Part shown: positions 1 through 64,000 of the stretch, in pieces
Layout of the letters: each line of letters opens with the position of its first letter
Position numbering within the stretch: the first letter of the stretch is position 1
Source of the DNA: Catajapyx aquilonaris
Taxonomy: Eukaryota
Reading direction: 5' to 3'
DNA: 64,000 nt
Assembly (NCBI GenBank): GCA_000934665.2
Contig: JYFJ02001113.1
Span: 1-64,000 of the forward strand
The notes under the pieces: generated by a model
Told to the model about the DNA's origin: nothing
The model's database searches: none
What the model saw: the letters and a program-made list of their open reading frames with translations, nothing else
Translations under genes and position numbers: made by a program

Positions 1-124
1 CATAATTGATCTGAATTCGGCGCCAAACTGGGCCAAGTGCATCCATTTTGATGCTGGATGGGGCCATCCAGCATCAAAATGGATGCACTTGGCCCAGTTT
101 GGCGCCGAATTCAGATCAATTATG
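1..124. repeat. Perfect inverted repeat (61-bp arms, 2-nt spacer) at window start
   Basis: 1-61 is the exact reverse complement of 64-124. Confidence 0.97.
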
Positions 125-3073
125 ATTCGGGGCGTGGGTGGTGTTTGAGGGGCCACAACTTTTGGTATTCATCTTAACCCTCGGGGGGCGCTGGAGGGAA
201 AATTATTTGCCAAAGTGTAACTTAATAATAGAAATATGCATCTAACTGCAATAAAAAAAATGTGGGTGGAAAGGTTAGGTTCCAAAGTTGCGTCATGTTT
301 AGGTCTTGGTTTTGCTCTTATCATCATTTGACCCAGTGTAGTTCATATACGAGGTGAGCAGTTCAAAGGTGATCGTCCGGAGTAACGAGATATGCATTTC
401 TGAATTTGCATAAATAATATTGCATTTTTATGAGCGGATCATTTTTAGAGCCGTGAATGACATGTTCTTTTTTTTCCATGACAGAGATTTGTTTACGGAG
501 TTGTGTACGCAGTTCTTATCGTGTTGTAGTGTCTTTAATGACCCGGGAGAGATCTGTTGTGCTGCATTTTAAAATATCATGCACTTAATATCATAGGGTA
601 GGAGCGTGCAAGGAACATCTGCGATAGTGTGGGCTGAAATAGGCTGTGTTTGCGCACCACTTCACTGTTCTTGATGTTTCTCGCAGGCATGTGCAGTATG
701 ACTGTATGGGGGTTATATGTTGGGGATATGCATAAGTATGTGTACGCACTTATTGCTGGCTGATTGTGAGATAAGGAACTACTTCAAGTTAGCGATAGTG
801 TAGCTTCATTTTCTGGTGGTGTAACAGGAAAAAATGGCGTGAGCTACGTGGTCAACGGTTATTAGCGTGCCCTAGGTCTGGGTAGCTGTGATAAGAGAGT
901 CATTGGCATATTTCTGAGGCGGATAAGCCTATTGTCTTACTGCAGTTACACGCGTAGGATTTCTACGACAGGAAATTTCAAGATTTTGCTACAATATTGT
1001 GGTATTCCGTATTCGCAAATATGAAGGAATGGCACAGCCCAGTGACTAGATATATACTGTAGAACGTCATCACTCTATCTCTCAAGGTAGTTCCGCCAAA
1101 CATAGTAATATTTAATAAGTTTGATGGGAGCTCGTACAGTAGAATAGTGGGTCTAGAGCAAGGGCGCACATTACACAGAAGGCGATATAAGCACGAAACT
1201 TTCAGCGACAGTCGATTAGCCGGACCTTGTAAAGGACGGGTATACAGGTAACATGTGCAATGTATTACTATTATTGTGCTCTAGACCTATGTGCTATATG
1301 GGCCTTCGCAACTTTGTGTACTGTGCTGCACGGCTGAGCAGGTGTCGAATCAATATTCATGCATGCACCTTCAGGGTGGTGTGCAGCTTGAGTGCAAGGA
1401 GTGCTTTAAGTCCACTACTACATCGTAGAACAGCGTGTGTACATTTATGTAGGGAAGTGTTTACACATAATAAAAATAAAAATAATTATGATAGCAGCCG
1501 CATGGGTATATGTCAGACTGAGAAGAGCCTACAAAAATAAGTAATCATATGAATTCAGAGGAAGTTCAGAAATATACGCGAACAATAAAAAGTCATTCCC
1601 AAATATTTACGCTAAGTGTTAATGAACCTCGTGTCGTGGTAAACAGCATTAAAAAGTGAGGCTCACAATAACTACGGGACACCACACGACACCACATTTA
1701 TTTTGAACCATGTCTCTGACGTTTGCAAGCGTTGCGGTGCTATAAAATCGGCGAAGGAATGTATACGTGGAATATGTGAGGAGATAATTTTTGTACGATT
1801 AAAAAAAAAAAGCTGACATTTGTTTGGTCGACCCGTTGAACTCTCGGTGTCTATAATGGTCACCATAAATCACTTTAGCGAGTTGATAGACTCTGCGAAA
1901 AAGAAAATGAAAGTACACCGTTCGGCAAGCGACTTGTTTGAGGCCTACACACGATACACGCTATAAAGGTCAATTCTGGTTTAATGACTGTCGTAAAGTT
2001 AGGTAGGATACACTAATCATGCGACTTGTAAGCGCGCCGTGTATCGCCTCAATTTTTCCCACGCCTTTTATCTGGTTCCTGCACATTCAAAAAATATATA
2101 TGCCTATACAGCACTTTACAGGAAGAAGACAGGTTTTCCATATCATAAACCATTGGGCAAGGCAGGAAGTGTGTTCATGAATATATCCCCCTCCCAGAAG
2201 CCCCCGACATGAACATTGCACACGATTAACCCCCTCCTCTTGTTTTTGTAATAGCGACCAGATATATTCTGCGCAACACGATATGTGTCAATAAACATTG
2301 TAGTTGCTTACGCACATTGCATTGATTACAAAAAAGGGGGGTCTCTCCAATGTTTTTTCAACCAGTTCATGGGGAGGTCTCAAATTAGCGTTATGATAGC
2401 ACCAGAGAGTGCGAAATGTAAATCTGGCTCTGTTGTGATCATTGCGCCCGGGCCGTGCAGTTGAGCGCACCGCAGGTGAGCATTACCAATCCTAATCACA
2501 CCGGGCAACCAGGGTTAGGCGTGTCGCACTGCATCACCAAAATTGTTTTCCTTTCGATGGGAGGACTGGGTGAATGGGGACAGCCTGCCGATCGGCTCAA
2601 AAGATGGCGCTGCATGCGAGAGAGTGTACAGGGGGATACCAAAAAAAAAAAACTGAAAGTACAGAGGGCATCAAAAAGATGGGGAGTGAGTTGTTGGTTC
2701 TTCCCTCCTTCCACCTCTTTTTGCACGCACGAGGACTTCCGTCTCCAGTCCCCCAGCAGCTAGCTCAAGCCAAGGCCGTCCTCTCTGGTTGTGTGACCTT
2801 CGTATAGGGGGAGGGGAAGAGAGAGTAAAATGGGGTGTGTGTGCTCAGGTGGGGTCAGGGGGCAGGTAAAAGGAAAAAAAGGGGGGGGGGGGATGGGGCA
2901 CTTTCCGCTCACCTGCGCTTCTGTGGCGCCAAATAGGAGCATTGGAGGTGGGATCGCGTCATTTTATGGTGACAGGGTGCTTTTAAGGGTATTTGCAAGT
3001 ATGTGAGATGGCGCCAATTGTACTTAGGTTATGGGTAATTATTAACGCAAAAGTGCCTGAACTATTTTTTGTG

Positions 3074-3889
3074 AAAATTTAAAAAATATATATTTTAATG
3101 AGCAAATGAATAATGACTAAAAATCTAACTGCACAAGGACGCTAGACATATCTGCATGGGTGGGAATGTGCAATTTTAGCAGAATTTAAACAAAATTAAG
3201 GCCAGGCAGCATTTTACCTGTTTTGAATGGCTCTTGTTAGGACACCCGGTAACGGTTTCACGTTTTGAAGTGTTCAAGTGCATGCGTCGGGTAACCGCAC
3301 TGTACATGCTATAAGTTCTGGTCCTATTTTGTGCCTGTTCTGATTTAGTGCCTGCGGAGTCGGGCGCCAAAAGAGATTCCATTGTTTTTTTGTGTGTGCT
3401 GTTGATTTGAAAGAGTCAATTATCATCATGGCATAGTCGAGCCAAACTAATTGAGACAACCTAATTCGGACATGATTTTTNTAAAATTTAAAAAATATAT
3501 ATTTTAATTAGCAAATGAATAATGACTAAAAATCTAACTGCACAAGGACGCTAGACATATCTGCATGGGTGGGAATGTGCAATTTTAGCAGAATTTAAAC
3601 AAAATTAAGGCCAGGCAGCATTTTACCTGTTTTGAATGGCTCTTGTTAGGACACCCGGTAACGGTTTCACGTTTTGAAGTGTTCAAGTGCATGCGTCGGG
3701 TAACCGCACTGTACATGCTATAAGTTCTGGTCCTATTTTGTGCCTGTTCTGATTTAGTGCCTGCGGAGTCGGGCGCCAAAAGAGATTCCATTGTTTTTTT
3801 GTGTGTGCTGTTGATTTGAAAGAGTCAATTATCATCATGGCATAGTCGAGCCAAACTAATTGAGACAACCTAATTCGGACATGATTTTT
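3074..3889. repeat. Direct tandem duplication with 409-bp period (3074-3480 / 3483-3889), separated by an N
   Basis: Two near-identical copies; I saw one substitution near the start. Identical ORFs are offset by 409 in the ORF track, and N at 3481 sits at the junction. Confidence 0.95.
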
Positions 3890-6800
3890 AGGATTATAGG
3901 ATTAATATAATGACAAGAGAGAAATTAGCCTGACAAACCCCGTCGCTTTCAGAGCTCAGTACACGTGATTCCGTTTTTATTGAAACTATCTATTGACTTG
4001 CACCATGTAACGTTTCATTTGCAAATAGAAGCAGAATTTTTGACATTAATTTTTGCCATATCACTGATTTGCACGGCTAATTAATGCGTATGGCAGCTGT
4101 AATTTTACTATAGTAGTATAAAAAATTCCATGCACTAATTGCGGATGCTGTGTTCGTGTAAAAAGTGGATATACCATCGACTTACGTTACAACCACGCTT
4201 CCAACATCATCCGGAATTAATTCGTCAATACGATATATGCAATCTGGGTTAGGTGTTAAGCAAGCTAATAAATTGCGTCCGAGCAGCCGAACCGCCAAAT
4301 TACGCCTATCAGGCACCTTGATGCGCCCACTGCCTCACCCATGCATTCCACAGAAATGTAATAATTTGCAGCGTCGTATTACGCTCGGCGGAGTATAAAG
4401 GAGCGGACGAATTGGGGCTGAAACGCTGTGGAAGAAGAAGAAGTGTTGGCAGAAGTGCAGGTTCGGAAGAGTTATCCCAAAAAAGGGTTTGTGGAGACGC
4501 GGGGTCCGCCCATCACTTTGTATGCCCCTCACGTCTTTCCTTTGCCGCCGCTTTTCCCTCCGCCGCAAGACCGCCTTTTCTCCTTTCCCGCCATCCGCAA
4601 TTTTTCCGAGACCCTCCTATAAGATGAAGAAGTTTTTTAAAAAAAAGGCGGACCAAGAATTACGCCCATGGAGTTCAATTAATTTGCTGTCGGAAAAAGC
4701 ACGATCGTCGTTCGATGTGACTTTGCTAAAAACACATGTGGGAAGAAGGGGGTGGTAATTACACTTATATAACCAGGTTGCGCATCCATCATGCGTGTTT
4801 TCGCTGAATCCTGGGAAGTTGGCAAAGGTCAAGGATGGCCAAGGTAGCCGAGGACTGTAATGAATTGTGGCGCTGAGGGCAGGAACATGAATATATTTTT
4901 TTAAGGAGCTAGGAATTAATAGTGGGGGAGAGAGAGAGAGATAAGAGCGTGTCGGTGGAATAAGGTTAGCATGCGTAAGGAGAAAGAATTGAAAGTGTAG
5001 ACACGATGAGCAAGGCGATAAAGCCAGGTTGGTGTTATCTGATGCTGCATGCTAGAGGCGGAAATGTGCGAGTCCAGTCGCCAACTCAAGATGTTTCCCA
5101 AAGTTGGGAAATGGTCTTGGAAAATGGGACTAGCACCAAGGATGAACGGGCCTTGCCGTGTACAATAGAAAGACTATTCTAGCTCGCTGCGAATTTGTTG
5201 TGTGATAAGTGGAACCCAGACCTCAAAAGTGAAAAAAAATACAATGCAATTATTCAAAGTAGGTGAACCCAATATGTGGGAGCCGTGACAGATTCGGCAG
5301 CTTTATGCAGATGGGTGTTATATATAAGTAACCCTACTAAAATGTTCAAACCCCATGACATGGTGAAATGCCAGAATAGAAGAGTAAGTAAAATGTTAAT
5401 TCTAGGTGGAATTTCAGGTAGTGGGCCTCAATCGAGTTTGAAGGCTGGGTAGAATGAGTGGTCAAGGATGAATGTACCGTAAGTTGCAAAAAGTATTTAC
5501 AGAAGGAAAACAACAGCGTAATGTCCCGTGACAACCCGTGAAATTCCGCCCTTTCCAGATATTTTTCCCAGATTCCAGATCCAGATCTCACGATGCCCAG
5601 GAACTCTGTTGGTATGAATCATTACTAATCACCCTGTACATATCAATGATCTAATGTTTCATACGTACTTGAACTTGAACTGGTAACGTGGACACTGGAC
5701 CACTCCTTAAGTATTTTCAAGTGCTCATTTTAATAATTTCAAAAACAACTGTGTCAGTTTCTGTTGGGAAGTAAACCTGATCTACCAATAGCAGTATGAA
5801 TTTGCTGATTCACCCTGTGCCTCCGGTTACATCCACCCAAATGCCTCTTGTCTGCCGGCCGTGGTCAGATAGCATTCGAGCCTCAACTTTTGCCCGACTT
5901 CTCCCTATTGATGCGACAAGTGAGTAGCTAAAAATGCAGAATAATTTCAGCGGAAACTGCCGGATAACCAGTGTTTATGCGATTTATGCAACCGCCATAG
6001 TAGCGTGTGCAAGGGGTCTTGCCCGCATGCAAAATTGTTTAATGCCATAACATGCATGTTATTTTGAGAACCGTCGGTCAGCCAGGAGGTTCGAATGACG
6101 CAATTTTTTTAAATGGTCAGCCCTAGCGGTCAGTGTCCATTGATATGTTCTCAGGAGTCTTGGCGCCAGGTGAGAAAGATTGACCTTGCAGAAATGAGGG
6201 TCTCTTTCATTTTCTCTCGAAAAAGGACGGGCTCCCTGAGAAACCCGCAGCAGCACCTTGGGTAGCATGAGCAGCTCTGGTTTATTACGCATTATTATGA
6301 ACATGTGCACGGAAAGATGTAATCAAGCAAACTTGAAGCACCGAAGGGGAAGGGAGGCGACTAATGAAGACTTTGCCTGCAACCGTGAACGCGAACAGGG
6401 AGCAATTTCTGGCCCAAAAACTGAAGAAAAAGATTGTTGCCCTCGTTTTTTTTTTTGTTTGTAAAAAAATATATATATAAAGTAGCCGCCAAAAAATTTG
6501 GGGTGGTGTTTGGCTGCAAAAAGCGGGTACGAATCGGGGTATTAAATGGGCAAGTTTTCCTGCCTGGTCTCCTTTAAAAGCTGAAAAGCAAACCACTTTG
6601 TGATGAGGGAGAGAGAAAAGAGGGGAGGTTGGGGAGAGGAGGAGGAGTGAAGACTCTACCACCTGTTGCTCTGCTGCCTCACTTCATTTGCATACTTTAT
6701 TGATTCTCAGCTCCGAATGGTATGACTTAATCATTTGACGTAACTTTGGGCCGCTTGGGGACTCTGCCATGTGACAACAATCGATCTGATGTGGCGGCGT

Positions 6801-9800
6801 CTTTTGAACCTAGGATCGGAATTCGGCGGCATATCGGACCCAACTGGACAGTATTGAGCATTGTTTAGAGGCGTGTGTGTGAATTTTTGTGACACCCGTT
6901 TGACGGAGGCGGTGCGGTGTCGGTGATGGGCGGTAGGCACGTGAAGGCCACGGTGGCACATTGCTGCAAGAAATTACGTATGACTGGCTGATTTGATCAG
7001 TCGTCACGTGCCGTTTGACGGTGTTGCTCATTAATGATGAACAGGCATGTTAATACCGGACCTAGTGCACTTGGCGGCAATATTGACTTATCAAAGAGCT
7101 TGACAGTGTCAGGGGCGCCCCAGGGCGACTCGAGTTTGTGACAAAAATCTGTCAGCGTCGTCTCGCAGAATTTTTTGTGCGCGTTCCGTAACTCTTTGAG
7201 GGAGTTGAACGTGTGGAGAACGCAATGTTTTCTGGACCTTTGTTGACAGTTTGGGGTCCGACCGATCGATGACGTGGCGGCGCCGTAAAGGCTGGTCTGG
7301 TTGCAGCTATGATGCCTATGTATGCTATTGGCTCCGGATCCTCAAGGGCACCTATGACCCCCCTGCTCTGTCCAATACCTGGGTCACTCGTGTAGCTCCT
7401 ACCTAAATGCAAGGATCGATCTGACATAGGCCCATTTTAGTCATGCTGTCTTGCACGTGTGACCGGCAACCTGCTTTCACTTGCATAATAGCAACCTTGA
7501 GATATTGAGCCTACAGGCACTCCATGTCCCGGAAGAAAATAGGTCTTTATCGGACTTTTGCATTAATTAGTGTGCGGGGAAATAATTGCGAGGAAAATCC
7601 TGCAGTGAGTGGAATGAACATTGGCCAAACCCCAACCTTTCTCCCCCACCTTTGAAATGCCCCGCCACATTATTTTCATAGAAAATAAATGCACGGTCCA
7701 GTTCACATTTGTCTACTTTTTTCGCTGCATAAATTATGGAGATGAGTGGGGTGGGGGGACTTTTGGGAGGGTGTGTGTGTAGGGGGGAAAAGGCTTGGTA
7801 TTGATGAGTACCGGAGGTACTGAGGAAGAATCCCGTTTTTTTGAATTTGTCGGCTGCGGGGGATAAATTTTGTATCGTGACCCTGTGGCAAGGTTTCCCA
7901 TGTTGGTGCGGGTGCATCGATTTTCATTTGTCGGCTATAAGGAATAAATGCGGTTGGACGAAGCCGGCGGGGTTTGGGTAGAAATATCGTGACATTAGGG
8001 AAAAGCAAGGCGGGCCAGGTAGATTGACACGGGCAGTGATGCCGAGAGTACAGGCATTACTGGCAATCAAGGCATGATGTTGACAGTTGGTGTAGTGCTA
8101 ACTGTTGAGAAATTGCCTGCAATGGTTTCAAAAACAGCTTTCAAAATATGCATCAGATGCTGATATTACTGATGTGCGGAATGCATTTTTCACTATATTT
8201 ATTGGGGGAGGCTTGTTGCCTGTAATGCAAGCAAGCATCGTTTGCTGCAGTTAATATCTGCATCTACCTGCAGTTATTTTTCCAGCCGGGTAGTCATCTA
8301 GGTAGTCATCGTATATGCCTTAAATTGAAAACATTCAGGTAACTTGGCAAACATTTTTGAGTAACCGTGCAGCGGAAGATAAATTTAACCTGTAGCGCAT
8401 ACATTTATACAGATTAAGTGCGCTTCGAAAATGTGTACATAGCAATACACGGGACCAGGCCAACCGTATGTGTAATATTGCTGATGTGATGGGAACAAAG
8501 AAAACTGTACTGTACGTCTAGTGCATTGCTGGCTGACAAGGCTGCAGACTCCAGACAGACGATCTCAGGTTATATGGTGGACTAATGGAATCAGACTGCT
8601 GCTTATCAAGGAAACTCTGAAATAATTAAAACAATCAAGACTGGGATAAGGCAAGTTACGCAATTTCTAAGCTTTCTGAAGACAAATTGCAAGGCATTGA
8701 CTTGGCAAAAGTTCCAACCTGTATGTGGCTGTTTTGTTATGTACAAGTTCTATACCCATTCATAAGTTTTATCATGGCGACTGATGGGCCAGAAAAAGCA
8801 TCAACAAAGACCTGCCGTAACTGACAAACTGTTTCACCTTGCAACGCCTTGTAGGTAAACAGAATGTAAATGCTGCAAGTTTTGGCGCATGTTCCAGTGA
8901 GCATATGCCAAATGGAATTAAGTTGTGTAATATTTTGTCTGAGGTTGTAATCTCCTGCGAAAGCGTTAAGAGACATCGCAGATCAACAAGAAAAAGCGAG
9001 ATAAGTATCTGATGATAGTGGATTATTGATCCTATTTAGTCGTAATTTCCAAACGTGAATGTTCGAAACAGACTTACATAATTTTATTGCAACTTGGAAT
9101 AATCTCCAGGGTTTTTATGACGTCGCACTGGCATTGTTTGATCCTAGATCAAAAGCGACAGTTTCTAAATGTTAGTGTACAGAACCTCGGGGAAGAATCA
9201 TCACATCCAAGAAAGTAGCAAAAGTACGAAAAAAAAAAAAATTGCCGAACTTTTCGGCTAGGGTGCTTGAAAATATTCTAAGACAAAATTACCTTGGTTG
9301 ATTTTGGCACTTTTTTGAACGAAAGTAATGGGTTGATAAGGTTCAAATGGTTATCATCGGGCTGGTTATGCCAACCCCAACCCTTTGTAATGTGGGTCGC
9401 CTGATGAGCAGGATGACCCCCAATATGCCTGTGTAATCTTACCATCACGTTAACTTCGCAATGGACTCGAAGTCGTCAAAATCTCGCCTTAGTATACCGG
9501 TATGTCAAAGAAATCAAGGTCCAAGAATACGTACGTACCTTTCTTACCACCTTGAGCTGCCAAAAAAAGTTCTGGCCACACGTATCGTACCTTGTGCCGA
9601 TGGTTGCATATAGCCAGGAGACTTTTTTTGAGAGATGGTACTAGGTTGCACTGTACCAAAGACTCGCAATTTGCAAACGATCCCTTCCCATATGAAAAAT
9701 TCCTGGTTTCTACTCGCAGGTACCTCCCGATACACGACGCCTCACCCCCTCCTCCGACATATTTAGGCGCATGTTCCGACGAGGCATATGCAAATCGGGA

Positions 9801-10067
9801 TTACGCAAGGTCGGCAAGCGGGCAAATTGCGGGTGGGCAAAAGGACAGTAGGTGTGTGGACAGACGAAGCGGTCGGGGCACCATCATTCCCCTAGAGAGG
9901 TCACGGTTGAAGGGCAGGGTTGGTTGGTGATGCAGGCTGCACAGTAGTATATAGTAAAAAGAAGTGTAGTAGTGTTTGGAGCTGGCGGGTGAGGCAGCCT
10001 GCAAAGCAAAGGGAGAGAGAGAGCAGGGCAGGGCCGTGGTTGGTGGCTTTGGTCGGCGGTTGGTTGG

Positions 10068-10110
10068 CTGACTCAGTGAGTCAGTCGGGCCGGGCGCCGG
10101 CCAGGAAGTG
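10068..10110. promoter_or_regulatory. Paired AP-1-type sites (CTGACTCA-G-TGAGTCAG), Inr-like TCAGTC and ETS-like CAGGAAGTG: candidate main promoter region
   Basis: 17-bp palindrome containing TGACTCA and TGAGTCA, in a GC-rich stretch with a GAGA run, ~440 bp upstream of the ATG at 10523. Confidence 0.4.
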
Positions 10111-10522
10111 GCAGCAGAAAGCACTGCTCACCCCTGCACACTGTACCCATGTGCGACCATGTGTTTTGGCGGGGATCAGGTTCCCAGGTGTCGGTCATGC
10201 CGGTAAGGAAGTGAAGGGGGCATACGGCCAAATTCCCGGTCCCCCAATTATTTTGTATAAATATTTGGGGTTGGGATTTGGTCCCAATTTGGGTGGTAAT
10301 GGAGTGAAATTTCCGATGTGCAGCACATGTGAGGAGTCTCCGCCGATTTTGAAGATTTAAGGCAATCCGAGTGGAAAATTGAAGCGGCCTCCACCCCGCC
10401 GACTTGTGCTCTGGAAAAGCAACGCGCGCAGGGGAGCCCGCTAAATATAAACAAAGGTGGAGGAGGCGGTGCCCGGAACTGGGCTTCGATGTGTGCCAAA
10501 TTTTTCTTTGACTGAGTTAAAG

Positions 10523-10600
10523 ATGCACTTCTCGCCCGTGGGAGGGGCTCCCCCGAGCTTCCCCGTACCCAGGAACCTCTTGTTCTCCAATCATGACGAG
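10523..10600 (+). CDS. rn: rotund-like zinc-finger TF, coding exon 1 (MHFSPVGGAPPSFPVPRNLLFSNHDE)
   Basis: ATG at 10523 (aaagATGc) opens 26 codons ending at a strong donor GAG|GTAAGA (phase 0), compatible with the phase-0 acceptor at 17115. The peptide resembles the N-terminus I recall from insect Rotund proteins (not database-verified). Too short for the ORF track. Confidence 0.7.
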
Positions 10601-13600
10601 GTAAGATGATCGTCGCAGATTGATTTTTAGAGGTGTCCGGCCGATTGATGGGCCACCGGATGATTGCGTGTGGTCATTGTATACACACCGGGTGGTCCAA
10701 GGACTTTGGCCTGGACACTGACATCTTGCTTACACATACACACGTACAGTAGCTGGCCAGGACAGTATTTTTAGGGCCTCGTGTGCAGTAGTAATACAAG
10801 TGCAAGTGCAGAGAGAGAGGTGGTGGCATGCCAAACGTTTCGTGTGGAATACGGCATGATTTTTCCTATACAAATTAGGCCGTTGTCGTATAATGCGTGC
10901 CTTGGGCTTCCATGCGGTGCTGGCATTCATATAGTATACTCCAGTGCAGGTATAATAATCTTGTCAGGCCATAGATTTGCGTTCGGGTGTAACATATTGG
11001 GCTTAATAAAAATTGGGATATTTTAATAAAAATGTATAGGGGTTGGCCAGTTTTCCGGGACATTTGAAATAGTTTGGCGAACTGCGTTCGGTGCGTAATT
11101 TGGAATTCACTTGCATAGAGGCGAACTCTGGAACGGAAATATGTGTTTTTGTAGATTTTCAGTGCGTTTTTAGAAACCACAATGTTGCATAATTGTTTCA
11201 TGTGGCTATGGTCGTGACAGTCCTTTTTTTCCGGGAGCAACAGGTAAAAATTTATTCCTATCCTCGGTTGAATTCTAAAGCATAGGAACACTCGCATATA
11301 CGCCATACAGTATGGTGGGTGCACATTTTTATTTATTTTTCTCTTTTATACAAGTATACATAGAGAGAGGGCATATACCACGGGAAATCACAATGCCTAT
11401 CTTTGGCAGAGGAAAAATTCATTTCTGGCCAGGACAGTCGGCTCATTATACCCTGTCTGGTTTTTATACAGAAAACATAGTTTTAGAAGTTTAAAAAAAA
11501 AAACTTCCCAGATTGAATGGAATTGCCTCAGCGACACTCTTTTACAACCCTGTATTTTACAGCCCTTTGTAATTTGATTTATTAAACATGTGTAGCTGCA
11601 TGGGGCAACCAAATCTGTACTCCCCACCTTTCCCCACCTTCCCCCCCATCCAACCAATCGACGCACTTAACTGGTTGGCAGCCTCGTAACCAAAACCTTA
11701 TTGTTCGAGAGGTGTGATTACCGCAGGTACTTAACCAGGGGAAGACACTTCCGAGTGGAAACTCGTGACGGGGGCGAAAATTTCGCAGCCGAATTCACAG
11801 ATCTCGTGTAGTTTTTATGGCTAGCAGGGGTCTGGCCCGGCTTTAAAAAAATGTCGTTATGAAAGGGTTTTAAAAGTGCGTAACGATAATAATGATTGGA
11901 GATGTTGTAGAGAGAGGGAAGGAGTAAGTATCCGTGAGGAGCATTTTGGAAGAGTGGGGAAGACAATAGGGCGGCGTCTTCTTTTGTAAGGGCCCCCCGT
12001 GTGAACGGAGCCCCTGGGTTAGAGGAGGACAATTAAAGCAAGTTGGTGAAAAGGAAAAAGGAGGCTGAAAAAAGGTAGAGGGGTGTAGAGCTGGGGGTAT
12101 GTCGATGGGGAGGGGACCGGGTGGCCAGGGGATGCTTGGATGGTTGGCAAGTCTTGTGATTGCTGGACTGTCCGGACCAGAGGATTGCCTCACATTCACA
12201 TGCAAACTCCATGCTGATGGCCCCTGGACCTGCTTTAATTCTTTGTGGAGGCCCAGGCTAATTTTTTTTCAACGTCCCTGCCCTACCCACCGTGGACCTT
12301 TTTTTTTCGGTTGGTGGTGGGGGTGCCAGAGCAGCTCCTGTGGGAACACTCATGAAAAGAGTTTCAATTAACTGCTGGGCTTGTGTTTATTCCAAATCAA
12401 ACCCATCACGCTATTTGTATAAGGATCATGCTCGGTAAGGTTAGGTGGCGTGTTGGAATGGAGAGGGGGGGATTGTGCGGAATTTTTGGTAGGTCCAGCA
12501 CCAAATTTTAATGTAAAGAAATAGCTGGGCCACGACGCAACCTATAAAAAAAAGTAGTCGTGTGAACTGATGATTGTTGGCTGTGTGGGAACCTACAAAT
12601 TGCGTAGTTGGAATTGAAATAACGAAGAAAATGCTGCTAACGGTTTACTAAATATCGATGTTGATTTTGCAGAAATGTGAGGTTGACTTAGCAGTGCTAT
12701 TGTTAACATTTTTATTCATTCAGTGATGTTGATTATTTTTCTGCCGCTGCAGCAAAGCATATGGCATGTTTTATTGCCTTCACATCCAAGAAACAACTTA
12801 TGCTCGTCGATCTGTGGTATTCGTGTTATTCCAGTGAAGTAGGGGACGCGTGGCAACCAGCAGTCGACCAATGTTGGCTCGCTTTTACGCTGTAAAATTA
12901 GCGTATGCTGGACATGAATTTTTGTCATAATTATGCTGACGTTGCATAACTGCCGAGGGGAAGGGTAGTCATCGAAAAAGTGAGCACCTGTGTTAACCTT
13001 AGGACTCCTATATCATGTAATGGGAACGCATGAGTATTCCTAGATCACTCCGGACCGCGAAGGAGTTATACGTATACAGGGTATATGCGATTGATAGATA
13101 AGTACCTCGCATTTATTTTTGCTGCCATGTTTCAAAAGTGACTTGAAAAATAGTTAATGAATTTGATGTGATCATTACGTTCAAGAATGCTGTTCGGAAT
13201 GGTGCAGGAGGACAACTGGTATCAGAATTTTTCATCCCCCTGAGCAGACGGAGAGGGTTTTTTCAGAGCGTAGAATGTTAATGTTAAGAAAATATATTGC
13301 TAAAATTGCTTTTAAATGGAAAAGGTACAAAAGTATCACGGAATAGTTGGTTTTCGGAATACCTGCCATTTGATATGTTTTAAAAATATTATCGGCCAAG
13401 CCAGCGAGGTATTTTTAAAAAAAAAATCCAATAGCAAAAACCAAATCTACATATATGATATTTTCAGTTTGCAATTATGTGCTTGTCTTCGTGTAAAAGC
13501 GTACCATTTTTATATTTGTACGAATCCAGCCACATGTAGGAAAAATCATGGCCGATACCTCCAATTAATTCTCAACCTTGGGGCTATCCGGTATGAGTCC

Positions 13601-16600
13601 CACCACTTTTGCGAAATAATAATTGAATGCCTATGTACGATGACGGGGGAGAATCGGATGCGAAATGCAATGACGGCAACAAATGGGATCGGAATAATAA
13701 GGGAGCAGTGTGTGGACACTTTCTGCAGAAAAAAAACGATAGGAATAACATGATGCTGGATTGCAGAAATGAAGCGTAAATAATTGGTTTATAAAATGGG
13801 ATACTTTTGTGATATTATTTTGTCACTATAACTGTTTGGATTTTTCCCTATCCTGAAGTATTGAGGGATTCGGCGTAAGGAAGCAAAGCACGTGTTTAAC
13901 TGAATTTAGCACATACATTAGATTGAATTATTGTACTCTTGTTATTTTCCATGCTGTGTACAGCTTGCGAATACCTACATTCCGACAAATTGGCTGTATT
14001 GTGCCTGCCCTCTACAAGTGCCCATCATCAGCAAAATTACGGATGATAGATCAATAAGAGAAACCGCCTGTTGCAAGATCCAACGTTCGTTGTTATTGTT
14101 TGCGTCGTATTTTTCTTCCTTCGAGGCCGTAATCAGACAGCAAAAAAAATGCAAATATGCCATTGTTATACCCCAATTTGACGCACTTTCAGTGTCTTCA
14201 TATTCTTATTTCTATTTAATTCTATTTAATTCTAGTGCTATACAAAAAAAAAAATCTGGCAAACACACTGGTAAATCTCACGCTTCAAATCACGTGTAAT
14301 TCAAGGTCCTTTTCTTATATGATTATGAACAGCTGATTTTCTGTCAGGAAACGCTGCAGAATTTACTCCTATCTGCATACTCTGCCGAAATGGAAATACA
14401 ATTCGGATATTGCGGTCATGCACATTGTCAGTCCGGCAGCAAATCGGCGGCATGTTGTCCCCTCTCATGCAACAGAATTGTCGCAATCCCTTTTTTTTCC
14501 GGCGAGCAGATTGCACCTTGACTAGCATGCTAATAGCAACAGTAGGACAGCAGCTTTTTCCGGAAGTGACTTGTGTGTGCTATATTTTTCGGTGGTGCCA
14601 GGCATCACGAACACGAGAGAGAACGTGTGGGGGCGGGTTGCTGCTGGGTCCGTTCGGTGTAGTCAAAAACTTGGTGGGAAATGTGATTCGGTTGGTGAAT
14701 GGTCGAAATCCGAGGAGAAAATGGGGAGGTGTAGCGTGCGAGACAAAGGCGTGTCGAGAGGATGCTCGCCACCTCTTGGCCAGACATCTTGTTTCCTTGT
14801 TGTCGAGCATTTCGGACCCTTGTCCGGAACGAGACCGGCACGCCGTACCGCCCTACAACCCACTATTCCCCCAGAGCTTTGCCAATCCCCGCTCCTTCCG
14901 CAATAAATCCTACTTGCCCAGGGCAGACACACACACAACAGGGGTCATCTACCTGTCCATCTTCTTTGTCTGCCAGGGCTGCTCATGTGCTCGGTGGTGG
15001 CCGTGCGAACACTGGGAGATATAAAGCAATTAGGTGGCTGATCATCTCTTGTGGCGCGTACTATTAAACCTGCGGTCTTTTGTGTTGTGGGTAACTGAAG
15101 GCTGCTGGGTTGGGGGGATGGTATGCCAACCGTGACATTTGACATTGTGGACGGTTATGGTGGCTTCATTGTCGCATTGGCAGGAAGGAGGATAGAAGTC
15201 GCTCACGGTCATGTTTAGAATTCGGTTTGCTTTTAAAATTAGCGACTAAAGTTTCATCTGTGATACCTGCCCTGTCATAAGATATTGTGGTTACAGCATA
15301 TATGCTATATTCATCCTTTCACGTGGTCTTCACATATTTATTCTGTGTACAGGACATGGTGTAATAATTTCATGTCGCAGGGAAAATTACTAGGTTGTCC
15401 ATGTGTTTTGAATGTAAATTGAAAGAGAGATTGGAAACTGGGGTTTCTGGAGCGGATTGCGTGCTTTTGTTACCATGCGGTACCTAATTTGGTTATCATC
15501 AGAAATGTAAAGCATTTACCTTCCCTCTTTTCATTGCGAATTACACGTGTCCGAAATATTTGTGACAGCCGCATAATTTTAAGGTAGGTAAAATATATAT
15601 TACCGACCAACCATCATGTGTCAATATACTGTATCATAGATGGGGGTGTGTTGACTCAAAACCCACAATCAGTTTGAAAATTAGACTGATGTTTATGAGA
15701 TACATTGTAGGAGTGTTATTGGCTGGAAAATATGTTTTACTGCGTCCGTTTTACATGTTTACATGACTAAAACATTGCCATTACACAGAACCGAGTCGGG
15801 AACTAATTCCATATGAAATATGATTAGGAAGTATAGACACGGCAAGAATTTTGAAATTTTAACAAGAGTACTAATTAATTGAAATATTCTGCACGACTTA
15901 CGTAGACCAGATGTTTTACTTATTACTTTGGAATGGCAAATTGGCATGCAAAATTATTGGCTCATTTGAGTCGGAAGTAGAATAGGTCACGCAGTGTGTA
16001 GTAAGACTGGTGAGTAGTGTAGCTTTGTGGGACACTAATGGACGAGTTTTTAAAAATGGTATTCCAGTTCAGTGGCTTTACGGGGATGGCAGTGATGGGC
16101 TACTGCATAAGAAGAGAGAAGGCTGCTCTATTCTGCATTACTGACTCGCGAGAGCAAACATGCACAGCGCATGTGAAGTACAAACTGCAAATTGTACTGG
16201 ACATGAACATTCCCGCGGTTTACAGCCATGTAGCATGCACCATTGTGTATTTTTTTTGCGACTGCCTCATGTGGTGCCGAAGAAATAATTTGTGTGTATT
16301 TCTTGAGAGCGTTACGTATAAGAACTATTGGTTATCGACTCATTTTTTTTTGAAAAGGAGAGCATGTCAATATTGATTTTTTTCTATGTAATCCACGCCT
16401 GAATGCCATACTAACAGATACGAAGGTTGCCAGGGGACACATGGCGGCACTGATTAACACTGCAAAATGAACACAAAGGAGTCAACTTCTCCTCCGAATC
16501 GGTTGCATTGGTCATAGTTTCTGGTCGACCGTTGGTTACTAGTTGGAAGGATAGCACATTGATTTTGAATAAACATTATGACCAACACAGACCTATAGAA

Positions 16601-17114
16601 ATGCATCACCTAATACCCCACATATATCATCAGCACAGGTCCCTTTGAGTCAGTGCACATGCAGGTGAGGCCCAGGAGCTCATCACCTGTCATCTCGGAT
16701 TGAGCCAGGTGTATTTTATTCCCCCCTACCATTCATACCACCCCCCTCAACGCTACTTGAGGATTGCATGTAGATGGGCAGAAAGACTCCTTTTTTTATT
16801 TTTAGGGAGGGAGCTGCCCAACAACTTTCATCCTGCTCTACTTGTGATATTTCTTGTACCACCAGTGTGGTGGGGTCATGCAACGAACTTGTCAGGTTAA
16901 GATTTAGTTAACTTTTTTTTATATGGCCTGGGAAGATTTTGGAAGGTGGGCATGGCCATATCATTTGCATGGAGAGCCATGCAACGCAATTGGGGAGTGC
17001 GCTGTACAGTAATTAAAGTGTAGAAATGAAGGAGGCTGCCACTGCGAACTGACATGGGGGTGAGAGATTGGTAAGTGGAAGATCTTAATCTGTAATCTTT
17101 GTGTAATGTTTCAG

Positions 17115-17288
17115 AAAGCTGCCTTCGTGTGGTCTCCTTCGCCGGATGCAGCCCACATTGCCAAGCCTAGTCCCAGCACTCCTCCGAGCGGAAACCCCGC
17201 GCAGGGTCTAGTCCATTGGATGTCGGTCATGGCTGAGCACATGAACAACCCGCACCATGAGGTGCACTACATGTGGAATGGCGTCGAG
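17115..17288 (+). CDS. rn: rotund-like TF, coding exon 2 (KAAFVWSPSP...NPAQGLVHWMSVMAEHMNNPHHEVHYMWNGVE)
   Basis: Acceptor tgtttcag|AAA and donor GAG|GTAAGC; 174 nt, phase 0/0. Coding-like composition, with the GLVHWMSVMAEHM motif I recall from the N-terminal region of arthropod Rotund. Confidence 0.85.
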
Positions 17289-19453
17289 GTAAGCCATGCT
17301 TCAAAATTGCTTCATTTTTGAGGTAACGAACCAGCTTGCTGGCTCAAGCGGAATTAAAGAACTGTTTGAGTGAGAAGTAGCTTATTATCCATTCAGCGAA
17401 TCCGTCCTATGCAACACTTAATGCCAAGTTAGAGCTCATATATTACCTGTAATTGCAACAGATGGCATTGTCCAAATAATTCGGCAGCCTAATCTGTTAT
17501 AGCATCAGACTCACTGGCACTGTTTTTAATTGCAACGTAAATATTCATTGTAATCTATGAGTGCCAAATTGCACTTCTTGTAGGGAGAAAGGAATTGTTC
17601 GAATTTCTTATTGTTGTTTAAGTTAACATAAATGAGCTCAAAATGTATTTTTTATATGCCAGATGTGATAGCTTTTCGATGTATTGTGCCAGAAAGCGTA
17701 GTTTGTAATAAAATGTATCACCCAGATTCTTTCCATCCCGCCTCAATTGGCATGCAACTTACGAGGAGATTAGCATACCTACTTGTAAATTGGAATGAAA
17801 TATCTGGGGGCGATACTTGATAACTAGCCCAGATACGGCATATTTTATGGTTTCCTGTAAATTTCCGCACCGAGTGCGTAATCCCCATATAAACGAGGCA
17901 CCCGATGAGCTAACTGATATCACACAACGCGGGGGTGAATTTAATTGCTGGCTGGATGATGTCGGCTCCAGAACAGGTGACACTGGCAAGGGAGCAAAAG
18001 GGGGGTGTTGGGTGACAAAAGGACTGGGCACCACTGTGATTTGCAGCTCTCATCTCATCGCTATATAAGCTCCACCTGTTGCTTTAGAGGTGGTTAAAGG
18101 TATATAAGGTGAGACAAGTGAACCTATAAGATTCATTGCGTGATCAACAGGAAACGATATTGTGGGAAAGGGAGCATTCAGGGATGCTGATGAAGCAAGT
18201 TACAGGCAGAAAAAAAAGGTGCGATCTGTCCATTAAAAAATTTGAAGGGCATTTCTTGCGCATGTGAGTTTGCCAAGGAGTGTTGCAATAATGGGGCGGG
18301 GGCGAGATCGAAAGGAAATAATAGAAACTTATGTAAAGTATTGTTGAAATTTCGACGCCCGTTTTTGCTACAACTGTGATAAGAACCTTCCAGATTTTTG
18401 CTAAGATTTATGACTTTTTTGCATGTTTTTTCCGGTATGTAGTTCCCCCCAGTTTAAAAGTAACGACCATTTGTCAACTCGGGGGAATTTTTTAATCGAA
18501 ATATTGTTGCCGATACACCGGTATTTTTTGGGGGGGAGTGTTAAAGGTGTTAAACAAGGCGGCCTATAGAAATACTGCCGAAAAACACGTGTCGTAATAA
18601 AGCGGCGCCGCTTGGGCGTTGTAAATGGTAAATGACAGGTCGTGAAAGGCAGGATGAGAAGCGTCGTTGTGCTCTAAGGCGCTTTCCTCTCCCGGAATGG
18701 ACCCGCCCGGAGGATGTTGAGAGGATAATTAACCCGATCTGCATTGCTGGCAGAGATGAATCACCGGCGGAACTCGGCTTATTAGCCCTACTCCCAAGTA
18801 CTGCAATTCCTTTCATTGATACCACAAACCGTTAGCATTTTTTGGGGGGTGAAATAACAAAAGTTGTAAGATGCAACTTAGTGTAATCCGGTGAATTGAT
18901 TTCCAGAGGGGGACAAAATGGAGTCCCTGCGACAGTTTATGTGGAGAGCCTTCCAATGACTGTGCTTACTTTGCTGCCGGCCCATTCCGACCTAGTTTGC
19001 CTCGACCGATTCCATCAGACTCATCAAAAAGTCATGGCGACAGGAGTAAATCTATGTGTTTTAGTACGTGAGAGCCGAGGAGCCTTATTTTCCGGGTACC
19101 TGCCCTTTTTTTTTTTTACTTAGCTCCGGACACGTCAGCGACCTATGAAGAATCGGTTGCCATGCCGATGGAAGGAAGAAAAGAGAGCTATAGGGGGATT
19201 CAATTGAAGGCGTCAAATCGATCGTTTTAATGCGTGTCAAAATCAGTCGGCGATAGGCCAGACCGATACTGCCAATTAGCATATCGCTGGAGCCGACTTG
19301 GATGGGTCCCAGACGTGTATCGATCTGGGAGACAAATAAATTCCGCATTGTCCACGTGTACTACTTGATGGGAACTTGAATGGAAGGGCTTGTTTGCTTT
19401 TTGTTGGCTTTAAACGGTTTGTTTACCCTCTGTTTTTTTGTATGTACTTGCAG

Positions 19454-19502
19454 ACGAAAATGAATTCGTCCGAGCAGCACAACACTCCCTCCATGCCCAA
19501 AG
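19454..19502 (+). CDS. rn: rotund-like TF, coding exon 3 (49-nt small exon, TKMNSSEQHNTPSMPK+G)
   Basis: Pyrimidine-rich acceptor tttttttgtatgtacttgcag| and consensus donor AAG|GTAAGT. Phase 0 in and phase 1 out, exactly bridging exon 2 (phase 0) and exon 4 (phase 1). Confidence 0.8.
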
Positions 19503-22387
19503 GTAAGTGCCTCTTTCGCTCCTTGGCGTTAATTACGCGTAAACTAAGCCGCAAGGCCTTGCTCATTGTGATTGATATTTATGCTATGGGAGGAGAAATG
19601 TCTTGGTGGATACCTACTGTTACAAAATTTAATTTTTTTAAATGTAATTAATTGAACACAAAAATTTGGCGAAAAAATATGCACATTCGGGACAACTTTC
19701 CTCCTGAACATTTTTTCGGTTTCACAAACATCTGGTGTATTAGATATCGTTCCTGTTGGAAGTTGTAGTGGTCTGTGAGCTCGGGGAGTAATATCCAGAT
19801 ATCGAGGCTGCTGGGAAGAGGTGGCGAGTGGGATCCCATGCTGGCCTCCGAAAAGAGGCCCGAGTTATCGGAAATGAATTAAGAGGAGTTGGTGATTATC
19901 CCAGCAGGGCCAGGGACCCAGCTAAGAGAAGAAAGGGCTAGCTCTCTCGTCCATTTGGGGGCCTGCGTTGTTATTAGGGCCTGCGAGTGATTGCAGGTTG
20001 CGGCTTTTGGCTGCAGGCGGGATCCAGCAGCCGGGAGCCGCTTCTTTTTCGTGGCGCTTGCACGCACGCTTGTTTCGGGAGGTTCTGCCTCGAGGCGGCC
20101 CCGGAGCTTGGGGGTTGTCTCCGGGAAGGTGCTCTCGGAATTGAAATGCCGCTGCATTGTGTTGTAAACGAATAAATTTTTACTATGTTAACAAGTGTTA
20201 TAATGATTAGCAGGCGAGAAATTATGGATTGTTTGCTCCAGCAATCTGAAACGGGTTTCATGTATTGAAACTGGTTGCTGGAATATGCATTCCATGAAAT
20301 TTTTCCCTCGGGGGGCCTTAGAGTTATAGGATATTTATTGGCATGAATGGAAACCTTCACAGATTGATTGACATATTGCACATATTGGAGTTGACATACT
20401 GCAGCAGGAAAATGTTTGATATGCGAATGTTATATTCAAAACTTGCAGAAAGCGGGCGTAGTTCTCTGAGGGGGCCTCCTTTCAAAAATAGAACGGGTCA
20501 ATTTCGATAGTGCGACCCAGTACAGCATTTTCATGTCTGAGCCTAACAGACGACGACTGCATTGCACAGTACGCGTATGGAGCATTTATAATTCCTTTTG
20601 CAAGGGGAAAAATAATTATCCCGTTGGCAAATCACGAGCAGGGAGCCAAACGCACTTGCCGACCTCAAAACAGGTCCGGCGGTATAGTCTCCACTTTGTA
20701 CCTTATCGAGCGCGGTCTAGTCTGGGTCTAGTATTTTTAGAGCGAATAATTATGTTCAATAATGTAGAGTGTATGAAGGTTTGGTGCTGCAGACGTGCAG
20801 CGCAGATAACGACGAGTCAGTCTCATTCTAGCTCTTTTCATACCAAACCACTTTGAAGTTATCAGACAAATATGTCTGCAAAAAAAACAAGAGTGTGGAG
20901 CAGCTTTTGCTTTGGGATCTGCTCGTGAGCAGGGGAGATAAGGCAGCCCCCTTCCTATAATCGGTCCCGCCACCTAAGCATTACTAGTTTCCTGACTCGG
21001 CCCGGTAATGGTTATTTTATTTCACTGGTTACTACTCCGCCGAGGGTAAACCACGAATTAAGGGAGTGTAAGTGTATATTGCAAGCGCGATCAATCGTCG
21101 TGTCCGTGAAAAGAAATTCGGACATGTTCCACTTGCAAATTGCCCGCGTTTATGTGCACTTCAAGGGTATGTGTTTTTGTTTGCACCGAGGCCAATGGTC
21201 AGTACGCGGAAATTGAGAATATCACCTTAGCGCAATGCACACGCACCTGTTGATTTTGGAAAGGGGGGGGGGTCGGATTTTGTAATTCGCGCCAATATTT
21301 GCGCGACCGGTAGAGGGCGCGGGCGGTTTGTGTGTGTATAGCTCCGGAGAAAGGTAATCCTGCTATTATGGGTAATCGCCAGAGTGGATTGTAGTTCCTG
21401 AATTTCCCACATAGGTGGGTTACCTTGACGAGGAAATCATTGGCATAGCCCCGGCAAATTAATCCCGGCGTAATTCCGCACACGTGCATAATATTAGCGG
21501 TGTGGCGGATTGGCGCCGGGCCTGGTGTTTTCCGAATCTGTTTGATCGGGTCGCGCTCTTGCGTTGACGCGTTTTGCTCTCCCTGGGCCTCGGCCACTAA
21601 AACCAGAACTTGGGCCAACTCGTCAACTCCCGGGGATAGCAAATGTAAGAGAGGCGGGTTATATGGGGTTGGATATCATTTGACGGCACGTGGTGGGGGG
21701 TGCTTGTCATTTGCCTGGTGTTGTCAGTGCGACCGCCGTGTCAGCGGATCGTTTTGGGATCCATCACGGGTATTGACAGAACTTCAAGGTAGCTCACCAC
21801 ATGCGGTCGTGTTGATATGATTCGCTTGAGACACATATTTCCACAACCGGAGCGGAGAGGAGAGGGTGGGCAGCAGGTATATAATGAGCGGTGGATCCGT
21901 GAAACCTCATTGTTTTAGGCGGTTCGATTCGATGGTTGTTATCATTTTGAGGTTTGGTTGTGGTCGAAAGTGCGGAAGTACTCGTGTTTTTAAAAATCAT
22001 TTGGTAGAGTGCAGTTGTAGGCATTTTTACCCACCAATTTACAGTATTGGCGGGGACGTGGATTTAATTATGCATTGAGCAATAGTGCACTACTTCAATA
22101 ATAATCGTCCTCTTGGGGTTGTATATAGGCCTGTATGGACACTGGTAGCTGGGCACCTACGCGTACAAGGCCGTAGTAGCAATGCATTCTGTTTGCATAA
22201 TGCCACAACAACCGAACGAGAAATGAGAGGAGGTAAATCTCCCGATAATAAAACTGTATAGGTCTGTCACCTTTTCCTGGGAGAATGAGTAGAAGAACAA
22301 TGGCATTGATAATACATTATTGTAACGATGCAATATGCTGTAAAAGTGATTTAACGCCTTTCATGTAAATTGTAGATATGTCTATGA

Positions 22388-22688
22388 CAGTAGTTACCAA
22401 CCTTTCTCGAGTCGCGACCCCCATTTATAATAGCCAAGTAACCTGCGACCCCCCCCCACCCGCCCCCACAAACACACTCATTTACGTAAAATTGTATTTT
22501 TATAGGGTAAAGAAAACATGTCATATTTTCATAACATAATAATGACCTAATATTTAATTAACCCAACATTTAATGAGATGGTTGCAGGGGCATCAGGCGA
22601 ACTACTGCATAATTCGCAGCCGAGTGTTTGTTAATATTAAAAATTTATAATTATAAAAAAACCGCGATCCCCAGGTTGGGATCCACTG
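22388..22688. mobile_element. Non-autonomous hAT (Charlie-like) DNA transposon / MITE, ~301 bp
   Basis: Imperfect 16-bp TIRs CAGTAGTTACCAACCT ... AGGTTGGGATCCACTG (13/16 match). Subterminal GCGACCC/GCGATCC motifs. Degenerate 8-bp TSD GTCTATGA / GACTATAA (6/8), resembling the NTCTAGAN Charlie target preference. Confidence 0.7.
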
Positions 22689-22923
22689 GACTATAAGAAC
22701 GTGTATTCTATAATAATCAAAGCAGGAGTTCTAGCTTAATTTAGAATATCATTAAACAGGTTTTTCAAATATTTGTTTTGTCTGTATAATTTTGACCAAT
22801 CATATCCTCAATTAAGATATGAGTAATTGTTATGCGAGACAGGTCTTCAGGTAAAGTAATCAACTGGGAATATTATAATTGCAAATTTCTGCAGTCTGTT
22901 ACTGTACATGGAGAGTGGCTCAC

Positions 22924-23154
22924 ACGTCAGTCGCGTAGTGGTTATCGCCGCAGCCTTCCCAATTCTGAGGTCCCGAGTTCGATTACCGAGTCGGAGAGAG
23001 GAATTGCTCGTGTGGAAATACTTTTGATGGGTTCTCTACGCCCTCGCGTGCGTTTTCTCGTGATTCTGTCGGGTTTCCTGCGGCAATTTATAAATACATC
23101 ACAGCCCAGTGAATGAAAACGGGATTGAAAGGGGCCTATCAAGAGGTATATACA

Positions 23155-23218
<64 letters not shown>
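22924..23218 (+). mobile_element. tRNA-derived SINE with (ATT)n tail
   Basis: tRNA-like head with an A-box-like TCGCGTAGTGG (22931) and B-box GAGTTCGATTAC (22975) at tRNA spacing. The anticodon-arm-like GCAGCCTTCCCA resembles tRNA-Gly. A ~170-bp body follows and ends in a (TTA)~21 tail. No clear TSD. Confidence 0.7.
23156..23218. repeat. (TTA)~21 microsatellite (SINE tail)
   Basis: Directly visible perfect trinucleotide run. Confidence 0.97.
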
Positions 23219-26200
23219 GGCCGTTGTTGTTATGGAAATATTGAGCACATAAGGAACACACGTGATCGTTCAGAATTTGTTTTCAACTCTTGCTTCATAC
23301 AAATGTAAAATTCAACCAAAAAAAAGAAAGAAAGAACCCTGAACGACTTGACCCATTGAAAGGAGTAGGCCTAGTTGGTGATGTAGGAGACACAAGTAAA
23401 ATATACTAATAGGAAAATGTTAAATAATTTTAGACCTACATATAAGAGCCGCTTAGTTTTATGCTTTTTCAGTATGTAGCCTACAACACAACATGTGAAA
23501 GTGCAAGTCGAAGTATACTGCATGTGATACAACTATTATATCAATAGGCCTTTGTAGGTTTGTATAAAGAATTTTAGTGTAATGTGACTACTGCAGTTAA
23601 ATTGAAATGCATTTACCAACCAGTGCAAACAGTGAGTTGCATGTTTCAGTCAATTCCCAACTACATATACCATGTACGTTTTGTCCGATGAAGTTCATTG
23701 CACAATGGGAGTGCACAGTTCTCTATAATGTACTGCGTCAAAGCTAAACATTTTATATAGGCAATATGACATTTATACAGTGCAAAAATATACTCGGCAA
23801 GGGGAAGTCGAACTGCAGAACTTCATGCTGAATATAGCCTATACCGCTGTAGCTGCCAATTTCAACTATAGTAGTCTAAAAGATCATGCATCAGATGTGT
23901 ATTGATATTGTTTTAATCCTCCTAGATACACATTGGCTAGCTTAACAGATACCTAATGTTAGAGGAATTACAACTTTATTTAATTTATATTTTCTTACCC
24001 CACGATATAAGCTGTGGGCTTCTTGGGAGGGATTGCTGCTTTATAAGAGCTTATTTGTCAATATTGGGAAGTATATAGCGTACCATGGGGGTCCAAAGGA
24101 AATTTCCCACGCCCTAATTATATGAACACAAGTTCAGCAAATAATTTTATTGACAAAACTGTGTCATTGAAACATTCATTTCATGCTCTAATGCTCGTCT
24201 AGATTAATGTAATTGATAAACCGGAGCCTGCAAAAATGGCATGCGGGATTTAATTGACGGTATGAAATTATTGCCTCATGGCACTGGGAGTTGATCTCGG
24301 ACCATACGATGTTATTTTATATTCGAAACTGAATCACACTCTTATGAGCTTATGTACGCCAATTTAGAAAGCTTCGGGGTAGTAATTTTTTTCCCGAAAT
24401 CGGGAAGCGAAAATAGATATAATTATGACGTTGGAGGTAAAACTATTATTTATTAATCACGTACAGCACAAATGAAGCACTGCATATGCCCGAACTTGAA
24501 GGGCATTATTTTTACATGTTCACCCTGTTACGTTTTTTGTGAACACCTTGCAGCTAATTCAGCTCCATGGGTCTTATAACATAGTGGACACATTTGAAAC
24601 CGCAAATGCCAGAATGCTTTTGCAATTCATTATGCGATGTCCCTGTTCCTTTTCGGAGCACATTACGTTTTCTCTGCCGGAGAATTTTGCTCGTGTTCTT
24701 GTCCTAACACAATATGTCAGTTACACATACAACGCGGAGGTCAGCTCTAAAAATGAAAAATCATAAGTCCAGTTGGAAGGGAACCGAGCAACTCTGTTTT
24801 TTTTTTTTTTGTTCAGGACGTGTCTTGTACGTCTCCTTGGTGAAAGGCCGCCGGCTTTTGATAATTCACCAGAATTTCCATACAAAATTCCATGGCCAGT
24901 CTGCGGTTCTCATGATCCAACACACAAAAAAAGGGGATTTGTTTGCAGAAGAGCTGGAAACATGTACGATTCCCCCCTCAGGAATGGGAGTCCATGTTCA
25001 TCCAGGTCGCGGTTGACTATATAGGGGGAGACAGGGCAAAAAATGATTAAAAGTCGAGAGTTGGACACTTGTCTGGAGACAGGGAGAAGGGGCGGAGGGG
25101 GCGGGAATATGAAAGGCAAATGGGATGAAAAATGTGGAAAACGGTCCGTTAATCTGAGCCCTGATTTCCAAACGGGTAAGACTGGGGGGACGGCCCCCGA
25201 AGAACGTGTCTCGCTACTTTGGGTGTGTATGTGCGGTTTCGCAGTGTCCGCTTTGGATTTGGAGCAGTCCCTCGATTCCCCCTACTGCAGAAAAGGTCGT
25301 TAGGATATGGAGAAGCCCACAAGATGGCCCTCTGGGCTTTCTCGCATGTAATCCACCCCCCACCTCACCACCTCCCACTGGCTCATTTTCCTGCAACCCC
25401 TCATCCCACACATGGTGTCGGTTCTCACATGTCCACACATGTGGCCCTTACATGTCCTCGTCCAGCTGTTGCGTCTCTTCTCGCCTTCGACGCCAAGAAA
25501 GCCTTCCGACTCACTGCCCCCCTTTTTCGGAGTCACTTTTCTGGTGTATGCAGATTCCACTCGTATGTTCATTAGGGGCCTAATAATGCAACGAGTATAT
25601 CGGGGAATCGCTTGTATTGTGGAGGAAAAATGGGCCGGTGTAAAACAAGTGTCATTGTTTCTTTGTGAGGAGAACTTGGCCTTTGGAAAGGGCTATTTTT
25701 GATAGTAATATGTAGATCGTATCGTTGGGGCACAAAAAATGATGAAAAAAATTGGGGCCGTAAATTCAAGGGCTCGATAATGTGTCCAAGGTGGCTTCGT
25801 TTTGCGGATAATTACCGGGGCTTAACTGAATGATTATTTGATACTGTTTCGAGCAAACCTTGTCCCATTTTCGGGGAGAAACGTAGGATATTGTTTAATT
25901 ATTTTTTGTGTAATCATTAAGGGTATGTATGTAAGGTTGTATGTTACATCATAGGTTATCTGTGAATGAAAATAGGTTCGCTATACCTTTGGATTGTGTG
26001 GTGTATTGAGCACCATGCACTTGTTGAGAAGTGATAGTTGTTTCGAAAAGTTAGGCCTGCACAGTACAGTATATCCATAATTAGTTTATGCAAACAGGGA
26101 ATGCGCCTTTTTAACGATCTTGTTGCTCATTTTTGATATTTAACATCTAGTGTTGTAATGTTGATGTACTTTCACATGTAAAATTATTAATCTGACATAC

Positions 26201-29200
26201 TTTGTGTCCGTTTTTAAATGGGTGACGTAATGCATTGTATTTTAATTTAAGCTAGCATATCAATCTTGAAGATATAGCAGATACAGGATTAGTGAGGTGT
26301 GTTGTTTGCTCTCAGTCCCTCCTATTTTTCCTATAGATGGCCTTCTATTGGGCATTTAATTGATGTGGGAGGAACGCTGGATGTACACAGAATATCAATT
26401 CATTGTTATTACGTTGTGATTCGAGAGGTTTTCACATTAGGACGCGAGGCTTTGCTACGCAATTCGTATTCGTGGTAATTAGGTGAAGGGACTGTAGCCC
26501 CAACCGGGACAATAGAAGAATCTACATATAAAGTCAACTTCTGAATCACCCGCCGCGAGAACTGAGGGCGATTGGAAGCTCGAGAAGATGTCTTGCATAT
26601 ATGCCAATTTAATGGGTACCTTGTGTCAAATCCGTGACAACTTCGCGTCTTTCCCACATTCTAATCGCCCTCAGTTATCGCTGTGTGTGAAGGGGTTCAG
26701 ACGAGGCGGTGCGGTGGGTGGTCTCTGCCTTTACATCTAGGTTCGTGTATAAAAATTTGTTATAGGCTTAAGGGTAAGGGCCAGGTCTGCTGCAAAATTT
26801 CACCAAGAGCGATGACTCTTCGCGGAATGCACCGTATCCGATTCTGAAGAGGCCTCATGGTGTCCATATGTCATCGTTGACTCACTCTCCCGCCCTTTTT
26901 TTTATAGCTCTATTTATTGCACCGTGATTCATAGCGCGTGGGAGCTCGTCACATTCGTAGCAACAATGCCAATGACATGCCCCTGTACTAATCCAATGCC
27001 AGGTATGCAGATTATATACGAAATGGTGCACTGACCCACTCCAGCCCTCTCCAGTCCTAATGTAGTTATGGATTGCTCATTTCGTTATCCAGAAGCAACA
27101 ATGCTGACAAGTGAATTGTTGCACATTTGTGCCATTCCGTATATGGGGAGCATCCGAATCAATCCGCATTTCTTTGATCATTTGGGGCGGAGGGAGGACT
27201 TGTTATTCATTGCCGGGCATCCAGAGGCCGTGTAAGTAGGCGCAGTTAAGCAGCAGAGAACGAGAAATGTGCGTGTGCAGAGTGGAAAGTGTCCTCAGCG
27301 GTCGAGCAAGGCAAGCCCTCAAGTGTCCCGAAGGGAGATGGATGGTTATTTTAGTTGTCCAGGCATCCTCCCCTACCAGAAGCTGACTATGTGAGCGCGT
27401 AAATTTTGCGAAGGCTGAATCTCGCAAAAGTGCGGTGGCTTGTCCTTGCATGGAAAAAAGAGTTGGCGAAAAAAAAAAAAAGTAAAAGAAGTCCACCTGT
27501 GCTAGTGAAGTGGCCAATGGGGGCAGGTGGAAGGCGGGGTCAACAGCAGGTGGACGCCAACCACAAAGAGCTTGCCTTCCACTTGTGCCCCAACAGCGCC
27601 TCTTCTCTCTATGATGGAAAGTAGTTTTTCACCTAGAGTGAAAAAGCTGAGTCTATGCTTCTGGAGCTTCCGTACTGTGAGTAATTTTTTTTGTAGTTTT
27701 TTTTTGTGTGTAGGGGGTGGTTTGCTACTCACCTGCGTGATTCTCGTGGTTGATTCTTTTTGGGGTCTTTTTGGGGAGGATCGGCAGCTCCAGATCTCAT
27801 TAGGCTATCGTGACATCACGAGGGACCATAACTTCTCCATGGCGGCCTCTTTTTTAAAACCGAGGACCATTTTTTTTTGTAACTTTTTTTGGGGGTTCTT
27901 TCCCCCCTTTCCTATCCAACGCCTCTGTTCCACGTGACCATGAAGATCAGAGGGGCTGTTGTCGTGGACCCACGTAAAACAGGTGGTTTGGTTCTCACAA
28001 CTCATCGTCGTTGTCACGGGGCTACAGTTGGACTTCCGGGGTGAAAATCAATTCAACTTTTTGGACAGTTTGCGGAAATTGTGGCGAAAATAAAAGAGCT
28101 TGATACTTTGGGCATGAATTTGATTATGAACTTTAAAAAAAGGGCGTGATGGGCCTGCAAACGATGGTAACTGTAAAACAAAAAGGACTTGATGACCAGG
28201 GGATGACAGGACTTGTCGCACAGGTGTACCTGAGTTTGCACTGGAAGTCTCCAACTCTTATATTATTATTGCCGATGGAGTGTAAAGGCTGTAAAGTAGA
28301 AAGGCGAGTTCATTACTTTGTCCAAGGAGGAAAAGAAGATAGAAAAGAAATGTACTGAACGTGACTTTGTAGTAATTGGGTGTACAGGTCTTTTCCTTCT
28401 AGGAAAAATTCCGAGTAAAAACGGAAAGAAATGACCATTGGTTGACTGTCGCGTACTTTTTAAACTGGCCAGAATTTGACCATTATCCATCTGCTAAAGA
28501 GCTCGTGTATGTGAACTCATGGCTAATTTCCTCACCTGCACTAGTATTCTCAATCTTTTGGGGATGAAATTGGACAGGCATGCGGGCCTATTAAGGCAGG
28601 TGTCGGGATTTTCACAGTTATTGTTAATGGCGATAGTTTGTTGCACCTGTCACTGGCCGTGCTTCATTTCTCGCGATCAAGACATAAATATTCCGCTCCT
28701 GACTACTCCTTTTTTTTTGCTCAGTTTTTGCGTGAAAGCTGAAGCTGATTCTCAGCTGGACTGGTTAAATTCTGAGTAATTTTCTCAGGCATACCGGTAG
28801 GATTGTGGGAAAGATTCTCATGCATGCTTGCTTCCAGCAGGTCACAATCTTTCATCTTCCAACACCAGTGTGATAGTTGTCAACTCGAGCGTTATTGGTA
28901 ATTTGCAGGTCTTAGGTCAGGATAGGTCAAATTGTGGTTATTATGGAAGTATGAGGGGTTAAAAAATTAATAACTGCAACTTTGTAATTGCATACTTTCG
29001 CCATTGGGTTGCAACCGAGGAGGTGATAATGGGCTTCTGGTCAACAGGTTAGCCTTTCAACACTGCGTTCAGTTAGCAACCAGTTTTGGGATCGGGTCGG
29101 TGCAGTTTCCAGCACCGCTGAGAAAATATGTAAATTTTTACCGAATAATAGACTTCCAATTGGGAGGCAGCCTGAAACGGAAGGAATCTGGAGTAGTCTC

Positions 29201-29744
29201 TCATCAACCCTCATTCCTCAATGAGCTTGTGCGGACTATATTAGAATTTTTTTCAGTCCCTTTTATTGTGTGGCAGACTGTAACATTGTTGCCCAATTAA
29301 GATATGTTTCGGGAGAATGATTCGGGTTAATTTAAGGCCGTGATGATATGGCGTGTAGATGTAGTCAGTGAGTGACCTTCCAGATTCACCCATACTAAGG
29401 TGCATTTTGTGGCATTAGTGCAAATATTTTTTTGAATTAGCGTCTAGGTGACGTCAGGTGGCAAGCTGCCATATTCCGGGAGTATGTTGCCTTGTACATG
29501 TTGAACCCGCCAGAAATTGCTGGGCTGGAGAGCTTGAGGCCGTGAATCCCCCTTGCGAGAGAGGGTTGACTTTTTCCTGCTAGGCCAAGCTTGCCGTCTT
29601 GTACTCGGCGGATGAGAAGAGTTAGGAAGGAGCCGGAGGAATCGTCTCACAGAATTTTTCAATTGGGTCCAGTGCTCTGGGCCTCCGAACCAGTTCTTGT
29701 AACGGGAAAGCACGTCCAGAGAGCGCCTCTCTTTCTCCAGCTAG

Positions 29745-29767
29745 CTCTCTCTCTCTCTCTCTCTCTC
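29745..29767. repeat. (CT)n/GAGA tract
   Basis: Visible dinucleotide run ~155 bp upstream of the candidate alternative exon at 29922. Confidence 0.9.
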
Positions 29768-29921
29768 CTGCTGGAGGCCAGTTTTTCGAGATTCCAATTT
29801 TATCGGGCGGTTGCTAGCTGCCTCGCCCGCGATGGATTGATCTGCCCAAATCCTTCCCTGGCTCATTGTTTTCTACTTGCCCTCCTCCCATACAATCAGG
29901 GATTATCATGTTGTGTACCGT

Positions 29922-29991
29922 ATGCATTGTTGTGAGACACCTTCTCTTCCTTCCTCAGCAGGCGGAGCCTTTTGGTGTACACGCCCCGAAG
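29922..29991 (+). CDS. Candidate alternative first coding exon (MHCCETPSLPSSAGGAFWCTRPE+G) splicing to exon 4
   Basis: ATG at 29922, then 23 codons + 1 nt to donor AAG|GTACGA. Phase 1 matches the acceptor at 30789. Preceded by a (CT)n GAGA-type tract. Confidence 0.45.
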
Positions 29992-30788
29992 GTACGACAC
30001 TGTCGTGCATTGGCGTCGAAAAGTATTGTCATTTTGCGTATCCAGCTTTTTTCAGACTTTTAGCAGGCCTATTTGAAAGTATATATAGCGCAAAATATTT
30101 ATTTTTTCGAAGAACAGATTTGGCACCTGTTTGATGCACTGCCAGGTCCCTATAGTTCAGGAGGGGTTAGAGAACAAGTTATGGATTGTTTATCTCAGCA
30201 ACCAGTTTCGAGAAAAGAAGCTGTTGAAATGGTTCCATTCAATCATCTGCCGTCAGGTTGCTCCTTATTAAACTGGTTACTTGGATAGGCAATCCATAAC
30301 TTTTCACTTGTCCCCTGCTCTATATTGAGGGACATGGGTAGTGAACCATCATGTGCTAATATCAGGTAGCTCTTTGCAAATGGACAATGAAACTAGAGGG
30401 AACATTGTGCATTTTGCTGATTATTAACTTCTGCACTTATCCCATTTGCATCAATAATTAATTATTGAATATGCACATTAGTAATGCCTGTATGTAGTCA
30501 TACAACAATCTGTTACTTAAACATTTACTGTGACAGCCGAGGTGCACATATGAGAATGGATAAATCTCGTAATCCCACGTGCGCCATATTTCGAGACATC
30601 CTGAGAAAAATTGCTCCCAAGTTGAGTACAGGTGCGCACTAAAAGTCTGAAATCCTCTCAAGCTGGATACGAGTCAGTTTTTGAGCGCCAATGCTGTAAA
30701 GTCAAGTCTCGCCATCCAGTGGTGGGATCCATGTGCTGGGTGAGGCGTCTACAACCATCGTCCTGACCACCTTGCAATTGTCTTGCAG

Positions 30789-31048
30789 GCAACAGCCTTG
30801 AAGAAGGGCGCATGGAATCGGGGCACCAAAGTATGCCCCCTTCCTTGTACAGCGCGCCTCGGTCCAACAGCAGTAGTTCCTCTTCTCCGCCCGTGGCCAC
30901 CTCGGCGGCTCCTTCGGGGAGCATGCTAGTGGTGCCGCAGCCCATCAACGCCGCCAAAGTGTCCCCCGGAGGCCCAGGCAGTCTCTCGCATCAACCGCCT
31001 TCAGCCAACGGCACCGGCAGAAAGTACCAGTGCAAGATGTGCCCTCAG
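30789..31048 (+). CDS. rn: rotund-like TF, coding exon 4 (Ser/Pro-rich; ends with the N-half of zinc finger 1, GTGRKYQCKMCPQ)
   Basis: Acceptor ttgtcttgcag| (phase 1) and donor CAG|GTAGGA (phase 0). YQCKMCPQ joined to IFGSKADLQLHTQIH of the last exon gives a perfect C-X2-C-X12-H-X3-H finger. Confidence 0.92.
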
Positions 31049-34000
31049 GTAGGAGACAAGGTCCTTCCTCAACTTCTGTCATGCATGTCCTTCTTTTTTA
31101 TATATATATCTTCTTCTTGTGGCCTGCATGCGTGGTGTGGACTATATAGAGTGACCGCATGGTTTCGCACGGACAATTATTGGTCGGAGGGTGTAATCCA
31201 GTGGTGATTTTAGGCTTCTGTTGGCAGCCCGCAGGTAGAGAACACCTGTAATTAATCTTGCCTGACGGTTTCCCCTCGGAGGGATTCTTGCTCATGACCC
31301 GTGTCAGATTTTCTTCCGCGCTTCTTCGCCGCTGCGGGGCCAAATCGCACATTTTCAAGGGTTCGCGCCATGATTTATCACCACCTGAAAAAAAAGCCGC
31401 ATCTTAGTGAGAGCGAAAAAGAAAAGAAAAGCCGAGAATGAGTTGGAATGGCAAAAATATTTATCTCCACATTCGCTCTCTACATAGCATGGAAAAAAAC
31501 GGGCTGATTACTAGTCCAGACGACTTCTTGCGAATATGGACAACGCTCAGGTAAGTTCGGAGCATGGCGAAACTGTACGACCGACAGGAAAAAAAATTGA
31601 TTCAGAGTTTGGATCTGTTGGCGAAACGCTTGCTGTGCAGCGGCAGTCGAGAGGAAGCTGGGTGATACTTCCTTATTGCCGTGTGATGGACCCGTTCTAA
31701 ATTGCACATTTATGGCATTACATGCAGGCAGGGTGTAATCCGGGAGATGAATGCCGGCCTGATGATGAACTGAACAGGGTGTTGCAGGCTTTGCACATAT
31801 ATCGAGAGCAGGAAAAGACGTCTATCTGTTGATGGGATGGGAACAAAAAAAAAAACAAAATCTACCGAATCTGCAAGATGTGAAGGGAGAGGGAGAGCTG
31901 GCCGGACATTAATGATGATGATGACCCGGTGTCTGAGAGGGGTGGACATCAAGAAAAGGAGGGCGGAAGACAATTTGTATGGGGGCCGAAGNTCACTTTT
32001 TCATGGCGTTAAGGAGAAGGAAGAGAAGGAAGTCTCCCCTGGATCTGCCACTGAGCGAAATGAGCAGAGCGTTACGTGATGGATGGTCGTTTCCATAGCG
32101 ACAGACTGCAGTTCCAAAAAAGCTGTCGCGGCTGGGAGCTGCGTAGGAGTCGGGGTGGGTGGGTGGGGGATATATGATGTGAGGGGGGGTCACACGCACA
32201 CATGCACGTTCACATACGCTGGCGCCGGGTCCTCCCTTTGATTGCGGTTTCGCTTTGATTGGAGTTCGCTTTGGCGGAGATTTGGACCTCAGATGGTCAG
32301 ATCAGGGTGACGGTGCCGACAAGCTTCATTGATTCCTACTCTCATTTTGACGGAGGATTTTTTTTTTAAGCAGGGCTGATGATCACTGTACAGGGTGTTG
32401 GAAAGGCAAGGTTGCTCTGGGGGATGCGTACCTGCCAGGATATTTCACACCCTGCCTTTTGCAATACCGTATCTGTCCTGTACAACGAGGTGTCAGAGAG
32501 CAAGTGACATTTCTATATGAACGACTCATGTGGTCTCCAGTAGTTTTTTTCCCCAGTGTGTTATCGGTGTTGTTGCGGAACACCCTGTATCTGGAAATTG
32601 CCTAGCTGCGTACAGATGCAGGTCTGGCGGTTGGGGTTCACTGCCATGTCTTTCCCAATCATCGCTTGCCCACATCGTTGACCTCTTGCGGCGCTATAGC
32701 GTAAAAGAGATTATATGCCCAGATTTTACTGGTAAATTGGAATTGACGTCAGGTTAGGAAAAATCTGATTAGGGCTTGAAGAAAATCAGGACACATCCTG
32801 TTTCCAAGTCGCGTATAATTAATAATTACGAGTAATAAAGCATGGCCACGCACATTTGACCAAGACGCCCAGCAGCCAGCGATTAATGAATGTGCGGGAC
32901 GTGTCGGAGCGATTTTCGCCGATGGGGAATTTGACCTTGCGGAGGTGCGATTTTTTTTTCTCCCGCCATTTAGTGGCACTTTGCAGTACACAAAGGCCAT
33001 TTAGCGAAGATGTATAGTGCATCTGATAAGTGGTTATTGGTCAGCCCATTAGCATTATGGGTTTTGTTTTACCTGACAAGCCGCTAGTCGAGTGTAACTG
33101 CTGAGAGAGATTAGAAAGGAATTTCTCTCGAACGGATCCTACTCCAGTTTCGCACTGCTCTACGAGATAAATAGAGCAAAGTCTGGCTATCGATCTGGCC
33201 AACAGTGATTGTTGCAGCCTTTTTGTCACATAAATTGTTCCGGATGCATTGCTGGCCAGACCTCAGCAGTTAATGGGGGGGATGTGCAGCACTCGAAGCG
33301 GATAAAGCCCGAGTTTGTCTGGCACAGTAGACTAATAGCCAAGTCCCTGCCTTGTCAACCGGAAACTGCTCTTCCCTTACGGTAAAAAAAAAATGCTTCT
33401 GAAAACCAGGTCTTTTCGAAAAAATTTACGCGGATTTTCCCTAAATTGCAGTGCTGAGTTATCAATGGTTGGGTAGCAACCTACGGGGCTCGCGTGTGTG
33501 GATGGTTGCGAACGTACCAGGATGCGAACTCCGGTATTGTTTGGTGGGAGAGCTGGAGGATTAAAGTGCGCCATGCGGATGTTTCTGGCAGCAGTTGCCG
33601 TCTTCTTCAGCCGGCTGTCAAGTATCACTCGGGTTGTTTTAATTCGCGCTGGTGCAGTGGGGGCCAAACCCCCGAAAAAACTAGAGGGGGGGGGGGTGGG
33701 CAGGGAAGGGTTGACGGATCGCAGGGCTTGCCCTCGATGACCCCTACTTCCTGTGGCCTCTGCTAACTGGCTCAGGGCTCCTCCTACAGCCAGCAAAACC
33801 ATTGCAAGCCTGCTGGCCTGGCTGGCTGAAGGAAAAACCTGCCCTTGTTGCCACTTGTGCCGCGGGTTTTATCAGTGATGTCATGGAGAGGGCGCATCCG
33901 GCCAACAATTTGGGTCCAGTCACGTCCATTACGGGTTGGGTCTCCCCTAGAAAATAATGGTAGTTTTTGGAACCCTCTCTAGTTGGGGCTTGGTGCCTTC

Positions 34001-37000
34001 TTCCATCCCCGTAGGCCTCTCCGATTGAGGTTTCAAGGTCGGCTGGATCTCGTCCACTCCCTCATTGTGTATTGGCCAACTAAGAAACACCTGGACCGGG
34101 GGACCCATAGCCTCTCTCTCTCCTGGTCCTCCCCACCTCCCCAAAACGCCCCGTGCATCCGAAATAGGCACCTCTCTTCGGGGTCCAGCATCAGTGCTCG
34201 ACCTTGGGGAAACTCACCTCTTGCTGCCGAGTCATTCTGGTGGGAAACCGTGAGCCTCCGGGGGCTCCTGCATGCAACTTTGGTCTCAAGGCCGCCGTAA
34301 TTTCCAGCATCTTTCAAAGGGGTTCCGACTTGATTTTTCTCTGGGCTCCTACCTGCGCATACGTGCCTACCCGAATGTGTTCGTTTTCCCAGCTTGATTT
34401 GTGGAAGATCCAGTTCGTTAGCGGATGATATGATCTCTCTTACCTTCTCTCTGCCTGCCTCTCTCTGGCAACTTTGAAAATCCAGTCGACCTCCACAAGG
34501 TTTTAGCCTGGTAATTTCTGGCGCTGTTGCAATGGACCCGGTTCCTCCGCAGGAAACTCTTTTGTGTAACAGATTGGGATCTTCAATGCCGAGTGTGTAA
34601 CGTTGTAATACATCTGATTTGACCCTTGACCTCCTGTAGGTATGCTGATGGAAAATGGCCACCATTTGCTGCATGGGTCGGTGGCAGGCAGAAGCTAACT
34701 GTACCTAATTATGATCCGAGCGCGCGTAACACCAACTGAAAGCTTTAAACCAACATAAATCAAATTAGTGGCACGTATGAACCGTAAAATTACCAAGGTG
34801 CTCAGGCGAGACCTGTTCCTCCTGTATGGAGACGTGTCTTTTTGCCCGATTATGGAGAAAATAGCCCATAGTGTCGTATTTGAATGCACATAATTATACA
34901 ATGCAATTACCGACAAGGATACACAGACTACCCGTAAATTTTTGATAAAAAGCGCGTTATCTTCGGCAGAACATGATCACCTATTGTATACATAAGACTC
35001 ATCATTTTTTTTAATGTTCTTGATCGCAACCGGAACGGAAACAATGGTCAGTGAAGCAATAGGGTGCGTGGGAGCCTCCAAAAAAAATACTCATCGAAAA
35101 CGCCGGTTTTCGGTAGCACATACCAGCGGTCATACCGGGGGCCTTACATGATGAAGAAGGTCTCCTTTCTCGCGGCTTAATTATCCCCGGGTTTTCCGTT
35201 GGGCTTGTCATTTAAGGGGGGGAGTAGGTCCTCCTCGAATATTAAACTACCTTCATACCTCATAACTCATTACAGTGTGCGCAAAATTACTTTGGAGGGA
35301 GAAGGCAAAAGTGGATCCGTTGTTTGGAATTAGGGAGCTGTATCTTGATGTATGATCACCGACGCGTTAAATTATGGGGATTCACGTGACCGCCCAAAGC
35401 TCTGCGTGTCGCTCACTCCAGCTGTGTGGTGCTGCAGCTTCTGTTGGCGGCGCTGCTTTTTTGCGCACCTTCTTGCTGGAATATGCTGGAAAAAAAGGGG
35501 GGGAACCTCGCCGCTGGATCGTAATTCAGTCTTTTGACATATTGCATCATTACGCGGTTTTTTTATAGGAGGCATGTGGAGGTCCGACGTAAAATTCATT
35601 TTTAGCATGTGGATATGGTGACACTATTATAGAAAAGCGGACCGATAGGATTGGCAACCATTGCCAATCGTTGTCGCGTTCTTTATGCTCGGTGTGCCAT
35701 GACGCCCAGGCTTAATGCTTTTCTTATGGGGTACTGCTCACCCCTCGTACCGGACTTAATCGAGTGGTCTAGTGACAGGAAGTCAAGTTGACAAAATGGC
35801 GGAAATTAAGTGTCGCCTCTCCGATGCTAGCCTAGGTTGTAACAAAAAAAAAGGAGTGTGAATAATCGGGGTGGAAAAGGAGGCCCCCGGTTGGCGCAAT
35901 GCAATCGCACATTTATCACTGGCGGTAATTACACGGTGCTCCGGGATCACAAAGGGTACCACACGTAACCTGCATTACATGCGAATTGTGGAAATTGGCT
36001 CTGGAGCTGCCCGGCTCTTGTGGTCAATTTTTCTTGGAAAAATGGTGGCCCTCTCAAGGTCGAAGGCACCTCCACCAACTTGTTTTTCGGCCAGTTCCGC
36101 CGAATGCCATCACGCCCAATAGACCGAGAAGCGTCTTAACTTAGTACATCTCTGTGGCTCGCAACGTCTACTGTTTGTAACGCAGAACACATACCCCGTC
36201 AAACAATGTCGTCGTGATTAAAACGTAACATACCTGCTTGTTCGGCCGGTAGCAACTCGGCGAAACGGCCACCCCGAAATTTTTACCGGCCCGCCAAGAA
36301 TGTGGCAGACCGGTTTTTCCCGTGACATTGACACAGATGAGAACTTGACTGAAGTGCATCATTGTTACGTAAAAATCTGACTGGGGGGTGGGTGTTGCGA
36401 GATGTGTAGTCACCAGGAGATATGAGTTTAGATCCAGCTACAGGTGCGCACGTGATTCCCTCAGGGTGTGGGAAGTCCCGAGAAAAATCAAGTGACGTAA
36501 GTGCGCACACCGTATGTTAATCCAAAGCTGGAATATTACGGACAGAGCGCGGGGAAAAAAAAGCTTCATTCATCAGTTTTTTTTTTGTCCGGTAGTATAA
36601 TAGGGACCCCCCCCCCCCCCCTTTTTTTTTGGAGGGACGGGTATAGGTTTGACATTGGATCAACAAACATTCCACGGGATGTTTTTTTGTGAAGGGTAAA
36701 AGTAAAGGGGAGCGGTGTAAAAATTGCAAGGGGGTGGGGGTGGGGTAGGGTGAAAGTAATAAAAGGTACGGAGAGAGGGAGGGTGTGGAAGAGTTGCGGC
36801 GCGGGTTTGGAAGAACCGCACGAAGTTGGTTAGGAGCTGCTGCTGGTTCGGATGGAAAAAGGAGAAAAGCCGCGGGCTGCTGCGGTGCGGTCAGCGGCTG
36901 CCGTCGGCGCCATCTGAATTTTTTAAACTCTGGCCCTCTCCTATAGGGGAGGGGGTCCATGAGATAGTTGCAGCCGTTCTCTCATCCACAAGCCGAATTC

Positions 37001-37436
37001 TTCACCGTGCACTATTTAAACAAGGAGTCGATATGTAATAAAAAATACGTACGAATTTATAATATTTACATACACAACGGTTGATTGACGTGGTGGTATG
37101 GTCCGCATGCATGTAAGCCAGCTTCAGCTTGTTTTTGATTGAAAGTGACCCTGAACATAAGAAGAAAACATTGCTTATAGGGCGGGTGGCAACGAGGATC
37201 GAATCCAAGAGCAGTACTTATGCGTACTTGTCCGGCCCAAATATGGCTTGCGGCTACAGAATATTCGCACACTATTATTATGACAGTTGTGATGCATAGA
37301 AGCCTAGTTGCTATTCACGGAATCACTCTAACATGATTGTTATTTTATTTATTGTGCTAATTTTGCTGTGTATAATTTTGTGGGCAAGGTTTTTAAGAAC
37401 TGTCACATAATTCGTAGGAGAACAAACTCTGAGAAG

Positions 37437-37505
37437 GAGAGCCGGATCTGGGGATCGAACCCGGATCTTTCTCTATGTCGTACTTTAGCTTTTCTGGTCC
37501 ACTCC
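37437..37505 (-). mobile_element. Possible degenerate tRNA-derived SINE head
   Basis: The minus strand reads ...GATCCGGGTTCGATCCCCAGATCCGGC, a good B-box/T-arm. The A-box is poor and I saw no tail. Confidence 0.25.
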
Positions 37506-40500
37506 AATTTCCTGGAAGGATATACTTTTCCAGAGACAGATGGCTATGTCCCATGTGTTTAAACGCGGCTCTTGAACACCGCTTAAATTTTTTTGGGCGT
37601 AAAGAGTAAGCGCAGGAATGAATGGAGGGAACCCTGAAAACTGGACGGGAAAGGTGTACTGTACACCGGGGGAGATATCGAGCCCCTGCAGGTTGGTGTG
37701 GGAAAGTTGCATTTGTTTCAAGGCGTGATCGATACACACAGGAGAAAGAAGGGAGGGGGAAAAAAAGAGGTGGTGGGTCGCATTAACGTGTTGGAATTCC
37801 GGTGACTGTCGCTGAAGTTTGGAAGCTCCGGGGATTTTACAAATGAGAGGAGAGGCAGGGGAGCGATTCTTGCTTAAAATTCACGGAGAAGTGCTGGTAT
37901 TTAAATTTAAACCGGACATGGCTCAATTACACGCTCCGGTAGAGTAGGTCCTCCCAAGATGGCCGCTGTTGACAAAACCAAATGATGTGTGGACCCCACC
38001 GGAATCGACAAAACGGGGTCATTTCTTCCCGTAACCTTGAGCGCAGCTTGTTATTATGTGGGTGATGATTGAACCACCACAACAAATATTTTTTTGGTGG
38101 GGAATATTTGAAAGCGAAATCCTCATAATGAGATTGAAGCGAAGTTCCTGGTGGCGCCAACGGGAAATCTCTTTGGGAAGCCTTTCCCATTGCTGGAAGC
38201 GAAAATAAATAAAATCGTTTCCCAGGGATCCAGCTTGTCGCGGCGGCAGGGGGGGCACACCGGGTGGATTTTCCTTGGCACGTGCCCCACCCCCTCAATA
38301 AAAAAGGGGGCCAAATTTTTTTTCCGGGGGGGCAAGGAATTTTCTTGGGTGCTGCGAGGGCGGTCTTATTGAAAGAAATTAAATCGTGTTTGTTTTTATT
38401 TCTGCCCGCCAGCTACCTATATTGTGGGAATGGGTAGCACCTGTTGTTTCCAATTTTTTGTTGTTGTTGTCTAAACGCGAGTCAATATTTGCACGTTGTA
38501 GTCTGGGCCGACGCATCCATTTGAATGCTCTAATTTCAACTTGACGAGACTTGTGATCAACAACCCAGCTGTATGGTAATGTGGTTGTGCAGCTGGGGAA
38601 TTTATTCGCAAAGCAAGTGTCTGTGCTACTGATTCAGACCTGAAAGCAATGTTTTAAACATTTGTTTAGGACAGCCGGAATGAGGTGATATGGACGTTTG
38701 ATAGTCGCACGCCCTACTTTCGTCTAACTGTCGGCTCGGGGTACTTCCCTGTAATCGAAGAAAAGCAAGTCAGGTTTTACTTTCAGATACGGATAAATTA
38801 TACATCGCATTAAAAACACTGGGTCAATCCTGCTTCTGTAAGTTCAGCACGTGTGAATCCAGACACTGCCAGTACAAACAGGACACAAGTTTGTACGCAC
38901 TGAATTCAGACATTCAAATTAATTTAACAAACTTGCCAGCTGAGTATAGGACGAATATTGCATTTGCTATATGCAAATGTGTGTCTGTCCGATATCGACG
39001 CAAAGTGCTCCATAACCGTCAGGATAGAGACGGAGAGGCATATGGTGCGTGTCAAGGTCATCGCTCCGGCGTCGCCCAATTCGGGGGTGGGGTGGAGGGG
39101 GGTGTTGGCAACCCTGTCCTTTTCTCCCCATTTTCTTCTCTCCCGGTGCCGGATTGTTTGCAAAGGAGATTTTTGGGCGACATCCACTCCCCACCCCCGG
39201 GTGTGGAAATGGTGCACATTGAGGAAGAGCAAGGGTCGGTCGGATAGGAATCAGAAGGGGGGGTATATGTGTGTGTGTCTGCCTGCCTGCCCTAGAGGGG
39301 TGGAGGGGGGTCCTTTTTGGCCGGGGAAGCTTGGCTGCCCTGTCCCATCCACTTGTTGCACCCAAATTATTCAATCGGCGGGGCAGAGTGAGGGAATGGG
39401 GGCCTCGCAGTGTGCCATTGTGCGCCGCGGCTCTCCCCCGAGTTCTAAAATTACCGGCGCTCCTCGTTCCCACAGACCTTGCATCTGTCGGCGGCGCCAT
39501 GTTGCCGGATCGACCCAAACCTACCACCTCTACCAGAATGAACAAACCTTCCAGCTCGCTTTTTGGATCCATCCAGCTGCCATATATACCCCTCTCTCAT
39601 ACTTGGTCATCCGCGAGCAGCCTCTGGACCATTAAGAAAGAAGGGGGTCTGCACAAGTCATCACTGGCGTATCTGTTCTGTGTCTGCTCTCGCACTTTCA
39701 TTGCACACTGCGAGCCCTTTATGGTCGAGTTCAGAGAACTCGAGTGCGAGAGATATGTGAACATGTGCTGGGGAGGTCGAGGGGTCATTTTGCTAGGTTG
39801 CCTCCTTCACATATTGATGCGAAGGTTGAATATTTAGGCGTGTAAAAATTTGCTCCTCATTGGATCTGGATTTAAATGAACCGCATGGTGTGTGGCTGCA
39901 GGCTCTATTAACGTGTAGCAGTTTTCCCATTTACGATCGACCGCTTGGATTCCATGGTGCATTTGCCCCGGCTACTGTATATTCGATGCCCCGCCGATTG
40001 CGTCTGCCGAACTACCCATGCGATTGTTATTAGGCGCAGAAAACATAGACCTGCACGTTATGTAGAAATTGTCGGCTTCCGGTTTTTGAAGCAGGAGTAA
40101 GGCGGGGAAATTGAAGGGGGGGGGGGGGGGANATTCACCATCTGTTTCCACACAATGGGAACATTGTAACTTATGCTTGTTTTCATCCGGCTGCATTTGT
40201 ACAAAACTTCCCCCTATTTTTTTTTCACCCTGCTCCAACAGTTTCGGTTCTTTGAAAATTTCAACAGTATATGGCCACATTGTGATGTCGGCAACAGGGA
40301 TTCCATTTATTTTTTAAGTTTGCCGCGTTTTTTTTTCTAAATAATTCGGGGGTGGAGCAAAAGGTCGAATAATGCACACCGTGAGAGTAGCCCACGTTTG
40401 CTCTCTCTCCTGTTTAATAAATGCTGCCTTTTGTTTCCCAATGTTGCAATATTAGCACGGGAAGCTGGTGGGCCAGGAGAGGAAGAGGGGGGGTGCAATT

Positions 40501-43500
40501 ACACGCACGTTTCCGGGGCTGAAACTTAGCAGAATGTTTACCCCGTTCCTTGAGACAGGAGCTGCCTTCATGTAGGCTGCAACCATCACGCCTTCATTCC
40601 TGGCATAAAATAATTAGCCGAGCGCAGGTAGCAGCTGCTGCTGTTTTCTTGCCCATCTTCCTGGAGGGCCGATTTTGCTCTAGAAGAACCCTCAAAAAAA
40701 GAGCGTAAGTGGACACAGGCAACAATGGCAATAACTCTGAGGGAGGAACATGTGCGTCTCTCCAACGTGGCCTCCACGCGACTTGGTGTAATGACCAGGA
40801 CGGCAAAAAGTCACCGAGAGGCACCGACTTTATATTCCTTCTCCGTGTCACATCGTGTCGTGCTATATTACCCACAGAAATTAGCCTAATTTAATTAGGA
40901 GTAGGAAGGAAAGGGGGGAGGAGGAATGGAGTAGCGGGTAGGATTAAAATTCATAACAAAACTGGGAAACTTAATTACAGCGGTGGTTACAATCTGCCGT
41001 ACAGCGTGTTGTGCATAAAGAGCCAAGTGAGAGGGGGGGGGGGGGGGGNGGGGGGCAAAATGTCCGATGTAGCCAGTGGGGGTGCCTTGGTCCGGTCTCA
41101 CTTTTGCTTAATTAGACACCCGCCCAAGCCATACCGAACTTAGCGAATATATTGGCCATCCTGTATACGCACATAACTCGGCCGGTTTTCATTTGGCCTC
41201 ATATCTAATTTAGGCTTCATTTTTTTAGTACATCCAGTAAGGGAGAGAAAATGATGAAACCTCTCTCGGGAGCTCAATTTGAGATTTCTCCATATGGTCG
41301 GGGGCAAAATGGACCAAAAACTCCGGAGACTTGTGTAATTATATCCCACCCGCCCANCCCCCCCTATTTTTTTTAACGGGCCTCATTCACCGTTTTGGGG
41401 GCTAAACAATTTTTTTTCGAAGGCAAGAATAATTTTTTGCCACGTGTTCAGCGCCAGCGACTTTGGCAATAATTATGGGTTGTCGGAAGCGTAAATAAAA
41501 TAACTTCCATGATAGCTTTGTTGGTCAGTCAAGTTAAAAACTGCATGCTCGAAATACGCCGATGGAATTTTTGTTTCCGTAAAAAAAAAGCCTGTACACT
41601 CATGGGCGGAAGTTAATGAGCCTGCAATTTGGCTTAGTACTATGGGTGACTCAAAATGGGTGCACCTTGGATCTACAACCATTTTTCTTCACAGTCACTA
41701 ACCAATTCCTGCTATGAAATTTGCGAAGGGAATAATGGCTATGTGAATTATTTTACCACGTGAATTATCACCCAGTGATTTTATCTATTTTATTTGTGTC
41801 TTTATTAATAGAACTACTGTATATTTTACACTATACACTGTACAAATATATTAATATATTTGCATAGTGTATATTTTCCAGTGTCGAAAAATAAATTTAT
41901 TAATTTCTTTGACGGTTGACGTGGGTTTAACCTACGACATAGCATTCTTCTGCTGCATTTTTACTAGATAGTAGGGGCAGAATACGTATTTTTGGCGGTT
42001 CAATTTTGCATTATGCGAGGCAGAAAAGGGAAAGTTAATAATATAAGGGTTCGTAATTAAGGGGTATCCTAGAAAATGTTTCATGCTTGCGCCCCGTAAA
42101 TTTCCACCGTGAGTACAGCACCGCCGTACTTGGCACAACAACGTACGTGTGTTCGAAGCCGGTTGGGATTATACCTTCCCAGTTTCTCATCTTCTCAGCC
42201 CAACTTGACACGCTTTTTGGCAATAAATTACCCTTGTTATGAAATAATCACCTTGTACACACGGTGCCTTACCGTGTACGTGTCGGCAGTGTGGACTCGG
42301 ATTAGAGGACTTTCTCAGAGCGGAATCCTTGGCAGGCTATTTTGCATGATACGTGAGGTGCGAAGAAGCGTTTCCCCCTCACACACACGTACACACACTA
42401 AGCATCCGGCTTGTTTCTCACGCATCTTCCCACCGTACCTACACACTTGTTGAGTGTCTTTGCTGTGCGTCTCTCTCCCCCTATATTACAACCGGGTGGG
42501 TGCTTAGGCTCGATATGCAAATGAAGACTTGTATTGTCCGCCAAGCCTGGGAGTCTGGGTCTCAAGACCCCCCCATGACCCCAGGTTCCCACGATCTAGC
42601 TCAGGTGCCCTATGCATCCAGGATTAGCCCCCAAGTCCTTTTTTTAAAAGGTTGGCTGGGCTGGGGCGATGGTCCTGATGCTGTGGCAGTTTCCTACCTG
42701 GAAAAATATCTGGCCTCGCTGCCTTTCATTGGGCACGCATGAGAAAGGAGCAGTCCTTATGGCACAAGGACTTGTGCAGCCGACGGGCAAATGACAGATG
42801 GGGAAATTTTTTGGGAGGGGAGGGAGAGAGATATAATTGTCCCGGGGCGTTTATGCATGGAAAACCACAAAAGTCGCGGGGCGATATTAAGCAGCGGATG
42901 ATTGAATATTAGGGTTCCTATTTGGAGGGGAGCGTGGGAGAAAAACCAGAGACGGTGAGAGTCTCCTCAGGGGGTGCACCGAAATTTTCTGGTTGAACAT
43001 AATAATTGGGGGGCATTGTTTCAGTGTCGGTTTAATTAAATTAAGGCTGAAGTGTTGCGTGGGGTATAAGTGGGAGCGATAACATTGTTTCAACGACATC
43101 ACAATGTTTGCCGAAAATGCGGCCTCCCCGAAGCTGCTTACTTTTGTTTTATTTTTATTTTTTATGATCCCATCGACAATTAGCATGATAATTACATGGG
43201 TTTCGACATACAAGACATGGTCTGTGCACACGGTATATTTCCTAGCCAGTAGCGTAACGTATTAATTTCGCTTGCCGTACAATTGTTCAGTAGTCGCTTT
43301 TGTGTTGCTCAAAACTGACATTTCCCTGCTCTCAATAACTGCTTGCACTGTACCGTCCCGCGTCATGTTCAGGGGGAATTCATGTCCTGAACCTGACAGC
43401 TCCATCCATTTGATGCGAAACGTCAACGCCACCTTAGGCCAACAAGTTAATGATACGTTTTGAAATATGCAGTGTGGGAAATTTGTGCATGTTGGTGCAC

Positions 43501-45216
43501 ACAGGTAGTGGGGACCCAACCAGAATATGTGTAGAAAAAAAAAGGCAGGAGGACCAGGTGGTAGTTGGGGAGGTTGAGCAGCATCGACCTTGAGTGGGTT
43601 GTGTAGTAGCCAGAAGCTGTGATCAAGAGCCGGCTTCTTCCTCTCTCCGGCCGCCATCAAGGTCTCAGAAAGCAGCCAGAGAGTGCGTTAACTATCTGGC
43701 CATCGCAGCACACACACACAGTCACACACACACAAAAAAAAATCTTAGTGGGTTAGAAAAATCCAAGTACGGTGCATCACATGCGTCAACACGCTCATCT
43801 TCAGGGGTTTTTATGGGCTCAGGGGGTCATCGACTCAATTTACGACGTTCATGTGACAAACTGGAGTCGACCCTTAATGGCTGGTGCTGGCCTGCACCAG
43901 AATATATATCCGCAGCTGCTGTTTGTATGCGGTGCCCTTTTATATATTTAAAAAAATTGTCGAGATATATATGGTGCCGGGTCGGATCCTTCACGCGGAC
44001 TTGAATCACCTGACATGTATGAAGCGCACACACGCGGCGCTGGACAAGTTTCCTGGAAGCATGTTTTATTCACGGGGCTCATTTGTACCGGCGCGGAACT
44101 TCCTGAGAGAAGGCGACGAGGGAAAAAAAAAGTGATGGAGAGAAGAAAAAAAAAATTGTCGCCTAGGAAACATGGTGGAAAAAGTATGTCTCGCTAGGAT
44201 AAAACTGGGTTCACCGGTGGATGGTTTTCAATGTTAACGTATCTATTCAGACCCATCCAGACATGCACTGCAAGCGGTGCAGTATGTACGACGTAGGGTG
44301 GGGGAGAGGTAGGGTCAAAGATCGGTAACCCAGGAAACCGGTGAAACATCGATAGTCTGGATGTGCTGTACAACCCGCCAGACTGGTTCAAATATATTTT
44401 TTTTATCGGATTGCATTTAGCGAAGATCCGATTTTAGTTTATTTATAGTACAAAATACAACCGGCCAGTCCCGAGCCGTCGATTGTTTACTCCTAGATTT
44501 GACGTGTCAACTTTGATGCGGGGCGTTAATTTTAGTAAACATCTAGCGGAACCTCGCCAAAATGTCCTTCAAGCCCCGGGTTCGGATTTAGCACCGCCCG
44601 AGCTCTGCCTCGGGAACAGACCGACTCGTGCTCTCTGTACTACTTTACATACTAAATGAATTGAACTCCCCCCGCTACCCCCCACCCCACTCAGCTTCAG
44701 GCTTTAAAAAAAAAACTCTATACTCGAACATTGCCCCTCGAAACGTTTTTGTGTGTGTATGTGCGCGCGCGATTTTTTTTTTTCTCTCGCCGTACATTTC
44801 TGGCGTGTGGCGCTCAAACGGCGATAAGGCAATCGTGTTAAATTCAGAATGTGAGCAAAAACCTTGAATGGGTTACCTTGAACAATGAGTCCTCGGGGGG
44901 ACTGGAGGAGGAAGGAGTTGGGGCGGTGGGGGCGATGTGTTGTTGTTATTGTGTCTCCGCCTGCGCGCGCTAAGGTTGGCAGCTCTTTTTTTTTAGCAGG
45001 AAAAAAAAAATCGATTTTGAAACTTCTCCTGAGGGAAGGGAATCAGGATGGCCAACTATGCCAATTTTTTTCAGATACAAAATTTGCAACCAATTAGTGT
45101 GTATATATAAAAAAAAGTGCGAGTAAGAAAACTAGTATGTATTTTTTTTGTGTGTGTGTGTGTGTGCTGGAAGGCAAAGCTCGGTAGTCATACCCCCCTA
45201 CCCACCCATCCCCCTA

Positions 45217-45242
45217 GTCACGTGACGAGGCCCCGATTGGCT
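45217..45242. promoter_or_regulatory. Palindromic E-box GTCACGTGAC plus inverted CCAAT box (GATTGGCT): candidate internal promoter
   Basis: 10-bp USF/MiT-type palindrome at 45217-45226, with an NF-Y-type motif 8 bp downstream. Lies ~450 bp upstream of the roe-like exon in a GC/purine-rich region. Confidence 0.45.
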
Positions 45243-45773
45243 GGGAACCCCCAACCGTGGAAGGGGGGGTTGGTGGGGTGAAAAAAGGGGAGAGGAGGGG
45301 GCGCCCCCCAGCCGAAATGGCCCCCTTTTTTACGTCGCTTTTTTTTCTGCTGCGCCGCAGTGTGTGAGCGGAGGCCAGGCTCGAAAGAGAGAGGCAGAGA
45401 AGGCAAAAGGGGGGCTTCAGGACTAGCCAGCATTTTTTGGGGGTTGGGTGGGGGGGTTCGAAAGAGGGGGGTGGGAATAACCCCCCCTCTTGAAAGAAGA
45501 AGAAAGAAAAAAAAAAAATTAACCCGGAGAGGAGAGGGGGGGCAACCGTGGCGGGTGAAGAAGTGCAGACACGTGTGTGGCGTTACGGGAGATGGGGTGG
45601 TGGTAGTGACCTGTGTGTGAGACGACGGACAGTGTGTTATATTATTTTGGGAGCCGGTCAGTGCTACAACACTGGCGGCCACTAGCCCTCCGCATCCTCT
45701 GGTCCAGGTACAGGACCACGCTTTCAACCATCACCACCACCACCACCACGGCGGGGACCATCAACTTCATGAG

Positions 45774-45884
45774 ATGCCGCTGATGGACCCGAATGAGTGC
45801 GGCGGCTCACCGTTGGCGTATCCCAGCGAGTATCGGACGCCGTCGCCGTCGGAGACTGACCTGAAAGACCCCGGCGACCAGAAG
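45774..45884 (+). CDS. Candidate alternative first coding exon, roughened-eye (roe)-like isoform (MPLMDPNECGGSPLAYPSEYRTPSPSETDLKDPGDQK)
   Basis: GC-rich, coding-like 37 codons ending at donor AAG|GTACCA, phase 0 and in frame with the acceptor at 52876. The frame stays open upstream to 45621 and includes 7 consecutive His codons. Promoter-like elements lie upstream. Confidence 0.7.
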
Positions 45885-48800
45885 GTACCATCCAGAACCA
45901 GAGGATTTATATACACAAAAAAATATATATGTGGAAGGGGGGGGGGGGGGGTGTTTGAACCTAGATGGGGGGAGAGAGAGAGAGAGTGGGTGGGGTTGAG
46001 GGGGTAAAATGGTGCCTCCCCGGAGCCGTTTTCGGTGGTGGCTGGCGTGTGTGGAAGCCCGTCTGGGCCAAAAAACCGTTTCTCGAGGCTGAGTGGCGTG
46101 TGTCCTCTATCTGCCAAAAACTGCTGTGGACCGCCGACCGCACCGAGCGCCGCTGGTTTTTTTTTTTTATGTGTGTGTGCAGTATTTTTATTGCCATTAT
46201 GTTACCGGTTTTTGGTGGCGCGTGTGATTTTTTTGGCCGGGATCGGATAATATTAAGAGAAATGTGCGATTATGTGTGTGGTGCTGTTCGGGTACAACCG
46301 GGTGCAGTAGGCTGAATTGTGTTGGTGATGGGAGTTAATAAAAGGGGGGCTAAAAATATGAGAGCGTAATCGTATGCGCTTAAATAAATATGTTGCGAAA
46401 TCTTGTAATAAACATGTGCGATATGGGGGAGAAAGAACAACAAAAGGTTAGTGTTTTTTAAAGGCCGATGTTGCCAGTGGATGCTCACATGTTCTCACAG
46501 TTGATATCACGTGGCAAAATGCGGCATGGAGTGTTCGATCGATTTTTATTCATAAGTAATGTAATGGAATAATCGGGGAGTAGTGACGTTCACTTTTTTT
46601 TTAAAGTCTAGGCGCTAACTTTTTCTATAAATACGCGCAGACTGAATCGAGATTTAGGCTGAAGCGAATCGGAATTTTTTTGATGTCGAAGTGGGGGGGG
46701 AAAAAGTGGTGCATTGTGAGCTGAATAAAAGAGAGTGAAATTTATTTGACAATGCTCGATACTTATCTGGCCCTCCTCACCGCCCCCTAAAAAACTAGTC
46801 TTGTAATCTTACAGATTACCATGTCGCGTCACAGTATCACTATTTTAGCAGGCTATAAAAATCGGATTTGTTTGTCTCCTAATAGCTGACAAGTCACTAA
46901 ATTCTATTTAGTACCGAATCTCTTCAGCAGTTCTCTCTTGAATGAACGGAGAAGAGAGGGGAAAAAAAATATTTTTTTTCGGCCCTTCCCTCCTTTCCTC
47001 GGTGAACTTTTTTGTGGATCAATAAGGGGGTGCCCGGTCCCCGAAACCTGCGTACAGTGAAGACATGTATTATTACAGACATCGGCGTATTGTATGCATC
47101 GCCTGCAAATATATTCAGTACATGTACCCACACTCGGTGCCATATGTTGTTTACATGCGGGCTGCATAATTTTTTGTATATTGTAGTATGGTGGGGGGAA
47201 AATATTGTATGTGAATATCTCGATTGTTGGCAGCATATGGGCGTTGTCCGAATTCGCTTCCACGAAGAGCGGTGTTGCAGGGTATGGGGAAGAACCTGGG
47301 AGAGAGAAAAAAGATGGTGGATTTTTTGAGGGTGTTTGGCGTCCAGAGGCGTGCATGTGGGAAATTATGAATGCGCAAGTGGCATGAGTGTAATTGGCCC
47401 GTACCTGCTGCTCCTGGAAGAGAGCCCCGGCCATCCGCTGTAATGAAGGGCAAACACTGTGTGCACACACTACTTGCCGGGCATTCCAGTTGCCCCCAGA
47501 AAGCTTCAGGGTTGGAAATAAAAACAAGCCGGGATCCCATTGGCATCTGCACTGCGGGAACCTGATGGAAGCAGCACATTTTTTGGGGACGGGAAATTTT
47601 TGGGAGTTCCCAATTGGGTGCATGGAGGTGCATTTGGGATGGTGCATGCTGGGGGATTGGGGTGTTAAAAAAATTTTTTTTGGGAGGTATCGCCCAGACT
47701 GTTTCCTGCTGGAAGGGCGGCGATCAAAGGAATGCACCTGGAGGGACGCCAGCCTAACCCCCCCGCACTCCTCTGCCACCCATCCCCTACTACCTCCCAT
47801 TTACTTCTTTCGCCCTCCTACTACCACCACTTCTTCCTCTGGGAACAACGCTTTTTTATACTGCCTAACCGGCGAGGGTTCGAAAATCAACTCCAGTAGG
47901 TCACGTTATTTGCAAACCGTCGGTTAATTAAGTAGGGTGTCCTTAAAGCGATTATGTCAATAGGAACCAACAGGAGCCAATCAATAGCGTCATTTGAGTG
48001 AGCGCCAATGTTCATAATAGCATTATTGTCAAGGGCTGGTAAAGAGTGGGGAGATGGTTATTCGGGAAATGAAATATGGAGCGGCGAATTTGCATTCAAT
48101 TTACATGAGCGAGTGCGTGCAACAAAGCTGCTTGGGGAGGGGGGGGGGGGGCTATAATTGTTGCTATAAATGCGGTGGCATCTTGCAGTCAAGTTGTAAC
48201 CCTCCAAATTGTCCGGTATCGAACTAAAATTGTGGTGTGCAATAACCACGCCCCTTCTTTGTCTGGAAAATTATGCGGACAACCCAATTAATGAATCGAC
48301 TTGGAGGCCCCGCTATTAAGCCGATATTTACAAGATGCATAAGAATATGTAATGTGTCCAGCCGCTATTGTCTGGTAGAAAAGCCCCGTATGATTCGAAG
48401 GGTGAAGTCACTCAATAATTTGTTTCTAAGAACTGGCTTGGTGTGGCGTATGACTGTTGCCTCCAGGCGTCCAATTAAGATTTCCCAGCTCTCTTCATGC
48501 AGAAGTGGCCTTACAACTCTTCTGAGAAATTTTTGTAATACTTTCTATATATAATTCAAAAATAAATGGTATTGCTTAAAAATAAACTGTATTGCCCAAC
48601 CTGATTATTTTTGAGCTGTTTTGCATATAATATATTTGATTATTTTTTTAAAAAATGGTGTGTGTGGATATTTGGTTTTAAAAAATTCGGTGTGTATTGT
48701 GGTTAGGTAGGTAGGTGTAGGTAAAGCTTGGGGTCGACTTCCGCTGCGATGGAACAGAACAGGGGCCCTGAGCTTTGTTGCTATCACAAGCAGCATCGAA

Positions 48801-51800
48801 GAGGAGCTTGGGGGAGCCAGCAGAGCGCATCCTCCCCTTCCTCTGTCCTCCCCCAGCTCCCCCCAGTCCCTCCACCCCCTGGCTCTCCCTATGCCAACCC
48901 CCACCCCTCACCAAGGGACACCCACCCTCCCCCATCTATCACTTTGCAGTGGTGTATTCATCGCCGGTAGCAAGTCACCCTTTTTAGTCTGCGCCCCACG
49001 GTTATAACTCCCAGTTGCAAGTGTGAATGTGGATAAAGAAGCGAATAGAAACAAAGAAGAAGAAAAAAAACGCGTGAGAAGAGCTTGCTTTAAAATCACG
49101 CGCTTGAAATGAAAATTATCAAGATGTGTAGTTGATTATAATCTGATGGAGAGTGCGCAGTATATGGTAGGGTGGGTTTACATGCTGAGGTGGCGATAAT
49201 ATTTTATACCTGCCTGTACTCCCAGGAGGCTTTCATAGAATATCGTGGAAGGAACTGGCTTGTCATTCTTACATCATTGTTATCTTCGGATACAGTCCTT
49301 ATTACGGAATTGGCTTTTTAAATGTGACTCGGATGTTTGATATCGATATTGCTTTGCTTGCGTTGATATGTGACGTTTTTTCCCCCTCTTTCTTTCATGA
49401 TGACATGTTACACACATTTTTACGCTTTTGTGACGAGGCAGCAGGTTTTGTTGCGTAACTTTGCGTCACTGATGTAAGCATATATGATGCTCGGGGCAAA
49501 TGTGACGCTTCGGAGGAAGTTGATTTTTAGAGATGGATAAATGCGACATGTTCTCTTGTACATTACAATTATTGAAATTGTGCAAGTGGAAAGTAGAAAA
49601 ATTGCTAGTAAGTTACTTTTTATTGTTGTTTTTCTTCAAATGTGCACTGTAATATACGCGTGGTTTATCTGACTTCCTGTCTTTAAGAGGAAATCTTGTT
49701 CAAACATAAATTAATTATGAATTCAGGACATGCCTAAGGCATTGTAGAGTTAAATATAAATCTAGTCAGGGGTGTAATTAATGCCAATTATACCATTTTG
49801 CATGGCCTGTAATCGTAGTATTAATGGTTACCGAAGCAACCGATTAAGCGGAAGGAGAGTTGAGCATATACGACCTCTAATACTGTGTACAGTATAACGA
49901 TCTCGTGGCTACATATCTCTCAAGGTGAGATGAAGCCTACCTTTCTAACGCAATGAAGGACACACTGAAGTTGGGTCAAATTCTTTGAAGAAGTCACGAT
50001 AATAAACACTAATTTATTACAAATAGATACCAAGCTTCGAGAAGATGATTCACTTAAATTATCTCAAGGTGATAAACAGGTTAGCGAATATAGTGTATAT
50101 AAATTATTGCAAATGTTGTTGGGGATAAGATGCCACATTGAGCAAAAAGTGATCCGTTGCAAGGACAAAATGGTCATGAAATTTTAGGTAGGTAAAATAA
50201 TATTACATGTTCCTCTACAACAATTAGTGTACAGTATTTATTAAATGAATTTACCCGTGGAATTACAGGAAAACAGAGAATCGCGGCGCGCCTCATATTT
50301 TGTCTCTCACTGTAGCCTAATGGAAGACATGTTCTCATGAAGAAGGACAAAAATTCACGAGAGGAATCCTGCTGTATATACGCGGGTTAGATTGACATTG
50401 CACTCATTTCACGAATAGCCATAGTCCTGTTGCTGCACTGACGTGGTACTTCGGAGTTCTTGGATGCCTTGTCTGAATGAATGAGACTGAAACGACAGTA
50501 ATTATTACTTTTCAAACTCTGTTCTCGTAGTATTTGCATGCAAAGTGATGTCCTCTGCACAATTTTCACTCTGCTACCCTTTGGGCACACTCACCCAAAC
50601 GAAAACGGAGTGTTGTACCTCCCTCCCACCAGCATCAAATAATGTACTGGCACTTCCAATTATCCGTACGTAATTGTACGTCGTCACTGGCAGATCGTAA
50701 AAACCACCCAAGTCGGCCGTGAATAAGACAGCGCATGCTATACGTACGCAATTTTAACAAAATATCATCCGACTGTTGACCGGTCAGAGTGAACTATTGA
50801 CGTGACTGACAAGTCAGTGGCATAATGATACACTATCTAAGAGTATTTTAATTGCCACAGTCAACAAGCTCGTGTAAGAGAAAAAAAAACGTGAATGTCG
50901 TAACTATTTGACAGACTATTACAAACATTTAAGATGGCACCGGCAGCCATATATAGTTTTGAGATAAAAAGAAGCGGGATTATTGGGATGGCCTGAATTA
51001 GCTGTATTAATTTCTGATGGTTTCATTATCAGTGGTTCGTCTGTACACGCTCGGAAATTTGATTGCTGGAATTTATTTCTTGAACTATCCGCACTTAGTC
51101 TGTGCATCACCGTTGAAATATGAACGCGTCTAACTACAATGTGGATCGTCGAAATTAAAGTTAGAATTAATTAGCCCAACTCTTCGTACTGACCCTCTGC
51201 CGACGCAAATCATTATTGTCAGATATTCTTCAATCACTTAAAGAGTACCTGAGCTGCACAGGCATATAGAGACATCCTTGAATAATGCATCTCCGCCATG
51301 CAGCCATGCAGTGGAGAATTGCATCCCGGCAGGATGCACCGACGCACTTTGAGCGCGTGGTCGTCGACTGTTACGCAATGTACAGGCGCGGGGGGTTGTA
51401 GAGACATAAGTGTGAGTGTATATAGACAGCGACAGTTGTGTGTCGGTGGTGGGTGGGGGAAGGCAGGGAGGGAAGGCTTCCATTCCCTCCCCTAGTAGTT
51501 TGGGTGCATGGAGGCAGGGACAATGCATCCTGCAGCGACTGCGCTGCCCCATATTTCATGGGGCTGCGATCAATAAAAGGCTCGTTTGTAGGCAGAGCCG
51601 GCCAAGATGACTCCCATCCTTGAAGTGCTGCTAGTTGGGGGCTTCAGAGAGGGCAAAACGCTCAAATTGTTTCTAGGCGGTGCCTCTCCCACCCCCCGGC
51701 TAAGAATAATCACAAATTGGTGCATCATGGCGCGCAATGATGATTGTTTTTGTGGGTTTTTTTTGCGCGCGACTCCCGTAGTTTCATCAGAGTTTACGCC

Positions 51801-52875
51801 ATCGTTTCATTGATAAACGGACGGGAACTTCTATATCGGTCGCCGATGGTTGTGACTCCATGTTTAGTGTGCAAGGTTCAAGGTTGGTCCTTTGTACTAA
51901 CCTCGCGATATCGTTCGTAATCTGTGTGGCAGCGTCTGCTGCGGTGGTTGCTGTTTTTCAGGACGTCTGAATTTCGAACCTGCGACGAAACCGGACCTTT
52001 GTATACACACGAGTCGATGTATCGGCTAGGGTCGGACCTTGTTGGAGCATAGGGAAATGCGATTTAATAATTCAAGTACCTGTAAACTGTGCAGACTGTA
52101 AGCATTGCGTTGAATAGTTGATATACATATATAGGCGTATATACTTGAGCATGTGCCTTGTGGGAAATGGGTAGGGGGGAAAAAAAAGCTGGCAGACGAA
52201 ACTTGGCGTAGCATTTTTTTGGGTAGGAGTGTGGATCTGATGGCCAAGACATTGCAATATTGTATACTTGAGCCTAGAGTTTGAATCATTTCTGCATACG
52301 TTCTGCGCACCCCCCACTGAGAGTGGGCTCTGATGCATGTTACTCCCTTTTCCCTATGTAGCTTGTCTAGTTGGTACTTCTTGTATTTCGTCTCTCTCTG
52401 ATGGAAAATTGTGATGTCCAGGAATGACGGTAGCAACTAAGTAAAAATATGCAAAAAAAAGAAAAGAAAAGCACCACTTCCTTGGCTGTGACAGGTTGAT
52501 GAGCCAGTAGAGATGTGGAGAGAGCTCTTGGTGTAGACTTGTCTGATTGGCAGTGTATCATCCTGATAGAAAACCAAAAGGCAGTCGTTTTGCATGACGC
52601 GCGGGCCCAGACCTGTGTGATGTACAGTCTTTGACAGACTCCCGAGTGTGGCCACGGAATGTAACGAAAAAAGAGGAGAGGGCACTGCGAGCAAATTGAT
52701 CGGTCTGATGACACACAAGTAGTGCCCTCCCGTTTTGTGTAGCTAGCAAAAATGGGGAGTCTTGTCACTTGTTTTATGATCTTATGCAAGTTATATTATT
52801 CTTATATTCTTATATAATCCGGATATTGCTATGAAACCGGGGCACTCATTCCCATCTCTTCTGTGCTCCTTGCAG

Positions 52876-54114
52876 ATATTCGGCTCGAAGGCAGACCTGC
52901 AGCTGCACACCCAGATCCACATGCGCGAGGCCAAGCCGTACAAGTGCTCGCAGTGCAGCAAGGCGTTCGCCAACAGCTCGTACCTGTCGCAGCACACGCG
53001 CATCCACCTGGGCATAAAGCCTTACCGCTGCGAGATCTGCCAGCGAAAGTTCACGCAGCTGAGCCACCTGCAGCAGCACATCCGCACGCACACGGGCGAC
53101 AAACCCTACAAGTGCCGGCACCCGGGCTGCAGCAAGGCCTTCTCGCAGCTGAGCAACCTGCAGAGCCACTCGCGATGCCACCAAACCGACAAGCCCTACA
53201 AGTGCAACTCGTGCTACAAGTGCTTCTCAGACGAGCCCTCCCTGCTGGAGCACATCCCTAAGCACAAGGAGTCCAAGCACCTCAAGACGCACATATGCCA
53301 GTACTGCGGAAAGTCCTACACGCAGGAGACCTACCTGACCAAGCACATGCAGAAGCACGCAGAGAGGACGGACAAGAGGCCGCCCATCTCTGGAGCAGCG
53401 GCGGCCGCGGCTGCTGCGGCTGCTGCGGCAGCGGCGGCGCTTAGGAACGACGCGGCGCCCTACTGGTCCAGTAAAGCGTCGACGGCGGCGGCGGTGGCGG
53501 CGGCCGCGGCTGCCGCTGCCGCCGAGAGTGGGGGCAGTGGCGGGAGTGGACTGGACGCCATGCACCACGACGGACGCGTCTCGGCCGAGTCCTGCCTACA
53601 ACAACAGCAACAGCAGCAACAGCAGCAGCAGAGCAACATGTCGGAGCACCAGCACGGTAGGAGTGCGGGTCCGGGGAGTGGGAACAGCAGTGGCGGGGGA
53701 GGAGGAAGCAGTGGCAGTGGTGGTGGACTGTTGGGCCAGGGGCGAGACCCTATGGACCCCAGGAACCTGGGAGGTGAGGACCTGCGGCACCACCTTTCCC
53801 CGGCGGGACAGATGCCCTACGAGGCCATCGCCACCACCAAGACCAGCTCGGCCTTCACCCCCATCCAGTCCAGCAGCATGCTGCCCATCTCGACCTCCCA
53901 GCTGGGCATGCCCACTTCCTCCAGAGCATACATCCCATACGAACCCCTCTCCTTCCCAAAGACCTCCTCGCAAGTGGCGGCAGCCATGGATATGAAACCA
54001 TCCGCCAACACCTTCCCCAACCAGCTCATCTCGCTGCACCAGATCAGGAACTATGCACACCAGCCTTCTATGGCCAGCGAGCACCTCCTCGGACTCAAGG
54101 AAAAGGGCCAATAA
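52876..54114 (+). CDS. rn: rotund-like TF, terminal coding exon: C-half of finger 1, five complete C2H2 fingers (to 53358), poly-Ala/poly-Gln/Gly-Ser tracts and a C-terminal FPNQLISLHQIRNYA motif
   Basis: Acceptor ctgtgctccttgcag|ATA, stop TAA at 54112-54114. The finger array (YKCSQCSKAFANSSYLSQHTRIH...ICQYCGKSYTQETYLTKHMQKH, TGDKPY-type linkers) is of the rotund/squeeze/LIN-29 type. SDEPSLLEHIPKHKESK and HAERTDKRPPI match rotund as I recall it. Strong GC3 bias. The ORF-track ATG at 52831 is intronic. Confidence 0.96.
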   Translation: MFGSKADLQLHTQIHMREAKPYKCSQCSKAFANSSYLSQHTRIHLGIKPYRCEICQRKFTQLSHLQQHIRTHTGDKPYKCRHPGCSKAFSQLSNLQSHSRCHQTDKPYKCNSCYKCFSDEPSLLEHIPKHKESKHLKTHICQYCGKSYTQETYLTKHMQKHAERTDKRPPISGAAAAAAAAAAAAAAALRNDAAPYWSSKASTAAAVAAAAAAAAAESGGSGGSGLDAMHHDGRVSAESCLQQQQQQQQQQQSNMSEHQHGRSAGPGSGNSSGGGGGSSGSGGGLLGQGRDPMDPRNLGGEDLRHHLSPAGQMPYEAIATTKTSSAFTPIQSSSMLPISTSQLGMPTSSRAYIPYEPLSFPKTSSQVAAAMDMKPSANTFPNQLISLHQIRNYAHQPSMASEHLLGLKEKGQ

Positions 54115-57100
54115 CCCTGACTACCCTTCCCTCCCTAAAAACAGCAACAGACAACAAAACAGCAACAACAACCAGCATGCCACTCCACTGATGGTGCTGC
54201 ACACACCCTCGCCCAAGTTGTACCTCACCAACTATATAGTTTGCGCGTGTGCTCCGCCTCTTTTTTCTTCTTCGGACAGTGTTCACGTTCCTCCCGACAG
54301 TTGTAGATGCTGCTCCTATTCTACTACTGCTGTAAGAAACAAACATGAGAGAAAAAATTTTTACCAACGTTGAAGGATTAGTGGACGGTTGGGTTCATAT
54401 TATAGGATTATAGGATATGATCTACATATGCAGCTCAGGATATCTGTCACAGTATACCGAAAACACACTCAAGAGGGTTGTAGTTTTGGGGGGATATGGG
54501 CACCCATCACAACCAGTTCGACCAAAAGGTACGTTCAAAAAGTAGGGAGAAATAATGTCGCCTGCCTTTGTGGTACACTATATACACACATGTTAAGTGT
54601 TGGCCTCGTGCTGCTCTCATAATTCCCAGTGATCGTTGTTAAATTGATGTAGCACAAGGGAGCACTTGACATTTGTGTGTTTTTGTTTTGTTTTGTTTTG
54701 TTTCAATAAAAAGTGTCCTCTTAGCCGGCGACTGCTCTCATTGCAGCTTAGTTTTTACTTATGGAAAAGCCGAGCAGAATAATGTTAGAACAACTTAATG
54801 CTAGGCGGCGGAACACTAAAGGGTCCAAAGCTGCGGTGGCCATTTTGTTTCACATCCTCTCGAAAATATGTCCCATATTCACTCTAGTCGTTAGTACAAA
54901 CTGTTCATTCTGAGACATACTCTCATGCCCCGGAAACTAGTGTCCACGTAAATGCGGCGACCTCGAGTGATACGGTACAAGAAAATCGGAGAGGACAAAA
55001 AAAAAATCAAGGTCTCTTTTTTTTGCTATTAAATTTTTTTTTATATTTTTTCAAATAATAATGTACCGTACCTGTGGCAATCGCTTCCTCCGAGGTGAAC
55101 TGGTTGAATTGGGAGCCCAGAATCCAGCCCAAAAAAATACCCTCGGATGCTCACAAAGGCGGCACAACGGACAACAACATGGAGCAATTATTTCCTGTTA
55201 TGTACACAGTGTAATAAGCTCTTTTATATGTAATTTTAGTGACTACAGACTAGTCTCTTGGGGCCATTACTTTGCGTGTAACTGGGGGAAAAAATGCCAG
55301 AAAGGATTTCTTTTTAAGGCGGGAATCTGGTCGAGGTCAGCGACACTGACCGGTCGACAGAGAGTGGCATTATTTTATAGTAATAAGTTACATAGGCCTA
55401 CTAGGTAGCGTGGGAGAATACTTACTGAGGCTCGTAATGTGAATCTTGTGTTGTTTGTTTTTCGTCCATGGCGCACCGACACTATCATAATTTTTTTATA
55501 CTGTATACATGCGTGCAATACCGTTGATTTTTGTTACAAAAAGAAAAAAAAAATTGTTTGGTTCTAATTGTTTTACCTCAGCACTGGATGTCACAATAGG
55601 GGGAAAAGGGCGTTATGAAACAATATTGTTGCCGGTGTTTATTGCAAGCCAAGGATGCAACAGTGGTGCCCTGGGGCTTATTTCCAAGCTGCAGACTTGA
55701 AAGGGGTGGCGGGCTTACTCTTTGACTCTAGCTTTATCTTGCCACTAAAACGGCGTGAACGACAGAAGCAGAGCAGCTTCCTTCCCCACTGCAAAAAAAA
55801 AGATGGAAAAAAATCTTAAGAAAAAAAAAAATGGAGGGTCGAGCAGGGGAAAGGGAAAATCGCTGTTCAAGTTTTTTTTTTGAGAAGTTTTATTGGTCGT
55901 TTGTAGTATAAAAGAGCAGGGGCTTACTACTTACTCATGCTCTGCATGGTTTAGTACCAAAGATATTTCACCTATCTGAACTATTGCAGTCGCCTAATTA
56001 CTCTTCAATTGTGTGCTCTGTTTCTATACCATGTTCTGGTCTATGTTTCTACCTCACTTATGTTATATTCGTTGCAATTCTATCCGGGGAAGGGGGGGGG
56101 GGGATGCCAGTGATACACTCTGGTTTAATTAATAGTTATTTTTTGTGGACTTTTTTGTGTCAGCTTGGAAATAGGCCCGACCGTTACTGCTCATGTACAC
56201 GTGTGACGGAGATTAGTGTGTTGGAAGCCTACTCGAAAGATGCCTCGCAATCAAGTCAGTATTTTTTTTTTTTTTTTTAGTTCTAACCCTCCCCCAACCT
56301 CTTGAATTTCGCAAGCTACCGACTCACAGCTCAGTGATTCTTATTATTTGTCCTGGACTCTTCACAATATTATTATTTGAATTTCGTAAAAATATATACG
56401 GAAAGGTTGCATAATTGGCCTTCTCTCTCTTTTCCAACAATTAGGCCATGTTGGTTAGAACCTCCTTGTCTCAAAACCTTATAGTATGCCCAAGTGTACC
56501 TTCGGCGCGTAGCAGGCTATAAAATGTAATAATAAATGGAATTCTAGCAAAACACATCTTAGAGCTCAAAAGAGGTTCCGCAGATAGCAATACAAGTACC
56601 TGGTGCCTTTCCACCAACGAAATGTTGTCCTCGAGGCAGATGTGTTATTCATAGGATGACAATAATAATGAGGCATAGAGATGAAGGGAGAAAAAAAAGT
56701 GTCATAAAAATACGAGTCGAGATGAAAAAACAAATGGATTCATCCATGTCCACAATTTTTTTAATGCTGATTGTTTTTTTCATTATTGTAACTTCTGCCA
56801 CTTTTGGAACAAGTGGAAGCCTTCACACCCATATACGTAAAACAAGCATTCTGATACATGACACACATTGCACCTTTTTGCACATTTTTTTTTTCTTCTC
56901 AAACTTGATTTTTCCAGTCGGCGCTTTTCGGTTCCAATTTGTCACAGCAGGATGTGGTTTTCGTGACAGATCCCAATTCACCACCACTCACATGCTTTTC
57001 ACACGGATGACTGGTATTATTGTTGTTGCATACAGAGTTGCAAAGGGGGGGGAGAAGGGATGCGGGGGAGTTAGGCCTCATGACGTCGACCATTTTTTGG

Positions 57101-60100
57101 GGGGGTTGGGGAGGGAGGGGGGAGAAATCTTGAGGGGAAGGAACAAATAAAATAAAATAATAAAAAAGCCTAGAAGCTCAAATATCTGTAAACCAATGTT
57201 TGTGCCCTTTGAATATTATACGTACTTCTTAACTGTTCTTGTTGAATTTCTATCTATATGTATAGATTATATTTCAGAACATTTAGGAGTGTGTTTTTAC
57301 GATATTAGTGTCCAGATACAAAAATACCTCGGATTAGGAGATGAACAAGGTCACGTAGGAGTAGTCGGGTATAACGATTTTTTATACTGTGGTGATGAAT
57401 TCTGTTTTTACTTGTTGGAATTCGGAAGCCATCCCGTCAAAGTTCCCTATAAGTAGGACGTGCGTTGTCTGTCGAATCAAATTTAAACAAAATATTAATC
57501 GTAATAATAAAAATAAATAACAATAATAATAATAATCTACCTTCTCTACAGACTAGTGGTGGTATTGCATTGGACACTTGCATCCACCACTGGCAATTAT
57601 ACTTGTACCGTTTTGCTGTTAAATACTGTTAATAATAATAGTAATAGTCCTAATGATTATTTAAGAAGAATCGCTTCTGCTGACTTTCTTAAAAGTAATC
57701 AGTGGTCAGCCAGAGTCTCCGGAAAATACCTGATTCATCCTTCTCGCTCCATTTTCCCCCCCTTCATTCCATTGGCTCATCCTTGTTTTCACCTGCTTGC
57801 ATTCTTTAACACCTTGACCACAGTTCCTTGTTTTGACTCAATCCCTCAGTACATTGGGATCTATACGGGAAGGCCGACCTGACGAATACTTTTTTATTGT
57901 TGTTATTTTTTTTTCCTTCAATGGGGGAAAGGACCATCACATTCATTCCCCAAAATATGGAAAAACCCGATGGTGGCAAAAAAAAAAACATCAGTTGCGT
58001 TGTAGCATACTGTATGATGTAACAGTTTTATTCACGTGTTCGTAGATAAACGTATGGTAGGCAACTCGAAGCAGCAGTGATGTTTAAAAGGTCGTATTTT
58101 GTTATACTATTGCTCTTTTGGGTGATATTTTTAAGAAGAGTGAAGGAGAGAAGAAGAAAAAAAAAACACAAAAAAATGATAAATAAAATGCGCAAAAACT
58201 GAGACTCGGAGAAAAATCCTTTTTCCTATGATGTAGAGTAGTAACTCAGTGAGGAAGTGAATTTTAACGATAGTTTTGCATTTTTTAGTGTTGATCGTGT
58301 ACAAAGTGTATGATAATATTATACAGTCTCTGCATTTTTGAACCTCACTTCGAACTGAGTGTTATTTTTTCACATGGCAATCGCATGCAACTATGCTGAA
58401 AAAGCTTGTGTGTGTCGTTTTTTTTTTTTACAAAACAAAACTTCTTGCATGATGGAAAGAAAGCGTTAATATTGTACGTATTGTGTAGTTGATAGAGGGT
58501 TGATTGTACAGAAACGGGAATGTACAGAAAAATCAAGAGTCGAGCTAACTCTGCCAAGCAAATCAGAGAAGTCAAAGGAACTGAAAATATGGCACCAATT
58601 TTTTGACATTATTTTTCAGTTCCTGGGCCTTCTGTTGATGAGACCGCTTAGTTCCCTCCCAACCCATCCAATTAGAAACAGTGTGAAACGCTGTCTACAA
58701 AAAACTTTGAAAAAATAAACTCAAAAAAAATGTGCGCAAGTGCCCTCCGAGAGGATTGAGGCATATGCGAGTACATTGTGATAATTAAGAGGGCATTAAA
58801 TGCCGGGTTTTTTTCCTGTTTTTTTGTTAATTTCCCTCCCCCGTTGTGTGTGTGGGTTTGTTGGCTAAGGAGAGGAAAACGAAACTCGATGGCCAGTTGC
58901 ACTATTTTTTTTTTTTGTTTCAATCTGAGTGTTACGGACGTCATATGACGCGGAGAGGACAACCTTGACGCTGTTCTGGATTATTACTAACACACTCATC
59001 GAAAGTTTCCGGGTTCCTATATGTGCCACAGAATTTTGGTTGCAGCCACTCACTTGCAAGAGGCTATTCGACAGCATTGTTTATCCTCTCAGCGTCAACC
59101 ACCTCCCTCAAAAATACATTTTTTTTTTTTTTTTAAATGCCTTCCCGTTTTGTTCCAATCGCATCCAATTTGTGTACCAATGGTAGTTAACGGTGGTCTT
59201 TCATTCTCTCCTGCAGTGTTTTTTACAGTACAGTTGGCGGAATTATAATTATTATGATTATCATTGTTACCATTGTTGTTGTTATTATCACTGTGGCAAC
59301 TACCATCCAATTTCACCTTGACGTTCAATCGTTCTTGTCAATTTTACTCGTGTAGGTTTAGCAACCTTGAATTCCGTGTAAGTTAGGCCTTTCTCCCCTT
59401 CTGAGCAGTTCAGTGACGTTAGAATATTTTTTTCTCTCTTCTTCTTCTTCTTCCTTCTGGAGATGTAGGAACCAAATCATCGGTCTATGTAGCTTCACCA
59501 AAAAACGAAAAAAAAAAAATTAACACTTGAAAAATACCCAAGAATCCTAGTAGGATTTTGACTCCTCGTGAGGACATGTGTGTGTGTGTGAGTGAGTGTG
59601 AAGGGGTGTATAATCACACGTCTGAAGTGCTACTTATTTTTGAGACTGATTTCATTAGGTCACGGTGGTTCCTCGATTTTTCAAGCTGGGCCTCTGACCA
59701 CAACTGGCACCTGCTAAAAATATTTGGAATAAAATAAAATAGTAATAAAAAAAAATATGCGTAGGTCAACCTTGTCACGATGAGTTTTGTCGGTGATTCT
59801 GTTCCGTCTCTCTGTTTTTTTCTTTTGTCATTTTTTTATATATATATAAGGGATGGTTATTAAAGTACGTTGACTGAAATTTTGATTTGTTTCTTCCTCG
59901 CCACTCCGTTTATTGTTGAAGCACCCGGTGATCGAAAAATCTATAGGTAAGTTAGGATATTGTCATCCAGAACACTTTTTTTTTTAAAGCCGCATCTCTA
60001 TTGACAGCAAGTACAATTAAGTTCTCTCTCTCTCTCCCTCTTGGTGTATCTCGCGCAACATCTAATGAACATATATACTTTTTTGCTCAAGAACCACATT

Positions 60101-61830
60101 TTGAGTCCCATTGCAGTGAAACCCCGGAGTTTGAAATCGATTGGCTATACACGACTATTATTACTATAATTTTGTGTTTTAACGCATACTGTTTGCTTTT
60201 TTTTGAAGGCAGGTGGTATTCACAGAAGGTGGGGGGGGGGAAAAACTAGAGATAATTGTATAACATTAAAGGGAGGAAACTGTGCCAAAGAAAAATGGTC
60301 TTCTCAAATGTTTTTGTTCGGCTTTAGCATAGTTTCCTCGCATTTTCGCTTCTTTTGGATCCTCGAAAAAGCCCCAGTGCAGGCGATGGCAAGTCTCTTC
60401 TATTGACATTGGAGAGAAAGAAAAATAAATGGCAAAATTGGCGGTTTGAGAAAACAAGAGCGATCTGCCATTGTCTGCGGGCTCTGAAGGGAGCACGAGG
60501 TATAGCAAAAGAACTAAGAGATATTTCAACATGGAAAAAAAAAAGTGGAAAACGCGAGGGGATTTATAATAATTTTTGATGGTATGCACATCCTTTTTGG
60601 AGTAGAATAATTGTTCACGCCATCCTATAGACTTTTGTGATAGCACAGCCTTATTATTATACGGTAGAAGTTCTTTTGTTTCCATAACACGAAAGAGCAA
60701 GTGTTGGTGCTGAGATGTTTTTTTTTTTTATGCGTTGATTTAATTCCGCGATATTTAAAATGTAGAAAGGGAAAAAACACTATGCAGAAGGGGATCATTG
60801 GCTATAATAATAACCCTGCACCTTTCTTTCTCCAGAAGAAGAGTATTTTGGTACTTACGGACTGTGATATCATGTGTTTATAGGCTATGTCGAGATACGA
60901 ACTTGTTGTAAGAATGTGAACTGATAGTTATAAGGTTGGCTCTTGTGTATTGTATACTTGGAGACAACTCCATTGTACTTACTTCTAGTATAAATAGTGA
61001 CGTGTAAGTTAGAATATCCCCCTCCCCCTCCCCTTTGGTCTTGTCTGTATACACTGAGAGAGAAATGGTCATCCAACAGTTTTTAAAAGCACTTGTTCAT
61101 CGCGCCTTCTTTTTTTTCCTCCTCCAAAGTAAATCGGCACAGTTGGATCGGTGACTGTGATAGATGTAATCCACATTTTTTTTTCGACCCCAAAAATTAC
61201 ATTTTTGAAAGAAATCACAGCTGTGAGGCGTGTTTGTGGTTGGAGGTGATCGAGCTCGAAGGCGTCCTCTTTTTATTTTCTTTTATTTTTTGATAAGTAG
61301 TGCGCGCCTGGACTATTTTCACCCTCCTTTTTTTTTAAAGTTGTAATGGACGCATATGCCAGTCTTTTGAGGTATTGGCAGCTCCTGTCCCCACTCCCTT
61401 TTTGACTACCGTAGACATATTATTTGGTCGCATCTTGGTATGCAGCAGACGTCCATCGGCATTACACACCGGCGAAATAATTCAGCCCGTTTCATTGTCC
61501 TCTCTTTTTAATATAATCCACTGCCAATATGTTTTTTTTGTGCGTGCGCGTGTGTCTCTTTTTTTTTGTTATAAATCTCGATGGCCTCTGTTGATGACAT
61601 CGTACGATATTGTCCATCTTTCCTATAGGTCTAAATAATGTACTGTGGCGTCTTACTGTAATGTAGTGGGAATGAGTCGAGAAGTAGTTAGTAGAACATA
61701 AAAAAATACTACCTTTGATGAATAACTGTCATGTACAAGTTTTTTCAGTATCTTGCTTCAAATAAACTTCGCAAATAAAATATAAAAAAAAAATATGGAC
61801 GAGACTTGGAATTAAAAAAAGTTTTGTGTT
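54115..61830 (+). other. Putative long 3' UTR with several alternative polyadenylation signals
   Basis: AT/U-rich, with no credible ORF. AATAAA at 54705, 56531, 57146, 59728, 61761 and 61774, and ATTAAA at 61811. The distal cluster has upstream TGTA elements and a GT/T-rich tract at 61821-61835. Multiple miRNA seed matches. Confidence 0.5.
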
Positions 61831-64000
61831 TTTTGATATAATTTTTTTTTCGGCCGTCCTGCATGACACTGGGGGGGAAATTTTCAGCGAATTGGAGACT
61901 TCGGCTGCTAACACATGCTGGCGGGGACAGGATCTGGACTTTCACTCCTTACATCACATGGCACAGTAGGTGTTTTTTCCCCATCCCTATTGCAAAAATC
62001 TACATATGTCGAAGCCAAACTAACAACCCTCGTGCACAAGAATGTGCTGGACAACTAACCTGCCCGGGTAAGAGCAACACAAACGATTTTACTACTTCAA
62101 TGCAATTTTACTGGTGAAAACTGAAAAGTGCTCGTCAATAAATAAAACCAGTGGCTAGCCCCGCAAGTTGAGGANTAATCCTGAAGGCTGCATCTGACAT
62201 TCCGCACACACAAAAAAATCCGGATCAAAAAGAGTTAATCGCATTATTGATATGAACAAAAGCTCGAGTCCTCTAGAAAACTGGCTGCTGGGTGGAAGAT
62301 GGGTAGTAGGGTTATCTAGAGGAGATATTTATTAGTCCGACCGGTTGGTAGAACGGTGTACGTGCATTTTGGGGCCGTCGTCATTTCGCCGTTGACATCC
62401 TGACGACCGGCACAACCGGTCGGATGAGAAAATTTTGCCTGGCCAGCGCAATCTTTCCGCGTGGGAGAGGTTGCAGGTTTCCCTCCTATTCCCCCTCCCT
62501 CCTCCTTACCCTCCTCCCACTAATTAGTCCCAATAAGAGATGTGCCGTCCTTGGAAGCCTGCTTCATCAGCCTACCGATTTCCTCAGATTTACCTCTTGA
62601 CACTTTCACGGCCACTGCCGCCATTGCCTACTGAGCAGCACGATCTTTATCCACGAGCGCTCATTAGCTGCCCCTTTTTTTATTAAAGAAAAGGAGGGAT
62701 TGGTTGCAAATTATTAATCGGATGCAGTGAGATCAGCATGTTTGAGGAAATCCATTTTTAGGGAGAGTGCAGATGGCGAGGATGTGTTTTATATGAAAAT
62801 GGTAGGTTAGAAAATTGTGGAAGCTGACAGTTTAGATATTAATTATATGCTGTACGCTGATGAAGTACAGGAACATGGCTTTGTAAACTGGAAGCTTATT
62901 AAAAGCCGATTTTACATGTATACTATGAGAAAATGCTACTTCCCAGTTTTGGTAGGGATATTACTCATATTTACTTTACCTCGGGACAAAGGACAGTAAA
63001 TTATTTAAGATAAAAGGCACACTATGGTATGTGCCGTGTACAGTGGAAGTGTTGGAATTGCCATGGTGCCATGGAGGAAATTGCAATAAATTACCATAGT
63101 AATGACCAGCCTTCCACTGCAATCATGGTATAGACATACCGGTATCTACGTTTCTGAATTAAATTTCATTTTCTCGTTGTACAAATTACACTGGATATAT
63201 TATTGGACATATAATAAATATATTTATATGACAAATCAGCCAGCCAGAAAAGCAGCATGGTTGTATAGCACCAGACTGTATGGTCAAAAAAAAAAAAAAA
63301 CTGACAGACATTACAGTGCTTGCGTTGGAGTTACAAGAATGAATGTTTCCAGAATACCAGGGAAGCCAATTTTGCAAGGCTAATTAAAGAGTGGGCCTAA
63401 CTGGAAGTTGACAAGTGTCAGTTCAACTTTCGAAACTTGGTGGTCAGGACAGGGAGCGGCGTGGCCGAGGTCCTTCGTCAAATGAAAAAGTTCAACAAAC
63501 TTTGTCCAGGCCCGAGTTCTGGGAACCTGACATTGGAAGGGTAAGAGTAGCAGAACGGTGCCTTATCATCCCCGTAGGAGAGAAACCACTTTTAGGGTTT
63601 TTGGCACCAATCTTGTCCTGATAGTGAAGCTGTCGGCGCGGTTTTACCAAAAGAGGAGGGGGGACTGCTTTGTGGGACGGGGAGGAATATAAAAAGGCAA
63701 AAGCCAGAAGTGGCCGTTGTCATCCTCAGGGGTAGCCCACCTTCCATTCAAAAGCTGAGGTCAAAAGTTGCTGGCTTTACGAGGACCTTCCGAGAAGGTC
63801 TTGCGGTTATAACCATCGCGTCCAACCAGAGGGCAGGAGTGTACCCAAGATGGCCGGTTGGTCTGCGTGTGACGGCTTGTCCAAAAAGCGGTGTAAAATA
63901 ATCTACCCAGGAGCATGGTTGCGATGTATCGGTGGGAGAAGGCGTGTAATATGCGCCATGGTGCGAAGCAAAGGAGGTTCTCTTTTGTACATTTTTTTTT

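Follow-up and report, generated by a model that had tools for sequence, protein, structure and literature searches.

The window analyzed here, a 64,000-nucleotide stretch of Catajapyx aquilonaris DNA, holds what sequence comparison identifies as the 3′ two thirds of the arthropod rotund (rn) ortholog, and an intron of 21,827 nt (31049..52875, + strand, phase 0 at both ends) separates the Cys pair of its first zinc finger from the His pair. Within this intron lies an open frame of 37 codons (45774..45884, + strand) that is plausibly a real alternative exon, with the balance tilted somewhat in its favor. The reading that we prefer, at a probability of roughly 0.45, is that the gene gives rise to two isoforms: one produced by an Rn-type splice across the whole intron, and the other transcribed from an internal promoter with 45774..45884 as its first exon. 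Among the conserved regulators of appendage patterning and of developmental timing are the Rotund, LIN-29, and ZNF362/384 proteins.

The identity of the gene as a rotund/squeeze/LIN-29-family ortholog is clear from its homologs. Of 7999 candidates scored in a protein search with the last-exon product, 1095 reached E ≤ 0.001. The top matches that carry a name are “zinc finger protein rotund-like”, e.g., that of Tachypleus with an E-value of 2.6e-141 and that of Portunus, which is 64% identical across the whole (100%) of the last exon. The zinc-finger part is 84–96% identical to those of named rotund proteins. Pfam recognizes zf-C2H2 (5.3e-22) and zf-H2C2_2 (1.8e-24) in the product, with four zf-C2H2 stretches in the six-finger homolog P0006 versus three in the last-exon product. 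The C-terminal motif FPNQLISLHQIRNYA, at residues 384–393 of this product, is present in 102 of the 120 best hits and appears, on that basis, to define the family. In a quick tree, the window sequence lies outside the malacostracan (99), insect (97), and arachnid plus horseshoe crab (98) clades, which supports no closer placement than arthropod, probably pancrustacean.

Coding exons can be placed on the + strand as follows. Rn-type exon 1 (10508..10600, approximate) starts at a homolog-matched Met and has a donor G/GTAAGA near 10601; five homologs match 10508–10606 in tblastn, with a best E-value of 6.7e-07. Exon 2 (17112..17288, ends approximate) is defined by 37 tblastn homolog matches in 17082–17294, the best with an E-value of 5.9e-16. 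A probable but weak Rn-type exon 3 (19433..19502), with donor AAG/GTAAGT at 19503, has four weak tblastn matches (E 0.07–0.28). Exon 4 (30789..31048), flanked by the acceptor ...GTCTTGCAG/G and the donor CAG/GTAGGA, is established by the sequence itself, by 59 tblastn matches (best E 8.6e-19), and by blastp of its peptide (E down to 3e-31); it terminates in the finger 1 Cys pair (...GRKYQCKMCPQ). The last coding exon (52876..54115), read from the sequence, Pfam, and homologs, begins with the part of finger 1 that holds its His pair (IFGSKADLQLHTQIH); five complete C2H2 fingers come next, then a tail rich in Ala, Gln, and Gly and finally FPNQLISLHQIRNYA, before a TAA stop at 54113–54115.

The division of finger 1 is read directly in the sequence, as the initial annotation had described it. 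Exon 4 ends with GGC AGA AAG TAC CAG TGC AAG ATG TGC CCT CAG at 31048, followed by GTAGGA, while the last exon, preceded by ...CTCCTTGCAG (acceptor TTGCAG/), opens at 52876 with IFGSKADLQLHTQIH. Once the exons are joined, finger 1 has the form C-X2-C-X12-H-X3-H. Among the 120 best database hits, 41 show ...KYQCKMCPQ continuing uninterrupted into IFGSKADLQLHTQIH, and these 41 span an onychophoran, chelicerates, crustaceans, and insects; because of these uninterrupted junctions, 31048/52876 is taken as a true splice. The homologs thus bear out both the rotund identity and the split finger, and sequence and homology together show that the join of exon 4 to the last exon assembles finger 1. The Rn-type mRNA carries a canonical finger 1 and encodes a six-finger protein. 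A possible downstream alternative donor, GTAGGAGACAAG (31049..31060, + strand) followed by GT at 31061, would add VGDK within finger 1. Small additions at this position also occur in the family, as six of the 120 homologs have 1–3 extra residues at the finger 1 junction (PQVGK, PQHGK, PQVG, and PQVS).

The intronic open frame consists of an ATG at 45774, 37 open codons (MPLMDPNECGGSPLAYPSEYRTPSPSETDLKDPGDQK), and a GT at 45885, and it has the same phase (0) as the acceptor at 52876; the in-frame ORF proposed earlier is therefore present. Its ATG has G at −3, and an out-of-frame ATG is located 5 nt upstream. The donor, AAG/GTACCA, is weak, matching 6/9 positions without +4A and +5G. On the + strand of the intron there are 256 ATG...GT phase-0 candidates of at least 20 codons, and in 34 of them the donor matches at 6/9 positions or more, so the ORF-plus-donor structure alone is no better than chance. 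These structural equivalents and the weak donor favor an explanation without an exon, in which a chance ORF meets a chance GT in a GC-rich patch and the six-finger Rn-type mRNA alone crosses the intron. Indeed, GC content within the intron peaks at 44–46 kb (0.507), where runs of G and C raise it in every frame. We regard this explanation as a real possibility, albeit a somewhat doubtful one.

The composition of the frame argues against chance. GC contents at codon positions 1, 2, and 3 are 0.59, 0.51, and 0.84, respectively, and known exons of the gene have GC3 values of 0.63–0.92. The excess of GC is confined to position 3 of the proposed codons and does not extend past the putative donor: in the 37 codons that follow, GC3 is only 0.46. 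Merely two of 27,018 open 37-codon background windows (both strands) reach a GC3 of 0.84, which upholds the term “coding-like” given to the frame in the initial annotation; the GC3 excess of the candidate is reached by 76 of the same 27,018. Its GC3 also tops all 256 intron candidates, the next unrelated one having 0.68. A codon-usage log-odds scan was rejected as exon evidence for lack of specificity: the exact candidate exon scored only 9.4 bits, the C-rich non-coding stretch 48801–48911 scored 19.4, and this stretch and 47717–47827, both of low complexity, scored like real exons. CpG observed/expected at 45.2–45.9 kb (0.59–0.81 versus a median of 0.80) is not distinctive. Upstream of the frame, an Inr-like TCAGTG at 45658 and a TATA-like AT-rich run at 45638 were seen by eye; their spacing is non-canonical, and chance matches to such motifs are expected.

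Standard homology tests were all negative for the candidate peptide, which again favors the absence of an exon. Three HMMs of Roe-type N-termini (springtail short, insect tail, and insect start) gave about 0 bits on the peptide, and in a scan of 2,712 six-frame ORFs none of them reported it at the cutoffs used (E ≤ 50 for short and tail, E ≤ 20 for start). Over the whole window they found nothing convincing, and their best hit, +49778–49894 (E 0.14), is AT-rich and has no donor. No match at 45774–45884 was obtained by tblastn of all 120 homologs at E ≤ 1. A phmmer search of the 37 residues against 1.84 billion representatives revealed no relative; the sole hit, P0124, is an unrelated 820-aa tandem-repeat protein whose score was summed over six stretches. 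For the 88-aa open frame, all blastp matches were of low complexity and lay elsewhere than at the junction; the strongest was to P0100 residues 98–138 (E 1.5e-05, 120-protein database). A regular expression for the insect leader, ME.R..YR, for which we estimate that chance alone would give about 0.6 loose matches, has its sole hit at 19168 (MEGRKESYRG), which lies upstream of exons 3 and 4, lacks an in-phase donor, and is followed by a stop.

A positive signal came from an anchored test, in which semi-global alignments were fixed at the ATG and at the junction, all 514 ATG...GT peptides of the whole window were ranked, and p values were obtained by shuffling. The candidate ranks 1/514 against P0016 (p 0.002) and, independently, against P0046 (p 0.004), and 3/514 against P0031 from Orchesella (p 0.05). 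With three intron-derived junk N-termini as control references, its ranks are 288, 456, and 508, a difference that speaks against a chance ORF. Correction for the 31 references used brings the lowest p, 0.002, to about 0.06, which is borderline, and the springtail resemblance had been spotted by eye before the test. In full global mode with untrimmed references, the candidate weakens to ranks 1, 4, and 48 (p 0.02, 0.06, and 0.52). The signal is limited to one lineage, P0016, P0046, and P0125 all being springtail-like. A search with P0016 residues 1–40 retrieved P0016 itself only, among two candidates, and a profile of the candidate plus the three springtail N-termini retrieved, among 24 candidates, only those three and the springtail-like P0125, with no bridging lineage.

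Columns common to the candidate and the three springtail-type forms are M1, L3, D5, N7, Y20, R21, L30, and D35, and all of these sequences end in ...D-x-K at the donor. The initial annotation had named conservation of the peptide as a check on its proposal, and here the lines of evidence divide: HMM, tblastn, blastp, and phmmer speak against conservation, and end-anchored alignment speaks for it at borderline strength, with springtail short forms only. Conservation of the candidate peptide is thus only suggestive at the sequence level.

The family itself was surveyed in the 120 best database hits. In 25 of them, the N-terminus is at least 60 aa long, has no Cys pair, and stops precisely at the IFGSK junction; most are insect Roe-type, and the class also includes likely artefactual models, e.g., P0011 and the mollusc P0038. 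Another three, springtail-type short forms, likewise have no Cys pair and stop at this junction. In 16, the Cys pair is separated from the junction by additional residues or a cassette, i.e., ten with a longer insert and the six with 1–3 residues mentioned above. Cassettes in these database models measure 19 aa in Cherax, 5 aa in Macrobrachium, and 9–10 aa in two beetles, and a 26-aa VRGRKRG... exon is present at the same junction in models from a stick insect, a cricket, and a mayfly. The general rn/roe-like idea therefore fits the family, with Roe-type, short, and cassette forms among the 120 hits and internal promoters described in the available portions of PMC4683652, PMC2889900, and PMC7105380. 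For the exon in this particular window, composition and the borderline springtail similarity are in favor, and the standard similarity searches are against. In addition, credible Cys-less N-termini ending at the junction come, among the 120 hits, only from hexapods or springtail-like records, and the tree does not put the window within the insects; both points favor the explanation without an exon.

The inserts at this junction bear on another alternative, in which the exon is real but not the first. It would be entered via an acceptor at 45707 or 45713. One form of this would be a cassette, i.e., an in-frame exon of 59 (or 57) codons lying between exon 4 and the final exon; in the other, an alternative transcript with its leader further upstream would use it as exon 2. 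A cassette would insert about 59 residues between the Cys and His pairs, so that finger 1 would be disabled and the Rn N-terminus kept. Longer inserts at the same junction in 10 of the 120 hits, among them database models from other arthropods, are consistent with such an arrangement, as is the sandfly model P0080, in which ...CKMCPQ is joined straight to Roe-type sequence. The frame is open from 45621, and AGs at 45706–07 and 45712–13, which follow a pyrimidine-rich run (CCCTCCGCATCCTCTGGTCCAG), are possible phase-0 acceptors, in phase with exon 4 and the last exon. Yet the in-frame stretch that would be added upstream of the ATG (45708..45773, + strand), which represents either 5′UTR or the beginning of a cassette exon, contains a (CAC)7 microsatellite that would encode His7. 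Because this repeat dominates its 22 codons, the stretch carries no independent coding signal, and its GC1/2/3 of 0.91/0.14/0.68 reflects the repeat; it also contains a 4-codon uORF with ATG at 45769. Moreover, the springtail resemblance begins exactly at the Met, neither the regular expression (apart from its hit at 19168) nor the HMMs found a Roe-type leader motif upstream, and the 51 open codons upstream of the ATG are unremarkable at the local GC content. An internal or cassette exon is thus improbable in our judgment. That the coding-like patch is part of a transposable element, or of a different gene lying inside the intron, is very improbable: long ORFs do occur there (46904–47800, − strand, 298 aa; 38928–39635, + strand, 235 aa; 34033–34704, − strand, 223 aa), but the intron ORFs tested and the 88-aa frame have no Pfam match at E ≤ 0.01, the intron contains no direct or inverted repeat of at least 40 nt, and phmmer found no relative of the peptide.

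On the two-isoform view that we prefer, 45774..45884 most likely represents a true alternative 5′ coding exon whose transcription would start at an internal promoter; this view draws on the composition of the exon, its borderline similarity to springtail exons, and the habit of the family. Spliced to the acceptor at 52876, it would yield a protein of about 449 aa (37 + 412) in which five intact fingers are preceded by a short N-terminus unlike that of the long form and by a leftover His half-finger unable to bind zinc. The logic of this short product relative to the long one would be that of Drosophila Roe relative to Rn. Promoter choice would set which isoform is made, and isoform choice might conceivably tune DNA-binding specificity. 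If the short isoform is real here, control by an internal promoter reaches beyond insects and nematodes. The long and short products would then differ both in their N-termini and in whether finger 1 of six folds, which would offer a concrete reason why Rn and Roe cannot replace each other. If the exon is unused, the finding becomes a fact of annotation, namely a conserved phase-0 intron that splits finger 1.

A wider reading, which we consider unlikely as a whole, is that the intron between the Cys and His pairs is an old, arthropod-wide toggle of finger 1. Internal promoters, cassettes, or donors shifted by 1–3 residues may all serve to disable this finger while the other five are kept, and a short first exon of the Met-L-x-D-x-N type, as in the window, may be shared beyond springtails and be older than the long leader of insect Roe. 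St Pierre et al. 2002 reportedly found non-overlapping expression and distinct activity of Rn and Roe in Drosophila. The six-versus-five-finger difference may contribute to this lack of interchangeability.

Alternative promoters are already known in this family from Drosophila rn/roe and C. elegans lin-29a/b. Transcription of roe starts from a separate rn promoter, and its C-terminal zinc-finger exon(s) are held in common with Rn (PMC4683652, PMC2889900, and PMC10338296); this roe promoter is described as internal (PMC4683652 and PMC2889900). Drosophila rn isoforms E/F and C belong to the same family as the present gene and represent two transcript classes with different 5′ exons and common 3′ finger exon(s); they are said, in the accessible part of the literature, to share the last two exons, whereas here one would be common. 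In the same part of the rn/roe literature, Rn is called a five-finger protein, and a half-finger difference between the isoforms is not mentioned. A T-rich Rn site is described in PMC3694829. In Lucilia and Glossina, the Roe-type N-terminus stops where that of the candidate would, before IF(T/G)SKADLQLH and without the Cys pair. However, insect Roe-type N-termini comprise 130–300 aa compared with 37 aa for the candidate, and the insect Roe motifs (YSHLQRSIDTLRSL and TPSTPPTP...EEK) were not found in the window by the HMMs.

LIN-29 belongs to the family orthologous to rotund (available text of PMC2889900). According to the available sections of PMC7105380, a putative lin-29b promoter lies in the lin-29 intron between exons 4 and 5, and the short isoform lacks the N-terminal 142 aa of the long one. 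The C. elegans isoforms differ by this N-terminal extension alone, their functional differences stem from the expression pattern and not from the N-terminus, and those sections make no mention of a split finger in lin-29a/lin-29b (PMC7105380).

The springtail-type short N-terminus (Orchesella cincta P0031, together with P0016, P0046, and P0125) is Met-initiated, about 30 aa long, and ends in ...DDK or ...EDK directly at the IFxSKADLQLH junction; in P0125, the exon is followed by intron read-through starting with a GTN codon. Its identity to the candidate is only 31–43%, with an 8-residue gap in the alignment, and the match, unseen by local HMM scoring, is significant only when both ends are anchored. 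Both begin with M, L, D, and N at positions 1, 3, 5, and 7, continue with YR, and terminate in D-x-K. In Nmp4/CIZ isoforms, the number of fingers varies through alternative splicing. Vertebrate ZNF362/ZNF384 (CIZ, Nmp4) belong to the same ZFAM4 family as rotund, and the two human genes are said to have one finger more than its five-finger members (PMC2889900).

The last exon of the rotund (rn) orthologue (52876–54115, 412 codons plus TAA) encodes, after the His half of finger 1, five complete C2H2 fingers followed by a low-complexity Ala/Gln/Gly tail. Of 7999 candidates scored against its product, 1095 proteins reached E ≤ 0.001, and the best named matches, 'zinc finger protein rotund-like' of horseshoe crab, crabs, lobster, crayfish, a centipede, and Artemia, share 58–64% identity over the whole last exon and 84–96% in the finger block. 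Since no full-length match is closer than ~64%, neither the species nor a near relative is present in the protein database searched; in a quick tree, the window lies outside the supported clades of malacostracans, insects, and arachnids plus horseshoe crabs. In LIN-29 and Rn, NAB/MAB-10 co-factors dock at a C-terminal region. The C-terminal motif FPNQLISLHQIRNYA of the last-exon product (residues 384–393, window 54020–54070) is found in 102 of the 120 best rotund-family matches, from an onychophoran to insects. When these 120 matches were compared with the window by tblastn, the exons of the Rn-type (six-finger) form were located: exon 1 (10508–10606; 5 matches, best E 6.7e-07), exon 2 (17082–17294; 37 matches, best E 5.9e-16), a weak exon 3 (19433–19504; 4 matches, E 0.07–0.28), and exon 4 (30749–31075; 59 matches, best E 8.6e-19). 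Thus, the initial annotation had numbered exon 4 correctly.

Finger 1 is indeed divided between two exons, as had been proposed. Exon 4 closes at 31048 with the Cys pair (...AAG TAC CAG TGC AAG ATG TGC CCT CAG, then GTAGGAGACAAGGT; peptide end ...GTGRKYQCKMCPQ), and beyond a 21,827-nt intron ending in ...CTCTTCTGTGCTCCTTGCAG at 52875, the last exon opens with ATA TTC GGC TCG AAG... (IFGSKADLQLHTQIH) and supplies the His pair. The joined exons read Y-Q-C-KM-C-PQIFGSKADLQL-H-TQI-H, a canonical C-X2-C-X12-H-X3-H finger with the usual F and L, and the intron is in phase 0 at its 5′ and 3′ ends. To assemble finger 1, and with it six fingers, the long mRNA must splice 31048 onto 52876. The isoform-specific sequence of homologues diverges exactly after CPQ and before IFGSK, the start of the last-exon product, indicating that the intron position is conserved. 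The final 24 nt of the intron (52852–52875), when translated, read PSLLCSLQ, identical to the eight residues preceding IFGSK in P0008, a read-through model from the centipede Strigamia (...LIHPSLLCSLQ/IFGSK). This identity suggests that the pyrimidine-rich 3′ splice region (TCTCTTCTGTGCTCCTTGCAG) is strongly conserved, a feature often seen at regulated acceptors.

Among the best 120 matches of the last-exon product, 41 carry CxxCxx directly before IFGSK and have six fingers, 6 have 1–3 extra residues after the Cys pair (PQVGK, PQHGK, PQVG, PQVS), and 10 have a longer insert there. The Cys pair is absent from 25 matches with an N-terminus of at least 60 aa, from 3 with 31–59 aa, and from 23 with at most 30 leading residues, a group consisting largely of models that are truncated or derived from introns; the other 12 are without the junction motif, starting downstream or having diverged. 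The 25-match class comprises mostly insect Roe-type forms, and its members P0011 (Petrolisthes) and P0038 (a mollusc) are likely artefactual models. Pfam zf-C2H2 stretches number four in the six-finger protein P0006 and three in both the last-exon product and a short-form protein.

An mRNA reaching the 52876 acceptor from elsewhere than exon 4 would retain just the His half of this finger, and extra residues inserted after exon 4 would have the same effect; since the His half alone cannot coordinate zinc, five fingers would remain. In database models from many arthropods, finger 1 is bypassed in three ways: through an alternative first exon, through a cassette, or through a slight shift of the donor. 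A 26–28-aa cassette between the Cys and His pairs, VRGRK(R/K)G...W(T/P)G(I/V)DH(G/N)NPE, is common to a stick insect, a cricket, a mayfly, and a termite (P0022, P0027, P0030, and P0021); the termite model places it after a Roe-type exon, and tblastn found no counterpart of it in the window. At the 5′ start of the intron (31049–31062), GTAGGAGACAAG is followed by GT, a possible alternative donor 12 nt further on that would insert VGDK between the Cys and His pairs and extend the X12 spacing to X16. This is where the six homologues with 1–3 extra residues carry them, and in P0008 the model continues into the intron as PQVGDN....

Locally, the likeliest case of the alternative-first-exon way is 45774–45884 on the forward strand, and the probability that it is a first exon with its own putative promoter is estimated at about 0.45. 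Its 37 codons (MPLMDPNECGGSPLAYPSEYRTPSPSETDLKDPGDQK) run from the ATG at 45774 to the donor AAG/GTACCA at 45885, whose phase matches that of the 52876 acceptor. A G stands at −3 relative to the start; a uORF of four codons begins at an out-of-frame ATG (45769), and the candidate's own frame is open upstream as far as 45621. A (CAC)7 run just upstream (45728–45750), in frame, would read His7; it produces a period-3 signal on both strands and is not to be taken as coding evidence. The flanks (45200–45560 and 45920–46000) contain long G-, C-, and A-runs (e.g., G14 at about 45934), and single N bases at 3481, 31992, 40132, 41049, 41357, and 62175 hint that the assembly is uncertain in homopolymers.

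That 45774–45884 is a chance ORF is a serious competing explanation, held at a lower probability. The structure alone does not exceed chance: the forward strand of the intron holds 256 phase-0 ATG...GT candidates of at least 20 codons, 34 of which have a donor matching at 6/9 or better. The composition does exceed chance. The candidate has GC1/2/3 of 0.59/0.51/0.84; known exons have GC3 of 0.69–0.73 (exons 1, 2, and 4), 0.92 (finger block), and 0.63 (tail), and GC3 falls to 0.46 in the 37 codons past the candidate donor. In a background of 27,018 open 37-codon windows from both strands, known exons left out, a GC3 of 0.84 was reached by 2 and the candidate's GC3 excess by 76, while among the 256 structural candidates it ranks top, the next unrelated one having 0.68. 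Codon-usage log-odds, a scan less specific than the GC3 measures, gave 9.4 bits for the exact exon versus 11.7–21.2 for real exons 2 and 4, and 19.4 and 14.1 for C-rich non-coding runs at 48801–48911 and 47717–47827.

Standard homology searches were negative. The 88-aa frame, compared by blastp with the best 120 matches, gave hits in low-complexity sequence alone, all of them away from the junction, and tblastn of the same matches gave nothing at 45774–45884. When the 37-aa peptide was compared by phmmer with 1.84 billion representatives, the sole hit was an unrelated tandem-repeat protein. With three HMMs from Roe-type N-termini (springtail short type, insect ...TPSTPPTP...EEK tail, and insect MLLENN..YSHLQRSIDTLRSL start), the candidate was missing from the hits among 2,712 six-frame ORFs, and its direct score was ~0 bits. 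Another ORF, 19168–19230 on the forward strand (MEGRKESYRGIQLK...), was rejected as an insect Roe-type leader (cf. MEGRLIEYRP, MEGRLEYRS), as it has no in-phase donor and terminates at a stop; its likeness to such leaders is probably chance.

By eye, and ahead of the alignment tests, the candidate peptide was seen to resemble three springtail-type proteins in their short alternative N-termini, which read up to the junction MMALVDSNNHLEPYRASMLNGLHDVMSNGDDK (P0016), ...MALVDSNNSVESYRSTVMNGLQEATSNDDK (P0031, Orchesella), and ...MALVDANNHDGYRTNSIMNGNGLHDGSNEDK (P0046). Ranking used 514 ATG...GT peptides of 28–46 aa from both strands of the window. With references trimmed at the shared Met, global alignment placed the candidate first of 514 (shuffle p 0.0004), with a mean score of 19.3 versus 5.3 for the next independent candidate; against untrimmed P0016, P0031, and P0046, it ranked 1, 48, and 4 (p 0.02, 0.52, and 0.06). 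Semi-global alignment, anchored at the candidate ATG and the junction with free reference N-terminal overhang, gave ranks of 1, 3, and 1 (p 0.002, 0.05, and 0.004), and three junk intron-derived N-termini used as controls gave 288, 456, and 508; for most of the long insect Roe-type references, shuffling in this mode showed no significance. A profile search seeded with the candidate and the three references returned those three and P0125, a springtail-like exon followed by intron read-through, and no bridging lineage. Since 31 references were tested in the semi-global mode, the three positive ones, all nearest springtail proteins, represent one lineage, and the resemblance had been spotted beforehand, the likeness is suggestive, no more.

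An internal or cassette exon is unlikely. AG dinucleotides at 45706–07 and 45712–13, both in phase 0, follow a pyrimidine-rich tract, so that on paper an in-frame cassette of 59 or 57 codons could equally well lie between exon 4 and the last one.

The split finger and the ORF are confirmed as existing, and the interpretation of 45774–45884 as an alternative first exon in an rn/roe-like switch from six to five fingers is partly supported. Drosophila rn isoforms E/F (Rn) and C (Roe) have the 3′ zinc-finger exon(s) in common, and roe has a promoter different from that of rn (PMC4683652, PMC2889900, and PMC10338296). In C. elegans, lin-29b has a putative promoter within the intron between exons 4 and 5, and the sequence difference between LIN-29 isoforms was found functionally unimportant (PMC7105380). 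Given these precedents, this kind of locus is already known, and its novelty is low. Rn and planthopper NlRn, whose ORF has two exons of 139 and 1139 bp, are described as five-finger proteins (PMC2889900, PMC10338296); these papers and the literature searched, apart from the primary paper (St Pierre et al. 2002), make no mention of a sixth, split finger. A modestly new angle may lie in finger 1 itself, as the choice of isoform would decide whether it exists.
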